A DNA stretch of 64,000 bases from positions 373-64,372 of the forward strand of contig JAOUJV010000003.1 of assembly GCA_029882995.1 (NCBI GenBank). Direction: 5' to 3'. Below, one piece after another: positions 1-64,000 of the stretch. Below the pieces are notes generated by a model that did no database searches, had not been told where the DNA came from, and saw only the letters and a list, made by a program, of their open reading frames with translations. Made by a program: the position numbers and the translations under genes. This DNA is from Gammaproteobacteria bacterium. Its GTDB lineage: Bacteria > Pseudomonadota > Gammaproteobacteria > DAOVJZ01. Numbering within the stretch: position 1 is the first letter of the stretch; each line of letters opens with the position of its first letter.

Positions 1-1474
1 GCGCAGCTAAAAACAGCGGCCATGCACTATGCACAATATCATAACCATCACGACGTTCTGCGGCTGGGCTGTTACGCCATGTCCAGATCATGTTCGCAAG
101 TTGTTTCCAGCGGTCATACTCGCTGGCCGGATGGTCTTTTCTATTAACGTGTTGCTGAGTCAAATCAGTCAGATATTCAGGCAGACGTTCATTATATAAG
201 GCATGACGCACATAGAATTCAGAACGCCGACGACGCAGATACCAGCGAATCATGTCGATATTGGCTTCCAGACGCCAATATTTACGACACAGCCGTTGAG
301 TAAAAATGCGCTCCAGCACAAGACGAACCGCAAGATAATCAACCATATCGACTTTTACATCGGTATGCCCTTCATAACCGGGGTGCTGATGACGCCACAG
401 GAACATACCGGACCAGCCTGGCAGTTCCAATGATAATCTTTCAAGATAACTGCCCCAACGGGATTCATCCAGTCCCAATTGCCTTAAAGAAAACTCAATG
501 GTGTCATAAGGATCATCTGTCAGCAGTTCCAGTTCATCACGCCATTCAGGTAAGTCATCAAGTAACCAGCTCAAATCGTGTTCAGCATTTTCCAGCCATG
601 CTTTATAAAAACCCTGTCCTCTTGCATTGCTCTTCCATGCACTGATACCTTGATCAAGGAAATTACCTAGCTGACGAATTAATAACGGACGAATATTCTC
701 CATCACATCTTCGCCAGTGATCGACTTAAGGAAACTCCCCATCGTGTCTTTTATACCAATCAGGGCAAGATGCTCATCCAGTCTGCGCGTGGCTTCTTTA
801 CGCATGAGCAAATGAAGCATAGGTTGTTCACCAAGAGTTTCATCCTCTTCATGATTCAACATCTCTATCATCTTGTCTGCCTGTTCAGTAGACAGATCGG
901 TTAATTCTTCCGGATGCAGAATAAAATGTTCCAGTTCAAGACAACCCAGACAAGCAAGCCAGAGTTCATTAACAGAAGTCGCTTCGTCTTTGCCCGATCT
1001 CTCAAGAAAACGCTGGCGGCTTTCATTGCTGACATCACTATGAAAACGGTTAAACACGTCAAACTCGGCCATTTCCCAGTGAAGCTGACTGGCAGAAGAT
1101 AATGTCAGCACTTTTGTAAAAGCCGTGAGATAAAAATCCCGCTGTATAAGCTTGAGCTGCTCTTTATCCAGCACTGATTTACTGGGCTGCAATGATTCGG
1201 TGTTATTGAAAACATTTACCAGATCTTGCTCGGTAATACGCTTCTGGCTTAATAATTTTCGAAACTCTGATTCAGGCAAAAAACCTTCTGCACCGGTTAT
1301 ATCACGTGCAGCGGCCACTCCCTTCTCAAAAGATAAATGCTGAAAACCGTGTAAGGTGTTGTGATGTACAAAATCACTGATCGGCGCCTGTGCGGGCAAC
1401 ACATGCTCAAAGTGCTGAATCAACTTTGTCAGCATTGCACGCATATCGCCTTTTGCTGTCGAATGCTCTGTCAT
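1..1474 (-). CDS. Large protein truncated by the window edge, translationally coupled (ATGA) to the upstream PF00361-like gene; putative DabA (DUF2309/UPF0753) inorganic-carbon pump subunit
   Basis: The minus-strand ATG at 1472-1474 overlaps the TGA stop of the upstream gene. Hand translation of the N-terminus gives MTEHSTAKGDMRAMLTKLIQHFEHVLPAQAPISDFVHHNTLHGFQHLSFEKGVAAARDITG. No minus-strand stop-delimited ORF is reported in 1-1474, which is consistent with one frame staying open to the window edge. The DabA call rests on gene context (downstream of a PF00361 membrane protein) and on size. Confidence 0.5.
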   Translation of the reverse strand, partial: MTEHSTAKGDMRAMLTKLIQHFEHVLPAQAPISDFVHHNTLHGFQHLSFEKGVAAARDITGAEGFLPESEFRKLLSQKRITEQDLVNVFNNTESLQPSKSVLDKEQLKLIQRDFYLTAFTKVLTLSSASQLHWEMAEFDVFNRFHSDVSNESRQRFLERSGKDEATSVNELWLACLGCLELEHFILHPEELTDLSTEQADKMIEMLNHEEDETLGEQPMLHLLMRKEATRRLDEHLALIGIKDTMGSFLKSITGEDVMENIRPLLIRQLGNFLDQGISAWKSNARGQGFYKAWLENAEHDLSWLLDDLPEWRDELELLTDDPYDTIEFSLRQLGLDESRWGSYLERLSLELPGWSGMFLWRHQHPGYEGHTDVKVDMVDYLAVRLVLERIFTQRLCRKYWRLEANIDMIRWYLRRRRSEFYVRHALYNERLPEYLTDLTQQHVNRKDHPASEYDRWKQLANMIWTWRNSPAAERRDGYDIVHSAWPLFLAA

Positions 1475-2955
1475 CACAATGCTCCCTGACTACCTGCTAT
1501 AAAGAACAGGTTGCTTAATTGTGAAATCGATGTCGACATCAGATTTAATAGCAATGATGGCATGATACCGGGTAATAAAAAGCCTATGGTTAATACCAGT
1601 GCCAGAAACATTTCAGCCGGTTGCAAATCCATCACCACTTTCATCTCTGAACGCACAGGACCGGTAAATAGACGCCCAACCGTACGAATTGCATAAGCTG
1701 CACTGATCAACATACCCACACTTAACAACACGACTACCCATCCCCAGCGTTCAAAACCGCCAATAATGGCATGCAGTTCGGCAATAAAGCCGGCTGTACC
1801 AGGCATACCGACAGCACCAATAAACGCCAGTATGGTAAAAAAGGCAAAACGCGGTGTAGTACGAATCAATGAACTGTAATAACGCACATCTCGCTCATGT
1901 GTACGTTCATACAACAAACCAATCAACAGGAACAAGGCACCGGCTACAAGTCCATGCGCCACCATTTGCATTAATGCGGCAGTCAGTCCTGCGCTATTAA
2001 GTGCAGCAATGCCCAGTAACACTACTCCCATGTGACTAATCGATGAATAAGCGATCATGGCTTTTAAATCGGTTTGACGCCACGCAAGCAAACCGCCATA
2101 GATCAAACTAATCAATGCCAGTGTTGCCAACATGGACTGCAGAACCAGCGCCGCACCCGGCAACATCTCAACCACACGGATCAGGCCATACGCCCCCATC
2201 TTGAGCAAAATACCAGACAATAAAATACTGACCGGGCTTGGCGCCTCTACATGCGCCAGCGGCAACCAGCCATGCATCGGAAAAATTGGCATCTTCACAC
2301 CAAAGCCAACAAGAAAACCAAGGAATATCCAGACTTGTGTGTTTTCTGCTAATAACTTGCCACCCGTATTGAATGCCTCCATCGCAAATGAATGACCGGG
2401 AATCGTATCAAACAATACCAGTAGTGAAATCAGCATGAATACCGAGCCACCCATGGTGTACAACACAAAGTTGAGTGAAGCTGTACTGCGACGCGCCCCG
2501 CCCCAACGATCAATCAGGAAAAACAACGGGATCAGGGTCAGTTCCCAGAACACATAAAACAGCCCCCAGTCTTGCGCCATAAAAACACCCAGTAGCGCAC
2601 TTTCCAGTACCAGCATGAGCAGATAATAACCCTTGGGACTGTCCTTGATATTATGTGATGCCACAATCGCCACAAAACACAGCAAGGTTGCGAGCAAAAC
2701 CATCGGAAATGAAAAGCCATCAATACCCACAGCATAGGAAGTACCCAGACGCGGGTTCCATGGCACATATTCACTAAACTGCATACCGGTGAGACCGGTA
2801 TCAAATGAAGAGAACAGACTCCATGCTACTGCCAGTGCTACTACGGAGGTCAAAATAGCAATCGTACGAATCTGGGCATGATAACGCCCCGGCATCAGTG
2901 AAATTAACACTGCACCAGTCAGCGGAACCAACAGTAGTATTGTCAGAATACCCAT
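1474..2955 (-). CDS. Proton-translocating NuoL/M/N-MrpD family membrane subunit (PF00361-like); putative DabB
   Basis: 493-aa polytopic membrane protein with NuoM/N-like conserved blocks (WLPLAHVEAPSPVSILLSGILLKMGAYGLIR). No other complex I genes are adjacent. It is coupled to a large downstream ORF. Confidence 0.75.
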   Translation of the reverse strand: MGILTILLLVPLTGAVLISLMPGRYHAQIRTIAILTSVVALAVAWSLFSSFDTGLTGMQFSEYVPWNPRLGTSYAVGIDGFSFPMVLLATLLCFVAIVASHNIKDSPKGYYLLMLVLESALLGVFMAQDWGLFYVFWELTLIPLFFLIDRWGGARRSTASLNFVLYTMGGSVFMLISLLVLFDTIPGHSFAMEAFNTGGKLLAENTQVWIFLGFLVGFGVKMPIFPMHGWLPLAHVEAPSPVSILLSGILLKMGAYGLIRVVEMLPGAALVLQSMLATLALISLIYGGLLAWRQTDLKAMIAYSSISHMGVVLLGIAALNSAGLTAALMQMVAHGLVAGALFLLIGLLYERTHERDVRYYSSLIRTTPRFAFFTILAFIGAVGMPGTAGFIAELHAIIGGFERWGWVVVLLSVGMLISAAYAIRTVGRLFTGPVRSEMKVVMDLQPAEMFLALVLTIGFLLPGIMPSLLLNLMSTSISQLSNLFFIAGSQGAL

Positions 2956-3178
2956 TTATAGAAGCCACAATAGAAGGATAAAGGGGAAAAGCCAGATAAT
3001 TAGCCAAAAATCACCGGTAACCCTTTGAAAGATATGGATTCTATCATGTTTTAGAAATCAGGTCTCGCGGAAAATGTGGGAAAAACAGTGAATAATTAGA
3101 GCGACGGGTTTTCCGGTCTCGTACGTTATATAGTCAAGTCCGGCTCAAACCGGTTCATAACAAACACAGGAGCACATT

Positions 3179-3793
3179 ATGTCTACAAAACCCACCCTCA
3201 CCTTCGCCTTACTGGTTGGTCTTGTCAGCAGTACCAGTCTGCTGGCTGATGATAATAAAGACCGTTTTATGTCTCGCTTTGATACCAATAATGATGGTCT
3301 CATCACACAGGATGAATTTAATCAGAAATCAGAAGAACGATTTAATCGTATGGACAAGGATCACGATGGCCTTGTTAATCAGAACGAATTTAGAGAATAT
3401 GCCAAATCACGCCGCCATAACCGTTCCATGCAATTCATGGATAAAGACAAAGATGGCAAGGTCACACGCGATGAATTCTTCTCTGCACAGCAAGAACGTA
3501 TTGAACGTAAATTCAGAAAAATGGATCGAAACAATGACAATGTACTTACCGAAGATGAGCTGAAAAAATCAAAACATGACAAAGGCAAGAAATTCAGCAG
3601 CATCTTCAAAAAAATGGATAAAAATGAAGATGGCAATGTTACCCGACAGGAAAGCCAGCAATCATGGAATAACTGGTTCCAACGCATGGATAAAAACAAG
3701 GATGGTTCAGTAACACGTGAAGAAGCCATTACCGCACGCAAGGAAAGACACAGGGAACATCGTAAAGACCGAGACGACGACAGGGACGATTAA
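3179..3793 (+). CDS. Secreted EF-hand calcium-binding protein with six canonical EF-loops
   Basis: Signal peptide (MSTKPTLTFALLVGLVSSTSLLA). Six 12-residue DxDxDG...E loops: DTNNDGLITQDE, DKDHDGLVNQNE, DKDKDGKVTRDE, DRNNDNVLTEDE, DKNEDGNVTRQE and DKNKDGSVTREE. Acidic C-terminal tail. Shine-Dalgarno-like aggag upstream. Confidence 0.85.
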   Translation: MSTKPTLTFALLVGLVSSTSLLADDNKDRFMSRFDTNNDGLITQDEFNQKSEERFNRMDKDHDGLVNQNEFREYAKSRRHNRSMQFMDKDKDGKVTRDEFFSAQQERIERKFRKMDRNNDNVLTEDELKKSKHDKGKKFSSIFKKMDKNEDGNVTRQESQQSWNNWFQRMDKNKDGSVTREEAITARKERHREHRKDRDDDRDD

Positions 3794-3795
3794 CT

Positions 3796-4368
3796 TTGAA
3801 TATTGAAGTCAGTGATGAACAACTGGTGGCATTGATTGGTAAAGGTGACAAACAGGCCTTCAACCAGTTTCTGACTCGACACCTGAAAACCATGCTGAGT
3901 TTTGCAACACGATACACAGGAAAGCACGATGCGGAAGACATTACACAGGAAACCTTTACCCGACTCTGGATGCATGCCGGCAAATGGAAAAATCAGGGGC
4001 TATCACCCAGAAGCTGGCTTTATCGCATCAGCTACAACCTGTGTATTGATCACTTGCGTAAACAACGCAATACAGGCAATGACAATGTGGTTGAACTCCA
4101 TACAACATCACGAGACGAACCTGAACAGCAGATTATTCAACATGCAGAACAAGGTGCAGTACAACATGTACTTGAATCATTACCCGAACGACAACGCACT
4201 GCTCTTGTTCTCTGCATGTGGCAAGGACTTTCCAATAAGGAAGCCGCTGCCAGTATGGACATCAGTATCGAGGCGCTGGAGTCCCTGCTTTCACGCGCAC
4301 GGCGAACCCTTAAAAAACAACTACTGGAACAACAAACAGACACAAAGGAACTGAAACATGAATCATGA
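3796..4368 (+). CDS. ECF-type RNA polymerase sigma-70 factor (TTG start in the ORF track; the true start may differ)
   Basis: Sigma-70 region 2 and region 4 features (DAEDITQETFTRLW, LSNKEAAASMDISIEALESLLSRARRTL), about 190 aa. It starts 3 nt after the stop of the EF-hand gene. Confidence 0.85.
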   Translation: MNIEVSDEQLVALIGKGDKQAFNQFLTRHLKTMLSFATRYTGKHDAEDITQETFTRLWMHAGKWKNQGLSPRSWLYRISYNLCIDHLRKQRNTGNDNVVELHTTSRDEPEQQIIQHAEQGAVQHVLESLPERQRTALVLCMWQGLSNKEAAASMDISIEALESLLSRARRTLKKQLLEQQTDTKELKHES

Positions 4369-4831
4369 ACGCGTAAAAACCCTGATTGATTGTTATGGTG
4401 CCGATGCCGAACGCTGGCCACAGGAGGAAATGGAAGCCGCCATCATGTTGATTGATAACTCACCTGAATTAATTGCCTATCAGGATGATGCACGTGCGCT
4501 CGACAAACTGATTAACAACCAAAATATTCAGGATGATATCGATACCCATGCCCTTGCCAGCCGTATTATGGATAGCCTCCCGCAACAGGAACAAACCAGA
4601 TCAGTCAAGGCACCCTATTTTGCCTTTGCTTCTGCTGCAACTGTCGCACTGATCTTTGTCAGCACCTGGTTACTGCAACCGGTGACTATGGAAGCACCCT
4701 TTGTAGAAATAAATAACATTGCACAAACTGAATTTGAAGAATGGGCCTGGGAAGAAACCCTCGACCAGACCCCATTGACCCTGGCAGAAAACAATGAACC
4801 TGCTGATGAATGGTCATTTATGGAAATATAA
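4358..4831 (+). CDS. Putative membrane-anchored anti-sigma factor
   Basis: Overlaps the sigma gene by ATGA. 157 aa with a single transmembrane segment (APYFAFASAATVALIFVSTWLL), a cytoplasmic N-terminal domain and an acidic periplasmic tail. This is the typical position of a cognate anti-sigma. Confidence 0.6.
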   Translation: MNHERVKTLIDCYGADAERWPQEEMEAAIMLIDNSPELIAYQDDARALDKLINNQNIQDDIDTHALASRIMDSLPQQEQTRSVKAPYFAFASAATVALIFVSTWLLQPVTMEAPFVEINNIAQTEFEEWAWEETLDQTPLTLAENNEPADEWSFMEI

Positions 4832-4859
4832 CCAACACACTAACATGGGAGACAATAAT

Positions 4860-5204
4860 ATGAAGAAACGAAAACTCACCACTGTATTCGCCACCCTGCT
4901 TGGACTGGGTATCGTCACAACCGGCACTGCCTATGCCCATAGCCACGATTATGACAGACATGATCGCTATGAGCACCGTGAAATGCACAAGGAAATGAAA
5001 CATGAACGTGCGCACTATCGGGAATATGAAAAATGGAAAAAATACCGTAACAAACATGCACGTTATCATCGTCATGACAAGTATTGCAGGCACAATGAGC
5101 GCCATGATAATCATGACTACCACGATACTGGCCATAATAGAAATAATTCAGATGATAACTGGCATGTTCGGATAGTGCTGGATAGAAGCTGGTTGCAGAT
5201 GTAG
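4860..5204 (+). CDS. Small secreted histidine-rich low-complexity protein
   Basis: ATG at 4860 is preceded by gggagac. Signal peptide MKKRKLTTVFATLLGLGIVTTGTAYA. The mature region is extremely rich in His, Arg, Tyr, Asp, Glu and Lys (HSHDYDRHDRYEHREMHKEMKHERAHYREYEKW...RYHRHDKYCRHNERHDNHDYHDTGH). The longer ORF from 4794 is rejected as the start. Confidence 0.7.
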   Translation: MKKRKLTTVFATLLGLGIVTTGTAYAHSHDYDRHDRYEHREMHKEMKHERAHYREYEKWKKYRNKHARYHRHDKYCRHNERHDNHDYHDTGHNRNNSDDNWHVRIVLDRSWLQM

Positions 5205-5529
5205 GAATTAAATTACAGGTTATTTTAAAAATTCTGTTATTTCGACTGAGGAATAATATGAAGAATAGAGAAATCTAAAAAAATCGGAGCAATTGGTGCA
5301 ACAAGATGAATATGATTGACTACATTCGTCTGGAAAAAACTGCAACATGCAAGGGCTAAAAGGAAGTTAGCAGTGAACGAAACACATCACCATCCTCTGT
5401 TGCCACCAATTTTAATGCTCCTGACCAGGACCACCTGGCTGTTTAGAATTGTATTCAATACAATCTGATTCCGGAATGTGACATATTGTCGCAGTATTGG
5501 AATTTATTCAGAAATGGAACAGCTTTATT

Positions 5530-5997
5530 CTACTGCGCCTTCCACTGTTTTAATGCGACGGGATTGAGTACGCCTGTTACTGCGCGCCGTTGGTGTCTGG
5601 CATTAAACAGGTAACTGCGCGGCAATTCTCCATACCAGTTGGGGTCAATTTCATAACGTAACTGTTGTGCTATACCGTTATCAAACACCCATGCATTGAC
5701 ATGGTTAAGTTTAAATTCTTTCAGTCTGGTTTTTATTTCATCCATATTGTCCGGACTGTCTGTTGAAATAACGACCAGTGCCAGTTTCGGTTGTTGTGTT
5801 AGCAAATCTCCCAACATTGCCAGTTCCTTGTAACAAGGAGGGCAATCCAGTGACCAGAATACCAGCATAAATGACTGTTTGTGATGTTGCTCAAGAATTT
5901 GAGCATAACTGCCCATCCGAAGAATCTTGACTGGCTGTTCGGCCATTGCCTGAAATCCGATGCTCAATAATATCAGCAGGAGCAATCTTCTTGTCAT
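5530..5997 (-). CDS. Periplasmic thioredoxin-fold redoxin (TlpA/ResA-like thiol:disulfide oxidoreductase)
   Basis: Signal peptide plus the CxxC motif WSLDCPPCYKE in a thioredoxin-like context. Only 2 nt downstream of the BNR gene. Confidence 0.75.
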   Translation of the reverse strand: MTRRLLLLILLSIGFQAMAEQPVKILRMGSYAQILEQHHKQSFMLVFWSLDCPPCYKELAMLGDLLTQQPKLALVVISTDSPDNMDEIKTRLKEFKLNHVNAWVFDNGIAQQLRYEIDPNWYGELPRSYLFNARHQRRAVTGVLNPVALKQWKAQ

Positions 5998-5999
5998 GA

Positions 6000-7247
6000 T
6001 TAGTACCCTTCAAGCGGAAACAATTGATAATCCTGACCAAGACGATGCCACACGGAATAGACGTTCTTATTATCTGCAATCAACAAAGGGTGATCTGAAC
6101 CCCCTGCCGTTTTTGCAATTATATGCGGAGTTGACCATGATTTACCGGCATCAGATGAACGCATCATGAAAAGTATTGATTGCTTGCCATCAAACTCCTT
6201 CCATGCAAGAAAAATATTATCCCCTTTGCTTAGTACCTGAGGGTGTGCTGCCTGTGCATTGTAATTACCAAAACTCAATGGTTCGGAAAAACTTTTCCCC
6301 TGATCATCTGTACGTGCATAGAACAAACCATGACGTTGCGGTGCATTATTAAACCAGGCCAGATGATAGCTTCCATTTTTTGAGATCGAGATATCAGGCC
6401 CATGATGTGGACAGGCATCAACCTGCCAATTATCATAACTGACGCGTTGTACCTTTCCAGCCTGCGTCTGGTTATCAAACTTCACTAAAGCATGATCACG
6501 GATGTTGTCTCCGAATATGTGGCGCCAGACAATGACTGGCAGTTGATCATTATCTATTGCCATCACGACACGACAACACTGACAACTGTAATCAATCACT
6601 TTTTTATTTTTACTGAAGGATTTTCCACCATCAGTTGAAACAGCATAATAAAGTGCCGCCCCATTATAGGCCTTGCCCTCCTTTTTTGCCTTTAACAGGT
6701 CGCGTTTGTCGAGCCAGGCTATATAAATATCACCACGTTCGTTTACAGCCATTGCATCAAACCGGTGACTGGTAACTACTTTATGATCATTCACCGTCAC
6801 GGGATCAAAAAAATGCTTGCCATTATCTGCTGAATAGCTGAAACGAATATGACCACTGAAACGTTGTTCCAGTTTTTGGGTCCATGAAACATAAATCCGC
6901 CCACGGTTCCCAATTACAATTTTTGGTCTGTTCTCCCCCATTGCATAGATTTGCTCAGGAACTGTGTTGACTGCCACCGGCAAGCTGTAACTCTTGCCTT
7001 TATCATCTGAATAATTGACATAAACATGATTGCCGAACTCCCAGGCAACCCATAACCTGCCATTATCATCAAACACAGCACTCGGGGCATTGGCGCATCG
7101 GAGTGACGGCAAGGCATCCTGCTTATCACATTCAGAATGCACGGTAGCGGCATGATGATGCTGATGTTCCTGCTTTGCCGCTTCCACAGTGCCAGTCAGA
7201 CCAAACCAGATAAAAAATATCTGAACCAGTAATAACACTTTATACAT
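6000..7247 (-). CDS. Secreted BNR/Asp-box repeat beta-propeller protein (sialidase-like fold)
   Basis: Signal peptide, then a His-rich stretch (QEHQHHHAATVHSEC). At least five S-x-D-x-G-x-S/T-W/F/Y Asp-box repeats: SDDKGKSY, SADNGKHF, STDGGKSF, TDDQGKSF and SSDAGKSW. Cys motifs CQCC and CPHH. Confidence 0.75.
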   Translation of the reverse strand: MYKVLLLVQIFFIWFGLTGTVEAAKQEHQHHHAATVHSECDKQDALPSLRCANAPSAVFDDNGRLWVAWEFGNHVYVNYSDDKGKSYSLPVAVNTVPEQIYAMGENRPKIVIGNRGRIYVSWTQKLEQRFSGHIRFSYSADNGKHFFDPVTVNDHKVVTSHRFDAMAVNERGDIYIAWLDKRDLLKAKKEGKAYNGAALYYAVSTDGGKSFSKNKKVIDYSCQCCRVVMAIDNDQLPVIVWRHIFGDNIRDHALVKFDNQTQAGKVQRVSYDNWQVDACPHHGPDISISKNGSYHLAWFNNAPQRHGLFYARTDDQGKSFSEPLSFGNYNAQAAHPQVLSKGDNIFLAWKEFDGKQSILFMMRSSDAGKSWSTPHIIAKTAGGSDHPLLIADNKNVYSVWHRLGQDYQLFPLEGY

Positions 7248-7262
7248 ATTTGGTTTCCGTTA

Positions 7263-9341
7263 CTATTTGAACTTGTAATTTAAACCAACATAGACGGTAC
7301 GTTCCATACCGGGGGCATATTCAAAATCACCTGATGAAGTATACTCAGCAGAAGTTGCATAGCGCTCATCTGTAATATTCATTACACGACCATAAAGCTC
7401 AACTTGTTTAGTTAACGGATAATTACCTCGCAAATGAAATAGATCATGACCGCTATATTTGTAGTCATTAGCATCATTCATCCAGTAACTGCCCAGGCTT
7501 TCCCATTCCAGCTCAATTTTTCCTCCCTTAAATGCGGCCGGGCGGTAATTAAGTCGTGTATTTGCTACCAGGCGTGGTGCCGATTTCATTTCATTTCCAC
7601 TATAGTCAACTCCATCTTCCGGATTCCAGTCTTCATAAGTATGCTTAGCATAGGAAAACGCAATATCCAGATCTAGTCGCTTGTTTAGCGGTGCACCAAG
7701 TGCAATTTCAATACCACGATGCAATGTTTCACCCGCATTCATAGATTCACGAGATTTATCTGCATATACATAAGTAATAATATCATCATCCTTGGTCATA
7801 TGATAAAGCGAGACTTCATACTTGAATTGGTTCGCTGTCTTACCACGCAGACCAATTTCAAAACTGTCTATTTTGACAGGCTCAAGACTCACAGTATCGT
7901 TGGATTTTCCGGGACGGAATAATTGTCCTTCTGATGGCACACGGAAAGAATGGCGGTACGATGCAAAACCATTCAGGTTTTTATTAAATATGTAAGTAGC
8001 ACCCAGTTTTGGACTCAAATGTGAGAAATCCACTTTTGTATCCGAGGGATGTTTATAGGTTGCCGGAAATGTCATGCTAGTTGGATTCAGTACAATATTG
8101 GCATCACTCAGGTTGTTGTCATAATCATATTCAATATGATCGTAACGCAAACCGCCAGTCAGTCGCAGTTTTTCACTGAGCGAGGTTTCAACATGCACAT
8201 AAGGAGAAACCCCTGTAAAACTGACATCATAATCATAAATAGTCTCTTTCAATACATAGGATGTATAGATATTGCCAACCTTGGTGGCATCAATACTCTT
8301 TTCCAGCCTGCTGCCAGGGCTGTAATCAATATCCATGCCGGTTATTACACGAGTACGCATGGGTTTAATGTCATAACGGTACTTCAGCATTAAACCAAGC
8401 GATTCATTCTCCGTCTCGGATATTTGCGGGTCATAGGTAAATGACCAGTTTGGCATATACTCCATTCTGTTGTTTCTGTAATAAGGTGTAATGCTCAGCA
8501 GTGAATTAGCTGTTTCCTTTTCCCATGATGTCGACAGACGCAGTGCTTGTACTTCACGGTAGGATATAGGCGTGTAATTGGCTGTTGGATTGTTTTCATA
8601 ATCTTCTTTTAGCAAACGTGAACTACCTGCCGTTGTTTGATCAATATTGGACGTACTTAATACGGTCTTCAGCGTAGCACCACTATGCATAAAACGATCC
8701 CAGCGCAAGGTTACGCCCTGTCGATCATAATCCGTAGCATCACGCCAGCCATCAGTATGTGTCAGATTGAGGTCAGCACGAAAACCATCCGTGTCATTAC
8801 TGTCACCACCTGTTAATAATATGCGGCTCCAGCCATTCTCACCTGCCTCAACATTTATAGAAGCCTCGGCTTCAGTGGGTGATGGACGTGTCATAACATT
8901 AACGACACCACCAATGGCGTCACTGCCATACAGGGCTGTGCCTGGCCCCTTGTTTACTTCGATACCACCTGATTGTGGTATATTCACTTCATACAAGGCA
9001 TTATGATTGAAAAATCCGGTAGAACGCGTCGGGATGCCGTCTTCCAGATAAAGATATAAAGGTGATGTAGATAATGGCTGGCGAATAGCGGTCATGTGTC
9101 CTTCACCACCAGTCACATTAATATGGACGCCGGGAATACGGCTCATAATCTCGGATGGATGTGACGGACGCACGTCTTCAACCTCTTTGCTGTCAACAAC
9201 ACCCACAGTGGCCGGTGTTTCTGCCTTGAGTGTTTTTTCACGTGTGCCTGTTACTGTTATCTCTCCGAGTTCAGTTTCTACCGCTACTGCTCCGAATGAC
9301 ATCATAGTCAAAACAGCAGCGGTGATTTTTTTGTAATACAT
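7263..9341 (-). CDS. TonB-dependent outer-membrane receptor
   Basis: 692 aa with a signal peptide, a plug domain, a long beta-barrel with aromatic-rich strands and a C-terminal ...YVGLNYKFK. Confidence 0.85.
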   Translation of the reverse strand: MYYKKITAAVLTMMSFGAVAVETELGEITVTGTREKTLKAETPATVGVVDSKEVEDVRPSHPSEIMSRIPGVHINVTGGEGHMTAIRQPLSTSPLYLYLEDGIPTRSTGFFNHNALYEVNIPQSGGIEVNKGPGTALYGSDAIGGVVNVMTRPSPTEAEASINVEAGENGWSRILLTGGDSNDTDGFRADLNLTHTDGWRDATDYDRQGVTLRWDRFMHSGATLKTVLSTSNIDQTTAGSSRLLKEDYENNPTANYTPISYREVQALRLSTSWEKETANSLLSITPYYRNNRMEYMPNWSFTYDPQISETENESLGLMLKYRYDIKPMRTRVITGMDIDYSPGSRLEKSIDATKVGNIYTSYVLKETIYDYDVSFTGVSPYVHVETSLSEKLRLTGGLRYDHIEYDYDNNLSDANIVLNPTSMTFPATYKHPSDTKVDFSHLSPKLGATYIFNKNLNGFASYRHSFRVPSEGQLFRPGKSNDTVSLEPVKIDSFEIGLRGKTANQFKYEVSLYHMTKDDDIITYVYADKSRESMNAGETLHRGIEIALGAPLNKRLDLDIAFSYAKHTYEDWNPEDGVDYSGNEMKSAPRLVANTRLNYRPAAFKGGKIELEWESLGSYWMNDANDYKYSGHDLFHLRGNYPLTKQVELYGRVMNITDERYATSAEYTSSGDFEYAPGMERTVYVGLNYKFK

Positions 9342-9404
9342 TACTACTCCCCTTTACGTATATTAATAACTTCCATTAAATAATCAGGAATGATCTTTCC
9401 ATGA

Positions 9405-10058
9405 TCAATTCAAACGAAACTGCATTGCATAACTTACTTGTAATGGATATTCCATTTCCGGTGGTGGAGATGGGAATGGTACCGCTCTGGTGATAGCCTG
9501 TTCAGCAGCCCTTCGCAATACAAGCGCACCGCCATCTGTTTTCAAATTATTTATGTTTCCATTATTCAAAAGCTCAAATGAAACATTAATACTGCCTTCG
9601 ATACCACGACTGCGTGCAGATTGCGGATAATACTTATGGCCTTCAATATAGGTCAGCAAATTACTGAGATAATGTTCTTTGATAACTACTGTTCTGTTTG
9701 TTGCTTCTCGCTGCGCTGTTTCTGCAACTCTGGGTGCCACCGCTTTTTCATGTACAACATCCGGTGCTGGCTCCGGTTTTGGTTCAACTTTTTTTTCCAC
9801 TACCGGCTTGGGTTCAGTAATGGTTTCTTTCTTTAATTCAGGCTTGGGCTGTAATGTTTCCGGTTTGACTAATTGAGGTGGTTCTTGTGGCGGGGGCAAT
9901 AGATTGACATTAATCCGCTGTGCATATTCCGGTGCCTGTGCACTACTATTTAATTGATGACTCATAAACTGGACGAATATCAGCAAGTGAATGAATAACG
10001 AAACCGTCACCGCCGTCATATAGGTGCGATTTCCATCTGTTATATGATCAAACATCAT
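9405..10058 (-). CDS. tonB: Energy transducer TonB
   Basis: N-terminal transmembrane anchor, a Pro/Lys/Glu-rich spacer (PPPQEPPQLVKPETLQPKPELKKE...PKPEPAPD) and a C-terminal TonB domain. Confidence 0.8.
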   Translation of the reverse strand: MMFDHITDGNRTYMTAVTVSLFIHLLIFVQFMSHQLNSSAQAPEYAQRINVNLLPPPQEPPQLVKPETLQPKPELKKETITEPKPVVEKKVEPKPEPAPDVVHEKAVAPRVAETAQREATNRTVVIKEHYLSNLLTYIEGHKYYPQSARSRGIEGSINVSFELLNNGNINNLKTDGGALVLRRAAEQAITRAVPFPSPPPEMEYPLQVSYAMQFRLN

Positions 10059-10224
10059 GGGTATTTCTTATGCCCTTTCCGGGCCGGAAAATGACCAAAT
10101 CGGGGTTAAATTAGTTGAAATAGATATTAGCCAAGACTGGTGTCTACTAGAATGTGACACAGTGTCACGCGACAATTTGTCGCACCTCATTTGTTATTGC
10201 TGATATAAGCTTTAGAATGGAACC

Positions 10225-11493
10225 ATGCTAAAAGAACAAACAGTCACATCAGGTAACATCATTAATGTAAGACGCATTATCTGGCTACGGCTGATAGTGC
10301 TGGCAAGTGAAATAGTCGCACTATGGCTAACCATTGCCTATCTCAAAATTGCCCTGCCAATTCTGCCTATATCTGTAATATTGACTACTGTCATCACGAT
10401 CAGTATTGCCAGCCTGATTCGCCTGCGCATGGCATGGCCCGTATCCAACAAGGAGCTGTTTGGGCAACTGATTGTCGATGTGCTGGCATTGACATTGCTA
10501 CTGTATTACACCGGTGGTTCAACCAATCCATTTGCACCATTGTTCCTGTTACCGCTGATTTTGACAGCGGCTACCCTGCCCGGTCTTTACACATGGCTAA
10601 TGGTCATATTGACGATTGGCTGTTATTCACTCCTGCTATTTTTTTATATCCCGTTTCCTGAAGCACACAGTATGCATGGTGAAGGGTTTAGACTGCATGT
10701 ATTGGGAATGTGGCTCGGATTTATCCTGAGTGCCTTGTTGATTGCCGGTTTCACTGCACGCATGGCAGTCACAGTACAGCGACAAAATAAAAAAATTGCT
10801 ACCTTGCGTGAAAAGCAATTAAAACAGGAGCATATATTGGCGCTCGGTACACTGGCTGCCGGTGCGGCACATGAACTTGGCACGCCACTTTCTACCATGG
10901 CCGTACTATTGAATGATATTTCACCGGATACCCCCTTGCCGGAGTCCAGACTTCATACCCTGCAAAGTCAGGTTGACCGCTGCAAGAATATACTTGGTTC
11001 TATTTCAGCGGCTGCCGGTCAGATTCGGGCAGAATCCGGTAGTAGTGCGCTTCTGGATGAATACCTGAATGATCTGATTATTCGCTGGAATGAATCGCGA
11101 CCTGATGTGTTGGTAGATATCAACCTCAGTGGCTCTGAGCCCACCCCTCGTGTTGTAATAGATCAGACGCTGGAACAAGCCTTGTTAAATATATTGAATA
11201 ATGCCGCCGATGCCTCACCGGACAATGTTGAGGTCACCGCTGTTTGGTCACAACAGGAACTGACACTACAAGTATCCGATCGTGGAACCGGTCTTTCACC
11301 TGAACTGGTCGAGAAGGCTGGTGAACATATTTTAAGTACCAAACAGGATGGTATGGGACTGGGACTGTTTCTGACCTACACTACATTGGAGCGACTTGGT
11401 GGTGATGTACGCATTTTTAATCGTGAAGGTGGTGGCGTAATCTGTCAGATTAATCTGCCTCTCTCTAATATACAATTAACCAAAAATGACTGA
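10225..11493 (+). CDS. regB: Redox-responsive sensor histidine kinase, RegB/PrrB family
   Basis: Six N-terminal transmembrane helices, an H-box AAGAAHELGTPLSTMAVLLNDI and a C-terminal HATPase domain (DRGTGLSPE...GMGLGLFL). Confidence 0.8.
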   Translation: MLKEQTVTSGNIINVRRIIWLRLIVLASEIVALWLTIAYLKIALPILPISVILTTVITISIASLIRLRMAWPVSNKELFGQLIVDVLALTLLLYYTGGSTNPFAPLFLLPLILTAATLPGLYTWLMVILTIGCYSLLLFFYIPFPEAHSMHGEGFRLHVLGMWLGFILSALLIAGFTARMAVTVQRQNKKIATLREKQLKQEHILALGTLAAGAAHELGTPLSTMAVLLNDISPDTPLPESRLHTLQSQVDRCKNILGSISAAAGQIRAESGSSALLDEYLNDLIIRWNESRPDVLVDINLSGSEPTPRVVIDQTLEQALLNILNNAADASPDNVEVTAVWSQQELTLQVSDRGTGLSPELVEKAGEHILSTKQDGMGLGLFLTYTTLERLGGDVRIFNREGGGVICQINLPLSNIQLTKND

Positions 11494-12037
11494 ACAGGTA
11501 CAAACAGAACAACCCAGTTTACTGATTGTCGATGATGACAAAATCTTTTGCGAAGTGCTGTCAGAGGCAATGGCAAAACGTGGTTATACCGTGACCACAG
11601 CAAACAATGTTGATGAAGGGCTCGAGCTCGCCAGAAAGGAACCACCTGAGTACGCTGTCATTGATCTTAAGATGCCCGGTAAATCAGGGCTGGAAATGGT
11701 GACAGAGCTTAAAAAACTGGATGAGCATACACGCATGGTGGTATTAACAGGCTATGCATCCATTGCTACAGCAGTGGAAGCCATTAAACTGGGTGCTATT
11801 CATTATCTGGCGAAGCCGGCAGATGCAGATGACATTATGGCGGCATTCTTTCGTGATCAAGGAAACAAGGATGCGCCCATCCGCAATAAGCCATTATCGG
11901 TTGGGCAAGTCGAATGGGAACATATCCATAAAGTACTGACAGAATGTGATGGCAATATTTCAGAAACTGCACGACGACTAAACATGCATCGCCGAACACT
12001 GCAAAGAAAACTGGCCAAGTATCCGGTGAAGAATTAA
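11486..12037 (+). CDS. regA: Response regulator RegA/PrrA/ActR family (receiver plus Fis-type helix-turn-helix)
   Basis: Receiver domain (LLIVDDD...AVIDLKMPGKSG) and a C-terminal ETARRLNMHRRTLQRKLAK helix-turn-helix. Overlaps the kinase gene by 8 nt. Confidence 0.85.
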   Translation: MTEQVQTEQPSLLIVDDDKIFCEVLSEAMAKRGYTVTTANNVDEGLELARKEPPEYAVIDLKMPGKSGLEMVTELKKLDEHTRMVVLTGYASIATAVEAIKLGAIHYLAKPADADDIMAAFFRDQGNKDAPIRNKPLSVGQVEWEHIHKVLTECDGNISETARRLNMHRRTLQRKLAKYPVKN

Positions 12038-12062
12038 AAAAGGGGCCTTAAGGCCCCTTTTA
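12036..12062. terminator. Bidirectional rho-independent terminator (aaaaaggggccttaaggccccttttt)
   Basis: Perfect GC-rich hairpin flanked by an A-run and a T-run, between the convergent regA and PEP-CTERM genes. Confidence 0.8.
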
Positions 12063-12081
12063 TGTTGCGTTCCAAATCAAC

Positions 12082-12843
12082 TTATTTGCGTCGAGCAAAT
12101 CCCATCAGACCAACCAAGCCACTACCAAACAACCAGACTGCAGCAGGAACAGGAACAGGTGTAACTTCATATAATGTATTAAAAGTCACACTATCACCGG
12201 CTGAAAGGCCAAAGTTCATGTGAATACCGATAGTGTTATTAACAGCACCTGAAAAGGCGGTTGGACCCTGACTGATTTCGGCAATATTCAATGAACATCC
12301 CGGACCAATACAACTACTGCCAAAATTAAATGCCATCATGGTTGAACCATCAATCAGGCCAGACCAGTCATTAACATTGAGTGTTGCACCACCACTGTTG
12401 TCAGCATCCGTAAAAGAACCTGAAAAACTTCCAAAGTGATATCCATTAGTAAATGACGGAGAAATCGGTAGGGTAAACATGAGATCAAATGTCTGTATCA
12501 TCGAACTGGTATTGGTCACTGAAAAACTGCCGCCAATAAACGGATCCGGATCTGCCGTTAAAGACCAGCTGTAATCCCACAAAGGTGAAGAAACGCCTTC
12601 CACCATCATGGAAACATTGTCCATACCCATGTAGGTTGTCGTGCCATCCATGTTTTCCATGACAGTCACGTTCGATGCTGTCGAACTTGTCACATTAGAC
12701 AAATCCTGCATCCAGGTCATGGTGCCGGGAATCATTACCGTGTTGTTAAGACTAACAGGTGCCGCATAGGCTTGTGAAAACATGGTCAGTGCGACTGCAC
12801 CAAAAACCAAGGAACCAACATTACAGTGCTTTAGCTTCATCAC
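12082..12843 (-). CDS. PEP-CTERM sorting-domain secreted protein (exosortase substrate)
   Basis: N-terminal signal peptide, a Ser/Thr/Asn/Gly/Met-rich body, and a C-terminal VPVPAAVWLFGSGLVGLMGFARRK (P-V-P motif, hydrophobic helix, basic tail). Confidence 0.8.
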   Translation of the reverse strand: MMKLKHCNVGSLVFGAVALTMFSQAYAAPVSLNNTVMIPGTMTWMQDLSNVTSSTASNVTVMENMDGTTTYMGMDNVSMMVEGVSSPLWDYSWSLTADPDPFIGGSFSVTNTSSMIQTFDLMFTLPISPSFTNGYHFGSFSGSFTDADNSGGATLNVNDWSGLIDGSTMMAFNFGSSCIGPGCSLNIAEISQGPTAFSGAVNNTIGIHMNFGLSAGDSVTFNTLYEVTPVPVPAAVWLFGSGLVGLMGFARRK

Positions 12844-13006
12844 TGGACTACTCCCCTCATTAAATACTTTGTTGTTCTAATACTGCATTTGTTATTTATT
12901 TATGAATGATAAACAATAAGTCTGGACATTGTCCATGAATTTCTTTTTATAGATAATGAGACTTATTCTCATTCATAAGTACTATCAGCTTTCATTTTTA
13001 CAAATA

Positions 13007-13034
13007 AAAAAAGGGCCTAGAGCCCTTTTTTTAT
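13007..13034. terminator. Rho-independent terminator downstream of pnp (aaaaaaagggcctagagcccttttttt)
   Basis: GC hairpin with flanking A and T runs, located 3' of pnp on the minus strand. Confidence 0.8.
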
Positions 13035-13054
13035 TTCTGTCTTAAGTTTAAAAC

Positions 13055-15142
13055 TTACTCATTAACCGCCTTCATGCTCAGACGAATACGGCCTTGCTTA
13101 TCGACTTCCAGTACCTTCACCTTAATCATGTCACCTTCAGACAGTTTGTCGCTGACATTTTCAACGCGCTCTTCTGAAATTTGTGAGATGTGTACCAGTC
13201 CGTCTTTGCCTGGCAGGATGGTGACAAATGCACCAAAGTCCATGAGCTTGGCTACACGGCCTTCGTAAATCATACCAACTTCCACTTCTGCAGTCAGTTG
13301 TTCGATACGGCGACGTGCTTCTTCACCTGCTGCCTTGTCAACAGAAGAGACCTTCACTTCACCATCGTCAGTAATGTCAACGCCAGCACCGGTTTCTTCA
13401 GTAATAGCACGGATGGTTGCACCACCTTTACCAATTACGTCACGAATCTTGTCAGGGTTAATCTTGAAGCTGATGATGCGAGGCGCATATTCAGACATGT
13501 CTTCACGTGCTGATGAAATCACCTTGTTCATTTCACCCAGGATATGCAAGCGACCTTCTTTTGCCTGACCCAGTGCAATTTCCATGATTTCCTTTGTGAT
13601 ACCGTCAATCTTGATGTCCATTTGCAATGCAGTAACACCATCGTTAGTACCAGCCACCTTAAAGTCCATGTCACCCAGATGATCTTCATCACCCAGAATG
13701 TCGCTCAGTACAGCAAAATCACTACCTTCCTTAATCAGACCCATCGCAATACCGGCAACAGGCGCTTTCAATGGTATGCCTGCATCCATCATAGCCAAAC
13801 TACTGCCACAAACTGATGCCATTGAGCTGGAACCGTTTGATTCTGTAATTTCGGATACAACGCGAACGGCGTATGGAAATTCGTTCATGTCCGGCATAAC
13901 CGCAGCAACACCACGCTTGGCCAGACGACCATGACCGATTTCACGACGACCTGGTGAACCGGTACGACCTGTTTCACCTACGCAGAAAGGAGGGAAATTA
14001 TAGTGCAACATGAAAGGTTCGGTTTTGGTTCCTTCCAGCGCATCAATTTTTTGTGCATCACGTGTTGTACCCAGTGTTGTTACAACGATGGCTTGTGTTT
14101 CACCACGTGTAAACAGGGCTGAACCATGTGTGCGTGGCAAGACGCCGGTACGTACTGAAATCTGACGAACAGACTTATTGTCACGTCCATCAATACGTGG
14201 CTTGCCCTCAATAATACGGCTGCGAACAATCTTTTTCTCCAGCTTGCCGATAGCACCACTGACTTCTTCCGAGCTATAGCTAGGTGAAGCACCTTCAGCA
14301 GTAAATACTTCCATCAAGCCTTTGCGAATTTCACTCAGCTTGGTATAACGTTCCTGTTTGTCTGCAATCTGGTAGGCAGCATCAAGTTTATCCTTACCAT
14401 CAGCGGCAATGGCATTAGCCAGTTCTTCATTGGCAACAGGTGCTTCCCATTCCATTTTCGGTGTATTGACTTCAGCAGCAAATTCCCGGATTGCATTAAT
14501 CACTGTTTTGCCTGAATCATGACCGAATACAACCGCACCAAGCATGACTTCTTCTGACAACATCTTGGCTTCTGATTCCACCATCAATACAGCATTTTCT
14601 GTTCCAGCGACAACCAGATCCAGTGCGGAATTTTCAAGCTGACTGAATGTTGGATTTAAAACATAATTACCATCAATGTAACCCACACGGGCTGCACCGA
14701 TTGGGCCATTGAAAGGTGCGCCGGAAATTGACAGTGCTGCTGATGTACCAATCATGGCTGGAATATCAGGATCAATTTCAGGGTTGAGTGACATCACGGT
14801 TGCGATGACCTGCACTTCGTTGGCATAACCTTTAGGGAAAAGCGGACGAACCGGACGATCAATTAATCGTGAAGTCAGTGTTTCCTTTTCGGATGGACGA
14901 CCTTCACGTTTGAAAAAACTGCCTGGAATCTTGCCGGCAGCGTATGACTTTTCCTGATAGTTAATTGTCAGCGGGAAGAAGTCTCTGCCTTCTGTCGCTT
15001 CTTTTTCTACAACGGCGGTTACAAGCAATGTTGTACCATCCATATCAACTATAACTGCACCACTTGCCTGACGTGCAATTTCACCTGTTTCTAATGTGAC
15101 GGTGTGATCACCGTACTGAAAGCTTTTCTTTACCGAAGCCAC
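13055..15142 (-). CDS. pnp: Polynucleotide phosphorylase
   Basis: 695 aa with two RNase PH domains plus KH and S1 domains. The N-terminus [26 protein letters not shown] is typical. Confidence 0.95.
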
Positions 15143-15182
15143 TATGATTTACCTTTTTTAATGTTTTGAATGTGAACAAAAG

Positions 15183-15208
15183 AAAACGCCTGATTAACAG
15201 GCGTTTTT
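15183..15208 (-). terminator. rpsO terminator / pnp leader hairpin
   Basis: aaaacgcctgattaacaggcgttttt between rpsO and pnp. This is the classical partial terminator and RNase III processing region. Confidence 0.7.
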
Positions 15209-15220
15209 AAAATGTACTTT

Positions 15221-15490
15221 TTACTTACGAAGACCCAGTTTGCTAATCAAAGCACGATAGCGTTCCAGATCCTTTTTCTTGAGGTAGTCGAGCAGCTTGC
15301 GGCGCTGACTAACCATTCTCAACAAACCCTGACGGGAATGATGATCATGAATGTGTTCTTTGAAGTGTCCAGACAAATCATTAATACGTGCTGATAATAA
15401 AGCCACCTGTACTTCCGGTGAACCAGTATCAGTTGCTGACTTCTGGTTGTCTTTAATGACTTCAGCTTTTTGTTGTGCATTTAGCGACAT
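15221..15490 (-). CDS. rpsO: 30S ribosomal protein S15
   Basis: 89 aa: [46 protein letters not shown]... Confidence 0.95.
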
Positions 15491-15617
15491 GCAACTCTCC
15501 TGAGTGTTCTCTCTTTCTAAATATTGCCTTTAAATTCAGGCGCGTATTGTAACCGCGAGTCGGGCCTCGAACAAGCCAAATTACCGATTTTTGGTTAATT
15601 TTTTAGGGAATCCGGGA

Positions 15618-16532
15618 TCAGGCTGTATTGACCAGCCGCTTGGGGGCTACACGACCATCATCGGTAATCTGCCCTACCCCCAGAAAATCGTCTTCACCAG
15701 CAAATATCCGTACCCAGCCCTGAGTAGGTGCCTTAGGCACCTGTACCGCCTGTCCCATTCGCAGATAATAGGCCGTATCCGAGTTCAAATTCACATCAGG
15801 CCAGTCCGTCAGGGCAGTTTCGATAGGTAAAATCATCTTTTTCAGCACATCCGGCTGATCCTTGGCAGCGAACAGGTCATCCAGCGTCACCATGTCATCC
15901 CCTGAAAACGGCCCCAGTCCAGTCCGTCTCAGACTGGAAACATGGCCGCCACAACCGAGTTCACGTCCCATATCCTCAGCCAGAGTGCGTATATATGTCC
16001 CCTTGGAGCACAAGATGTCGAGAGTAACTTCATTACCCTCTACCTTAATCAGGTTCATTTCATGAATCCGCACCTTGCGTGACTGGCGTTCCACTTCCTG
16101 TCCTGCCCGTGCCAATTTGTAGAGCGGCTGTCCCTTATGCTTAATAGCTGAATACATAGGTGGGATTTGCTCAATCTCACCGGTAAACTGTTTAATGACT
16201 TCCGGAATACGTGCCAGCATGGCTTCGGTAACTTCCTTTTGTTCCAGAATATCGCCTTCTGCATCACCGGTTGCAGTTGTTTCACCCAGCCTGAAAGTAG
16301 ACAGGTAGCGTTTGTCCGAATCAAGCAAGTAGGCTGAAATCTTGGTTGCCTCTCCCAAACAAACTGCCAGCAAACCTGTTGCCAATGGGTCGAGACTGCC
16401 GGTATGTCCGGCTTTTTTGACTTTCAGTATGCGTTTTACTTTCTGTAATGCGGCATTTGATGACAAACCTAACGGTTTATCGAGCAACACTATGCCATGC
16501 AAGTTACTTTTTCTGGCTTGAGGCTGGTTCAT
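15618..16532 (-). CDS. truB: tRNA pseudouridine(55) synthase
   Basis: 304 aa with GIVLLDKPLGLSSNAALQKVKRIL and GHTGSLDPLATGLL motifs. Confidence 0.95.
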   Translation of the reverse strand: MNQPQARKSNLHGIVLLDKPLGLSSNAALQKVKRILKVKKAGHTGSLDPLATGLLAVCLGEATKISAYLLDSDKRYLSTFRLGETTATGDAEGDILEQKEVTEAMLARIPEVIKQFTGEIEQIPPMYSAIKHKGQPLYKLARAGQEVERQSRKVRIHEMNLIKVEGNEVTLDILCSKGTYIRTLAEDMGRELGCGGHVSSLRRTGLGPFSGDDMVTLDDLFAAKDQPDVLKKMILPIETALTDWPDVNLNSDTAYYLRMGQAVQVPKAPTQGWVRIFAGEDDFLGVGQITDDGRVAPKRLVNTA

Positions 16533-16930
16533 TCGTTTTCCTTATCCTGTTCTTCATCACGATCTGCGGCCTTTTCCTTGTCTGTGGTAACAGCATGTTC
16601 AATTAATGCCGATAGATTTGCGCCATGCTCCATGGTTTTATCGTGATAAAACTGGAGTTTGGGCATGGTACGCATATTGGTCGATTTCGAGAGGGTATGG
16701 CGTAGAAAACCGGCTGCCTTGTTCAGGATACCGAGTGATGCTTTTGTTTCATCATCTGCACCAGACATCATGATATAGACCTTGGCATAAGCCATGTCAC
16801 GTGATACTTCCACAGCAGAAACAGTCACCATACCAAGACGCGGATCCTTGATCTCGTTTTGAATAAGCAGAGCCAGATCGCGCTGTAACTGCTCGCCAAC
16901 ACGTCGGCTACGACTGAAGTCTTTACTCAT
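16529..16930 (-). CDS. rbfA: Ribosome-binding factor A
   Basis: 133 aa: RVGEQLQRDLALLIQNEIKDPRLGMVTVSAVEVSRDMAYAKVY. Acidic C-terminal tail. Confidence 0.9.
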   Translation of the reverse strand: MSKDFSRSRRVGEQLQRDLALLIQNEIKDPRLGMVTVSAVEVSRDMAYAKVYIMMSGADDETKASLGILNKAAGFLRHTLSKSTNMRTMPKLQFYHDKTMEHGANLSALIEHAVTTDKEKAADRDEEQDKENE

Positions 16931-16975
16931 ATTAAACTGAACCGGATTGCAGGATGAAAATGTTACCGTTTTGGG

Positions 16976-19504
16976 TTACAGGCTACGAGCCACTTCAACT
17001 CGCTCATATACTTCGATCTGATCGCCTGGCTTCACATCATTGTAATCCTTGACGCCAATACCACATTCAGTGCCGGACTGGACTTCATTCACATCGTCCT
17101 TGAATCGACGCAGTGATTCCAGTTCACCTTGATAAATAACAACGTTATCACGTAACACGCGGATAGGACTGCTCTTCTTGACGGTACCTTCAATAACAAG
17201 ACAACCGGCAATGGCACCCAGCTTGGGTGATTTGAATACATCACGTACTTCTGCCAGCCCGATAATTTCTTCCTTCACATCCGGACTCAACATACCGCTT
17301 AATGCATTCTTCACTTCATCAATGGCTTCGTAGATAACACTGTAGTAATGCAAATCAAGCTCATTGTCAGAAATAACGGATTTTGCAGATGCATCAGCAC
17401 GCACATTAAAACCGATAATAACTGCTTTGGATGCCGCAGCAAGATTAGCATCAGTTTCATTAATGCCACCTACACCACTTCCAACAATCTTGACTCTCAC
17501 TTCATCAGTCGACAGTTTTTCAAGTGCATCTGATAATGCTTCGGCTGAACCCTGAACATCTGCCTTCACAACAACATTCAGTGTGCTGACTGCACCTTCT
17601 TCCATTTGGGTAAATACATCAGCCAGCTTGGCTGCCTGTTGCTTGGCCAGCTTGCTTTCACGATCCTTGGTCTGACGGAATGTCGCAATATCACGCGCCT
17701 TGCGCTCGGTTGGAACAACCATGACTTCATCACCCGCATTTGGCACACCTGACAGGCCCAGTACTTCAACCGGGGTTGACGGACCAGCTTCATCCAGCTT
17801 TTTATGGTTTTCATCCAGCATGGCACGTACACGACCAAACTCGGTACCAGACAATATGATGTCACCATTCTTTAATGTACCGCTTTGTATCAATAGTGTT
17901 GCAACCGGACCACGACCTTTATCCAGTTTGGATTCAATAACAACACCCCGTGCCGGCCCGTCTTTTACAGCTTTTAGCTCGAGTACTTCTGCCTGCAGGA
18001 TAATGGCTTCAAGCAAATCATCAACACCATCTCCTGTCTGTGCAGACACATGGGCAAACATGGTGTCACCACCCCATTCTTCCGGAATAACTTCATGATT
18101 TGAAAGTTCGGTTTTGACACGATCCGGATCGGCTTCCGGTTTATCCATCTTGTTTACTGCAATAATCAACGGCACTTTGCCCGCTTTGGCATGTTGTATT
18201 GCTTCAATTGTTTGCGGCATGACACCGTCATCAGCAGCCACAACCAGAACAACAATATCTGTTGCGCTGGCACCGCGTGCTCGCATGGCAGTAAATGCCG
18301 CGTGACCTGGTGTATCCAGGAAAGTGATACCACCCTTGTCCAGTTCAACGTGATAGGCACCTATGTGTTGTGTAATACCGCCTGCTTCACCCGCAGCCAC
18401 CTTGGTGCGGCGTATATAATCCAGTAATGATGTCTTGCCATGATCAACGTGGCCCATGATGGTCACAACCGGTGGACGCGGTTCTTTTTCACCGCTTGCA
18501 GCATCACCTGCCAACACCAGATCCTGCTCGAGTGCATTTTCGTGAAGAATTTTTGGCGTATGCCCCATTTCTTCAACAACAATCGCAGCCGTATCCTGAT
18601 CAATAGCCTGATTGATGGTAACCATACTGCCCATGTTCATCATGGCCTTGATAACTTCGCCAGCCTTCACTGACATTTTCTGGGCAAGTTCACCAACAGT
18701 AATGGTTTCCGGGATAGCCACTTCACGCACAATCGGTGCAGTCGGCATTTCAAATCCGTGCTCCTCCGAACCCCTGACAGCAACACGTCTTTGCTTTTTA
18801 GGTTTCTTGCGACGACCACCAGGACCAGTATCTCCTGCTACATGAAGTTCCTTTCTTCCGTATTTTGATTTCTTGCCAAAATCATCGTCTTCATGTTTCT
18901 TGCCCTTGCGATCCTTCTTGCGCTTGCCTGCAGCATCAGTCTCCGGTGCAGGTGCAACAACAGCCGGGGTAATAACAGCTTCAGCTGATACTTCCTCTTC
19001 GATCTTCTCTTCTACTGACTCAGCTTCGGCTTCGATCGGAGTTTCTGTAACAACAGGTTCGGTTACAACTTCAGCCTGTTCTGCAGTCTCAAGAATTTCT
19101 TCTTCAACTGCCTGCTCTTCAACCGGCTCTTCAATTTCTTCTTTCGGCAAACGTTTTACGTAGGTACGCTTCTTGCGCACTTCCACACTGACAGTATTGA
19201 CTGTCTTTGCACGTGTTGCTGCTGCACCACGTCCGGCACGACCACCCGTTGAACCGGTTTGCCTCAGTTCACTGACAGTTTTACGTTTGAGTGTTATTTT
19301 TTTAGGCTCTGCTGATAATGCAATCTTGCTTTCACTCTTGCCGTGTTTGTTGCGCAAGTGAGAAAGTAATTTCATTTTTTCGTTATCAGTAATGGTCTGA
19401 TCTTCGCCCTTTACTTCCAGACCCGCTTCTCCAAGCTGGGTTAAAAGACGATCAACCGGAATCCCGACAACATCAGCAAATTGTTTTACCGTAATTTCAG
19501 ACAT
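16976..19504 (-). CDS. infB: Translation initiation factor IF-2
   Basis: 842 aa with a G-domain ([21 protein letters not shown]) and the conserved C-terminal domains. Confidence 0.95.
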
Positions 19505-19526
19505 ATTTTATTTATACTTTTAACCT

Positions 19527-21026
19527 TCAGGCCTGTTCTTCTGCAAACCAGGGGGCACGTGCTGTCATGATCAGTTCACCTGCCCGTTCTTCATCCATAC
19601 CATCCAGTACCATCAATTCGTCGATAGACTGCTCAGCCAAATCCTCCATTGTTAACACGCCCATATTGGCCAGTGCATAGGCTGTTTCCTTATCCATACC
19701 ATCCATTTCAAGCAAATCCTGCGCCGGTTCCTTGTCGCCAATAATTTCTTCCTGCATGATGGCGCGTGTCAACATAACGTCCTTGGCACGATTACGCAGC
19801 TCTTCCACCATGTCTTCATCGAATTCTTCGATGTTCATCATTTCCTGCTTTGGCACATAGGCGACTTCTTCCACGCTGGAAAAACCTTCCTGAACAAGGA
19901 TAGCAGACACTTCTTCATCCACGTCGAGCTGTTCCATAAATAGTTTCACCAATGATGATGCTTCGGCTTCACTCTTTTCTTCAGCTTCCGACTCGGTCAT
20001 GATGTTCAATGTCCAGCCTGTCAGTTCACTTGCCAGACGTACGTTCTGCCCGCCACGACCGATTGCCTGTGACAACTGATCTTCATCAACCGCGATATCC
20101 ATGCTGTGGGAATCTTCATCAACAACAATAGAGCTGGCTTCTGCCGGAGACAGTGCATTAATAACAAACTGGGCCGGGTTAGCATCCCACAAAATAATAT
20201 CAACGCGTTCACCACCCAGTTCACCGGAAACAGACTGTACACGTGAACCACGCATGCCCACACAGGCACCAACCGGATCGATACGTGAATCATTTGTCTT
20301 GACCGCAATCTTTGCGCGCAAACCGGGATCGCGTGCTGCTCCCAGAATCTCCAGCAGACCTTCACCAATTTCCGGTACTTCGATACGGAACAACTCAATT
20401 AATAATTCTGGTGCGGTACGACTGACATACAGTTGCGGTCCGCGTGCTTCAGCATTGATCTCGTATAAGTAACCACGTACACGATCACCATTGCGAACAG
20501 ATTCTCTCGGGATCAGGTTTTCACGGAAAATAACGGCTTCTGCATTATTCCCGAGATCAAGAATGACATTGCCACGGTCAATACGTTTAACCACACCCAT
20601 GACCAGTTCACCAATACGATCTTTATAGGCATCCACAATCTGGGCACGTTCAGCATCACGCACTTTTTGCACAATGACCTGCTTTGCAATCTGCGCCGCA
20701 ATACGTCCGAACTCGACGGATTCAATAGGCTCTTCGATATAGTCACCGACTTCAATATCTTCGATCTGTTCCAGCGCGATGTCGTGATAAATCTGTGCAT
20801 CAGGAAATTCCATCTCGACTGTATCGTCAATGACTTGCCAGCGACGGAAAGTATTGTAGTCGCCTGTTTTCCGATCAATTTCGACACGTGCATCAATACT
20901 GCCACCATGACGTTTTTTCGTCGCAGTAGCCAATGCGGCTTCGATTGCCTCGAAAATGATTTCCTTGCTGACACCCTTTTCATTGGATACAGCTTCTGCC
21001 ACCATCAAAATTTCTTTGTTTGCCAT
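19527..21026 (-). CDS. nusA: Transcription termination/antitermination factor NusA
   Basis: 499 aa with S1, KH and C-terminal acidic repeat domains. Lies upstream of infB in the conserved operon. Confidence 0.95.
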
Positions 21027-21076
21027 TTCTGATGCCTCTAAACTAATTCCTGAATTCTGTTTGCAAAATTATCAAC

Positions 21077-21529
21077 TTAAATTTCCGGAACAAGATTTGC
21101 CTTTTCAATTTCATTAATCGGCAATCTATATTCCTCATCATCTACATCTATCACCACATGATCATCATCTACACCATGGAGTACACCGGTATAATTCCGT
21201 CTGCCTTCAAACGGCATTCTGGTACGTATTCTGGCCTTGCTTCCGGCAAACCGTACAAAATGTTCTGCCGTATACAAGGGTCTGTCCAGGCCCGGTGAAG
21301 ATACCTCCAGTACATAGTTCTCACGAATGGGATCTTCCACTTCCAGTATGCCGCTCACCTGATGACTTACCTTTCCGCAGTCATCAACGGTAATACCGTT
21401 TTCACTATCGATATAAATTCGCAATAGCCCTTGTTTGCCCTGCCGAAGATACTCAACACCGACTAACTCATAACCCATCGCCGTAATCGCAGGTTCAAAT
21501 AACGCTCTAAACTGTGGTGCCTGACCCAT
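21077..21529 (-). CDS. rimP: Ribosome maturation factor RimP
   Basis: 150 aa, the first gene of the rimP-nusA-infB operon. Confidence 0.9.
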   Translation of the reverse strand: MGQAPQFRALFEPAITAMGYELVGVEYLRQGKQGLLRIYIDSENGITVDDCGKVSHQVSGILEVEDPIRENYVLEVSSPGLDRPLYTAEHFVRFAGSKARIRTRMPFEGRRNYTGVLHGVDDDHVVIDVDDEEYRLPINEIEKANLVPEI

Positions 21530-21550
21530 GTTCTCCGCCGTAAAAACAAA

Positions 21551-21575
21551 AAGTGGGCCGACGGCCCACCTTTTA
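21551..21575 (-). promoter_or_regulatory. GC hairpin plus T-run in the rimP leader (putative attenuator/terminator)
   Basis: gtgggccgacggcccac flanked by A and T runs, 22 nt upstream of the rimP start on the minus strand. Confidence 0.5.
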
Positions 21576-22030
21576 TTAGTACTTAATTTGGTCTCGCTAT
21601 TATAGCGTTCTGTTCAGGAAAAACCAGCAAAAACTGACAAAGAAAACCCGAAACATGGCCAGAATATTCAAGAATTCTCTCAATCAGAAACTTTCTGAAA
21701 TCCTGAATCTTTATAGAACAAATAAACTATATATATCATATAGTTATATAATCTTCCTGTGAATTTGCCTGTAATAGAGGATGACTTTTATAAATCAACA
21801 ACTTATTTTGCACTAAGTGGTATTTTGATCATACTCATAGGGTATACTTTCGATGAAAAGCTAAAGTAATTTATGAGATATAAGGATATATACAAAATTA
21901 TTACTATAATTAATAACTTGTAAGTATTTTCAACAATTTATATAAAAAACACAGATTTCCGCCCTGGTGACGCCAGATCAGGCCCTGCACCAGCGCAAAT
22001 CCGGATTTACAGGAGTTTGAAGTAGATTAT
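21576..22030. promoter_or_regulatory. AT-rich divergent promoter region between the rimP operon and the gsp operon
   Basis: About 450 bp, strongly AT-rich, with no ORF. Flanked by divergently oriented operons. Confidence 0.4.
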
Positions 22031-24007
22031 ATGGAGCGTTTAACTACGTTTTGTACCGCTTTCGTGCCCAAGGCATTCTTGCTACTGGTATTTTTACTGG
22101 TAAATCCGGCTTATGCTGAAAATATTACCCTTAACCTGAAAGACGCTGATATCAATGCGCTCATCGATACTGTCTCAAAGAAAACCGGCAAAAATTTTAT
22201 TGTCGATCCGCGCGTTAAAGGCAAAGTAACCGTCATCTCCTCCCATCCGATGGATGTCGAGGAACTCTATCAGGTCTTCTTATCAATTCTTCAGGTACAT
22301 GGTTTCTCAACTGTCCCGAGTGGGAACGTCATAAAAATTATTCCTGATGCCTCGGCCAAACAGGCTGAAATCCCGACCGTGAATTATCGCGCACCCGGTA
22401 TCGGTGATGAAATGGTAACGCGTGTGATTACACTGGATAATATTTCGGCATCACAACTGGTGCCTATCCTACGACCACTGATCCCGCAACATGGTCATCT
22501 GGCAGCCTACGCGCGCACCAACGTTCTCATCATTACCGACCGTGCCGCCAATATCACACGGCTGGCTCAAATTATTAAACGTATCGATCTGGAAGGTGAT
22601 AATGATATTGAAGTAATACGTCTCGAGTATGCGTCTGCCTCCGAGATTGTCAAAATTATTACCTCACTGGAACAAAAAGACGCCAAAGATGCACCAGCAT
22701 CTGATCGACCTATTCTCGTGGCCGATGATCGTACCAACAGCATCCTGATGTCCGGTGATAAAAGTAATCGTATCCGGATGCGCATGATTGTTTCTCATCT
22801 GGATACGCCACTGGAAAGCGGTGGTAACACCAATGTTATTTACCTGCACTATGCCAAGGCCAAGGAACTGGTGCCTATTCTGACCGGTGTCAGCGCCAAC
22901 ATCACTGAAGTCAAACGTCCTCAAGGCGGTACTACACGCATACCAGCGGCTGGTAACAAGGTCAGTATTGAAGCGGATGAGCAAACCAATGCACTTGTCA
23001 TCTCGGCACCACCTGACATTATGCGTTCATTACAAGCTGTTATTAAAAAACTGGACATACGCCGTGCGCAAGTATTGGTTGAAGCCATTATCGCAGAAGT
23101 CTCTTCAACCAAAGGGGCTGAACTGGGTGTTCAATGGGCCAGTAGTGCCAGTACCGCTGGCAGCAATGTAACAGCAGGTGGCATTTCATTATCCGGAACT
23201 GACAGTAAAGCCATCAACAGTTTTAACCTCGGCTCACTTCAGCAAGGACTGAGCATTGGTCACTTTACCAAAGGGACTATTCGCGGCCTGCTACGTGCTC
23301 TGGCATCAGATGTAAAAACCAATGTGCTTTCAACACCCAATCTCGTTACACTGGATAACGAAGAAGCTGAAATTATTGTTGGTGAAAACGTTCCTTTTAT
23401 CACCGGGCAGTTTACCAATAACACTACTACCCCTGACAATCCGTTCCAGACCATAGAACGTCATGATGTCGGTATTGTTTTGAAAGTAAAACCTCAAATC
23501 AACGAAGGTGATGCGGTTAAACTGGATATTACACAGGAAGTATCCAGTGTTCAGAACGACACTTCCGGCACCTCGCTAACCACGAACAAGCGTTCTATCA
23601 AAACCAGTGTGCTGGTCGATGATAAGCAAATTATTGTGCTTGGTGGACTAATAAAAGATGACTTGCAGGAAACAGTACAGAAGGTACCCCTGCTCGGCGA
23701 TATCCCGTTACTGGGTATGCTGTTCCGCAATACTGCAACTGATCTGGTCAAGACCAATCTGATGGTATTCCTGCGTCCGGAAATTCTGCGTAATGGTCAG
23801 GATACTTTCATACAAACCAACAGCAAGTATGAATTCATTCGTAAACTGCAACAGGCACGCAGGGAAGAAGGCGTGGGACTCATGTATGATAATAACGCAC
23901 CTGTTCTTCCGAAACTGGAAATGCGGTTACCTGTGCCCTATCAGGAAACGGATGAAGATATAAATTCGATCAAGAACATCATAAATGACAACCGCGCTGA
24001 AGAATAA
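22031..24007 (+). CDS. gspD: Type II secretion system secretin GspD
   Basis: 658 aa with a signal peptide, N0-N3 domains and a C-terminal secretin domain ([15 protein letters not shown]). Confidence 0.9.
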
Positions 24008-25502
24008 GGTCGTGGAAGTTTCCAGTCAGCAACAATCGTTACAATTGCCTTTCAGTTTTGCCAAACGTCATGGCGTACTGATTAAACAGTATGAAAAAGA
24101 CAAGGCCATCGTGGCCTACCGTCCCGGTGTCACAACTTCCATACTTTCTGAAGTAAGGCGTTTTGTTTCCATGCCGGTACAACTGGAAGCCGTCTCAAGC
24201 GAACAGTTCGATGAGCTGTTATCCAGATCCTATGAACAGCAATCAAGTCAGGCTATGCAAATGATGGAAGATCTGGGTGATGAACTGGATCTGGCGCATG
24301 TTGCACAACAATTATCTGAACCTGAAGATCTGCTCGAAAGTCAGGATGACGCACCCATTATTCGATTAATCAACGCTCTGTTGACGGAAGCGGCAAAGGA
24401 AAATGCATCAGATATTCACATCGAACCATATGAAAACCGTCTGGCAGTCCGTTTTCGTATTGATGGTGTGCTTAAAGATGTTATACAACCGGATCGTAAA
24501 CTTGCTCCTTTGCTGGTTTCACGTATCAAGGTCATGGCCAAACTCGATATTGCAGAAAAACGATTACCGCAGGATGGACGTATTTCCCTGCGAGTTGCCG
24601 GTCGTCCGGTTGATGTACGTGTTTCCACCATTCCATCCGGTCATGGTGAACGTGTTGTTTTACGTTTATTGGACAAACAGGCCGGTCGTCTGGATCTGGA
24701 ACAACTGGGCATGGCAAAAACCGGCATGGATCAAATGAATGACCTGATCAGTAAACCGCACGGCATTATTCTGGTAACTGGCCCAACCGGTTCAGGTAAA
24801 ACAACCACATTGTATGCCGTGCTCTCCAGACTCAATAGTCGTCAACGCAACATACTGACAGTTGAAGATCCGATTGAATATTATCTTGACGGGATTGGAC
24901 AGACACAGGTCAACACCAAGGTGGACATGAGTTTTGCACGCGGCCTACGCGCTATTTTACGTCAGGATCCGGACATAGTGATGGTTGGTGAAATACGCGA
25001 TCTGGAAACTGCTGAAATCGCAGTTCAGGCCAGTTTGACCGGACATCTGGTGCTTTCAACATTGCACACCAATACAGCCGTCGGTGCCGCTACCCGTTTG
25101 CGCGATATGGGTGTTGAACCTTTCCTGTTATCTTCAAGCTTAATCGGTGTGCTTGCACAACGTCTTGTGCGTTTATTATGTCCACATTGCAAACAGCCAC
25201 ATGAAATTTCTGAAAGTGAAGCGCGCATGATTGGTTTAAAACCTGATGCTAGTCAGACGATTTATGGGCCTGGCGGCTGTGAAAAATGTAATCATACCGG
25301 TTATACCGGTCGTGCCGGTATTTTTGAATTAATCATGATTGACGACATCTTGCGTACCATGATTCATGATGGTGCCGGTGAGCATGAGCTGGAAAAATAT
25401 GCGCGCACATTAACCACCGGTATTCGTGAGGATGGACGCAGACGAATATTATCTGGTGACACGTCGATTGAAGAAGTCCTGCGCGTTACAAGAGAAGATT
25501 AA
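23985..25502 (+). CDS. gspE: Type II secretion ATPase GspE
   Basis: Walker [10 protein letters not shown], a tetracysteine motif (CPHC...CEKC) and a GspE N-domain. Confidence 0.9.
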
Positions 25503-25516
25503 CAGGTCAGAAAATT

Positions 25517-26734
25517 GTGCCAGCATATAATTACCAAGCTCTCGACAATACCGGACGTGAACTCAAGGGAGTCATGGAAGGTGACAGTGCGCGCCAGTTA
25601 CGCCAGCAGTTGCGTGACAAGGGCTGGACTCCGCTGGAAGTCGCTGAAGTAGTACAACAAAAAAAATCCGGTAAAAAATTCAGCATCCAGTTGCGCAATA
25701 AAATCAGTGCATCTGAACTGGCACTGGCAACACGACAACTCGCCACACTGGTGCGCTCTTCTCTGCCTCTGGAAGAAGCCTTGCATACGGTGTCGCGTCA
25801 AAGTACACGACCCAATCTCAAAAGCATTATGTTTGCCGTACGTTCACGCGTACTGGAAGGACACTCACTCGCACAAGGACTAAATGATTTTCCAGCAGCC
25901 TTTCCAGAACTTTACCGTGCAACCGTTGCGGCCGGTGAACAATCGGGACATCTTGATACCGTACTGGAACGACTGGCTGACTACACCGAGGCAAGACAGC
26001 AACTGCAACAAAAGATTTCACAGGCATTAATCTACCCAATCCTGCTGACATCCATATCCATACTGGTGATTGTGTTCCTGCTTACTTTTGTGATGCCACA
26101 AATCACACAAGTATTTGCCAATACGGGTCAACAACTGCCCTGGCTGACGACAGCCATGATTGCAACCAGTGAGTTTTTGCAAGACTATGGATTTCTCTTG
26201 TTGGCAGGTATTGTTGTTGCCTATATCGCTGCACGCATGAGTCTGAAAAATGAATCAACACGCCAGCGTTATCATGACGTACTACTCAAAATTCCTCTGG
26301 TAAAAAGTCTGGTTCAGGGACTGAATACAGCACGCTTTGCACGTACATTCAGTATTCTGATGGGCAGTGGTGTTCCGGTTGTTGAGGCATTGCGCATTTC
26401 GGCACAGGTCATATCCAATCTACCCATGCGTAATGCAGTTACCGATGTTTCTCACCGTGTCCGTGAAGGTGCCAGCTTGCATAAATCCCTGTATGACAGC
26501 GGCTATTTCCCACCGATGACAACCCAGCTGATTGCCAGTGGTGAAGCCAGTGGTGATCTGGATGCCATGCTGGAGCGCGCCGCCCAAAGTCAGGAGCGGG
26601 AGGTTGAATCACTGATATCAAGATTAATGGCCATTTTTGAGCCTGTTTTATTGCTGGTAATGGGTATGATTGTACTGGTCATTGTATTGGCCACCCTGCT
26701 CCCGATTCTGGAGTTAAATCAGCTCATCCGTTAA
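25517..26734 (+). CDS. gspF: Type II secretion inner-membrane platform protein GspF
   Basis: 405 aa, a three-transmembrane GspF/PilC fold with duplicated domains. Confidence 0.9.
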   Translation: MPAYNYQALDNTGRELKGVMEGDSARQLRQQLRDKGWTPLEVAEVVQQKKSGKKFSIQLRNKISASELALATRQLATLVRSSLPLEEALHTVSRQSTRPNLKSIMFAVRSRVLEGHSLAQGLNDFPAAFPELYRATVAAGEQSGHLDTVLERLADYTEARQQLQQKISQALIYPILLTSISILVIVFLLTFVMPQITQVFANTGQQLPWLTTAMIATSEFLQDYGFLLLAGIVVAYIAARMSLKNESTRQRYHDVLLKIPLVKSLVQGLNTARFARTFSILMGSGVPVVEALRISAQVISNLPMRNAVTDVSHRVREGASLHKSLYDSGYFPPMTTQLIASGEASGDLDAMLERAAQSQEREVESLISRLMAIFEPVLLLVMGMIVLVIVLATLLPILELNQLIR

Positions 26735-26753
26735 ATCGAGCTATTGCTGTATA

Positions 26754-27524
26754 ATGGAGTCCATGAACAGTTATACACATAATCATGCATCACTGGAGCG
26801 GACTTTGGGCATGCTGCAACAGCCGCGTGTTGCCCGTGCCCTGTCACTGACATTGACACTGTTGTTTACAGCTGGCTGTCTTGCTATTGCCTATGATTTG
26901 AAACAAACCTTCTGGGACAAACAATCTGATCAATCCTCTTTATCAGAAACCACCACTGTCCAGAAAACAACAACGTCAAAAACCCTGACAGCCAGAAATA
27001 TTAACCAATGGCATTTATTCGGACAGGCACAAAAACAAAATACCGAATCAGCGCCTGCTCCTATCACCGCACCGGAAACAAGACTCAATCTGAAACTGAA
27101 TGGTATTATTGCATCAGATGGCGAAAATACAGCAGGTGCTATTATTGAAAAAAGCCCTGGCAATCAGGAATACTTTGCTCTGGGTGATACCATCAGTAAT
27201 GGAGTCACCCTGAAGGAAGTCTACACAGATCGGGTTATTCTAAGCAGAAGCGGAAGACTGGAAACACTAAGCCTGCCCAAGCTTGATATAAATGCCAGCT
27301 CGACAGGTTTTGACAGCACACCTGTTGTGCAAAAACCTGCCGTTTCCAGACCTGCAAATGTTGTACCCGATAATGTGAAACCGATATCAGCAAACACACC
27401 CAAACCAACAGTTGGCCGTGATGCAAAGGACACAAAGAAGTTATTGGAGAAATACAGAGAAATGGTGCTGCAGCGCCAACAACGTTTAATGAAAGAAAAA
27501 TCGGAAAACAATAATGAAGAATAA
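26754..27524 (+). CDS. gspC: Type II secretion protein GspC-like (GspN is an alternative)
   Basis: N-terminal transmembrane segment and an HR-like domain (LKLNGIIAS...AIIEKSPGNQEYFALGDTISNGVTLKEVYTDRVILSRSG). Its position after gspF is unusual. Confidence 0.6.
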   Translation: MESMNSYTHNHASLERTLGMLQQPRVARALSLTLTLLFTAGCLAIAYDLKQTFWDKQSDQSSLSETTTVQKTTTSKTLTARNINQWHLFGQAQKQNTESAPAPITAPETRLNLKLNGIIASDGENTAGAIIEKSPGNQEYFALGDTISNGVTLKEVYTDRVILSRSGRLETLSLPKLDINASSTGFDSTPVVQKPAVSRPANVVPDNVKPISANTPKPTVGRDAKDTKKLLEKYREMVLQRQQRLMKEKSENNNEE

Positions 27525-27951
27525 AAAATCAAATCATAAAGGTTTTACACTTATCGAAGTCATGATTGTCGTTATCATTATCGGCATTCTGGCAACATTG
27601 GTTGTACCTAAATTGATTGGACGTCAGGATCAGGCGCTGGTCACCAAGGCGCGTCACGATATCAGCACGCTGGAAAATGCACTCAAACTCTATCGTCTGG
27701 ATAACTATAATTACCCATCTACCGATCAAGGACTCGAAGCATTGGTGACCAAACCAGCTGGCACACCTGAACCCAGAAACTGGAAAAAAGGCGGGTATAT
27801 CGAACGCATGCCCAAGGATCCGTGGGGCAATGACTATCTTTATCTCAATCCCGGTATACACGGTGACATCGATATTTACTCTCTCGGTGCTGATGCACAG
27901 GAAGGTGGAGAGGAGATGAATGCGGACATAGGCAACTGGAACCTCGAGTAA
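27514..27951 (+). CDS. gspG: Major pseudopilin GspG
   Basis: Prepilin leader KGFTLIEVMIVVIIIGILA and a GspG fold. Confidence 0.9.
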   Translation: MKNKKSNHKGFTLIEVMIVVIIIGILATLVVPKLIGRQDQALVTKARHDISTLENALKLYRLDNYNYPSTDQGLEALVTKPAGTPEPRNWKKGGYIERMPKDPWGNDYLYLNPGIHGDIDIYSLGADAQEGGEEMNADIGNWNLE

Positions 27952-28089
27952 TTAAGCCCCTAAAGCGGCGCTGGCTATGTTGAAAAGAAACTCAAAATTC
28001 TCATTTACTGTCTGTAAACTCCGCTTTTTCGTTTCTTTTCGCCTTGCCATCATCCACTTTATGAACTTAATTTGCTAATTTTTTCAACC

Positions 28090-28587
28090 ATGCCCTGCTC
28101 CGGAAAAAAAAATGTACGGGGTTTCACATTACTGGAACTGCTGATTGTTATTACCATCATTGGCCTTGTTATCGGGCTGGTCAGTCTTTCTACTGGACTG
28201 ATTGGTAATGTTCCACTCGAACGCGAAGCCAAGCGCCTTCACGCACTAATCGATCAGGTTGGCAAGGAAGCCATCATTCAATCAAAAGTGATTGGTATTC
28301 ATTTCTCACACAATAATTATTCCTTTCTGCAGTTACAGGATAACCAGTGGCAAGTATTGTCTGATGATGACATCTTCAAGACCAGAGAACTGCCCGAGCA
28401 GTTAAAGCTGGAACATGATTTTGAGACAGATGAAGAATCAGAAACACTCAAGCCAATGACTTTTTTCCTGCCAACCGGTGAAACGCTGCCCTTTATTGTC
28501 GCATTGCGTGATATAGACAGTAACGAAAAATATATCATTACACTTAAACATAATGGCACCGTTGCCATGGAGCGTGTTGATGAATAG
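28090..28587 (+). CDS. gspH: Minor pseudopilin GspH
   Basis: RGFTLLELLIVITIIGLV prepilin motif. The start is placed at the ATG at 28090. Confidence 0.8.
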   Translation: MPCSGKKNVRGFTLLELLIVITIIGLVIGLVSLSTGLIGNVPLEREAKRLHALIDQVGKEAIIQSKVIGIHFSHNNYSFLQLQDNQWQVLSDDDIFKTRELPEQLKLEHDFETDEESETLKPMTFFLPTGETLPFIVALRDIDSNEKYIITLKHNGTVAMERVDE

Positions 28588-28951
28588 ACGCAGCAACGGC
28601 TTTACACTCTTGGAAATACTGGTGGCACTGGTTGTGCTGGCCGTTGCATTGACGGCTGTCATCCGTACTGTCAGTGCTGATGCTACCAATCTGGGTTATA
28701 TGCGTGATAAGACACTGGCCCATTGGGTGGCGATTAATCATATTACCGAGCTCCATATAAACAAGGAGTGGCCATCAGTTGGTACTAAATCCGGATCCGA
28801 ATTCATGGCCAATCGTGACTGGTACTGGAAAACCAGGGTATCCACGACAGCTGATGAAGATGTGCGTCGAATTGATGTTTCGGTCAGTGATAAAGAGGAT
28901 GATGAAAATCCGTTAACCACTGTAACCGCCTTTATAGGTAATTCATCATGA
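28580..28951 (+). CDS. gspI: Minor pseudopilin GspI
   Basis: NGFTLLEILVALVVLAV. Start at the internal ATG that overlaps the gspH stop. Confidence 0.8.
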   Translation: MNRRSNGFTLLEILVALVVLAVALTAVIRTVSADATNLGYMRDKTLAHWVAINHITELHINKEWPSVGTKSGSEFMANRDWYWKTRVSTTADEDVRRIDVSVSDKEDDENPLTTVTAFIGNSS

Positions 28952-29544
28952 AGCGGCTTCATCACCAAAATGGTTTTACCCTCCTCGAATTACTTGTTGC
29001 GGTCAGTATTTTTGCGGTTGTTACTACAATGGCCTATGCCGGACTACAAACTATATTGAATAGCAGTGATCGTATTACCGAACAAAGCAAGCAACTCGCT
29101 GAACTGCAACTCGCCTTTACCATCCTGTCTCGTGACTTGCAGTTATCAGTTCCCCGACCAGTGCGCGATCAATTTGGCGATACCAAACCTGCCTTCTATT
29201 CAGGAACTGCTGATCAGTTACTTGAACTCACCCATAACGGTGTTGTGAATCTGCTTGATCAAAACAAAAGTGATCTGCAACGTATTACCTACTCATTTGA
29301 AGAAGAGCAACTGAAACGCAATATATGGCCGACTCTGGATCAGACGCAGGCGGAAGAACCTCAGGAAATGGTTTTACTGGATAAGGTGCAAAACGTGGAG
29401 ATCCGTTTACTCAATGAAAATGGGGAATGGGGACAGGACTGGTCAGATGAGAATCATATTGCCATGCCGGTAGCAGTAGAAGTACTGGTTGAAACAGCAC
29501 ACTGGGGTGTCATTAAACGCCTGATACAAATACCGGGACACTAG
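28948..29544 (+). CDS. gspJ: Minor pseudopilin GspJ
   Basis: NGFTLLELLVAVSIFAVV. Confidence 0.8.
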   Translation: MKRLHHQNGFTLLELLVAVSIFAVVTTMAYAGLQTILNSSDRITEQSKQLAELQLAFTILSRDLQLSVPRPVRDQFGDTKPAFYSGTADQLLELTHNGVVNLLDQNKSDLQRITYSFEEEQLKRNIWPTLDQTQAEEPQEMVLLDKVQNVEIRLLNENGEWGQDWSDENHIAMPVAVEVLVETAHWGVIKRLIQIPGH

Positions 29545-29545
29545 T

Positions 29546-30475
29546 ATGACATCATTAAAAAAACAAAAAGGTATTGCCCTCATCACTGCCATGCTGATCG
29601 TTTCACTGGTTGTGATCATTGCGGCAACACTGACAACACAGCAGGAACTGGATATCCGCCGTACCGGTAATGTGCTGGCGCAGGAACAGGCCTGGCTTTA
29701 TGCGACAGGTGTCGAGGACTGGGCCAAAGGTGTGTTGAAGCAGGATGCAAAAAATTCCAAACATGATTTTCTGGCAGAAAGCTGGACAATTCCTTTGCAA
29801 CCAATTGAAGTTGATGGTGGACAACTCAATGGATTGATTGAAGATGAACAGGCCAAGTTTAATCTCAACAATCTGGTCAAGGACGGCAAGGCCAGTCTGC
29901 CGGACATGGAACGCTTCAAACGCCTGTTAACAGCTCTGGAACTGGATACTAATCTGGTGCAAGCGATTGTTGACTGGATAGATGTAAATCAGGAAACCAG
30001 TTTTCCGAATGGTGCTGAAGATCAATTCTACTCCGGTCAGGACATTTCCTATCGCACTGCCGACCGCCCGATGGGTGATATTTCCGAACTGCGCTTGATA
30101 AAAGACATTACGGGTGAAATCTATCGCAAGCTGGCACCCTACGTAACCGCCCTGCCCGAATACACCAGCATTAATATCAATACCGCACCGGAGCCGGTGT
30201 TGATGTCGATTGCAGAGGGTGTCACCGCATCAGGTGCAAGCAGTATTGTTACTGACAGGGCTGAGTCCGGTTTTGAAACCATCGAGGCCTTTTCAAAACA
30301 CAATGCGCTGGCAGGGTTAACGCTGGAACAAGCCGGCCTTTCAGTCGATAGCCAGTATTTCAGGCTGTCCTCAACCGTTGAAATAAGTAGCAGTATCATC
30401 AAACTGGACAGCCTGTTGGCACGTAAAAGCACGGGTAAAGTGTTCACGCTGGCACGCAAGCGCCGTTCATATTAG
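29546..30475 (+). CDS. gspK: Minor pseudopilin GspK
   Basis: 309 aa: KGIALITAMLIVSLVVIIA. Confidence 0.8.
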   Translation: MTSLKKQKGIALITAMLIVSLVVIIAATLTTQQELDIRRTGNVLAQEQAWLYATGVEDWAKGVLKQDAKNSKHDFLAESWTIPLQPIEVDGGQLNGLIEDEQAKFNLNNLVKDGKASLPDMERFKRLLTALELDTNLVQAIVDWIDVNQETSFPNGAEDQFYSGQDISYRTADRPMGDISELRLIKDITGEIYRKLAPYVTALPEYTSININTAPEPVLMSIAEGVTASGASSIVTDRAESGFETIEAFSKHNALAGLTLEQAGLSVDSQYFRLSSTVEISSSIIKLDSLLARKSTGKVFTLARKRRSY

Positions 30476-30509
30476 ACTGTTATTACTGATTAAGGCTGAT
30501 TGAACAATA

Positions 30510-31727
30510 ATGACGGATCGAATTTTTATACACATGCCATCTGGCCAGACCGAGGTCGACTGGTTGATTACATCAAGCCAGAAGTCATCGGCACAAAGTG
30601 GCCATGATGATCTGGCCAAGATCACGGCATTATGCAGTGATCGTCAGGTCGTACTGGTGATCCCGGGCAACACAACCTCGCTGCGCACAGCTACATTACC
30701 CGTTAGCAACAAAAAGCAACTGCTCAAGGCCATTCCCTATGCACTGGAAGAACATCTCATCGAGGATGTTGATAAATTACATTTTGCGATTGGCAAACAG
30801 GAATCCGACAAATCAACACCGGTAGCAGTCACACGCCAGCAATACATGAAAAACTGGCTGGCCATTCTGGAGAAACACAACATCACACCGGATATTATTA
30901 TTCCCGATACTTTATTGTTACCGCAAAGACCAAGAGAATGGTCAGCCATGATTCATGGCCATGCCATGAATGTACGTACCGGAAAAAACAGCGGATTCAG
31001 TTGTGATATGGACAATGCCGGTTTTATGTTGCAAACGGCATTGACTGAAAACAATACAAGCAAACCGGCACGTATTAATCTGTTTCTGGCCAGCGATGCA
31101 ACCGCACCTGACAATCTGGATAAACTTGATACCGAAATAGTGACTCATTCAATTGAGGGTAATCCGCTCAGCATTCTGTCTGGCAATATCAACGGTTCTG
31201 CCATTATCAATTTGATGCAGGGCAGCTTTGTATCTAAAAGATCAGGCACTGGCACGTTGAAACCATGGAAACCGGCCATGATTGCCGCAGCGGCACTTTT
31301 GCTTTTACATATTGGCAGTAATGTAGGCCAGTATTTTTATTTGAATAATGAATACAACAAACTGGACACAGAAATAACACAGTTATATCAGCAACTTTTC
31401 CCCGGCTCCAAACAAACCAGAAATATCCGTTCTTTGGTGCAAAGCAAACTGAAGGAACTTAAAACAGGCAACGCATCCGGTAACAATGACTTTATCAGCC
31501 TGCTGGCAAGAACCGGTGACATTCTGCATAAAGTACCAGCGCTTGAAATTAATAATATTAATTATCGAAATAACCATATGGAAATGGAAGTGGTTATTAA
31601 TGATTTACAAACCATGGAAAAGGTGAAACAGGATCTGTCTGCTGCCGGACTCAATATTGAAGTCCAGTCGGCCTCTGCCAAGGATAACAAGGTCACGACC
31701 CGACTCAAGATTGAGGGAGCCAGCTGA
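30510..31727 (+). CDS. gspL: Type II secretion protein GspL
   Basis: 405 aa, bitopic, actin-like cytoplasmic domain. Operon position. Confidence 0.75.
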   Translation: MTDRIFIHMPSGQTEVDWLITSSQKSSAQSGHDDLAKITALCSDRQVVLVIPGNTTSLRTATLPVSNKKQLLKAIPYALEEHLIEDVDKLHFAIGKQESDKSTPVAVTRQQYMKNWLAILEKHNITPDIIIPDTLLLPQRPREWSAMIHGHAMNVRTGKNSGFSCDMDNAGFMLQTALTENNTSKPARINLFLASDATAPDNLDKLDTEIVTHSIEGNPLSILSGNINGSAIINLMQGSFVSKRSGTGTLKPWKPAMIAAAALLLLHIGSNVGQYFYLNNEYNKLDTEITQLYQQLFPGSKQTRNIRSLVQSKLKELKTGNASGNNDFISLLARTGDILHKVPALEINNINYRNNHMEMEVVINDLQTMEKVKQDLSAAGLNIEVQSASAKDNKVTTRLKIEGAS

Positions 31728-32209
31728 TGAAGGAATGGTTCAATAACCTGGAACAGCGTGAACGCCGCTATGTTTCTATCGGCAGTATTGCTGTGCTTAT
31801 CATGCTTGTCTATGCCTTGTTATGGGCACCCTTTCTTGAGGAAGTCAAAAAACTGAATAGTCAGGTTAATGGACATCGTGACACATTGAGCTGGATGCAA
31901 AACAATACTCAATTGATAAAAAGTACCAATCCAGCAGCAAGCACAGGCACGGTCAATCGTGATCAATCCCTGATCGCAGTTATCGGCGAAACCACAAAAA
32001 ATTCTGCCATGAGCCAAAGCGTGAAACGAGTGGAAGAAAACAAGGATAACAGTGTGCGCGTCTGGCTGGAAAAGGCACCCTTCGATCAAATGATTATCTG
32101 GCTTGAAAGTCTGCAAACACGCTATGGCGCAAACATAACCAGCATTAATATAGACAATCAAAGTGAAGTCGGTGTTGTTAATGCAAGACTTACGCTGGAG
32201 CGCCTTTAA
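31727..32209 (+). CDS. gspM: Type II secretion protein GspM
   Basis: 160 aa, bitopic. Operon position. Confidence 0.75.
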   Translation: MKEWFNNLEQRERRYVSIGSIAVLIMLVYALLWAPFLEEVKKLNSQVNGHRDTLSWMQNNTQLIKSTNPAASTGTVNRDQSLIAVIGETTKNSAMSQSVKRVEENKDNSVRVWLEKAPFDQMIIWLESLQTRYGANITSINIDNQSEVGVVNARLTLERL

Positions 32210-32217
32210 TATCTACA

Positions 32218-33366
32218 ATGTCTACTTCAAAAAAATTCTGGCTTTATTTTTTAATCATTGTTGTCATTATTGCCGGTGCTGTTTATTACGGCACACGCCC
32301 CAAGCCCATTAGTGTTTATGTAAAACAAGTTGAAACCGGCGATGTTGAAGCGACTGTTGCCAATACCCGTGCCGGTACAATCAATGCCTGCAAACGCGCC
32401 AAACTGGCACCCACTATTGGTGGACAAATTGCATACCTGCCGGTCAGGGAAGGTGAGCAAGTCAAAAAGGACCAAATCCTGCTTGAACTCTGGAATGATG
32501 ATCTCAAGGCGCAAATACAATTGAGTAAAGAAGAGGCCGTTGCTTCTACTGCTCGCGCCAGACAGGCCTGTATTATGCACGATGTTGCACACCGTGAAGC
32601 TGACCGCCTTGTCTCCCTCAAAAAGAAAGGCCTTTCCTCAGCCGAACAAACCGATCAGGCAGTTGGTAATTCAAGAGCAACACAAGCCGCCTGCGATGCG
32701 GCCAATGCCTCACTAAAAGAATCCGAGGCACGTATCAAGGTTGCCATGACCGCACTTGAACGCACCATATTACGTGCGCCATTTGAGGGTACAGTTGCCG
32801 AAATCAATGGTGAAGTCGGTGAAGTTGTTACGCCCTCACCTGTCGGTATTGCAACGCCACCTGCCATAGACTTGATCGATAGTCGTTGCATGTATGTTAC
32901 TGCACCGATTGATGAAGTCGATGCCGCTGCCATTCGTGTTGGTATGAAGGCGCGCATTACACTCGACGCCTTTTCAGACAAAAACTTTGCCGGGCAAGTT
33001 AGCCGTATATCCACCTATGTACAGGACAGGGAAAAACAGGCGCGCACAGTCGATATTGAAGTTAATTTCGAAAAACCGGAAAGCATTAATGACATGCTGG
33101 CCGGTTACAGTGCTGATGTTGAAATTATTTTGAATACAAAAAAGAACATTACACGTGTACCTACTGAAGCCATTATTGGCGATGGCAAGGTCTATCTATT
33201 TGATAATGGTGTGCTGGCTGAAACCCAAATCAAGACTGGTTTAAGCAACTGGCAATATACTGAAGTCATCAGCGGACTTCAGGCTGGTCAGCAGGTGGTT
33301 ACCTCGGTTGATCAAACCGGCGTCAAGGATGGCGCTAAAGCCGAAATTGATACATCGGAAAATTAA
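32218..33366 (+). CDS. HlyD/MacA-family periplasmic adaptor (membrane fusion protein)
   Basis: N-terminal transmembrane segment, a biotinyl-lipoyl-like domain, a coiled-coil hairpin and a beta-barrel (AEINGEVGEVVTP). Starts 9 nt after gspM. Confidence 0.8.
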   Translation: MSTSKKFWLYFLIIVVIIAGAVYYGTRPKPISVYVKQVETGDVEATVANTRAGTINACKRAKLAPTIGGQIAYLPVREGEQVKKDQILLELWNDDLKAQIQLSKEEAVASTARARQACIMHDVAHREADRLVSLKKKGLSSAEQTDQAVGNSRATQAACDAANASLKESEARIKVAMTALERTILRAPFEGTVAEINGEVGEVVTPSPVGIATPPAIDLIDSRCMYVTAPIDEVDAAAIRVGMKARITLDAFSDKNFAGQVSRISTYVQDREKQARTVDIEVNFEKPESINDMLAGYSADVEIILNTKKNITRVPTEAIIGDGKVYLFDNGVLAETQIKTGLSNWQYTEVISGLQAGQQVVTSVDQTGVKDGAKAEIDTSEN

Positions 33367-33486
33367 TTATGATACGGCACTGCTGTCTCATTAATATAAT
33401 CTCGATGTATTGCAACAGTCCGATTATCAGAAAAGACAGGGTGCTCGATAATTTTGGAGACATGCAACTCAATAATCGGAGCCATT

Positions 33487-33585
33487 CCTTCTCCCTCCGG
33501 GAGAAGGCCAGGATGAGGGGGTATACAAAACAAAAAATTATTTATTTTAATCCCCTCACCCCCACCCTCTCCCTGAGGGAGAGGG
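33487..33585. repeat. Two REP-like GC palindromes (CCTTCTCCC-TCC-GGGAGAAGG and CCCTCTCCC-TGA-GGGAGAGGG)
   Basis: Direct reading. The same motif recurs at 36700-36725. Confidence 0.7.
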
Positions 33586-33601
33586 AGTTAACGGAACTAC
33601 T

Positions 33602-34285
33602 GTGATGATACGACTTGAGAAAGTCGAACGCATTTTCCAGGTCGGCGACCAACAGGTCACGGCGCTGAATAAAGTTGATCTCAATATTGAAGCCGGTGAA
33701 TACATTTCCATCATGGGACCATCCGGTTCCGGAAAATCTACTTTATTAAATATTCTTGGTCTGCTTGATCGCCCCAATAGGGGACAATATCTACTCGATG
33801 GCAAGGATGTTACCTCTCTCACTGATGATGAACAGGCATTCACTCGTCAGCAAAAGATCGGCTTTGTATTCCAGTTTTTTCATTTGATCCCGCGCCTGAC
33901 TGCCGAGGCCAATATCGAACTGCCAATGATACTGGCCGGTATCCCGGAACAGGAACGCAAGGATCGTATCCATACCGTATTAAAAGCTATTGGACTGGAA
34001 AACCGTGCCGACCATCGCCCGGATCAACTCTCCGGTGGTCAGTTACAACGCATCGCCATTGCACGTGCCACCATTATGCAGCCGAAGGTCCTGCTTGCCG
34101 ATGAGCCCACCGGTAACCTTGATCAACACTCCGGCGGGGAAATTATTCAATTGCTCGAAGATTTAAACAGCAAGGGGCTGACACTGATCATCGTGACTCA
34201 TGATATGAATATCGGCAAACGCGCACGTCGCCGTATTCGCATTGTTGACGGCCAAATCTCCGCAGATGAAACAGGTGTTGCATGA
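33602..34285 (+). CDS. ABC transporter ATP-binding protein, MacB/LolD-type
   Basis: Walker A GPSGSGKST, signature LSGGQLQRIAIARA and Walker B LLADEPTGNLD. Confidence 0.9.
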   Translation: MMIRLEKVERIFQVGDQQVTALNKVDLNIEAGEYISIMGPSGSGKSTLLNILGLLDRPNRGQYLLDGKDVTSLTDDEQAFTRQQKIGFVFQFFHLIPRLTAEANIELPMILAGIPEQERKDRIHTVLKAIGLENRADHRPDQLSGGQLQRIAIARATIMQPKVLLADEPTGNLDQHSGGEIIQLLEDLNSKGLTLIIVTHDMNIGKRARRRIRIVDGQISADETGVA

Positions 34286-35490
34286 ATATAAAGGATATAT
34301 TCCTGTTCACTATTCATGCCGTTACATCCAACCGTATACGCACCATACTCATGCTGGTGGCCATGTCCATCGGTGTGGGCTCAGTAGTCATCCTGACTTC
34401 AATTGGTGAAGGCGCACGTCATTATGTCACTGATGAATTTTCAGCCCTCGGCACTAACCTGATTATTGTTCTACCCGGTCGCACCGAAACTGCTGGTAAC
34501 CAGGCCGGCATGTTATTTGGAAAAACCCCGCGTGACCTGACCGTCTATGATGCTGATTCAATTCATCGTAGCCCCTACATCAAACAGATTGCACCTATCA
34601 GTGTTGGCTCTGCCACCATTTCCTACAAACAACGCAGTCGTGAGGGCCCGGTTATCGGTTCAAGCGCAAGCTTGCTTGATATTCGACACTGGGAAATGGC
34701 ACAAGGCAAATTTCTACCAGTCATGGATTATGATCGCGGTAGCCCGGTGTGCGTGATTGGTGCCGAAACAAAACGCGAATTGTTCGCCAATGAAAACCCG
34801 CTTGGCAAATGGCTGCGCATTGGCGATCGGCGTTTTCGTGTGATTGGCGTGATTGCATCCGAAGGTCGTTCTGTTGGCGTTGATGTCGAAAAACTGGTTA
34901 TCGTACCTGTCGCCTCGGCCATAGCCATTTTCGACAATCCCTCCCTGTTTCGCATTATGGTCGAATCCAAAAACCGCGACATGGTACCGTCTGCTATCAA
35001 GGACGTGGAAAGGATTATTCGCGAACGCCATCAGGGTAAAGATGATGTCACCTTGATTACACAGGATGCGGTACTGGGCACCTTCGATAAAATATTCACT
35101 GCACTGACATTCACCGTTGCCGGTATTGGTGCTATTAGTTTGTTTGTCGCCGGTATCCTGATCATGAATGTCATGCTGGTTACTGTTTCGCAACGCACTT
35201 CTGAAATCGGTTTATTAAAGGCCATTGGAGCCAGCAAACAACAAATCACCATCCTGTTTATGGGCGAAGCCGCCCTGCTCTCGCTTATCGGTGCATTGGC
35301 TGGTATTGGATTCGGAATACTGGTTACCCAGACAGCCGAAATCTTTTTTCCCAAAATGACACTGGTCGCCCCCTGGTGGGCATTGGTCGCAGCCATGGCA
35401 ACGGCTATCACAACCGGTATCCTGTTTGGACTTTTACCAGCACGACGCGCGGCACGACTCGATCCGGTAACGGCTCTCTCAAGGCGGTAA
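34282..35490 (+). CDS. ABC transporter permease, FtsX/MacB-type (4 transmembrane segments plus a periplasmic domain)
   Basis: 402 aa with a MacB_PCD-like periplasmic domain and a C-terminal FtsX transmembrane bundle. Confidence 0.85.
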   Translation: MNIKDIFLFTIHAVTSNRIRTILMLVAMSIGVGSVVILTSIGEGARHYVTDEFSALGTNLIIVLPGRTETAGNQAGMLFGKTPRDLTVYDADSIHRSPYIKQIAPISVGSATISYKQRSREGPVIGSSASLLDIRHWEMAQGKFLPVMDYDRGSPVCVIGAETKRELFANENPLGKWLRIGDRRFRVIGVIASEGRSVGVDVEKLVIVPVASAIAIFDNPSLFRIMVESKNRDMVPSAIKDVERIIRERHQGKDDVTLITQDAVLGTFDKIFTALTFTVAGIGAISLFVAGILIMNVMLVTVSQRTSEIGLLKAIGASKQQITILFMGEAALLSLIGALAGIGFGILVTQTAEIFFPKMTLVAPWWALVAAMATAITTGILFGLLPARRAARLDPVTALSRR

Positions 35491-35491
35491 C

Positions 35492-36691
35492 ATGAACTTA
35501 TCAGAAACACTCCGCTTCGCCTCTGGCACCATCCAGTCCTATCGTATGCGTAGTTTTCTGACCGCCATCGGTATTGCAGTCGGTATTACCACTGTTGTCC
35601 TGCTCACTTCCATCGGTGAAGGTGTGCATCGTTTTGTGGTGGCGGAATTCACCCAGTTCGGTACCAACCTGATCGGCATTAACCCCGGCAAAAGCGAAAC
35701 CCACGGCGTGTCCATCGGTGTATTCGGCAGTACCAAGCCATTAACACTGGAAGACAGCGAAGCATTAAAACGCATTCAATATGTTGAAGGCGTAGTACCC
35801 ATGATACAGGGCAATGTCGATATTGAAGTTGGTAGTCTTGGCCGACGCACAACTGTTTACGGTGTTGGCCCTGAATTTCCGGAAGTACTCAAGTTTAACG
35901 TGCGCAGTGGCCGCTTCCTGCCTAAAGATAATATCCAGTCACCGCGTGCCTTTGCTGTACTTGGCAGTAAGCTCCGGCGCGAACTGTTTGGCAACCGCAC
36001 CGCACTCGGTGAACGCATTCGCATTGGCGGTTATCGTTACCGCGTGATCGGTGTCATGGAACCCAAGGGACAAATACTCGGTTTTGATATCGACGATGCC
36101 GTTTATATCCCGACAGCACGTGCGCAGGAACTGCTTGATCAGGAAGGCCTGTTTGAAATCGATATCCTTTATTCAAGTAACGCCAATGTCGACAACATTG
36201 TTGCCGCAATAAAACGCACACTGATTAATCGACACGGCAAGGAAGACTTCACCGTCACCACCCAGCAACAAATGCTGGATGTACTGGGCTCGGTGCTCAA
36301 TGTTTTAACCTTCGTCGTTGCCGCACTCGGAGCCATCTCGCTTATTGTCGGCGGCATCGGCATCCTCACCATCATGACCATTGCCGTTAACGAACGCACA
36401 CCCGAAATTGGACTACTTAAATCACTCGGTGCACGCAGTCAGCAAATCATGACCCTGTTCCTGGTTGAAGCCGGTACGCTTGGTATTCTTGGCGGCATCC
36501 TCGGACTTGGATTAGGACTCGGTATTGCCTACCTGCTTAGTGTTTTTCTTCCTGCCCTGCCGATACAGATTTCATGGCCTTATGCTATTGCGGCTGAGGT
36601 ATTAGCACTGACTGTTGGGATTATTGCGGGGATTGTGCCTGCAATGCATGCGGCTAAGATGGAGGCAGTGGAGGCATTGAGGGCAGAGTAG
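35492..36691 (+). CDS. Second FtsX/MacB-type ABC permease (paralogue)
   Basis: 399 aa with the same architecture as the preceding gene. Begins 1 nt after it. Confidence 0.85.
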   Translation: MNLSETLRFASGTIQSYRMRSFLTAIGIAVGITTVVLLTSIGEGVHRFVVAEFTQFGTNLIGINPGKSETHGVSIGVFGSTKPLTLEDSEALKRIQYVEGVVPMIQGNVDIEVGSLGRRTTVYGVGPEFPEVLKFNVRSGRFLPKDNIQSPRAFAVLGSKLRRELFGNRTALGERIRIGGYRYRVIGVMEPKGQILGFDIDDAVYIPTARAQELLDQEGLFEIDILYSSNANVDNIVAAIKRTLINRHGKEDFTVTTQQQMLDVLGSVLNVLTFVVAALGAISLIVGGIGILTIMTIAVNERTPEIGLLKSLGARSQQIMTLFLVEAGTLGILGGILGLGLGLGIAYLLSVFLPALPIQISWPYAIAAEVLALTVGIIAGIVPAMHAAKMEAVEALRAE

Positions 36692-36693
36692 TC

Positions 36694-36745
36694 TTTATCC
36701 CCTCTCCCCTTGCGGGAGAGGGTTAGGGTGAGGGGATAATAAGTT
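36694..36745. repeat. Nested REP-like palindrome (ttatcccctctcccc-ttgc-gggagagggttagggtgaggggataa)
   Basis: Perfect inner and outer inverted repeats immediately after the permease stop. Confidence 0.7.
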
Positions 36746-36759
36746 TGCCGACTATGTCG

Positions 36760-36960
36760 GCGCTTTATTTCTATTGCGGGGATTCGCCCCCGCGCGACGA
36801 AATACTTTTCTCTTGCGTGTCCAAGAGAAAGGTATTCAAAAGAGAAGGACACCCAACTGCTTGCCCTTCGGGTTCCCTCGGTGCTCATAAAAATCTGGAG
36901 TGAATCACAACTCGCGCGCGGCCTTCGGCCACACCGGCTCGAACAGGGTGATTCACAAAT
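36760..36960. other. Cluster of independent perfect stem-loops (possible structured ncRNA or integration scar)
   Basis: Four stem-loops read directly: gcgggg-attcg-ccccgc (about 36774-36791); ctttctcttg-cgtgtc-caagagaaag (about 36806-36831); gtgaatcac...gtgattcac enclosing ggcc-ttc-ggcc (about 36899-36957). Confidence 0.4.
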
Positions 36961-37128
36961 TCCAGATTTTTACTCCGCGCCTCGGCTACGCAGATGGGAA
37001 TAAAAATCCAATATTCAATCACTTAGAAATATACCAACTATGTTTATTGAACCATAAAAGAAAGGTCGTTAATATCAATCGATGTTTAACTGTTTTTGAA
37101 CTATTCGCTTCTTTGTTAATGTGAAGAT

Positions 37129-38370
37129 ATGGGTCCTATAACTCTTTTTGATAAATCTTTCCTGCAATCACTCAGTATCGATGAATCTGTGTGGTTTGAT
37201 CATTTCTTTATCACAAATATATGTCCACTTTTTTACGTTGAAACGTTAGCTGATCTCAAAAAGTCAGTACGAAATGGCCGAACACAAGAACAAGAGGTTG
37301 GGATTATTGCAGATAAATTTCCTGATATGCATAGCTCTCCAAATGTTCAACATATCACTGCATGTATTAATGAATTATTAGGTTATCCTGTGCCAATGAC
37401 AGGCCAAATCCTTTTAGCAGGAGGACGTCCTGTTAAGGTAGAAGGCCAATCTGGAATCGTGTTTGATAAATCACCCGAAGCAGAAGCCTTTTCACGTTGG
37501 CAAAAAAATGAATTCCTTGAGATTGAACGACTATATGCGCATGGGTGGCGCGAAATGGTAACAAATCTCAAACTTAATGAAATGGGAGATCATTTTAAAA
37601 AACTCGGGATTGATGGGAAAACATGTAAAACATTAGAGCAGGCAAAAGCACTTGCTGATCAAATAGTAGCCTCTACTGAGACTCCTTTTGAACGAATGTA
37701 TCTTGCTCTTTTATTTTTGAATATAGATCAAAAATATCATCAAGAAATTCTTCATCGTTGGAGCATAATGAATTATCCACCTCTCACACGCTATGCCCCA
37801 TATGTTGCTCATGTGTATACGGTTGAATTGTTTTTCCAAATAGCTTTAGCAGCGAATCTGATTTCTAGTGAACGGCCCTCCAATCGTGTTGATATTGGTT
37901 ATTTATTTTATCTGCCTTTTTCTACGATATTTGTTTCTTCAGATAAATTACACAGAAAATGTGCTCCATTATTTCTTCGTGAAGATCAACAATATATCTG
38001 GGGTCCAGAACTGAAAAACGGATTAAGAAATATTAACGAACACTATCTTGCTTACCCAGAAGAAAAAAAAGAAAAAGGGGTAATGTCTTTTGCGGGCAAC
38101 CCACCAACAGAAGGCGATTTTTTAATATCTGAAATATGGGACAAACACTTTCCGAATTGGCGGGAGAAAAAAGAAGTAGATCTCTCCGATAAGAATGTAA
38201 AAAATAATGAACTAGTAGAACATCTGAAAAAATTTACTGATGCACCAACTCTTTCACAGAACGAAGTAGATTTTGATCCCTCTAATGCAGAGAGCATGTC
38301 ACTCCAAAGAAGCGTAAGAAAAACCAAGGGGTCATGGTTTCAATTACCTAAAGACCTTAAGACAAATTAA
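37129..38370 (+). CDS. Hypothetical protein, AT-rich orphan gene (413 aa)
   Basis: Long ORF of markedly lower GC than its neighbours. No motif I can assign. The N-terminus ITLFDKSFLQSL is weakly PIN-like (hydrophobic-x-D-x-S/T). Confidence 0.6.
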   Translation: MGPITLFDKSFLQSLSIDESVWFDHFFITNICPLFYVETLADLKKSVRNGRTQEQEVGIIADKFPDMHSSPNVQHITACINELLGYPVPMTGQILLAGGRPVKVEGQSGIVFDKSPEAEAFSRWQKNEFLEIERLYAHGWREMVTNLKLNEMGDHFKKLGIDGKTCKTLEQAKALADQIVASTETPFERMYLALLFLNIDQKYHQEILHRWSIMNYPPLTRYAPYVAHVYTVELFFQIALAANLISSERPSNRVDIGYLFYLPFSTIFVSSDKLHRKCAPLFLREDQQYIWGPELKNGLRNINEHYLAYPEEKKEKGVMSFAGNPPTEGDFLISEIWDKHFPNWREKKEVDLSDKNVKNNELVEHLKKFTDAPTLSQNEVDFDPSNAESMSLQRSVRKTKGSWFQLPKDLKTN

Positions 38371-38398
38371 GGATATAAGAATAAACTCTGTGGTTCAA

Positions 38399-39724
38399 TC
38401 ACTTCTCAAATAAAGCAATCGCCTCAACATGCGCGGTATGCGGGAACATGTCCATCACTCCAACACTCACCAATTTATAACCATGCTTGTTAACGAGTTC
38501 ATCCGCATCACGCGCGAGTGTAGCCGGATTACAGGAAACATAGACTATCCGCCTGGGGTTGGTTTTAGGCAGGTGCTCGATGACTTCGAGTGCGCCTGTA
38601 CGTGGCGGGTCGATCAGGATTTTGTCCCATTTTCTTTTTAGCCACGACATGGTGTCGAGATCCTGTGTCAGGTCGGCGTAATGAAATTCAACATTATCAA
38701 TCTTATTGCGCTTTGCATTGGTATTGGCGCGTTCGACCAGTAATTTGTCCCCTTCCACACCGGTGACCTTGCCGGCCTTGCGTGCAATGGGTAGGGTGAA
38801 GTTCCCCAGACCACAAAACAGGTCAAGTATGTCATCCCCTTCTTCCGGTTCCAGGAGTGCAAGTGCATGGTTGACCATTTTGCGATTCAGGTTGGCGTTG
38901 ACCTGTATAAAGTCGGAGGGTTCAAAGGTGTAATCCACATCATAATCCGGTAACTGGTAAGTCAGTGTTTCCGCTTCCGGAAATATAAGATGGATTGAAT
39001 CCGGTCCTTCCGGTTGCAGGTAAATCATAAAATTGTGTTGTTCACCAAACGTGATGAGTTTGTTTTTATCTTCATCGGTGAGCGGTTCGAGATGACGAAA
39101 TACCAGCCCGGTTTTATTATCACCCACCGCGACTTCAATTTGCGGGATCTTGTCATGAATACTCAGGCCTTCAATCAGGCTGGCCATGTCTTTCAGTTTT
39201 TCACCTGCTGAAGGATGCAACACATGACAGCGATTGAGTTCGGCAACATAAGGTGCGCGTTTTTCACGAAAACCGACCAGTACCTTGCCCTTTTTGATTA
39301 CGTGTTTAACGCCAAGCCGGGCACGACGACGGTAGCCCCACGGGTTATCAGTTAACGGTGGCAGGATATTTTGTGGCGTGACCTTGCCGATGCGCTCAAG
39401 GTTGTCGAGCATGACTTGTTGTTTTGACCGGATCTGCGCTTCGGGTGACATGTGTTGCAGACTGCAACCACCGCACACGCCAAAGTGTTCGCATTTTGGC
39501 TCTACCCTGTCGGGCGATGCCTTTTTAACCTCAACAGTGCGGCCTTCATCAAACTTGCGCCGCTGTGATGTGTAGACAAATCCGATTTCTTCACCGGGCA
39601 AGGCACCGTCGATAAAAATAGCCTTGCCATCAAGATGCGCAACACCGCGGCCATCATGGCTTAAGGATTCAATTTCCACAAAAACAGTTTCTGCGGGGAG
39701 TTTTTTCTTACGACGTCGACCCAT
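38399..39724 (-). CDS. rlmD: 23S rRNA (uracil1939-C5)-methyltransferase RlmD
   Basis: TRAM domain, an Fe-S Cys cluster (CEHFGVCGGCSLQHM) and SAM-methyltransferase motifs (DLFCGLGNFTLPIA). Confidence 0.9.
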   Translation of the reverse strand: MGRRRKKKLPAETVFVEIESLSHDGRGVAHLDGKAIFIDGALPGEEIGFVYTSQRRKFDEGRTVEVKKASPDRVEPKCEHFGVCGGCSLQHMSPEAQIRSKQQVMLDNLERIGKVTPQNILPPLTDNPWGYRRRARLGVKHVIKKGKVLVGFREKRAPYVAELNRCHVLHPSAGEKLKDMASLIEGLSIHDKIPQIEVAVGDNKTGLVFRHLEPLTDEDKNKLITFGEQHNFMIYLQPEGPDSIHLIFPEAETLTYQLPDYDVDYTFEPSDFIQVNANLNRKMVNHALALLEPEEGDDILDLFCGLGNFTLPIARKAGKVTGVEGDKLLVERANTNAKRNKIDNVEFHYADLTQDLDTMSWLKRKWDKILIDPPRTGALEVIEHLPKTNPRRIVYVSCNPATLARDADELVNKHGYKLVSVGVMDMFPHTAHVEAIALFEK

Positions 39725-40498
39725 TTAATTTTGCCAAGCAGCCAAGAACTCATTTAAATGCGGCTTATTCTCTTCTTTTAAGGAATCACGCACTACCTGA
39801 CATTCTGTTTCATAGCCTTCCTGTGACAAGTGTCCACGCATGAGTTCAAAACGTAAATATACCAGGTAGGTATTTAACACATCCGTTTCGCAATAGTTGC
39901 GGATAGCCTTGATTTCACCGGCCTGATATTGATCCCATACCTTGGCCCCGCTCATACCCATTTTTCCGGGGAAACCTAACAGGGTGGCAATCTTGTCCAG
40001 CGGTGCATTCGCGCGTGGCTGGAAACCGGCCAGCACATCCATTAAATCCGTATGACGCCAGTGATAACGGCTTTGATAATTATTCCATTTGAAGGACTGA
40101 TCGTCCTCACCCGTATCCCAATATCGTTGCGCCTCAATACCATGCAACAACGCACGGTAATTCAGTACCGGCAGATCAAATCCACCACCATTCCATGACA
40201 CAAGCGTCGGTGTGTATTTATCAATACCATCGAAGAAACGCTGGATGATTTCTTTTTCGGATGAATCTTCTTCACCGATTGACCAAACCTTGAAACGATT
40301 GCTTGAGCGCAGTACTACCGAGATCGCCACCACGCGATGCAGGTAATGGCGCAAAAAATCCGAGCCGCCGGTTTCCTGTCGACGTTGATGAAACATGACA
40401 TTGGCAACATCCTTGTCATCCAGACCTTCGAGATCATAAATACGACAACCACCGTCGGTATCGGGAATGGTTTCAATGTCAAAAACAAAGACGTTCAT
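39725..40498 (-). CDS. Predicted 3'-5' exonuclease, PolB-exo-like RNase H fold
   Basis: VFVFDIETIPD (Exo I D-x-E motif). 257 aa. Confidence 0.65.
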   Translation of the reverse strand: MNVFVFDIETIPDTDGGCRIYDLEGLDDKDVANVMFHQRRQETGGSDFLRHYLHRVVAISVVLRSSNRFKVWSIGEEDSSEKEIIQRFFDGIDKYTPTLVSWNGGGFDLPVLNYRALLHGIEAQRYWDTGEDDQSFKWNNYQSRYHWRHTDLMDVLAGFQPRANAPLDKIATLLGFPGKMGMSGAKVWDQYQAGEIKAIRNYCETDVLNTYLVYLRFELMRGHLSQEGYETECQVVRDSLKEENKPHLNEFLAAWQN

Positions 40499-40500
40499 TT

Positions 40501-41400
40501 TTATTCAGATGGGAAGACGTCGGTGGAAAGATACCGATCCCCACGATCACAAACAATGCTCACGATCACGGCATTCTCAACTTCCTGAGATAGCTTTAAT
40601 GCCGCGGCAGTTGCCCCGCCGGATGAAATACCGCAGAAGATCCCTTCCTGTTTACCCATTTGGCGAGTCACTTCTTCGGCGTCTTGCTGGTTTACATCAA
40701 TAATGCGATCCACACGTGATGCATCATAAATCTTTGGCAGGTATTCTTTCGGCCAACGACGAATACCCGGAATGGCAGAACCTTCTTCCGGTTGCACACC
40801 AATAATTTGAATATCGGGGTTTTGTTCTTTCAGAAAACGTGATGTTCCCATAATGGTACCGGTTGTACCCATCGCACTGACAAAATGTGTGACCTTGCCA
40901 TTGGTATCACGCCAGATTTCGGGACCAGTACCTTCATAATGTGCCTGCGGGTTATCCATGTTAGAAAATTGGTCCAAGATAATACCCTTGCCCTCTTTTT
41001 CCATCGCGCGCGACACATCAATCGCTTCTTCCATACTGCCTTCTTTTGAAGTCAGTACCAGTTCGGCACCAAATGCCTTCATTACAGCACGGCGTTCAAC
41101 ACTCATGTGTTCGGGCATGACCAGGATCATACGATAGCCACGAATGGCCGCGGCCATCGCCAGTGCGATACCGGTGTTGCCGCTAGTGGCCTCAATCAGG
41201 GTATCACCGGTCTTGATATCACCACGGGCTTCGGCACGTTTGATCATACTCAATGCAGGTCGATCCTTGACCGAACCGGCGGGATTATTGCCCTCCAGCT
41301 TCACCAACAGGGTGTTGCTAGTCTCCCCCGGCAGGCGCTGAAGTCGTACCAGTGGTGTATTACCTACAAATTGTTCGATTGTGGGATAAGAGGAATCCAT
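40501..41400 (-). CDS. cysM: Cysteine synthase B
   Basis: 299 aa, PLP-dependent fold with the SVKDR lysine motif (GNTPLVRL...GSVKDRPAL...TSGNTGIALA). Confidence 0.85.
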   Translation of the reverse strand: MDSSYPTIEQFVGNTPLVRLQRLPGETSNTLLVKLEGNNPAGSVKDRPALSMIKRAEARGDIKTGDTLIEATSGNTGIALAMAAAIRGYRMILVMPEHMSVERRAVMKAFGAELVLTSKEGSMEEAIDVSRAMEKEGKGIILDQFSNMDNPQAHYEGTGPEIWRDTNGKVTHFVSAMGTTGTIMGTSRFLKEQNPDIQIIGVQPEEGSAIPGIRRWPKEYLPKIYDASRVDRIIDVNQQDAEEVTRQMGKQEGIFCGISSGGATAAALKLSQEVENAVIVSIVCDRGDRYLSTDVFPSE

Positions 41401-41616
41401 GATTATTTTGGCCTGATTTTGTTTACACTATACGCCTATGGAATGATTATAAGTAAATCTGTTTAGTTTTCATATAGTTATTATTCCAATAATTCACTTA
41501 CACAACTGTATTTCTCATGGTAAGGTTTTATTTTCAGGAAGTGTAATGCCCCAGCATTATCATGGGTAAAAATAAAATAATTTACGCTGGGATGCCATCC
41601 ATTTTGGGGGGTAGCA

Positions 41617-43635
41617 ATGAACTTTGTTTTACAAAAAAAATATTTGATCCAACTTATTCTGGCTTGTTTCTGCTTCATACATACCAGTTTCATACTAGCC
41701 AGCTCACTGGAAGATGATTTTACCGGTGATATGCCAATCATTTTGAGTGCTACCCGTTTAGCACAACCGCAAAATGAAGCGCCGGTCGCCACCACAATTA
41801 TTGATCGGAAAATGATTGAGGCGATGGGTGTCACCGAAATTCCGGAAATTTTCAGAATGGTACCGGGTTTTCAGGTCGCCTTCTCTGACGGAACAATTCC
41901 TGTTGTTACTTACCATGGCCTGAGTGATGAATATGCACGACGCATGCAAATACTGATCGATGGACGTTCTGTTTACACACCCATGTTTGGCGGTCCTGAA
42001 TGGGCTGATTTGCCACTGGCAATTGAAGACATCGAACGCATCGAGGTCATCCGTGGCCCTAATGCGGTTACTTATGGCGCCAATTCATTCCAGGCTGTGA
42101 TCAATATCATTACACGCAGTGCAGCGGAAGAATATGGTCATACTGCAAAATTTATAAAAGGGAGCAAGGACACAAATCACACCTTTTACCGTTATGGTTT
42201 CCAGCATGAGAATATTAATACCCGTATCAGTTTCAGACACCAGGATGATCATGGTACCAAACTTGATTTCGGTGACCCTGCAAAAAAATTCATTGGCGAC
42301 AGCAAGATGGTCAACATGTTTACCCTGCGCTCGGATATTCAGATAGATAATAAGAACTCTTTTGAAGTCCATCTTGGTGGAACAGATAGCTGGATGGAAA
42401 AAGGCACTGGCGATCACTCTTATCGAAACTTTCATAAGAAACACTCCCAGAGGCATTACCAGTTGTTGCGATGGCGCAATATATCATCCACGAATAGTGA
42501 AACCACGATTCAATTTTTTCACAATTTTAATAAAACTGATGACACATGGCTTTCCAAAGATTTGACCCCTATAGGGCTTGCGGGAAAATATTTATTGAGA
42601 TCAGAAGACACTATAGATCAGCGCATTGATCTTGAAGGGCAACATATAGTTAATTTCAATAAAAATAATCGACTGGTATTTGGAGCTAGCATAAGGAAAG
42701 ATTCGGTCGAATCATATCCTTTTTTTACAACAAACAAAAAATTCAATAACTATATTTATCGGGTTTTTGGTAACAGTGAAAACAAATTTGGTAATCTTCT
42801 GATTAACACGGGGATGATGATTGAAAACAATTCAATCACCGACACTGACATTTCCCCCAGGATTGCGCTTAATTATCATGTGAATAAAAAACATACTCTA
42901 AGAACCAGCATTTCAAGAGCCTACCGAAACCCTGTTGTTTTTGAAGAGTTTGGCGACCATAGATATGTAACAACCGATGGAAGCACAACAAATTTCAACA
43001 TTTGGGCATCTGGTGGGTTAAGACCGGAATCTATACTATCAAAAGAGATAGGTTATATTTTCCAGGATACAGAAAATGGGTTGTTTTTAGATGCAAAACT
43101 CTTCAGAGATTCGATAAAAAACATTATAACCTTTGCGGACGATAGAGTTCCTCCAGCTGAGGATAATTATCCTATTGACCTTTTGGCTGAGGATATAAAA
43201 AACCTGAACTGGGCCAAGGTTGAAGGAATAGAAACACAGGTTAAATATACCCCTGACAAAAAAAATTACCTGATAGCTAACTATGCCTACATTAACGCAC
43301 AAAGTGATAATGTCAGTCTTGACGACGAAAATTATCTAAGTCGCAGTGTTCCAAAGCATAGTTTCAGCCTGTTTTTATCTCATAATTTTGGTAACAACTT
43401 TTCAAGCAGTCTTTCTTATTTTAAAGTCAATGGCATGAGTTATTTAGGATCTGGAGGACCAGTAAAAAATTATAACCGCGTTGACATGAGACTCGCCTAT
43501 GACAAAAGGCGCGGGAACTCCAATATAAAAACAGAATTATTTGTGCATAATATGTTAGGGCATCAATACTATGATTATGAAGAAGCGGCAGAGCATGTAA
43601 GACAGATTTTTGTGAAATTTACTCTTAAATTTTGA
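41617..43635 (+). CDS. TonB-dependent outer-membrane receptor (AT-rich gene)
   Basis: Signal peptide, a plug (ATRLAQPQNEAPVATTIIDRKMIE...IEVIRGPNAVTYGANSFQAVINIITR) and a C-terminal ...FVKFTLKF. Confidence 0.85.
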   Translation: MNFVLQKKYLIQLILACFCFIHTSFILASSLEDDFTGDMPIILSATRLAQPQNEAPVATTIIDRKMIEAMGVTEIPEIFRMVPGFQVAFSDGTIPVVTYHGLSDEYARRMQILIDGRSVYTPMFGGPEWADLPLAIEDIERIEVIRGPNAVTYGANSFQAVINIITRSAAEEYGHTAKFIKGSKDTNHTFYRYGFQHENINTRISFRHQDDHGTKLDFGDPAKKFIGDSKMVNMFTLRSDIQIDNKNSFEVHLGGTDSWMEKGTGDHSYRNFHKKHSQRHYQLLRWRNISSTNSETTIQFFHNFNKTDDTWLSKDLTPIGLAGKYLLRSEDTIDQRIDLEGQHIVNFNKNNRLVFGASIRKDSVESYPFFTTNKKFNNYIYRVFGNSENKFGNLLINTGMMIENNSITDTDISPRIALNYHVNKKHTLRTSISRAYRNPVVFEEFGDHRYVTTDGSTTNFNIWASGGLRPESILSKEIGYIFQDTENGLFLDAKLFRDSIKNIITFADDRVPPAEDNYPIDLLAEDIKNLNWAKVEGIETQVKYTPDKKNYLIANYAYINAQSDNVSLDDENYLSRSVPKHSFSLFLSHNFGNNFSSSLSYFKVNGMSYLGSGGPVKNYNRVDMRLAYDKRRGNSNIKTELFVHNMLGHQYYDYEEAAEHVRQIFVKFTLKF

Positions 43636-43645
43636 ATTAAAATAA

Positions 43646-44602
43646 ATGGTAGTAGTATTTAAACATAAAACAGGATTTATTTATCCCCGCATAATACGGT
43701 ATGCGGCAATGATTTCTCTTTATGTTTTATCCGGCCTATTCTTCACTGCTCACGCAGATAATGATTTCATAATCACATACGTAATATCTGATGACAGAGA
43801 AATATACAATGAATTTATTCACAAAATTAATCATAAGAAATATTCCGTATTAAATGTTGAGCATTTTTCTTCCAAGACACTTGAAACCTTAAATACTGAT
43901 CTATTCATTACTATTGGTGCAAAAGCAACCAGAAAGGTAATGGAAAGCTCAAAGAACAAGAATTTACTGGCCCTTTTTATAACAAAAACAAACTATCTGG
44001 ATATTTCAAAGAAATTTAATCGTAAGTTTAGTGCCATTTTTATTGATCAGCCTGTTTCACGGCAGTTAAGACTGATTAAATCTGCATTCAAAGAAAAAAC
44101 ACATATTGGCGTTGCTGTCAGCAATCAATCCAGAATGCATATCCCGGAACTTGTTGAGAGCGGTAATCACCTTGGCTTGAGGATTCATATTGAAACACTT
44201 CCTGATCCTGATAGTATTCACCATATCATCAGAAAGCTGGCTGATAATAATGACTTAATTCTGGCCATGCAAGATAGCAATCTCTATAACAAATATACGA
44301 TACAGAATATTCTGATGACAACTTATCATGCAAATATACCCCTTATCGGCTACTCCAGACCTTATGTACAGGCTGGTGCATTAATGAGTGTGTATACGTC
44401 TATTGATAATCTCGCCCTTCAAACTAATGAACTTATTAAACAGGTAATAAAGGGAATGAATTTACCTTCTCCTGATTACTGCAAGTATTATTCTATTGAA
44501 TTAAATCATCAGGTGGCTAATTCACTTGCAATAAATCTTGATGACAAATCAGTTTTATTAAAACGTCTAATCAACCTGGAAGACAGGTATCAACATGAAT
44601 AA
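43646..44602 (+). CDS. Periplasmic solute-binding-like protein (ABC-type periplasmic component fold), putative co-sensor
   Basis: 318 aa with an N-terminal hydrophobic segment. Two-lobed PBP-like organisation. Overlaps the downstream kinase by 8 nt. Confidence 0.5.
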   Translation: MVVVFKHKTGFIYPRIIRYAAMISLYVLSGLFFTAHADNDFIITYVISDDREIYNEFIHKINHKKYSVLNVEHFSSKTLETLNTDLFITIGAKATRKVMESSKNKNLLALFITKTNYLDISKKFNRKFSAIFIDQPVSRQLRLIKSAFKEKTHIGVAVSNQSRMHIPELVESGNHLGLRIHIETLPDPDSIHHIIRKLADNNDLILAMQDSNLYNKYTIQNILMTTYHANIPLIGYSRPYVQAGALMSVYTSIDNLALQTNELIKQVIKGMNLPSPDYCKYYSIELNHQVANSLAINLDDKSVLLKRLINLEDRYQHE

Positions 44603-47288
44603 GTGGGGGATCAAGACACAAGCTTTTATCCTTGCCCTCGTGCCAGCCATTATTATTGCCGTCTCGCTTTTGTCTTATTTTCTTTATTCGCAGATCAATC
44701 TAGTTAATAACAATCTTAATGAGCGCGGAGTCAGTATGGCAAGGCATCTGGCTTACGAGAGCCAGTATGGTATTTTTTCCGGCAACATACAGTCCTTGAA
44801 ACGACATACCGATGAACGCGTTCATGATGAAGATATACGTTCAATTATTATTCTGGATAAGGATAAACACATTCTTGTTAATAGTGGTTATACATCCGAT
44901 TCAGATTCAATATTAGAGAATATAGATGATGTTAATCATCAAGTCAGAGTTCCTTCCAGTAATTCCATTTTATTTATCTCACCAATAATTTCTCCGCAAC
45001 TTGATATTGACGAATTTGATGAAACTAACGCTAATATGAAAAAAATAATCGGTTGGTTGATGGTTGAGGTATCTCTTGATAGCACTGACAAACAAATCAG
45101 GACGGTTATTGCAAATACACTTTTAATAACGGCTCTTATAAGTATAATTTCCATTTTTCTGGCCATAATGATAAGCAGGAATGTAACTTTACCTATTCTC
45201 TCATTATCCAATATTGTTAAAAGTATTGGTGATGGCATCCTCTCATCACGTGCTGAAGAAAAATCAGGTGGTGAACTTCGAATACTTGAATCTGGTATTA
45301 ACAAGATGGCTGAAGATTTACAGGCATTACAGGAAAATCTGCAATCACAGGTAGACATGGCGACCACTGATCTGAAAGAAACACTTGAGCTTCTTCAAGA
45401 AAAGAATATCGAGCTTGAAGTTGCCAGAAAAGACGCCACAGAAGCCAATAAAATAAAATCCGAATTTCTTGCCAATATGAGTCATGAGATTCGCACCCCA
45501 ATTAATGGAATTATCGGGTTCGCGGACTTGATGCTTACCTCAACAAAAGATACAACTCAAATCAGTCATCTTGACATGATAAAGAAATCATCAATGAATC
45601 TACTTGGGATAGTTGATGACATTCTTGATATGACAAGAATTGAGGCTGGAAAACTCAATATTAACAGTGAGCCACTGAATCTGAGAGACTGTGTTGAGCA
45701 GGTTGTTAAAATGATGGCTCCATTAGCGTTTAAAAAAGATCTTGAACTAAACCTGCTTTATTATTCTGATGTACCTGAAGAGTTTTACGGTGATTCTCTA
45801 CGTATCAACCAGATAATCACCAATCTTGTAGGTAATGCTATCAAATTCACAGATACTGGTTCAGTAATAATTCGTATCATGATAGAAGAAGATGAGCAAG
45901 ACTTGTCAATGATAACATTTTCCATTAGTGATACAGGGAAAGGAATATCTGATGAACAAAAACATCACATATTCAAACCTTTCCTTCAAGGTGATAGTTC
46001 TACAACCAAACAGTATGGTGGCTCCGGACTCGGGCTTTCCATATGTAGCAGTCTTGTCAAAAAAATGGGTGGGAAACTGGGTCTTGATAGCAAGATAAAC
46101 AAAGGGGCGACCTTCTGGTTTACCCTGCCACTTACCAGAAATAACAACAAACCTCTATTTCATATTCCGGAAATACTTTCTGGTAAAAGAATATTCGTTT
46201 TTGACGCCAGCCCGATTTCCAGATTATCTATCAAACATTTGCTTGAAAAAGCCAATATTGATATTACAGATAACGGTGATGAGAAACATATACAGATTGC
46301 TCTAAAGGCTATCAATGCCAACCAGTATGATATCGTAATAATTTCATGTGAATTATCTGATATACCTTTTTTTGGAGAATCATTCTTTACCGGCGTTCGT
46401 AACAAAACCAAATTAAATATATTGGTTATAGCGCCTACAGTTGACAACTCGTTAATAAATACGATAAAGGATAATGGTGCTGATAACTGCATATCCAAAC
46501 CTGTAACAAGAAACCGGTTATATCGAGCACTTACAGATGTACTATACAACACCACCGTCATTGATAATTCCATACCCCCTCCACGACCACCTGCAAAACA
46601 CAATAAGTGCTCGCTAAACATACTCGTTGCAGAAGATAATGAAATCAATGCTAATCTGATGTCCGCTATTCTCGAAAAACATGGTGCGCAATGCAGTATT
46701 GCTGCTAATGGAAAAATAGCTCTTGATTTACTTTCCAGTCAGAAATTTGATCTGGTATTAATGGACATAAATATGCCTCTTCTTGATGGTGTTAGTACTG
46801 CAGTAGAAATACGTAACGACTGCTCCACCTACCAGTGTAAAATTCCGATTATTGCAGTTACTGCCAATGTAATAGATAAAGATAAGGAGCGTTTCTTAGA
46901 TGCTGGAATGAATGATGTTATCGTTAAGCCTGTCACAGAAAAATTAGTCTGGGGTACTATTAAAAAAATGGTGCAATGTGATTGTGAAATTAACGATCTC
47001 TTAACTGAAAATCTAGATGGCTTTATCCCTAATGATTTATACGACAAGGTTATATCAGAAATATCAGTACATAGTGCAGCAATAATATCTGCTTTAGAAC
47101 AAGATAATATGGAATTGCTTTTTAACCATACCCATAAACTGAATGGACTGTCTGCCCATTTCAATATCCCTTCCATTCGAGATGTTGCTGACAAACTGGA
47201 AACATTGATAAAGCACAATAAAGGGAAACCTGAACTTCAGATTCAGGTTGACAAATTACATACCGAAGTTGAAAAAATAAACAGCTAA
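44595..47288 (+). CDS. Hybrid sensor histidine kinase (unorthodox type: periplasmic domain, HAMP, HisKA, HATPase, pseudo-receiver, receiver, Hpt)
   Basis: Two transmembrane segments flank a periplasmic domain of about 140 aa. H-box ANMSHEIRTPINGIIGF and HATPase GGSGLGLSICSSLVKKMGG. The first receiver-like domain lacks the acceptor Asp (IVIISCELS), the second has it (LVLMDINMP). C-terminal Hpt motif HKLNGLSAHF. Confidence 0.85.
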   Translation: MNKWGIKTQAFILALVPAIIIAVSLLSYFLYSQINLVNNNLNERGVSMARHLAYESQYGIFSGNIQSLKRHTDERVHDEDIRSIIILDKDKHILVNSGYTSDSDSILENIDDVNHQVRVPSSNSILFISPIISPQLDIDEFDETNANMKKIIGWLMVEVSLDSTDKQIRTVIANTLLITALISIISIFLAIMISRNVTLPILSLSNIVKSIGDGILSSRAEEKSGGELRILESGINKMAEDLQALQENLQSQVDMATTDLKETLELLQEKNIELEVARKDATEANKIKSEFLANMSHEIRTPINGIIGFADLMLTSTKDTTQISHLDMIKKSSMNLLGIVDDILDMTRIEAGKLNINSEPLNLRDCVEQVVKMMAPLAFKKDLELNLLYYSDVPEEFYGDSLRINQIITNLVGNAIKFTDTGSVIIRIMIEEDEQDLSMITFSISDTGKGISDEQKHHIFKPFLQGDSSTTKQYGGSGLGLSICSSLVKKMGGKLGLDSKINKGATFWFTLPLTRNNNKPLFHIPEILSGKRIFVFDASPISRLSIKHLLEKANIDITDNGDEKHIQIALKAINANQYDIVIISCELSDIPFFGESFFTGVRNKTKLNILVIAPTVDNSLINTIKDNGADNCISKPVTRNRLYRALTDVLYNTTVIDNSIPPPRPPAKHNKCSLNILVAEDNEINANLMSAILEKHGAQCSIAANGKIALDLLSSQKFDLVLMDINMPLLDGVSTAVEIRNDCSTYQCKIPIIAVTANVIDKDKERFLDAGMNDVIVKPVTEKLVWGTIKKMVQCDCEINDLLTENLDGFIPNDLYDKVISEISVHSAAIISALEQDNMELLFNHTHKLNGLSAHFNIPSIRDVADKLETLIKHNKGKPELQIQVDKLHTEVEKINS

Positions 47289-47304
47289 AAACGATTGCCT
47301 CTAA

Positions 47305-47682
47305 TCAGGATTCCAGCGTGACAAATGCAACAGCATGATCCTGCTCATCAGCAATACTGATATGACTGACACTGATTCCGAATAATTCAACCAGTTCCCT
47401 CGCCTTGCCGGAAAACTCCAGTAACGGCTTTCCCTTGTCATCATGATTGACACCTATGTGACCAAGGCTTAATCCATCGCTGAATCCTGTACCCAATGCC
47501 TTGGCTGCCGCTTCTTTTGCTGCAAAGCGTTTTGCCAGAAAATGTTCAGGACGTTTTGATTGTGAAAAATCTTCCATTTCAGGTGTTGTCAAAATACGTC
47601 GCGCAAATTTATCGCCGTGCTTTTCGAAATTTTCACGCATCCTTTCAACCGAAACAATGTCTGTACCAATACCAAAAATCAT
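47305..47682 (-). CDS. acpS: Holo-[acyl-carrier-protein] synthase
   Basis: 125 aa: [10 protein letters not shown]...[12 protein letters not shown]. Confidence 0.9.
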
Positions 47683-48410
47683 TTTCTTGCCTCTGTCATT
47701 AATCGTTTCATCTCGCTTACTGCATTATGAAATCCGGTAAACACTGCCTGTGCGACTATCGAATGTCCTATATTCAATTCTTTAATATCAGGTATTCCGG
47801 CAATAACATGAACATTTTCATAGTGCAGTCCGTGGCCAGCATTTACCTGAAGCCCCAACTCTGTTCCTTTTTTAACAGCAGATTTTATTTTTTCCAGCTC
47901 TTCATTCTGTGCTTTTCCTTGTGCATCGGCAAAGTGACCGGTATGTATTTCAATTACCGGAGCCCCTGCTTTTGCTGCTGCTTCAACCTGAGCCGGATCA
48001 GCATCAATAAATAATGACACTCGAACACCTGCTTCACCCAACCTGCTACAGGCATCACTGATTTTTTCCATTTGATTAACAACATCCAGCCCGCCTTCTG
48101 TTGTTAATTCTTCCCGACGTTCCGGTACCAGACAGCAATCAGACGGCTTGATTCGGGAAGCAATAGCAATCATTTCTTCCGTGACTGCCATCTCCAGATT
48201 CATTCGAGTATTTAACCTGTTAATCAGAATTTCTACATCCTTGTCCTGAATATGGCGTCTATCTTCACGCAGATGCAATGTAATACCGTCTGCACCCGCC
48301 CGTTCGGCTTCTATCGCCGCTTTAATAACATCAGGATACGGTGTGCCGCGTGCCTGTCTTAATGTGGCAACATGATCAATATTAACCCCCAACAGAATTT
48401 CATTATTCAT
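47679..48410 (-). CDS. pdxJ: Pyridoxine 5'-phosphate synthase
   Basis: 243 aa: [17 protein letters not shown]... Confidence 0.95.
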
Positions 48411-49159
48411 GACGGGATATCCTCGATCACCGGTTTTCTTGTCTGTCTGTTAAGTGATTGATACATCAATCGGCTATTCAATGGTTTGCTTCCAAGCTGA
48501 ACATCCATAATTGCCCTGAGCAGTCTTTTTGCATTTTTCAGATCTTCCTTATCTTCAAACGACTCTTTTGACAATGCCAGTAAACTCTTGCCCGGTATAC
48601 TCATCCCTTTTAGATTATTTTCTCCGGCAACAATAAGTCCGTGTTCAGGAATATACTGGTACATCCTGTCAGACTTAATCCGTTCACCATTATCAGCATC
48701 CATATCCAGCACCAGACCATAACCGATTTCATTTAACAGTCTTTTTTCAAAAATTCTCAACATAACTTCTTCGTTATCTTCATTTAATTCTGTTAAAAAT
48801 CGTTCGTAAAAATAGAACAGTTCCGGATGCGCATCATTTCTGTGTAATAACCTTAACAGGATCTCATTCACATAAAGACAGCTCATGAGCATACGTCCCT
48901 GCTTTTGCGGTAAACGCATTCGCGGCTCAGCTGTTAACAAAGTATGCAATTCACCTCTTCCTGTCCATGATAATAACAGCGGTACCAGCGGCTGGATTAG
49001 TCCCTGATTTTTTGATTTTTTTCCCCTGACACCACGCACAACCAGACCAACTCGTCCAAATTCCGGTGTAAAGGCTTCCAGTAATAAACTCGTTTCACGA
49101 TACGGACGGGTATGCAAAATGTAACCACTCTGTGATTGGATGCTTGCCTTATAGCTCAT
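48407..49159 (-). CDS. recO: DNA repair protein RecO
   Basis: 250 aa: [20 protein letters not shown]. Sits in the era-recO-pdxJ synteny. Confidence 0.85.
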
Positions 49160-50048
49160 CTTTATATACCAGACTTTTTAAAGCCCGTTCATCATTAGTC
49201 CAGCCTTCCTTGATTTTAACCCATAGTTTCAAATAAACGCGACAATCAAACAGCTTTTCCATGTCCTCACGTGCCGATGTGCCAATTCTTTTCAGCATTT
49301 CGCCCTGCTTGCCAATAACAATAGCCTTCTGCCCTGCTCGCTCTACCCAGATAATGGCTGAAATATTGGTAATCTTGTCTGTGACCTCAAATTTTTCTAT
49401 TTCAACTGCCAGTGAATAGGGGATTTCCTGTCCCAGCATGCGCATGAGTTTTTCACGGATTAATTCAGCCGCCAGAAAGCGCTCTGTTCTGTCAGTAACC
49501 TGTTCATCTGAATAATAGGCAATACTTTCGGGCAATAAATCACACACCGTTTTTTCAATCAGCTCAATATTGTCTTTGTTTCTCGCAGAAAGCGGAATTA
49601 CCGATGCGAAGTCTCTCTTGCTGGATAATTCATTGATAAGTGGCAGCAGTGCTTGTTTGTCCTTTATCTTGTCCATTTTATTGATAGCAAGCACCACCGG
49701 CACCTTGCATTCAGACAGGATAGACAACACCTGATCATCTTCCACATTCCATTTTTTTGCATCAATAAGGAAAATAACCAAATCAACATCATGGATAGTA
49801 CTGCCTGCAATTTTATTAAGCGCCTGATTGAGCGCGCTCTTTCCACCCTTATGCAGCCCCGGTGTATCAACATAAATAGCCTGACAATTGTTTTCTGTTT
49901 TTATACCCAGAATACGGTGCCGTGTAGTTTGTGCCTTGCGAGATGTGATACTGATCTTTTGGCCGAGAATTGCATTTAATAATGTCGATTTACCGGTGTT
50001 AGGTCGACCAATAATAGCGACATAACCACACTTCACTATTTCAGTCAT
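49149..50048 (-). CDS. era: GTPase Era
   Basis: GYVAIIGRPNTGKSTLLN, DTPG, NKMD and a C-terminal KH domain. Start placed at MTEIVKCG, overlapping rnc by 8 nt. Confidence 0.9.
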   Translation of the reverse strand: MTEIVKCGYVAIIGRPNTGKSTLLNAILGQKISITSRKAQTTRHRILGIKTENNCQAIYVDTPGLHKGGKSALNQALNKIAGSTIHDVDLVIFLIDAKKWNVEDDQVLSILSECKVPVVLAINKMDKIKDKQALLPLINELSSKRDFASVIPLSARNKDNIELIEKTVCDLLPESIAYYSDEQVTDRTERFLAAELIREKLMRMLGQEIPYSLAVEIEKFEVTDKITNISAIIWVERAGQKAIVIGKQGEMLKRIGTSAREDMEKLFDCRVYLKLWVKIKEGWTNDERALKSLVYKDEL

Positions 50049-50718
50049 TTTCAATTTTAGCCAGTGTTGATTGTGCTGCTTCCTGCTCTGCCTTGCGGCG
50101 ACTACTGCCTTCTCCAATAATTGTCATTTCAGGATCACTCAGACTACAGCTGACCTTGAATGCCTGCTTTGGCGGGTTACCGGTCACATCAATAATTTCA
50201 TATACCGGCAAGGCTTTTTGCCTTGCCTGTAAAAATTCCTGCAACCGGGTTTTGGGGTCTTTTAGATCATCAATTTCTGAAACGGCATTAATGCGATTTT
50301 TGTACATTCTGATAACAAGCTGCCAAACTGCATCAGTACCGCTATCCAGATAAACGGCACCAATGATGGCTTCCAGTGTATTAGCCAGTATTGATTCACG
50401 ACGAAAGCCACCACTTTTCAGCTCACCGGAACCAAGGTTGAGATAATCACCAATGGAAAGTTCACGTGCAATTTCAGCAAGCGTATCTCCGCGCACCAGA
50501 CTGGCGCGACGGCGGCTTAATTCACCTTCGTCAATATCAGGGAAGCGCTCATAGATTTCGGTTGAAATAACCAGTCCCAGCACTGAGTCTCCAATGAATT
50601 CCAGTCTTTCATTGTTTTTTTTACCCACACTGCGGTGGGTCAATGCCTGTTGCAGAAGTGCAGGTTCAGAGAACTGATAATCAAGACTGGCTTCCAGCTC
50701 CCGTGAATCCCTGTTCAA
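50041..50718 (-). CDS. rnc: Ribonuclease III
   Basis: ERLEFIGDSVLGLVI signature plus a dsRBD. Confidence 0.95.
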   Translation of the reverse strand: MNRDSRELEASLDYQFSEPALLQQALTHRSVGKKNNERLEFIGDSVLGLVISTEIYERFPDIDEGELSRRRASLVRGDTLAEIARELSIGDYLNLGSGELKSGGFRRESILANTLEAIIGAVYLDSGTDAVWQLVIRMYKNRINAVSEIDDLKDPKTRLQEFLQARQKALPVYEIIDVTGNPPKQAFKVSCSLSDPEMTIIGEGSSRRKAEQEAAQSTLAKIEND

Positions 50719-51102
50719 TCAACTTCCCTCAATACTGTATTTAAACTCGGCCACCAGACTCACGTTACCAATAAGGTTTTCACGTGCTTCGTAATCAACT
50801 GATACCGTCACATTACCACTACGAATTGTGATTTCAACATCTTCTCTGGTTACACGTTTAACATCATTAATGTCCAGTCGTTTGGATAACATGTCGTAAA
50901 TTTGTGCCTTGCTCTTGCCGCCGAGTGATTCCTTGGCCAATGAATCCATCGAAGTTTTAACACTAAAGTATTCTGAATACATGGGTGTCATCTTGAGCAC
51001 CACCAGTGCACTAAAACCAATAATAACCAGAATGAACAGCCATCCAATACCGGTAATCCCTTGTTGCTTATTAATGTTTTTCATTATTATTTTCCTCGGC
51101 AC
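50719..51102 (-). CDS. DUF4845-type small membrane protein between lepB and rnc
   Basis: 127 aa with a single transmembrane segment. This is the conserved position of this family in gammaproteobacteria. Confidence 0.6.
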   Translation of the reverse strand: MPRKIIMKNINKQQGITGIGWLFILVIIGFSALVVLKMTPMYSEYFSVKTSMDSLAKESLGGKSKAQIYDMLSKRLDINDVKRVTREDVEITIRSGNVTVSVDYEARENLIGNVSLVAEFKYSIEGS

Positions 51103-51144
51103 AATGTTGATTTGTCTATTTGGTTTACTTCGTAAATAACAGAT

Positions 51145-51975
51145 TTATTTAATATTAGTACCAATTCGGGACCACGCCACACCACCGTTGGCTGAATCCC
51201 AGTTCATCCAGATCATAAATGCCCGTCCTTTAAGGTATTTTTCTTCCAGAAATCCCCAGAAGCGACTATCGCGACTATTATCGCGATTATCTCCCATCAC
51301 AAAATACTGGCCTTGTGGCACGATCACTTCTCCCGGTACAGAAACCCCGTTGGGGATCACCAGAATTTTATGTTGTACACCGGTTATATCTTCTATCCGC
51401 TCACTTGCCCCTGACATGGATACACCGGAACCAACACCCTGATAGGATCCTATGACTTCCTGTTTTGCCGGTTCTCCATTTATATAAAGTGTCTTGTTAA
51501 TGTATTTCAGATGGTCACCTGGTAAACCCACAATACGTTTAATGTAATCCGTTGATGGATCTTCCGGATAACGGAATACCGCAACATCACCACGCTGAGG
51601 TGCGCCGGTATCCAGTATCTTGGTATTAGTGACCGGCAGGCGTACACCATAGGAAAACTTGTTGACCAGAATAAAATCCCCTACCAACAGGGTTGGCATC
51701 ATGGATCCGGAAGGAATACGAAAAGGCTCAATAATGAAAGAACGTAAAATGAGTACAATCAGGATTATTGGCATCAAGGCACGTGAATACTCGGCCAGTA
51801 CCGGCTCTCTGGCAATTTTCTGAATTTCTTCTTCAGATAAAGACTTGCCTGCCTTTTGTTCAGCTTCTTTAATTTTTGCACGTCGTGTCGGCGCAAATTT
51901 GGCTGAGTCTATTCCCCATATCACCCCCATTACAAAGACGGCGACAACCATTATTGTCTGAAAGTCAAAACTCAT
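51145..51975 (-). CDS. lepB: Signal peptidase I
   Basis: Catalytic motifs IPSGSMMPTL, VGDFILVNKFSYG and GDNRDNSRDSR. Confidence 0.95.
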   Translation of the reverse strand: MSFDFQTIMVVAVFVMGVIWGIDSAKFAPTRRAKIKEAEQKAGKSLSEEEIQKIAREPVLAEYSRALMPIILIVLILRSFIIEPFRIPSGSMMPTLLVGDFILVNKFSYGVRLPVTNTKILDTGAPQRGDVAVFRYPEDPSTDYIKRIVGLPGDHLKYINKTLYINGEPAKQEVIGSYQGVGSGVSMSGASERIEDITGVQHKILVIPNGVSVPGEVIVPQGQYFVMGDNRDNSRDSRFWGFLEEKYLKGRAFMIWMNWDSANGGVAWSRIGTNIK

Positions 51976-53783
51976 TAATCTTTCCCTACCTGTAAAACTG
52001 CAAAAAAGGCTGCCTGTGGAATTTCCACTGACCCCACCTGTTTCATACGCTTCTTGCCTGCTTTTTGTTTTTCCAGCAATTTACGTTTACGAGACATGTC
52101 TCCACCATAACATTTGGCAGTTACATTTTTTCTTAATGCCTTGACATTGGTGCGTGCAATAATCTTGGCACCAATAGATGCCTGTATCGCCACATCAAAC
52201 ATCTGTCTTGGTATTAACTCCTTCATTTTCTCTGTCAATTCACGGCCACGTCTTAACACGTGATCACGATGAACGATAACAGCAAGCGCATCTACTTTTT
52301 CACCATTAATCATAATATCCAGTTTGACCAAATCTGCCTGCTGGAAGCGTTGGAACACATAGTCCATTGATGCGTAACCACGGCTGACTGATTTCAGGCG
52401 ATCATAAAAATCAAGCACGACTTCATTCATAGCAAGTTCATAGGACAAATTTACCTGATTGCCATGATAATGCATGGATTTCTGTACACCACGCTTTTCA
52501 ATACATAATGTTATCACATTCCCGACATATTCCTTCGGCACAAGGATATTGACCAGAATAATCGGTTCCCTGATTTCCTTTATTAAACCGGTATCAGGTA
52601 ATTTGGACGGGTTTTCAACATGTATCACTTCACCCTTGGTTGTTTCTACTTCATATACCACTGTGGGTGCTGTAACGATCAGATCAATATCATATTCACG
52701 TTCGAGTCGTTCCTGAACGATCTCCATATGGAGCAAGCCAAGAAAGCCACAACGAAAACCAAAACCCAGCGCAAGAGAGGTTTCAGGTTCATAAAAAAGT
52801 GCCGCATCATTCAATCTTAATTTTGATAATGCTTCACGCAAGTCTTCATAATCATCCGCACTGATCGGGAACAATCCGGCAAAAACCTGTGGCTGAACAG
52901 TATGAAAACCCGGTAATTGTTCAGAGGCAGGTTTTCCTGCGTGGGTAATTGTGTCACCTACAGGTGCACCATCAATCTCCTTGATTGATGCAATCACATA
53001 TCCGACTTCACCCGTATTCAGAATACCGGTATCACGCCGCTTTGGTGTAAATACACCAACATGGTCTACCAGAAAATCACGTCCGGTAGACATCATTCTG
53101 ATTTTGTCTTTTGCTTTTAATGCGCCCTGTACAACACGCACAAGTGAAACCACGCCCAGATAATTATCAAACCAGGAATCAATAATCAGTGCTTTTAACT
53201 CTGCTTTCGAATCACCGGAGGGTGGTGGAATCCTTTTTATTAATTGCTCAAGCAAATCGTGTATTCCAATACCTGTCTTGGCACTGACCTTGATTGCATC
53301 ATGTGCTTCAACACCAATGATGTCTTCAATCTCTTGTGCAACACGTTCCGGTTCGGCAGAAGGTAAATCAATCTTGTTCAGTACCGGCACGACTTCCAGA
53401 CCCAGATCGATTGCGGTATAACAGTTGGCCACACTTTGTGCCTCGACCCCCTGTGCAACATCAACGACCAACAAGGCACCTTCACAGGCGGCTAATGAAC
53501 GGGAAACTTCATACGAGAAATCAACATGCCCCGGGGTATCAATCATATTCAATTGATATTCAATCCCGTCATCTGCCTTATAGTTCAGGCACACAGACTG
53601 GGCTTTAATCGTAATGCCACGCTCCCGTTCTATGTCCATCGAGTCAAGGACCTGACCCTGAGTGCCCATTTCACGTTCAGTCAGTCCGCCGCACAGTTGA
53701 ATAAAACGATCGGCCAGCGTCGATTTACCATGATCGATATGGGCAATAATGGAAAAGTTGCGAATGTGCTGCATGTCGGTCAT
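51975..53783 (-). CDS. lepA: Elongation factor 4
   Basis: [28 protein letters not shown]. 602 aa. Confidence 0.95.
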
Positions 53784-53897
53784 AAGCTACTCCGACAGAG
53801 GCAGTGTGGACATGCCCTGTTTGGTGTTAAATATCATAAAATCGGGAATTAACCAGATAACTCATTTGCCTTTCAAGAATAGGCGTATTCTACCCGA

Positions 53898-54161
53898 TCA
53901 GGGCGAATCTTCGAAATATTTACGGAAGGCTTCGACATCGAGGAAATAAAAGCAAATTTCAGTGTCATTTCCGGTCAGAACCGGTACTCGGGTACCAAAT
54001 TTCTGTTCCAGCTCTGCATCCCCGCTGATGTCCACTTCCCTGATTGTGAAGTCCCAATGCTCGCGCTGTTGATCCAGCGCAACCCGCATTTCCTCACACA
54101 AATGGCACCCGTAACGACCGTACAGCACCAACTCACGGGGACGGGAGCCGGTGTCTGTCAT
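53898..54161 (-). CDS. Glutaredoxin-like thioredoxin-fold protein (CxxC)
   Basis: 87 aa: LVLYGRYGCHLCEEM. Overlaps the degP stop by 1 nt. Confidence 0.65.
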   Translation of the reverse strand: MTDTGSRPRELVLYGRYGCHLCEEMRVALDQQREHWDFTIREVDISGDAELEQKFGTRVPVLTGNDTEICFYFLDVEAFRKYFEDSP

Positions 54162-55585
54162 TAGTCCTTTTCTATTTTTAGTGCCAGAAAGATTGGGCCG
54201 TTCCGGCGCTGTACCAACATCGGGATTGACTTGCCTTCAGGCAAATCCTTAACCAGCTTTTTAAAGTGACTGGCATCCTTGATATCGATGTTGTTAATCA
54301 TCACGATGACATCACCTCTGCGCACACCGGCCTGAGCCGCCGGGCCTTTTTCAGCTTGCTGAACAAAGACACCACTCTTTTCAATATCCAGTTCCTTTGC
54401 CACTTCTGCTGGTATATCGCTTACCATCAAACCGAGTATGCTTTCACGTGACTCTTTTGATTTTGATGAGGCTACTACCGTGTCCTCTTCTTCCGGCAGT
54501 TCACCAATCTTCACTGTCAGTGTTTTGTATTTTCCATTTCTTAATATCTTAACACTATACGGTTTATTAACTTCACTACGTCCCACCAACGGAGGTAGAT
54601 CTGATGAACGTGGAATCGACTTACCATCAAAACTCAAAATAATATCGCCCGTCTTGAAGCCCGCCTTTTCTGCAGGACTATCGTCTATTACCTTGGCAAC
54701 CAATGCCCCTTTAGGATGTTTCATGCCAAAAGATTCTGCCAGTTCGCGCGTTACGTCCTGAATCAACACACCCAACCAACCACGGGTAACATGTCCCTTC
54801 TTGCGAATTTGATCAACTACGTCCATTGCCATTGACATGGGAACAGCAAAAGACAATCCCATAAAGCCACCGGTACGACTGTATATCTGGGAGTTAACAC
54901 CTACCACTTCACCGTCCATGTTAAAAAGCGGTCCGCCTGAATTGCCTGGATTGATGGCAACGTCAGTCTGGATAAAAGGTACATAGTTCTCACGTGGCAA
55001 ACTGCGCCCCTTTGCACTCACAATTCCTGCGGTGACTGTATGCTCAAAACCAAATGGAGAACCAATGGCCAACACCCACTCTCCCACCTTAAGTTTATTG
55101 GAATCACCTATCCGGACAACTGGCAGATCACCTGCATCAATTTTCAACAGTGCAATATCACTATAATGATCAGTACCAATAATCTCTGCCTTGAATTCAC
55201 GACGATCACTCAGGCGCACGATGATTTCATCTGCATCTTTGACCACATGATTATTGGTAATGACATAACCGTCATCAGAAATAATAAAACCGGAACCCAG
55301 TGATCTTGCATCATGTTCTTCTATTCCATCTTCCTCAGGTCTGAAAAACTTATCAAAAAAGTCCTTGAATGGGGCATTCTCCGGCATATCCGGAATATTA
55401 AATGGCGGATGCCCATTACTTCTTTTGGTTTTTTGAGTTGTACTGATGTTAACAATCGCAGGACTTGCTTCTTCAACCAGTTCTGTAAAATCAGGCAGGC
55501 TTTGTGCCAAAGCTGTTTGTGAAACAACAACAGTAATCAGGGGCAGAAGGAAAAACAATCTTGTGAAAATGTTTCTGTGCAACAT
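54161..55585 (-). CDS. degP: Periplasmic serine endoprotease DegP/MucD (HtrA family, two PDZ domains)
   Basis: Catalytic triad context (HVV...D...GNSGGPL) and two PDZ domains. Lies downstream of rseC as in algU-mucABCD. Confidence 0.9.
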   Translation of the reverse strand: MLHRNIFTRLFFLLPLITVVVSQTALAQSLPDFTELVEEASPAIVNISTTQKTKRSNGHPPFNIPDMPENAPFKDFFDKFFRPEEDGIEEHDARSLGSGFIISDDGYVITNNHVVKDADEIIVRLSDRREFKAEIIGTDHYSDIALLKIDAGDLPVVRIGDSNKLKVGEWVLAIGSPFGFEHTVTAGIVSAKGRSLPRENYVPFIQTDVAINPGNSGGPLFNMDGEVVGVNSQIYSRTGGFMGLSFAVPMSMAMDVVDQIRKKGHVTRGWLGVLIQDVTRELAESFGMKHPKGALVAKVIDDSPAEKAGFKTGDIILSFDGKSIPRSSDLPPLVGRSEVNKPYSVKILRNGKYKTLTVKIGELPEEEDTVVASSKSKESRESILGLMVSDIPAEVAKELDIEKSGVFVQQAEKGPAAQAGVRRGDVIVMINNIDIKDASHFKKLVKDLPEGKSIPMLVQRRNGPIFLALKIEKD

Positions 55586-55615
55586 GGGATGTAATCCTGT
55601 ACAAAAAAGTTGAAT

Positions 55616-56062
55616 TTATAAAATTTTTCTCAATACCACAGGTTGGTAGTCACTGTCTGTACTGATCCTGTTACTGAATTTTTTTACCCAGACAAATCCC
55701 AGAATGAGACCGGTTATTCCCGCCAGTATTCCAGGCCAATCTGCTGTGATACCTGCATTCATCGCCAGCCTCTCACCGAGGAAACCGGTCAGTAACATGG
55801 TGAGCAAGGGTATCATATAAATAGCCAGAGAACCCAACAACAGCGCATTTTCACGGATACCAATGACGACTTCATCGCCGATAGTCAACGACAACGTGTT
55901 AAGTGCTTTTATGCGGGTACGATAGCGACCAAGCACCTTGGATAAAACAGCGGTTCCACAACCCTTGTTTACAGCACAACTGCCACATGTTGATCGACGC
56001 TGGGTCTCGACCAGAACAAACCCTTCTCCCATTTCAACAACCTGAGCGGTTTCTTCAATCAC
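55616..56062 (-). CDS. rseC: Sigma-E regulatory protein RseC/MucC
   Basis: CGSCAVNKGCGT motif followed by two transmembrane segments. Confidence 0.8.
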   Translation of the reverse strand: MIEETAQVVEMGEGFVLVETQRRSTCGSCAVNKGCGTAVLSKVLGRYRTRIKALNTLSLTIGDEVVIGIRENALLLGSLAIYMIPLLTMLLTGFLGERLAMNAGITADWPGILAGITGLILGFVWVKKFSNRISTDSDYQPVVLRKIL

Positions 56063-57035
56063 TGGTTTTATACCTGACAGAATTCCCTATAAACTCGACT
56101 GTTTCGGCAGGCACTTCACCTACCACGGTTACCTGATGATCATTAACGACATTAGCAAAGACATGAACAGCCCCCATGTAGGAAACGCCTTGCATTAAAT
56201 CATTCTGCTCTTCCACTTTTTCAATATAAACAGACACGGTTGCCAAACCATCACTATAAACAAAATGTTCTACCGGCATTTTACCCGCTGGCAAACGTCG
56301 ACGTCCGCGTTCCGTCATCATGAACCCTTCCGGTGAATTCTCGACATCCCAGCCCTTTTCAAGCTCCATCGCTTCAACTGTGTCTTTTTCGTGTTCAAAC
56401 CATTTGTACTGTTTGCCCATCAGTTCAGGCATCAATGCCTTGTCGGAAATAACCGCTGAATAATCAATCCGGGTAAACATGATCTGCTCAATGGGTTCAC
56501 CAGTTTCATTGACCATATCCGATTTCAGTAAAAGGCCGGTTTCGCTATCCAGCCACAAACGATAACCAAAACGATAGCCATCACGCGGCTTGACCAGCAC
56601 CTGCTGTGTCTTTCTGCCTGCAATTCTGTCCTGCTCACCCAGTTCAAATTTATAATATTGTTCAAGACGCATTACGTCTTTACTGGTTAAATCATCAGGA
56701 AACAGCTTTTTAGGTCGACTCTTGTCAACAACAACGGATTTGTCATCAGGGAGAATACAGGTGATTTTTGAATTGTCGCGCACAATTTCCCGCGCAACAC
56801 CGTTCAGGGAAAACAGACGTTCCTGCTCACCCTTGTCACCAAACTTATGCACAATCTGCATGGTTTCCAGTCTGCCATTGTGCAGATAGATGAAAGTGCC
56901 TTCGTAATTCAGCATTTGTGCAGCCTGTGACATACGTACAAGCCATTCATGCGCTTCGCGGGAATTATCTTCGGACCAGGAAACAGCCGGTGTGATTAGT
57001 AAAAGAAATACCAGTGCACGTAAAGGGGTGATCAT
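56055..57035 (-). CDS. rseB: Sigma-E regulatory protein RseB/MucB
   Basis: 326 aa, periplasmic, with a signal peptide. Operon position. Confidence 0.85.
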   Translation of the reverse strand: MITPLRALVFLLLITPAVSWSEDNSREAHEWLVRMSQAAQMLNYEGTFIYLHNGRLETMQIVHKFGDKGEQERLFSLNGVAREIVRDNSKITCILPDDKSVVVDKSRPKKLFPDDLTSKDVMRLEQYYKFELGEQDRIAGRKTQQVLVKPRDGYRFGYRLWLDSETGLLLKSDMVNETGEPIEQIMFTRIDYSAVISDKALMPELMGKQYKWFEHEKDTVEAMELEKGWDVENSPEGFMMTERGRRRLPAGKMPVEHFVYSDGLATVSVYIEKVEEQNDLMQGVSYMGAVHVFANVVNDHQVTVVGEVPAETVEFIGNSVRYKTSD

Positions 57036-57589
57036 TTTTTCTCGCTATCGTAACCCACAATCCTTGCATAGGGTAACACTCCCTGCATACCATTGCTGTA
57101 TTCATTGTGATTAACTAGATAGGAGTTCAGTCTGGATTCGACTGCAGGCTGTTTCACATCCCAGCGTGTACCCGAAACCCTCACCCATTCCTGTGATAAC
57201 GGTGCTGTCACTGTGGATGCAACCTGTTGTGAATTACCATTGATTACCGGTGTATCAGGTAATGCAATCAGAACCGATACGATCGCAACAGATGCCGCGA
57301 TACCAATACCACCGACATATTTAAGCGCATTCGACTGAAACAGTTTTCTGGCCTGGGATACCTGAACAAGCGGTTCTTGCTCAATATTTTCACGTACGCT
57401 TTCAGCAAAACCGGGAGATGCGCGATGAGCAAGATGGCCTTTCAGTACATCACTGATTAAATGATAACGTTCCCATTCTGCCTGTAACGACTCATCTGCC
57501 TCGATTTGTTTAATCAAAAGCGGACGTTCATTGGCATCCAGTTCACCATCAACCAGTGCTGAAATCTGTTCTTTTATCTTGTCTCTCAT
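57032..57589 (-). CDS. rseA: Anti-sigma-E factor RseA/MucA
   Basis: N-terminal ISALVDGEL, a single transmembrane segment and a periplasmic C-terminal domain. Confidence 0.85.
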   Translation of the reverse strand: MRDKIKEQISALVDGELDANERPLLIKQIEADESLQAEWERYHLISDVLKGHLAHRASPGFAESVRENIEQEPLVQVSQARKLFQSNALKYVGGIGIAASVAIVSVLIALPDTPVINGNSQQVASTVTAPLSQEWVRVSGTRWDVKQPAVESRLNSYLVNHNEYSNGMQGVLPYARIVGYDSEKK

Positions 57590-57611
57590 AACCCGCTCCT
57601 CACCCTTACAA

Positions 57612-58190
57612 TCAGGGTTTTAACAAGGGCTCTATCTTGCTGTTAATCGCATCACGCGCCCGGAATATTCTCGAACGCACCGTTCCAACCGGACATTCCA
57701 TGGCTTCGGCTATTTCTTCATAGCTTAGACCTTCCAGTTCGCGCAAGGTAATGGCGGTCCGCAGATCATCAGGTAAATCGTCCATGGCACTGAAAACCAC
57801 TTTCTCTATTTCGTCCTTAAGTAACAGACGTTCCGGTGTGGCATTTTCTCTGATGTTCATGCTGTCCTCATACTGCTCGGCATCCATTGCATCAATATCA
57901 CTGGCTGGCGGACGACGACCCATCGATACCAGATAGTTCTTTGCGGTATTGATGGCGATCCGGTAGATCCACGTATAAAACGCACTGTCTCCACGGAATC
58001 GGGGGAGCGCCCGGTAAGCCTTGATAAAAGCCTCCTGAGCCACATCCTGCACATCATTCGAGTCACGCAAATAACGGGAAACCAGATTGACTATCTTGTG
58101 CTGGTATTTCAACACGAGCAAGTCAAATGCCCGTTTATCACCGCTCTGTGCCCGCTCTACTAGTTCCTTGTCGGTCGCTTGCTCTGCCAT
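57612..58190 (-). CDS. rpoE: RNA polymerase sigma-E factor RpoE/AlgU
   Basis: 192 aa: DKRAFDLLVLKYQHKIVNLVSRY...AEAMECPVGTVRSRIFRAR. Divergent from nadB, as in enterics. Confidence 0.95.
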   Translation of the reverse strand: MAEQATDKELVERAQSGDKRAFDLLVLKYQHKIVNLVSRYLRDSNDVQDVAQEAFIKAYRALPRFRGDSAFYTWIYRIAINTAKNYLVSMGRRPPASDIDAMDAEQYEDSMNIRENATPERLLLKDEIEKVVFSAMDDLPDDLRTAITLRELEGLSYEEIAEAMECPVGTVRSRIFRARDAINSKIEPLLKP

Positions 58191-58379
58191 TTGAGCCTGC
58201 CCTTTCAGGCAGCTCCCTTAACGCTGGTAAAATAGACCACCCGGTTTGGATATAGTTCTGAAAAAATCATACTAAAATGATAAAAAACTTGTCATAAATC
58301 AGGGATATCCAGACCACAATATCGACATTTTGCCGAAAAGTCGCCATTATGGACTCAATTTCAGGAATAGCCAAATACT

Positions 58380-60005
58380 ATGGGTAAGCAATTTAATTCA
58401 GATGTGCTGGTCATCGGTAGCGGGGCTGCCGGGCTAACTCTTGCCCTGCAACTGGCCGACAGTGCCCGCGTAACGGTCATTTCCAAGGGAACGCTGACAG
58501 AAGGCTCCACCTTCTACGCCCAAGGCGGGGTCTCGGCTGTATTCAATGATGAAGATTCGATTGATTCCCATGTAGAAGACACGCTGAATTCCGGTGCCGG
58601 GCTGTGCAATAAAGAGGCCGTCCAGTTTGCCGTTGAACATGCACGTGAAGCAGTTCAAAAACTCATTGAATACGGTGTGCCATTCACACGTGAAATCAGC
58701 AGTGATGGTGTAGAAAATTATCATCTGACACGTGAAGGTGGTCATAGCCATCGCCGGGTTATTCATGCCGCAGACACCACAGGTCGGGCAATGGAGACTA
58801 CGCTGGCGGATCGGGTCAAGCAACACCCCAATCTGACTATTTACGAACAACACATCGCCGTTGATTTAATCACTGGTGACAAACTCGGGCTTTCGACCAA
58901 TCGCTGTCTCGGCGCCTATGTACTGGACCGCGAAAAACAAAAAGTGCATGCCTTCCGCAGCAAATTTGTGATCCTTGCGACCGGTGGTGCCAGCAAGGTA
59001 TACCTTTATACCAGTAACCCGGATGTTTCTACCGGTGATGGTATTGCCATGGCATGGCGTGCCGGTTGTCGAGTCGCTAATATGGAATTCATCCAGTTCC
59101 ATCCTACGTGTCTTTATCATCCGAAGGCAAAATCATTTCTGGTGAGTGAAGCTGTTCGGGGTGAAGGTGGCAAATTGCTGTTGCCCGATGGCAGTCCGTT
59201 TATGCAAAAATTTGATCCACGTGGTGAACTGGCACCACGTGATATTGTTGCACGCGCAATTGACCATGAGATGAAACGCACAGGTAGTCACTGTGTGTAT
59301 CTTGATATCAGCCACAAACCGATTGATGAAATAAAAAAACGCTTCCCAAATATTTATCAACGTTGTCTGGAATATGGTTTTGATATGGCGATGGAACCGA
59401 TCCCGGTGGTACCGGCGGCACACTATACCTGTGGTGGCGTCATGACGGATCTCAATGGTCGTACCGATATTGATGGACTTTATGCGATCGGTGAAACCGC
59501 TCACACCGGCATGCATGGTGCGAATCGACTGGCCAGTAATTCACTTCTGGAATGTATTGTGTTTGGTGAATCCGCCGCCAATAATATTCGCAATCAATTA
59601 AAGAAAATCAAATTGCCGGCACCACTACCTGACTGGGATGAAAGCCGCGTTACCGACTCAGATGAAGAAGTTGTGGTCTCGCACAACTGGGACGAACTGC
59701 GCCGCTTTATGTGGGACTATGTTGGTATTGTGCGCACCACCAAGCGTCTGCAACGCGCAAAACACCGTATTGATTTACTATTAAGTGAAATCCATGACTA
59801 CTACGGTAATTTCCGCGTTACCAACGATTTACTGGAGCTACGTGACCTGACCGTTGTTTCTGATCTGATTATTCGTTCTGCGATGCAGCGCAAGGAAAGC
59901 CGCGGCCTGCATTACACGCTGGATTATCCCGATACGTTACCCAGTGCGCAGGATACGATTTTGACGCCGGAGAATTTTATGACGTTAAAGAAAGTGAGTG
60001 GTTAA
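58380..60005 (+). CDS. nadB: L-aspartate oxidase
   Basis: FAD-binding motif [11 protein letters not shown] and a fumarate-reductase-like flavoprotein fold. 541 aa. Confidence 0.9.
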
Positions 60006-60008
60006 ATA

Positions 60009-60431
60009 TTAAAACAACAGTACCCTCAATCTTCTAAAGCTTTCCCTGTCTACATTATCTGGTAACAATATTGCCGAATACCTCTCCTTATCTTCGGTTT
60101 TAAAATTCAGGATGGAAATAAACGGGTGTCGATAACTGTTTGCCTGCAATTCCGCATAAACTTCCTTGCTATCACCAATAATCAGTTGCCAGTCTCTATC
60201 ACTGTCATGAATGATTTCCTGAATACGATGATTTTCAAAAACATGTCGCTTCAGTGATAAAAAAGCACTTATGATGAGAACCAGTGTTAACAAGGAATTA
60301 ATTGCAAATTGTAGTGGCGATAACCACAAAACACCCAATGTGAGTGTATGAGTACTGATAATAAACGTTGATAACAATCGTGACGGTTTCAGGTTAATCC
60401 GTAACGGTGGTGCGTATTGCCTCGATGACAT
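60009..60431 (-). CDS. YgfX/CptA-like inner-membrane protein (DUF1434)
   Basis: 140 aa with two transmembrane segments near the N-terminus. Immediately downstream of sdhE, as for ygfY-ygfX in E. coli. Overlaps sdhE by 38 nt. Confidence 0.55.
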   Translation of the reverse strand: MSSRQYAPPLRINLKPSRLLSTFIISTHTLTLGVLWLSPLQFAINSLLTLVLIISAFLSLKRHVFENHRIQEIIHDSDRDWQLIIGDSKEVYAELQANSYRHPFISILNFKTEDKERYSAILLPDNVDRESFRRLRVLLF

Positions 60432-60648
60432 GTTGATGCCTCCCGTCCATGGGTGGTGTGTGTTTCATAAAATATTCATACAGATCCTGATCTGATGTTT
60501 CCAGTATTTCCTCAAATATTTGCTTGTCATTCTCTGACAGCACATCATATTTCTTTTCAAGAAAACCCTGCAACAATTCATCCAGCTCCAGCATGCCGCG
60601 TCGGCATTTCCATTTGAGTCGTCTTCTGTTTTCACTTGAATCTTTCAT
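60394..60648 (-). CDS. sdhE: FAD assembly factor SdhE (YgfY/CptB)
   Basis: 84 aa with the RGMLELD (RGxxE) motif. Confidence 0.85.
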   Translation of the reverse strand: MKDSSENRRRLKWKCRRGMLELDELLQGFLEKKYDVLSENDKQIFEEILETSDQDLYEYFMKHTPPMDGRHQHVIEAIRTTVTD

Positions 60649-60651
60649 GAT

Positions 60652-61347
60652 CTAGATATGATGTTTCACCATAAGTTTCTTGATATTGCCAATGGCACTG
60701 GTCGGGTTCAGGTTCTTGGGACACACATCAACACAATTCATAATCGTATGACAACGGAACAAGCGATACGGCCCTTCGAGTTCATCCAGTCGCTCGGCAG
60801 TGCCTTGATCACGACTGTCCATTAAAAAGCGTGCAGATTGTAATAAAGCAGCAGGTCCTCTGAACAAATCCGGATTCCACCAGAACGAAGGACAGGATGT
60901 CGTACAGCATCCGCATAGAATACATTCATAGAGTCCATCCAGTTTGTCACGGTCTTCCGGGCTTTGTTTGATTTCAATTTCCGGATCCGGATCATGACGA
61001 ATAAGATAAGGTTTAACCGAACGGTATTGATGAAAGAACTGCCCCATATCGACAATCAGATCACGGATTACGGGTAAACCCGGCATGGGCCGCAACTCAA
61101 CCGGTTGTTTGAGTACTGTTAAAGGCGTGATACAGGCCAAACCATTACGGCCATTGATATTCATACCATCAGAACCGCACACACCTTCACCACATGAACG
61201 GCGGAAACTCAGGGTTTCATCCTGTGCCTTGAGTCGCTCCAGTGCATTTAACAACATCATCCCCGGCTCGACATTAGCAAGCTCGTATTCCTGCATATGT
61301 GGTTCGGCATCGGTTTCCGGGTTGTATCTGTATATTAAAAATTTCAT
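60652..61347 (-). CDS. sdhB: Succinate dehydrogenase iron-sulfur subunit
   Basis: 2Fe-2S motif CGEGVCGSDGMNINGRNGLAC and 4Fe-4S/3Fe-4S motifs CILCGCCTTSCP and CHTIMNCVDVCP. Confidence 0.95.
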   Translation of the reverse strand: MKFLIYRYNPETDAEPHMQEYELANVEPGMMLLNALERLKAQDETLSFRRSCGEGVCGSDGMNINGRNGLACITPLTVLKQPVELRPMPGLPVIRDLIVDMGQFFHQYRSVKPYLIRHDPDPEIEIKQSPEDRDKLDGLYECILCGCCTTSCPSFWWNPDLFRGPAALLQSARFLMDSRDQGTAERLDELEGPYRLFRCHTIMNCVDVCPKNLNPTSAIGNIKKLMVKHHI

Positions 61348-63110
61348 TAATACACTCTCGGCTTGGGCGGAAATGAATCCACCGTTAACGGTTTAATATG
61401 AACAGGCTTGTATTCAAGTCGACGACCTTCCTTGAAATACAAGCTGTGCTTCAGCCAGTTCTTGTCATCACGTTCAGGATAATCAATACGGGAATGGGCA
61501 CCACGACTTTCCTTACGTTCCAATGCCGAACAGACTGTGGCAACAGCCAAATCCATCAGGTTTTCCAGTTCCAGTGCCTCAATGCGCGCGGTATTAAATA
61601 TCTTACTGTGATCCTTTAATCGGGCATGTTGCAGGCGTTCTTCAATTGCCAGTACTTTTTCAACGCCCTCTTTGAGCACATCTTCCTGTCGGAACACACC
61701 ACAATATTTATCCATGGTCTTTTTTAAATCCGTCTTGATACTGTCAACGGATTCACCGTCGCCCTTTTTATCCCAGCGCGCCAGTCGTGACAACGCATAA
61801 TCAACACTTTCTTCTGCTATCGGACGGTGATAACGGTTTTCTTTCAGATATTCAATAATATGATTACCGGCTGCTCGACCGAACACCACAATATCCAGTA
61901 ATGAATTACCACCCAGACGATTGGCGCCATGTACTGACACACAGGCACATTCACCTGCTGCATATAAACCGGGCACCGGCTCTTCCGCCCCCTGATGTTC
62001 AGGCACGACTACCTGACCATGACGATTGGTGGGAATACCACCCATGGTGTAATGCGCGGTTGGACACACCGGAATAGGTGCATTAATCGGATCAACACCG
62101 GCAAACGTCATCGAAAGATCACGAATACCGGGTAAACGTTTTTTAATAATATCTGCATCCAGATGATCTACCTTCAACAGGACATGATCCTTGTCAGGCC
62201 CACAACCACGCCCTTCTTTTAATTCGATAGCAATGGATCGACTGACCACATCGCGACTGGCCAAATCCTTTGCATGTGGTGCATAGCGTTCCATGAAACG
62301 CTCACCTTCACCATTAACCAGATAACCGCCTTCACCCCGCACACCTTCACTGATCAACATACCCTTGCCGGCAATACCGGTCGGGTGAAACTGGAAGAAC
62401 TCCATGTCTTCCATTGGTATACCGGCACGCAAAGCCATGGCCATACCATCACCGGTATTAATGCGTGCATTGGTATTGTTATAAAATAATTGTCCGGCAC
62501 CACCGGTTGCGATCAGTGTTGTTTTTGCCTCAATTAAAAGCGGTATACCGGTTTCAATCTCAATAGCCACCGCCCCCAGAATATAGCCTTCTTCATCCTT
62601 AACCAGATCGAGTGCAAAATATTCATCGAAGAAATGAGTGCGCGCATGAATATTTTGTTGATATAAGGTGTGCAAAATAGCGTGACCCGTTCGATCCGCC
62701 GCCGCACAGGTACGTGCCGCCTGATCACCGCCGAAATTCTGGCTTTGTCCACCAAACGCACGTTGATAAATACGACCGTTTTCCAGTCGTGAAAACGGGA
62801 CGCCGGAATGTTCCAGTTCAATAACCGTATTGGATGCGGCACGACACATGTATTCAATCGCATCCTGATCACCAAGATAATCACTGCCCTTAATCGTGTC
62901 ATACATATGCCAGTGCCAGTTATCCGGCAAGACATTGGCCAGCGCCGCATTAATACCACCCTGTGCCGCAACGGTGTGTGAACGGGTTGGAAAAACCTTT
63001 GATACCACACCCACACTGGCGTCAGCCTGCGATAACTGTAATGCGGCACGCAATCCACCACCACCGGCACCAATTACAAGACAATCAAACTTACGTTTAG
63101 TCAGGTTCAT
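61347..63110 (-). CDS. sdhA: Succinate dehydrogenase flavoprotein subunit
   Basis: [16 protein letters not shown] plus the His-FAD attachment region. Start placed at MNLTKRKFD, overlapping the sdhD stop. Confidence 0.9.
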
Positions 63111-63448
63111 TTTATTACCACCAGAATCACAACACGCAACATCCATATCCCGATACTAAACAAAGATAACCCCGTCGCAGTTAAAAGAATAAATCGTAAT
63201 AGTGAGGAATGTGCATAATCCATAATGACATCACGAATACCTACCCAGGCATGCACCAGTAAAGCGGCAAAAAAGATTGTCGTTGCCAGCGAAAAAAACG
63301 GATCCGCCATCCAGCTATGCCAGTTTTGATAATCAGATATTGACGCAGACGAAAACAGAAACAGGACAAAGAACGTGTATCCCGTCATGTACAGTGCGCT
63401 CATTCGCTGTAATAACCATGCGCGTAATCCATGTGCATGCAGAGTCAT
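63107..63448 (-). CDS. sdhD: Succinate dehydrogenase membrane anchor subunit
   Basis: 113 aa with three transmembrane segments. Operon position. Confidence 0.8.
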
Positions 63449-63831
63449 AAGAGTACCCCTGCGAAAAACGCTGTAATCAATATACCAAGAAGTATCATCA
63501 ACCAGGAATTGAGACGACTGGCAGAACGACTAATACCAATATCAAGATCCAGCAGTAATAATCGAATACCATTCACAAGGTGATGGGCAAACATCCAGAT
63601 AATCAGTAGCAATACAACCCGAACATCGCTACGGTTAAAAAACTCTACCAACTGTTGAAACCCCTGCTCTGTTTTCAGGGATATCTCCAGTATATATATA
63701 AGGAATGGTATCAGCATAAACAGGATAACACCTGAAAACCTGTGGGCAATGGACACAATTGCCCCAATTGGCATACGAATCTTGAGCAGGTTCAGAAATT
63801 TGGGTCTTTTTTGTTGTTCTGACATTTCCAT
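63445..63831 (-). CDS. sdhC: Succinate dehydrogenase cytochrome b556 subunit
   Basis: 128 aa with three transmembrane segments (RPKFLNL...SIAHRFSG). First gene of the operon. Confidence 0.8.
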   Translation of the reverse strand: MEMSEQQKRPKFLNLLKIRMPIGAIVSIAHRFSGVILFMLIPFLIYILEISLKTEQGFQQLVEFFNRSDVRVVLLLIIWMFAHHLVNGIRLLLLDLDIGISRSASRLNSWLMILLGILITAFFAGVLL

Positions 63832-63901
63832 ATCTAGATAGTGTAACTGTCTGTGGATATACTTCCAGTGTTATCATAGTAAATGTATTAGAATAGACCA
63901 C

Positions 63902-64000
63902 ATGAAAACAGAGTGGAAAGAATTCCTTGAAAATGCCGGTGCCATTATTGAAGACGGTATTGTTGTCCATTTCGGAAACCGTGAACGTGAACGTCAGGTT
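63902..64000 (+). CDS. Truncated ORF starting at the window edge, possibly a YgfZ-like folate-binding tRNA-modification protein
   Basis: Only 33 codons are visible (MKTEWKEFLENAGAIIEDGIVVHFGNRERERQV). The call relies on synteny with sdhE/ygfX. Confidence 0.25.
   Translation, partial: MKTEWKEFLENAGAIIEDGIVVHFGNRERERQV

Follow-up and report, generated by a model that had tools for sequence, protein, structure and literature searches.

The four-gene operon at positions 3179-5204 (+ strand) is best regarded as a local variant of the widespread, catalogued and barely studied ECF290 family and not a new kind of system. It lies in a stretch of 64,000 nucleotides (here called the window) from the metagenome-assembled genome of an uncultured gammaproteobacterium, where it is known from its sequence alone, and encodes a secreted EF-hand protein, an ECF sigma factor, a putative anti-sigma factor and a secreted His-rich protein. 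These four identities, already given in the initial annotation, are confirmed by Pfam and sequence reading. The accompanying view that the combination is not a described system had to be abandoned, since the ECF290s2 listing holds an EF-hand protein at position -1, a one-TM anti-sigma factor at +1, a metal-resistance protein at +2 and the promoter ACGG-Xn-CGT (Casas-Pastor et al. 2021, NAR; bioRxiv 10.1101/2019.12.11.873521), and a Caulobacter circuit of a periplasmic EF-hand protein and an ECF sigma factor was published in 2026 (PMC13171946). ECF290, formerly ECF20, carries a 'heavy-metal resistance' label, metal detoxification having been inferred for it, and at its definition no member had been studied (Casas-Pastor et al. 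2021). Like ECF290s2, the window is proteobacterial and shows the EF-hand gene at -1, a Pfam-less putative anti-sigma factor with one TM helix at +1 and an ACGG-Xn-CGT promoter. Unusual in the window are the six EF-hand loops, where the family commonly has two or four, and at +2 a non-homologous secreted His-rich protein which replaces the membrane-bound Metal_resist protein of ECF290. For the window itself the outcome is thus a refinement at the level of annotation.

Gene predictions made independently for the source contig agree with the four + strand ORFs and the outer coordinates annotated initially, and yield products of 204, 190, 157 and 114 amino acids for the EF-hand protein gene (3179-3793), the ECF sigma gene (3796-4368), the putative anti-sigma gene (4358-4831) and the His-rich protein gene (4860-5204, with ATG 4860 as true start). 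Regarding the spacings, which had been given as 3 nt, a 4-nt overlap and 28 nt, only the last figure stands. Since the sigma gene starts with TTG at 3796, the first gap is 2 nt, and since the anti-sigma ATG lies at 4358 and the sigma stop at 4366-4368, these two genes overlap by 11 nt; the ATGA at 4365 does not lie in frame. Shine-Dalgarno-like sequences (CAGGAG, AGGGA, AAGGA and GGGAGA) precede genes 1 to 4, respectively. The proposed search for the same four-gene arrangement elsewhere was successful: the same genes stand in the same order in two diverged metagenomic lineages, L006 and L009. As the flanks of these cassettes are unrelated, the preserved order reflects more than chance. Identities to the window in L006 and L009 amount to 59 and 41% for the EF-hand protein, 72 and 60% for the sigma factor, 63 and 51% for the anti-sigma factor and 64 and 51% for the His-rich protein. 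Intrinsic terminators are located 3' of gene 4 in both lineages; the window itself yielded none behind its gene 4, and Rfam gave no match anywhere in the window. Taken with the tight spacing and a single upstream promoter, the terminators of L006 and L009 support the presumed co-transcription of the four genes.

The EF-hand protein (204 aa) has a Sec signal peptide with cleavage after SLLA and matches Pfam EF-hand_1 (E=1e-29) in six stretches. The corresponding loops, DTNNDGLITQDE, DKDHDGLVNQNE, DKDKDGKVTRDE, DRNNDNVLTEDE, DKNEDGNVTRQE and DKNKDGSVTREE, are all of the canonical Ca2+ type, as the initial annotation had it. Full-length orthologues, likewise six-EF proteins, occur in 5 other loci with 38-59% identity. 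The computed charge of the protein is about neutral without Ca2+; it should therefore be strongly positive when Ca2+-loaded. Its best NCBIfam match is lanmodulin, LanM (NF053806, E=3e-21), at 75.7 bits far under the cutoff of 135. LanM EF loops typically carry Pro as their second and Asp as their ninth residue. At these two positions the six loops of the window's protein read T/K/K/R/K/K and T/N/T/T/T/T, respectively, hence neither residue occurs in any loop, and on both grounds a lanmodulin identity was rejected. A lanthanide system, in which a lanmodulin-like binder would work with the TonB-dependent receptor encoded nearby, is consequently very improbable: while LanM is the best match and a tonB/TonB-dependent receptor cluster does lie downstream on the opposite strand, at a distance of 0.3-5 kb, this cluster is convergent and absent beside the L006 and L009 cassettes, and the large ORFs scanned include no PQQ or XoxF genes. 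The receptor itself (7263-9341, minus strand) comprises only Plug and barrel domains, lacks an STN domain and is not conserved with the cassette. Together with the lack of a FecR domain in the anti-sigma factor this led us to reject a FecI-FecR-FecA reading, in agreement with the initial annotation.

The sigma factor (190 aa) contains Sigma70_r2 (1.5e-18) and Sigma70_r4_2 (4e-15) according to Pfam and scores 109 bits against TIGR02937 (cutoff 42.9). With only sigma-2 and sigma-4 domains and a length within about 170-220 aa it belongs to the ECF (group IV) sigma-70 factors. Its best NCBIfam match is NF004113 (PRK05602) with 202.2 bits, just under the cutoff of 208, and the same model is the top match for 8/8 family sigma factors scored (166.9-256.1 bits), the alpha-type proteins reaching 239-256. 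Using this NCBIfam model as a proxy in place of the ECF Hub group HMMs, the sigma factor is best assigned to ECF290, which corresponds to PRK05602. The initial annotation had conceded that a general-stress sigma factor with an unrelated regulon would undo its interpretation. ECF sigma factors share their domains, and the operon's sigma factor does weakly match the RpoE and SigW models of NCBIfam; however, the window possesses its own canonical rpoE-rseA-rseB-degP locus at 54161-58190, whose RpoE exceeds the cutoff of 236 with 320 bits and is only 23% identical to the operon's sigma factor, and the neighbours of the latter are conserved family-wide. An RpoE-like envelope-stress sigma factor with neighbours placed nearby by chance is therefore extremely improbable.

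Upstream of the operon we identified a candidate ECF-type autoregulated promoter (3101..3130, + strand), consisting of a -35 element GCGACGG (3101-3107), a 16-nt spacer and a -10 element CGTTATA (3124-3130), with a predicted leader of about 40-45 nt to the ATG at 3179. The GAAC-N16/17-TC-like promoter previously suspected in 2956-3178 is absent; instead, GCGACGG-N16-CGTT conforms to the ACGG-Xn-CGT pattern of ECF290, and this interval yielded no sigma-70-like promoter either. A conserved block of 29 nt is shared by the window and the L006 and L009 lineages, and more remote relatives also have the -35/-10 pair 5' of their EF-hand gene. The pattern GCGAC[AG]G-N16/17-CGT[AT] occurs once in the 64 kb (3101-3127), compared to 0.06 occurrences expected, and a relaxed pattern yields one further match in the window, at 50507 inside a minus-strand ORF, consistent with chance. 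Among 75 related loci, the pattern matches 35 times, always on the coding strand (35/35) and about 28 times just upstream of the EF-hand gene. This family-conserved promoter before gene 1 points to autoregulation, as had been anticipated; the sigma factor would therefore drive its own metal-binding proteins. Extra promoter copies in relatives stand before genes for a sedolisin-like peptidase and a DUF1800 protein, hence the regulon does include extracytoplasmic outputs.

The putative anti-sigma factor (157 aa) has a single TM segment at about 88-105 and no Pfam domain, as listed for the +1 protein of ECF290. Its N-terminal part forms a cytoplasmic three-helix domain (residues 1-72) with the motif IDCYGADAERWP; fold comparison of this domain suggests a class-I-like resemblance to the RseA/MucA, RsiW and RslA folds. 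The periplasmic tail of 52 aa contains 13 D/E, 0 K/R and 3 Trp residues, includes the helix IAQTEFEEWAWEETLDQ, ends in FMEI and has a computed charge of about -13. A (Y/H)G(A/P)DxxxWP motif is common to the anti-sigma factors listed for ECF290, and our HMM of the family recognises them. This anti-sigma family is large (1125 clusters) and has no Pfam model, and in nearly all of the 75 related loci a related sigma factor precedes its member. A plasmid search with two anti-sigma factors as queries gave no match. The tail type of the family anti-sigma factors shifts with EF-hand number across clades, a co-variation that could stem from shared ancestry alone.

A secreted EF-hand gene lies directly upstream of the family sigma/anti-sigma pair in 39 of the 48 loci (81%) which, among the 75 related ones, have enough upstream sequence. 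This linkage spans proteobacterial classes and is always at position -1; in the window, 2 nt separate the end of the six-EF-hand gene from the start of the sigma gene. EF-hand genes that are normally unlinked to ECF sigma genes, named at the outset as an observation that would speak against the operon's interpretation, are thus not what the family shows. We consider it reasonably probable that the locus is a positively autoregulated ECF290-type sigma/anti-sigma operon in which the EF-hand protein acts as a cation sensor via the anti-sigma tail. Here, a single sigma-dependent promoter (3101-3127) would drive all four genes, and in the resting state the three-helix domain of the anti-sigma factor would hold the sigma factor at the membrane. 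Cation sensing would fall to the EF-hand protein in the periplasm, by its Ca2+ occupancy or by displacement through protons or competing cations, and this protein may pass its state on to the periplasmic tail, which is short, strongly acidic and contains Trp. The anti-sigma factor would then be inactivated, probably via regulated proteolysis, and the freed sigma factor would transcribe the operon, resulting in self-amplification, while the His-rich protein may serve as periplasmic metal-binding buffer and/or feedback modulator. The complementary charges of the tail (about -13) and the loaded, positive EF-hand protein count in favour of this sensor model, as does the co-variation of tail type with EF-hand number, with the reservation on ancestry given above.

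Alternatively, the EF-hand and His-rich proteins could be mere regulon products, i.e. cation buffers or chaperones, with the anti-sigma factor responding to another envelope cue through its own tail or a protease. First place in an autoregulated operon proves induction of the EF-hand protein and nothing more; the +2 slot, in which Metal_resist, LTXXQ, an RND adaptor or the His-rich protein can stand, proteins that are unrelated, looks like one for swappable outputs, and the extra promoter copies before the peptidase and DUF1800 genes fit such an output role as well. An EF-hand gene present in most loci, always at -1 and across classes, is however more typical of a signalling partner, and in Caulobacter CaBP overexpression raises sigV expression (PMC13171946), which means that there the sigma factor receives feedback from the EF-hand protein. 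We thus regard a role of the two proteins as outputs only as possible but rather unlikely.

The experimental data come from Caulobacter vibrioides, in which CaBP is a periplasmic protein with a Ca2+-dependent mobility shift (dos Santos and Simao 2026, PMC13171946). Its gene is induced by EGTA and by acid; sigV overexpression induces cabp and sigV deletion lowers it. The cabp transcription start lies 40 nt upstream of the ATG, with CGTTCA as -10 element (PMC13171946). As in the window, the gene of a Sec-secreted EF-hand protein immediately precedes that of an ECF sigma factor, the leader measures about 40 nt and the -10 element starts with CGTT. Moreover, the Caulobacter '-35 GGAAA + 13-nt spacer' fits GCGAC[GGAAA]-N13-CGTTCA (GCGACGGAAA-N13-CGTTCA), which is the family motif. 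CaBP differs from the window's protein in having 3 EF-hands in 133 aa as opposed to six in 204 aa. A locus of Asticcacaulis (Caulobacteraceae; L125) encodes an EF-hand protein, sigma factor, anti-sigma factor and Metal_resist protein behind the same promoter type. From this locus and the promoter geometry we infer that the window's sigma factor and EF-hand protein are probably orthologous to SigV (CCNA_02837) and CaBP (CCNA_02838), respectively. A profile search toward Caulobacter SigV found Asticcacaulis and no named Caulobacter protein, and a genome scan with the sigma alignment returned mostly unrelated ECF sigma factors, L011 and L013 being the only informative loci. Besides Asticcacaulis, Pseudomarimonas arenosa CAU 1598 is a cultured carrier. 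According to the Caulobacter study, cabp and sigV are transcribed separately, an internal promoter of sigV depends on SigT, and SigT also drives both genes (PMC13171946); this wiring is not simply transferable to a gammaproteobacterium.

Bacterial Ca2+ sensing is poorly understood, and the CaBP-SigV study left the Caulobacter anti-sigma factor unassigned (PMC13171946). The gene directly 3' of the sigma gene is an obvious candidate for this missing membrane component. On the comparative side, a periplasmic EF-hand partner emerges as the rule for this anti-sigma family, and a precise promoter motif was obtained. Family-wide EF-hand linkage, promoter motif and anti-sigma candidate together allow the proposed link between EF-hand protein and anti-sigma factor to be tested directly.

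The His-rich protein (114 aa) carries a signal peptide cleaved after AYA, leaving 88 aa of mature protein rich in His, Arg, Asp and Tyr, with 1 Cys. Its 16 His residues account for 14% of the precursor, a share that rises to 18% in the mature part, and its C-terminus, DDNWHVRIVLDRSWLQM, is conserved. Pfam and NCBIfam gave no match, either for the window's protein (E<=0.01) or for the L006 and L009 orthologues (E<=0.1), and the AF2 model is of low confidence (pLDDT 54). Homologues form one cluster only among 5.8 billion proteins, and among 127 loci the His-rich HMM matches the window, L006 and L009 lineages only. These sequences define a small new family of putatively secreted His-rich proteins from three lineages. 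At +2 in relatives, PF13801 (Metal_resist) accounts for 30 and LTXXQ for 9 of 44 candidate proteins, Metal_resist being found, for example, in L011, L013 and L125. Comparison of the His-rich protein with the relatives' Metal_resist proteins revealed no profile similarity (hhalign probability 0.6%), and its membership in CpxP/Spy/ZraP/Metal_resist was rejected, as neither PF13801 nor LTXXQ gave a profile match. Judged by gene order, the His-rich protein appears to fill the slot held in relatives by the CpxP/ZraP-like, non-homologous Metal_resist protein, which would make this accessory slot interchangeable. Most likely it binds and buffers metal in the periplasm, serves in feedback modulation, or does both.

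Could the operon then be a transition-metal resistance module, in line with the ECF290 label and by analogy with CnrYXH, induced by Ni, Co, Zn, Cu or Cd, with the His-rich protein sequestering metal and the EF sites binding Cd2+/Pb2+-type ions? The His content of the mature protein, PF13801 at +2 in relatives and the detoxification role inferred in the ECF classification (Casas-Pastor et al. 2021) would fit, as would the CusB/CzcB-like RND adaptors and pump that follow the cassette in L006, L047 and L048. In L006, however, a terminator separates the cassette from the RND genes, no ECF promoter precedes them, and no efflux genes adjoin the operon in the window. The name of PF13801 is a label from annotation rather than a tested function, and CpxP, Spy and ZraP are relatives of this family. 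The EF loops, all six of them, belong to the canonical Ca2+ type, and the sole experimental data, obtained in Caulobacter, speak for Ca2+ limitation and acid (PMC13171946). Such a module is therefore quite unlikely.

Within the favoured reading of the EF-hand protein as cation sensor, a more specific version may be conceived, which we regard as speculative and unlikely. The secreted multi-EF-hand protein would act as a periplasmic calmodulin-like switch that clamps or releases the acidic Trp helix of the anti-sigma factor (IAQTEFEEWAWEE) by Ca2+ occupancy, thereby controlling anti-sigma stability, and the cationic His-rich protein would be a second tail ligand gated by pH or transition metals. 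If this two-input cation sensor were real, sensing would be accomplished entirely by small soluble proteins and not by the membrane protein.

The role proposed here for the EF-hand and +2 proteins follows the logic of RpoE-RseA-RseB, Cpx/CpxP and ZraSR/ZraP, in which a pathway-induced periplasmic accessory protein modulates a membrane transducer. The accessory proteins of these systems are not homologous to those of the window, and the His-rich protein lacks similarity to CpxP or Metal_resist. CnrYXH of Cupriavidus metallidurans (ECF291) stems from the same original group, ECF20, and likewise combines periplasmic metal sensing with a sigma factor that induces its own operon; the -10 element of the CnrH promoter resembles CGT. 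It differs in gene order (anti-sigma factor at -2, the CnrX sensor at -1, then the sigma factor), in CnrY being a class II anti-sigma factor, in the lack of an EF-hand protein and in having the cnrCBA efflux operon as target. In the window the order is EF-hand protein, sigma factor, anti-sigma factor and His-rich protein, with no RND operon beside the cassette, and the distinction from CnrYXH drawn in the initial annotation is upheld.

Four plus-strand genes were found in the ORF listing and by direct reading of 2900-5560, encoding an EF-hand protein (3179-3793; 204 aa), an ECF sigma factor (3796-4368, TTG start; 190 aa), a single-TM protein taken as the anti-sigma (4358-4831; 157 aa) and a secreted His-rich protein (ATG 4860-5204; 114 aa). 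The gene calls of the public source contig (NCBI locus tag for a protein of this contig: OEW89_00880) are identical, in agreement with the four genes of the initial annotation. Of the spacings proposed there, the 28 nt before the last gene hold, while the supposed 3 nt and 4-nt overlap are really 2 nt and an 11-nt overlap, a slight deviation explained by the out-of-frame position of the ATGA at 4365. Every one of the four genes is preceded by a Shine-Dalgarno-like sequence. Pfam assigns six EF-hand stretches to the first protein (E=1e-29) and sigma-2 and sigma-4 domains to the second; the anti-sigma matches solely DUF3379, below threshold, and the His-rich protein (14% His in the precursor, 18% in the mature protein) has no domain match in the Pfam search.

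The closest relatives of the anti-sigma, P0002 (about 62-63%) and P0003 (51%), reside in two diverged metagenomic loci, L006 and L009, in which the four genes occur in the same order within unrelated flanks (in L006 the cassette is preceded by a GGDEF response regulator and followed by an RND efflux system; L009 has an IclR regulator and a phosphoketolase). Identities to the window in L006 and L009 are 59% and 41% for the EF-hand protein, 72% and 60% for the sigma, 63% and 51% for the anti-sigma and 64% and 51% for the His-rich protein, which protein and locus searches found confined to these three lineages. In both loci a classic stem-loop with a T-run lies 3' of gene 4, showing that the four-gene operon ends there; unlike in these loci, no recognisable intrinsic terminator follows gene 4 in the window. 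A perfect 8-nt palindrome, ATTGTATT-C-AATACAAT, is located at 5448-5464, within the AT-rich 326-nt spacer between the convergent gene sets.

Alignment of the window, L006 and L009 revealed a conserved block upstream of the EF-hand gene, and aligning the regions upstream of EF-hand genes across the family yielded the promoter motif GCGAC[AG]G-N16/17-CGT[AT], instead of the GAAC-N16/17-TC type that had been expected. The copy in the window (3101-3127) is the sole match in 64 kb, compared to 0.06 expected, and leaves a predicted leader of about 40-45 nt. In 75 loci the motif matches 35 times, always on the coding strand (35/35; opposite strand 0), and about 28 of these matches are found shortly before the EF-hand gene. 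Judged by motif position and strand, the EF-hand gene therefore opens an autoregulated operon of the sigma type. Together with the four-gene unit kept in L006 and L009, this corroborates the earlier proposal of an autoregulated operon. In two relatives, second copies (GCGACGG-N16-CGTT) precede genes for a pro-kumamolisin/S53 sedolisin-like peptidase (L075, 5318-7507) and a DUF1800 protein (L121, 4917-6389), a hint that the regulons of ECF290-type sigmas may include these as further extracytoplasmic candidates.

Searching 1.84 billion representative proteins with a profile built from the three anti-sigmas (E<=1e-3) retrieved a family of 1125 clusters for which no Pfam model exists. Among the 150 matches listed of these 1125, members are 97-231 aa long (mostly 130-220) and have a single TM segment and the common N-terminal motif RVxxLxxxYGAxxxxWPxxER; in those of the gamma-type clade the periplasmic part includes an EFxQWxWE helix, and the end is acidic. 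Linkage was evaluated in 75 non-redundant loci, drawn from 80 metagenome-scan loci and other fetched loci. The anti-sigma directly follows a sigma related to that of the window in nearly all of them. Upstream sequence of 450 nt or more was present in 48 loci, and in 39 of these the sigma is immediately preceded by an EF-hand ORF with a signal peptide (four loops in 16, two in 14, six in 7, three and five in 1 each). The 44 candidates in the +2 position, counted from the sigma gene, comprise 30 Metal_resist (PF13801) proteins, 9 LTXXQ proteins and 2 RND adaptors. Named genomes with the same arrangement are a Thiotrichaceae MAG, Pseudomarimonas arenosa and Asticcacaulis solisilvae. In the alphaproteobacterial relatives L094, L107 and L125 (the last from Asticcacaulis) the cassette lies directly 3' of glnE (glutamine synthetase adenylyltransferase), a conserved neighbourhood.

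The initial annotation had regarded this combination as undescribed. However, the available portion of the supplement to ECF classification 2.0 (Casas-Pastor et al. 2021; 10.1101/2019.12.11.873521) already contains the architecture: ECF290 (formerly ECF20; 97.6% Proteobacteria) has a putative one-TM anti-sigma without Pfam domain at +1, a metal-resistance protein at +2, an EF-hand protein at -1 in subgroup s2, a GGDEF response regulator nearby and the promoter 'ACGG-Xn-CGT', and its entry there names no studied member. The GGDEF response regulator of L006 is divergent, and such a neighbour is on record in that portion for ECF290s2. The published ECF290 anti-sigmas match our HMMs (E 5e-16 to 8e-8), and NCBIfam PRK05602 is the best match of every family sigma tested (window sigma 202, under the cutoff of 208). 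Because of the supplement description and these two sets of matches we provisionally filed the operon under ECF290 (s2-like), using the NCBIfam and family-HMM matches as a proxy for the group assignment; the +2 feature of ECF290 is absent here, the +2 protein of the window departing from the group. With its six EF-hands and His-rich protein, the system is thereby a variant of the ECF290s2 architecture; its uncultured gammaproteobacterial host also has DAB-type carbon-uptake genes. Its value lies in linkage statistics across the whole anti-sigma family, a defined promoter, a candidate for the anti-sigma missing from the Caulobacter model and a small new family of secreted His-rich proteins.

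In Caulobacter vibrioides, cabp, encoding a periplasmic three-EF-hand protein, immediately precedes sigV, an ECF gene; cabp is induced by both EGTA and acid, rises with sigV overexpression and falls with sigV deletion, while CaBP overexpression raises sigV (PMC13171946). Its transcription start, 40 nt upstream of the ATG, is preceded by a -35 'GGAAA', a 13-nt spacer and a -10 'CGTTCA', and the membrane link of the CaBP-SigV model is an unidentified component (PMC13171946). The family motif predicts precisely this spacing, as GCGAC[GGAAA]-N13-CGTTCA, and the 40-nt leader resembles that of the window. The Caulobacter-related Asticcacaulis has GCGACGG-N17-CGTG upstream of its EF-hand gene and a member of the anti-sigma family directly 3' of the sigma, followed by Metal_resist. 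We infer orthology of the window genes to the Caulobacter genes themselves.

The periplasmic tail of the anti-sigma (52 aa) contains 13 acidic, no basic and three Trp residues, with a net charge of about -13. By calculation, the EF-hand protein in its mature form has a net charge near zero when free of Ca2+, and loading with six Ca2+ would make it strongly cationic; the charge of the mature His-rich protein is +4 at pH 7, rising to about +16 at pH 5.5. Across clades (loci L045-L124) the tail type tracks the EF-hand count at -1: six-EF proteins pair with acidic EFxxWxWE tails, two-EF proteins with two-Cys tails (GxYxxPTDxLL...GCxxxxLGC) and four-EF proteins with other, short alpha-type tails. 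The EF-hand protein may be a periplasmic cation sensor acting on the anti-sigma tail, presumably positively, as the Caulobacter genetics suggest, and the +2 protein could be a self-induced modulator or buffer by analogy to CpxP or ZraP. The main rival reading takes both secreted proteins as mere outputs. A second, that the operon responds to transition metals, draws on the Metal_resist label of relatives' +2 proteins, on RND pumps adjoining some relatives' cassettes and on the His content of the His-rich protein; profile comparison found no homology of the latter to Metal_resist, and in L006 the RND genes lie beyond a terminator that follows the cassette and are not preceded by an ECF promoter. 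The cation-sensing idea of the initial annotation is plausibly right. Among the closest six-EF-hand relatives, CusB/CzcB-like RND adaptors lie directly downstream in L006 (with a pump; these genes and the divergent GGDEF response regulator of L006 fall within 5213-6517 and 9050-13179), L047 (4592-5764) and L048 (2837-4006).

Several known systems were rejected. As stated initially, the layout is neither FecIRA, there being no FecR domain and the nearby TonB-dependent receptor lacking a signalling domain, being convergent and unconserved with the cassette, nor CnrYXH, which differs in order and components. The lanmodulin model yields 75.7 bits, short of its cutoff of 135, and no Pro2/Asp9 signature is present in the EF loops. 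A general sigma-E, or general-stress sigma, is contradicted by a separate canonical rpoE-rseA-rseB-degP locus (54-58 kb), the two sigmas being 23% identical. This envelope-stress locus (54161-60005) comprises, on the minus strand, rpoE (57612-58190; TIGR02939 320 bits, cutoff 236), rseA-like (57032-57589), rseB-like (56055-57035) and DegP/MucD-like protease (54161-55585) genes, with lepA (51975-53783) downstream and nadB (58380-60005, plus) divergent.

Convergent with the operon, a minus-strand cluster (5530-10058) contains tonB (9405-10058), the TonB-dependent receptor (7263-9341), a beta-propeller of BNR/sialidase type whose N-terminus bears the His run QEHQHHH (6000-7247), and a protein resembling thioredoxin/AhpC (5530-5997); the cluster possibly serves metal uptake and is absent beside the L006 and L009 cassettes. 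Directly upstream of the operon and divergent lie DAB-type inorganic-carbon uptake genes (1-2955, minus; L001 1-6598), with a DabB-like Proton_antipo_M protein (1474-2955), DabA (PF10070; minus), truncated by the start of the window, and additional Proton_antipo genes, which suggests a chemolithoautotrophic host. Farther away are a histidine kinase with a short response regulator of the Fis-HTH type (10225-12037), a gsp cluster for type II secretion starting at 22031 and, at 41617-47288, another TonB-dependent receptor that precedes a hybrid sCache histidine kinase.

Follow-up and report, generated by a model that had tools for sequence, protein, structure and literature searches.

We suggest that the 413-codon gene at 37129..38370 of the window (the whole 64,000-nucleotide stretch of DNA that was analysed) encodes a stand-alone, metal-dependent PIN-like nuclease, which would act as a conflict or defence effector gated by an inserted domain; we put the probability of this reading at roughly 45%. 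The protein would be a horizontally acquired, stand-alone enzyme with a Rossmannoid PIN-like (VapC-class) core, which is split between strand S3 and the crossover helix by an integral, mostly helical domain of about 160 residues and is followed by an extension of about 100 residues. It is predicted to have Mg2+/Mn2+-dependent nuclease activity, most likely as an endoribonuclease, with metal ions bound by D8, E38/D42, D255 and D272 together with S270 and H275. The middle domain, which bears conserved Arg and Trp residues, may stand in for the separate antitoxin of VapC by gating the active site and/or recognising a substrate or trigger. Since the gene moves between distant phyla on its own, lacks a partner and is found in variable regions, it would most likely act as a single-gene conflict module, either for defence of the abortive-infection type or as a self-contained toxin.

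The gene and its surroundings comprise the following features.

36692..37128, plus strand: upstream spacer of 437 nt, host-specific and outside the shared unit (sequence and repeat analysis)
36695-36739: REP-like palindrome in the upstream spacer
36746-36762: terminator-like hairpin with a T-run, which ends the ABC exporter operon
about 36990-37128: AT-rich stretch of the upstream spacer
37129..38370, plus strand: complete CDS with an ATG start, 413 aa and stop (ORF listing)
38371..38398, no strand: 28-nt gap between the convergent stops of the 413-aa ORF and rlmD (ORF coordinates)

The ORF is present as the preliminary description had given it, and its product is 100% identical to MDH5189813.1 ('hypothetical protein OEW89_01035'). 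A tblastn search of the window revealed a single copy. The GC drop that had been noticed was confirmed, with values of 0.32-0.39 across the ORF and about 0.50 in the immediate flanks; the gene as a whole has a GC content of 0.366 and a GC3 of 0.25, compared with 0.456 in the wider flanks and 0.444 in the entire window. Since a block of the window at 42-47 kb has an equally low GC, the low value is not unique there. The gene is compositionally foreign relative to its flanks and monocistronic, as had been stated, and no partner ORF abuts it. The convergent rlmD (38399..39724, minus strand) is also as described, with exactly 28 nt between the stop codons, and so is the hairpin-dense upstream spacer, which is GC-rich and carries several inverted repeats at about 36692-36990. 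Further inverted repeats lie 3' of the terminator-like hairpin and before the AT-rich stretch, which is presumably the promoter region of the gene itself. A simple sigma-70 scan detected no plus-strand promoter in the spacer, an Rfam search of it gave no family, and its nucleotide sequence resembles none of those found upstream of the gene at other family loci. The claimed richness in Lys/Glu and aromatic residues is real in direction and only modest in size (Lys+Glu 15.5%, Phe+Trp+Tyr 11.4%). The N-terminal motif that had been singled out is present, and it is the most conserved portion of the family.

The description of the gene as an orphan did not hold. A word-indexed search found 1,920 homologues at E<=1e-3, and an exhaustive search found 2,285 clusters at 50% identity. 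The 413-aa gene is thus part of a large bacterial family that was wholly unannotated before, with all members named "hypothetical" and with a spread over at least four phyla; hosts include Gammaproteobacteria, Planctomycetota and Acidobacteriota. Members from different phyla share 55-80% identity. The family consists of two subfamilies of about 415 aa and about 385 aa, which have a mutual identity of only 20-29%; the second, likewise unannotated, was reached by searching outward from the most divergent member (L096), and this search met no annotated bridge family. Searches of the full protein against Pfam, NCBIfam and PHROGs gave no match, and Pfam searches with 110 diverse members at E<=1 gave no consistent family, the DUF3106 matches of 8 of the 110 (E>=0.009) being regarded as noise. 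No metabolic enzyme family emerged. Rare family members are fused to DUF5677. One preprint tried DUF5677 as a stand-alone ORF, and it was not among the ORFs reported to confer phage defence, so we consider the fusion a weak clue to function.

The dN/dS value between the window gene and the family member L097 is 0.05. All contigs of the same population carry the gene, and the identical gene occurs in independent metagenomes. The family has practically no members on phages and plasmids, and a decayed copy was found on a Granulicella plasmid. The low GC and the bare annotation as 'hypothetical protein' could suggest that the ORF is spurious, or a pseudogene, within AT-rich DNA between genes. This explanation is refuted by the thousands of full-length homologues, the low dN/dS, the confident AF2 model and the recurrence in independent metagenomes, and we give it practically no weight.

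We compared the locus with 80 related loci. The TonB receptor-cysK-p257-rlmD side is conserved among them, and beyond rlmD the genes differ per genome. The ABC exporter is downstream of rlmD in none of the 80, and none carries a family gene at the rlmD locus. The nearest species representatives have an RlmD identity of only about 60% and unrelated genes downstream of rlmD. The picture of a gene wedged into conserved synteny, interrupting a macB-rlmD junction, was therefore not upheld: only the rlmD side is conserved, and the gene lies at a synteny breakpoint rather than inside a conserved junction. Of the two observations named earlier as refuting the defence idea, neither was made: relatives do not keep the gene at this place, and no metabolic enzyme family was matched.

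Nucleotide similarity between family loci is confined to 37124-38371, i.e. the ORF alone. The GC of the gene is more than 3 points below the flanks in 28 of 46 loci and above in 5. Among 88 loci we observed no recurrent neighbour gene, and no transposase or integrase as a recurrent neighbour. A co-directional ORF of at least 40 aa abuts upstream in only 24 of 69 loci, and these ORFs are heterogeneous and mostly spurious-looking. We accordingly rejected a conserved partner or antitoxin, as there is neither a recurrent neighbour (88 loci) nor an abutting partner ORF (69 loci). A transposon/IS, an integron cassette or a TnpB-like element was also rejected, since similarity between loci covers the ORF only. 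When loci were compared, no conserved element ends, be they inverted repeats, LE/RE hairpins or attC, were seen to accompany the gene, and the room for a downstream element end is just 28 nt before rlmD. Based on these observations together with the family data, we conclude that the 413-codon gene is real and horizontally acquired.

A solitary toxin-like nuclease might also spread as a selfish or addiction-type gene without host benefit, perhaps promoting its own transfer or retention. Such a gene would fit a bare ORF as the shared unit at unrelated sites in unrelated phyla, the high conservation in spite of horizontal movement and the absence of partner genes. However, terminal repeats and conserved flanks are lacking, the window holds a single copy, and no recombinase is a conserved neighbour; Pfam searches of 80 neighbouring genes gave just one integrase-type match, plus HNH and ParB. 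We know of no PIN-based homing mechanism, and the decayed plasmid copy indicates that the gene can be lost. We consider this explanation very improbable.

The layout of the protein, as derived from AF2 models, conservation and Foldseek comparison, is as follows.

37129..37380, plus strand: N-terminal half of the putative PIN-like core, residues 1-84 (AF2 secondary structure, conservation, Foldseek)
37150-37152, plus strand: D8
37240-37242, plus strand: E38
37252-37254, plus strand: D42
37381..37863, plus strand: family-specific middle domain, residues 85-245 (length conservation, AF2)
37864..38064, plus strand: C-terminal half of the putative PIN-like core, residues 246-312 (AF2, conservation, Foldseek)
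37891-37893, plus strand: D255
37936-37938, plus strand: S270
37942-37944, plus strand: D272
38065..38367, plus strand: C-terminal extension, residues 313-413 (alignments)

In the AF2 models, residues 1-84 form S1 (4-7), two helices, S2 (28-31), helix 33-44, helix 53-62, S3 (69-72) and helix 75-83 in this order. Residues 246-312 form the crossover helix 251-264, S4 (267-270), H275, a helix, S5 (288-291) and helix 292-307. The middle domain, inserted between S3 and the crossover helix, consists of a beta-hairpin (100-112) followed by helices. Its length is fixed at 154-167 aa across both subfamilies, it contains the near-invariant pairs R123-W124 and W140-R141, and structure and profile searches gave no structural or sequence match to it. 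The last about 35 residues of the C-terminal extension, including KGSWxQ[VL]PK, are specific to the ~415-aa subfamily; the ~385-aa subfamily lacks them. In a set of 207 sequences drawn from both subfamilies, D8, E38, D42, D255, S270, D272 and H275 reach a conservation of at least 95%, and a set of 149 sequences shows no variation at E38, D255, S270 and D272. A PD-(D/E)xK reading of the E38...D42-L-K motif was rejected because the motif lies within a helix.

The full-length AF2 model has a pLDDT of 87.6 and a pTM of 0.87. When the whole model was searched against PDB and BFVD with Foldseek, nothing was found below E=0.26, and there were only low-probability matches to Rossmann-like dehydrogenases. 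We also modelled the core without the middle domain. This core-only model is an artificial deletion construct, for which the first row of the alignment was the window core and the homologues below it were unmodified; its pLDDT is 82.6 and its pTM 0.74, and the secondary-structure elements are unchanged. With the core model, nearly all Foldseek matches at probability >=0.8 were PIN domains from many unrelated proteins. The best match was 5h4g, VapC4 of P. horikoshii (E=3e-3, probability 1.00), and comparison with 1v8p/1v8o, PAE2754 of P. aerophilum, gave TM values of 0.55/0.60 and an rmsd of 4.4-4.7. Other matches included 4ifd (Rrp44), 5f4h, 2hww (SMG6), 2dok (EST1A), 5ecw and 6sd6 (Shigella VapC) and 3ix7, with 2fe1 (0.63) and 6nkl (0.57) as lower-scoring PIN matches. 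Overall, the PIN matches have TM values of 0.5-0.6 and an rmsd of about 4.5 Å, and no Foldseek match reached E<=1e-3.

The topology points in the same direction. PIN-like proteins are alpha/beta/alpha Rossmannoid sandwiches with five parallel central strands (PMC5499597), and the order of elements in the AF2 models, S1-H-H-S2-H-H-S3-[insert]-H-S4-H-S5-H, appears to match this arrangement. Their active site has a near-invariant Asp right after S1 (PMC5499597), where D8 directly follows strand 4-7. A further Asp/Glu follows S4, in many cases accompanied by a Ser/Thr (PMC5499597), and S270-x-D272 lies at the end of or right after strand 267-270. The fourth acidic residue comes after S2, and VapC-like members have a Glu there, in the next helix (PMC5499597); E38 and D42 are in helix 33-44, right after S2. 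D255, which we assigned by topology, is in the N-terminal turn of the helix leading into S4. In the models, the four canonical PIN active-site positions thus appear to be taken by D8, E38/D42, D255 and S270-x-D272. The earlier guess of a PIN-like protein was borne out at the fold level by the core matches and by the acidic residues at PIN positions, and we regard a PIN-like fold of the core as likely.

At the sequence level, no link of the family to any PIN family was found with Pfam or with hhalign against VapC/FitB. Hand-made core-only sequences gave no Pfam match, although control VapC and FitB sequences match PF01850 at about 1e-21. Family profiles of the core and of the full length (Neff 1.8-5.5) were compared by hhalign with Shigella VapC, FitB and a 120-sequence VapC profile, and none was significant; the alignments had E>=0.04 and were out of register, and the global scores were within the shuffled-column range. 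Profile searches against PDB sequences returned nothing above noise (ferrochelatase, designed helical repeats).

A PIN-like fold need not mean a nuclease: the RohQ cyclodehydratase (9c5w, 9oq8) is among the fold matches of the core with a probability of 0.7-0.89. We considered a non-nuclease enzyme on a PIN-like or Rossmannoid scaffold, such as a RohQ-like small-molecule modifier, a phosphoesterase or a transferase with other acidic-cluster chemistry. The lack of sequence similarity to any nuclease family, the marginal Foldseek E-values and the dehydrogenase matches of the whole model are compatible with it. On the contrary, the top probability and TM-score belong to genuine PIN nucleases, four or five invariant acidic residues and a Ser occupy the PIN metal-binding positions by topology, and the gene was never within a biosynthetic cluster at the loci surveyed for neighbours. 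Such an enzyme is improbable in our view, and we regard an active nuclease as probable.

When we compared the family with known systems, the VapC-type toxins (5h4g, 1v8p, 5ecw) were the best structural matches to the core, with a like order of strands and helices. Common to both are the acid after S1, the Glu in the post-S2 helix, the crossover-helix Asp and the [S/T]-x-D after S4 (PMC5499597). However, there is no detectable sequence similarity, and the 413-aa protein does not match PF01850. While VapC is a compact, single-domain protein of about 130-150 aa, the family protein has three or four modules in 413 aa, its core being split by the domain of about 160 aa and followed by the extension of about 100 aa. 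VapBC loci contain an adjacent co-transcribed VapB-like antitoxin gene, usually upstream; none was found in 88 family loci, and at the window locus the hairpin-rich spacer of 437 nt is where an upstream antitoxin gene would sit. DUF4411.1 is a monocistronic, uncharacterised bacterial PIN-like protein with four predicted acidic active-site residues and no obvious antitoxin (PMC5499597). The family is similar to it in being a single gene without an obvious antitoxin and with four predicted acidic residues, and differs in that DUF4411 is single-domain and lacks the two further modules of the family; Pfam searches matched neither DUF4411 nor any PIN-clan family.

FEN-like nucleases also have a helical module inserted into a PIN-like core. 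Their helical arch, which lies between S2 and H3, positions the substrate (PMC5499597), which is an example of how the family's insert might handle a substrate. The position is different, as S3 and the crossover helix flank the family insert. In addition, no H3TH/H2TH element was detected in the family protein, and FEN-like structures were not among the top Foldseek matches of the core.

This parallel bears on a rival reading, in which the protein serves normal physiology as an accessory nuclease that processes RNA or DNA, for instance in the maturation or turnover of RNA in a particular niche or in structure-specific, FEN-like DNA repair, and has no phage-defence or toxic role. Substrate positioning by inserted modules in FEN-like nucleases (PMC5499597) would agree with it, and the very strong purifying selection and the cross-phylum identity would sooner be expected of an enzyme with a fixed substrate than of a gene in an arms race. 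Housekeeping genes make up many of the neighbours, the gene is stably kept in independent samples of the population, and the family is scarcely seen in phages and plasmids. However, the distribution is patchy (none of the 80 rlmD loci of related Gammaproteobacteria), there is neither a fixed genomic position nor a conserved operon partner, the GC is systematically below that of the host, bona fide defence genes are among some neighbours, and the insert is not at the place of the FEN arch (PMC5499597). We therefore consider a physiological accessory nuclease unlikely, though it deserves more weight than the non-nuclease reading.

Since the family core is PIN-type-like and split by a fixed domain of 160 residues, the protein is a plausible single-gene candidate for defence or toxin function. 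It resembles single-gene nuclease-based anti-phage and Abi systems in being one gene with a predicted nuclease effector that is horizontally mobile and that sometimes adjoins CBASS, R-M, SoFic and AbiEii genes. It differs from them in having no PADLOC 2.0 match beyond noise and in its unusually high conservation, and the likeness is one of predicted features only. The PADLOC check, which had been proposed together with the idea of a defence gene, did not support it: there was no significant match, the best being GajA (E=0.02, 11.6 bits) over a helical stretch. We then surveyed the 80 nearest neighbours in 20 family loci against 74 control genes in 37 loci. The family neighbours included a type I methylase (1e-190), a CBASS cyclase with a SAVED effector (7e-140, 5e-167), SoFic (3e-118) and AbiEii (8e-72), and the best PADLOC match of the control genes was 2e-30; this sample is small, and the matches were counted per family and not per locus. 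Most neighbours, those in the window included, are housekeeping genes, and the identity of 55-80% between phyla exceeds what one would expect of a typical, rapidly evolving defence gene. Some family loci have HEPN/DUF4145-like and MqsA/DUF4258 neighbours as well. Indirect pointers to a defence role are the patchy spread over phyla, the GC that mostly lies under that of the host, the nuclease-like fold of a solitary gene, and the strong defence matches near some family loci, which the control set lacked.

Based on these observations, we infer nuclease activity, an RNA substrate, gating by the middle domain and a defence role, and we hold a defence or conflict role of the 413-aa protein to be a tentative prediction. 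A more specific and rather speculative proposal is that the family forms a new single-polypeptide class of abortive-infection or defence proteins, in which the inserted domain, serving as an intramolecular 'antitoxin' or sensor, keeps the PIN-type ribonuclease inactive until a phage cue frees it. If true, this would be a widespread, multi-phylum immune gene with more than 2,000 sequence clusters that is missing from PADLOC-DB 2.0, the sole defence catalogue searched.

If the defence reading is true, the family would represent a new single-gene immune or abortive-infection module. It would have been overlooked because neither Pfam nor PADLOC has a model that it matches and because structure searches with the whole chain do not reveal its fold. 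A practical lesson is that the fold was recognised only once the inserted domain was cut from the model. If the structural prediction holds, the family would have an unusual PIN-like architecture, with an obligatory domain splitting the core and no partner antitoxin, and a fold, an active site and an activity open to testing could be assigned to thousands of multi-phylum "hypothetical proteins".

The preliminary description had placed a 413-aa ORF at 37129..38370 (+), and this was confirmed by ORF calling, as were the 28-nt gap between the stop codons of this gene and the convergent rlmD and the hairpin-rich spacer upstream, in which we found several inverted repeats. The features around the gene are as follows.

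36746-36762: terminator-like hairpin and T-run in the spacer, just past the ABC exporter
37129..38370, + strand: family gene, 413 aa, ATG start (ORF call)
38399..39724, - strand: rlmD, convergent with the family gene

The drop in GC content was also found, with 0.32-0.39 across the gene compared with about 0.50 on both sides. The gene has a GC content of 0.366 and a GC3 of 0.25, and the wider flanks and the whole window have 0.456 and 0.444, respectively. Since the 42-47 kb block has a GC content no higher than that of the gene, the low value is not unique in the window. This second block (42000-47000, 0.34-0.39, about 5 kb) starts within a TonB-dependent receptor gene (41617-43635), which nevertheless keeps its synteny with cysK-p257-rlmD in the genomes of many relatives. 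Between cysK and rlmD lies a gene for a 257-aa RNase_H_2/DNA_pol_B_exo2-type exonuclease-like protein (39725-40498, - strand), which is tightly conserved at this place in many Gammaproteobacteria (63-77% identity).

The spacer 5' of the family gene is 437 nt long; GC-rich DNA with inverted repeats makes up the first ~300 nt, and the last ~140 nt, next to the gene, are AT-rich. When the spacer was searched against Rfam, no family was matched. Directly 3' of the ABC permease stop codon, we observed a REP-like GC-rich palindrome (TTATCCCCTCTCCC...GGGTGAGGGGATAA) at 36695-36739, a 24-nt piece of which recurs inverted at 33550-33573 between the HlyD-like and ABC ATPase genes, and this palindrome probably represents a repetitive extragenic element of the host. 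A GTG-initiated ORF of 74 codons (36900-37124) runs across the hairpin-rich spacer and stops 4 nt short of the ATG of the family gene; since no nucleotide counterpart precedes the family gene at other loci, this ORF is unlikely to be a gene. The family gene itself is real. Comparison with its closest homologue gave a dN/dS of 0.05 (synonymous sites are saturated), and two independent metagenome assemblies of the same population carry an identical gene at the identical place.

The gene had been called an orphan, which turned out to be wrong, as it has thousands of homologues. A word-indexed search returned 1,920, and the best 120 of these are all full length, about 415 aa, and 55-80% identical to the query, while an exhaustive HMMER search gave 2,285 clusters at 50% identity, 921 of them with E<=1e-30. 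A search from L096, the locus of the most divergent member seen, reached a second subfamily of about 385 aa, which shows 20-29% identity to the query and is without the last ~35 residues. The window protein is MDH5189813.1 (Gammaproteobacteria MAG), and other named hosts are Parahaliea aestuarii, Planctomycetota, Terriglobia/Acidobacteriia and Candidatus Acidiferrales. The protein is named "hypothetical" in every source, and none of the 240 matches listed by the word-indexed search and the search from L096 carries a precomputed Pfam domain. The query matched nothing in Pfam, NCBIfam or PHROGs, and PADLOC, which had been proposed as a check, gave a noise match alone (GajA, E=0.02). Fusions are rare, with two members carrying a C-terminal DUF5677 and one a C-terminal SEC-C zinc-binding motif (P0133, P0176, P0220). 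The homologues P0179 and P0207 reach 863 aa and 787 aa, respectively, through long extensions, none of which was matched by Pfam.

The predicted model of the protein contains five core strands, which are divided between two segments (residues 1-84 and 246-312).

S1: residues 4-7, then two helices
S2: residues 28-31, then helix 33-44 and helix 53-62
S3: residues 69-72, then helix 75-83
Middle region: to residue ~245, a beta-hairpin and about eight helices
S4: residues 267-270, preceded by helix 251-264 and followed by another helix
S5: residues 288-291, then a helix and an extension of ~100 residues

The length of the middle region is almost fixed (154-167 aa) in both subfamilies, indicating that it is an integral domain. 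In order to make the core searchable, we built a core-only alignment, in which the first row was the window protein without residues 85-245 and 313-413 and the other rows were 101 unmodified homologues. The resulting model (pLDDT 82.6, pTM 0.74) has the same secondary-structure elements as the full model. Nearly all of its Foldseek matches with probability of at least 0.8 were PIN domains, and no match reached E<=1e-3.

Foldseek matches of the core model
5h4g, P. horikoshii VapC4: E=3e-3, probability 1.00
1v8p / 1v8o, PAE2754: probability 0.84-0.99, TM 0.55/0.60, rmsd 4.4-4.7 Å
4ifd, Rrp44: probability 0.93
5f4h, archaeal RuvB-like helicase: probability 0.87-0.91
3ix7, T. thermophilus domain of unknown function: probability 0.90
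5ecw / 6sd6, Shigella VapC: probability 0.87 and 0.80 (better-scoring chains)
2hww, SMG6: probability 0.69-0.84
2dok, EST1A: probability 0.75-0.82
2fe1, PIN entry: probability 0.63, below the 0.8 cut
6nkl, PIN entry: probability 0.57, below the 0.8 cut

Matches to glutamate racemase were noise (probability <0.35). The cyclodehydratase RohQ (PDB 9c5w / 9oq8) ranks among the PIN structures with probability 0.7-0.89, which suggests that it has a PIN-like scaffold yet is no nuclease, and thus that such a scaffold does not always denote a nuclease.

The following residues are conserved in at least 95% of 207 sequences, which come from both subfamilies: D8, K9, P33, E38, D42, L43, V57 and K63; W124, F129, A137, W140 and R141; and D255, Y258, L259, Y261, P263, F264, F268, S270, D272, H275, F289 and L299. 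E38, D255, S270 and D272 are strictly invariant in an alignment of 149 sequences. The PIN-like superfamily has a five-stranded parallel alpha/beta/alpha sandwich, in which near-invariant acidic residues follow S1 and S4 and stand at the N-terminal end of crossover helix H4; a fourth acidic residue is found past S2 and, in VapC-like members, is a Glu of the helix that follows this strand (PMC5499597). In the predicted model, D8, D255, D272 (with S270) and E38/D42 map by topology onto exactly the PIN active-site positions. The modelled fold and these residue positions support the earlier guess that the protein is PIN-like.

Pfam found nothing in the full protein, core-only constructs or 110 diverse members, and hhalign comparisons with Shigella VapC, FitB and a 120-sequence VapC profile were not significant and lay within shuffled controls, the Shigella VapC and FitB controls being verified as PF01850 at ~1e-21. 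While VapBC systems contain an antitoxin, no VapB-type antitoxin was found for the family, either by clustering of the neighbours in 88 loci or by a scan for abutting ORFs. Since neither a sequence-level link nor such an antitoxin was found, the family is not VapBC and does not belong to any curated PIN family. The family is large and unannotated, its genes stand alone and its PIN-like core is split; at most, it represents a new branch of the PIN-like superfamily, highly divergent and with an architecture of its own.

We then compared 80 rlmD loci of related Gammaproteobacteria, whose RlmD proteins show 55-61% identity. The TonB receptor-cysK-p257-rlmD block is widely kept, while the genes downstream of rlmD vary from genome to genome, and neither the ABC exporter nor a family member was found there in any of the 80 loci, indicating that the gene lies at a synteny breakpoint. 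The preliminary description was largely right in what it observed; besides "orphan", its wording "inserted into conserved synteny" did not hold, as only the block on the rlmD side is conserved.

No neighbour family recurs across 88 loci with a family member, the largest cluster being an ABC-F ATPase in 5 loci, and only about one third of loci have, up to 60 nt upstream or downstream of the gene, an ORF of at least 40 aa in the same direction; these ORFs are heterogeneous. Nucleotide similarity between loci extends from the start codon to no later than 38371, just past the stop. The unit common to the loci is the bare ORF, and the hairpin-rich spacer is host DNA. In 46 loci, the GC content of the gene was more than 3 points lower than that of the flanks in 28 and above it in 5 (mean -4.2 points), and it correlates with host GC (r=0.74), a pattern that points to a gene acquired horizontally time and again and partly ameliorated since. 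Family members were found in none of 50,697 phage genomes, and matches in one of 72,556 plasmids (truncated) and three of 2.9 million viral contigs. On the Granulicella tundricola plasmid pACIX905 (L177; NC_015060.1 113672-114367), the match covers only family residues 184-413, and the CDS annotated there has 110 aa; it is probably the remnant of a family gene carried by a conjugative plasmid. L096 (1205-2413, 3377-4417), one of the only three viral-contig occurrences, is an IMG/VR contig with the most divergent full-length member (30% identity), and an ORF about 1 kb from this member reads, from sequence alone, as phage-capsid-like. Family members also adjoin a 666-aa HATPase_c_3 protein (L005, 5859-7859), a DUF4145/HEPN-like protein (L001, 9858-10514) and an MqsA/DUF4258 toxin-antitoxin pair (L003, 9390-9895).

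For 20 family loci, we searched the 80 genes nearest to the family member, a small sample counted by gene and not per locus. Here PADLOC detected, with very low E-values, a type I methylase (1e-190), a CBASS cyclase (7e-140), a SAVED-nuclease effector (5e-167), SoFic (3e-118) and AbiEii (8e-72), and Pfam detected integrase, HNH and ParB as well. In the control of 74 genes from the variable side of rlmD, the best PADLOC match was 2e-30. Because the gene is solitary, occurs in several phyla with a signature of horizontal transfer, lies in variable regions, is fused in three members to DUF5677 (two) or the SEC-C motif (one) and has some defence genes as neighbours, we propose, as a reasonable hypothesis, that it is a conflict gene acting in defence, abortive infection or as a toxin. 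The main rival is an accessory role in RNA or DNA processing. Several points weigh against defence: most neighbours, including all of those in the window, are housekeeping genes; the neighbour sample is limited; members from different phyla share 55-80% identity, unusually much for a gene in an arms race; and stand-alone DUF5677, tested in one preprint, is not among the ORFs reported there to protect.

For the encoded protein, the most economical mechanism would be that of a Mg2+/Mn2+-dependent nuclease, with probable endoribonuclease activity by analogy with the VapC-like class. The two halves of the split core would together form the active site, and the conserved middle domain with its Arg and Trp residues may control substrate access, or recognise the substrate or a trigger. 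Nothing found here falls outside known biology, and the family is a worthwhile and cheap experimental target.
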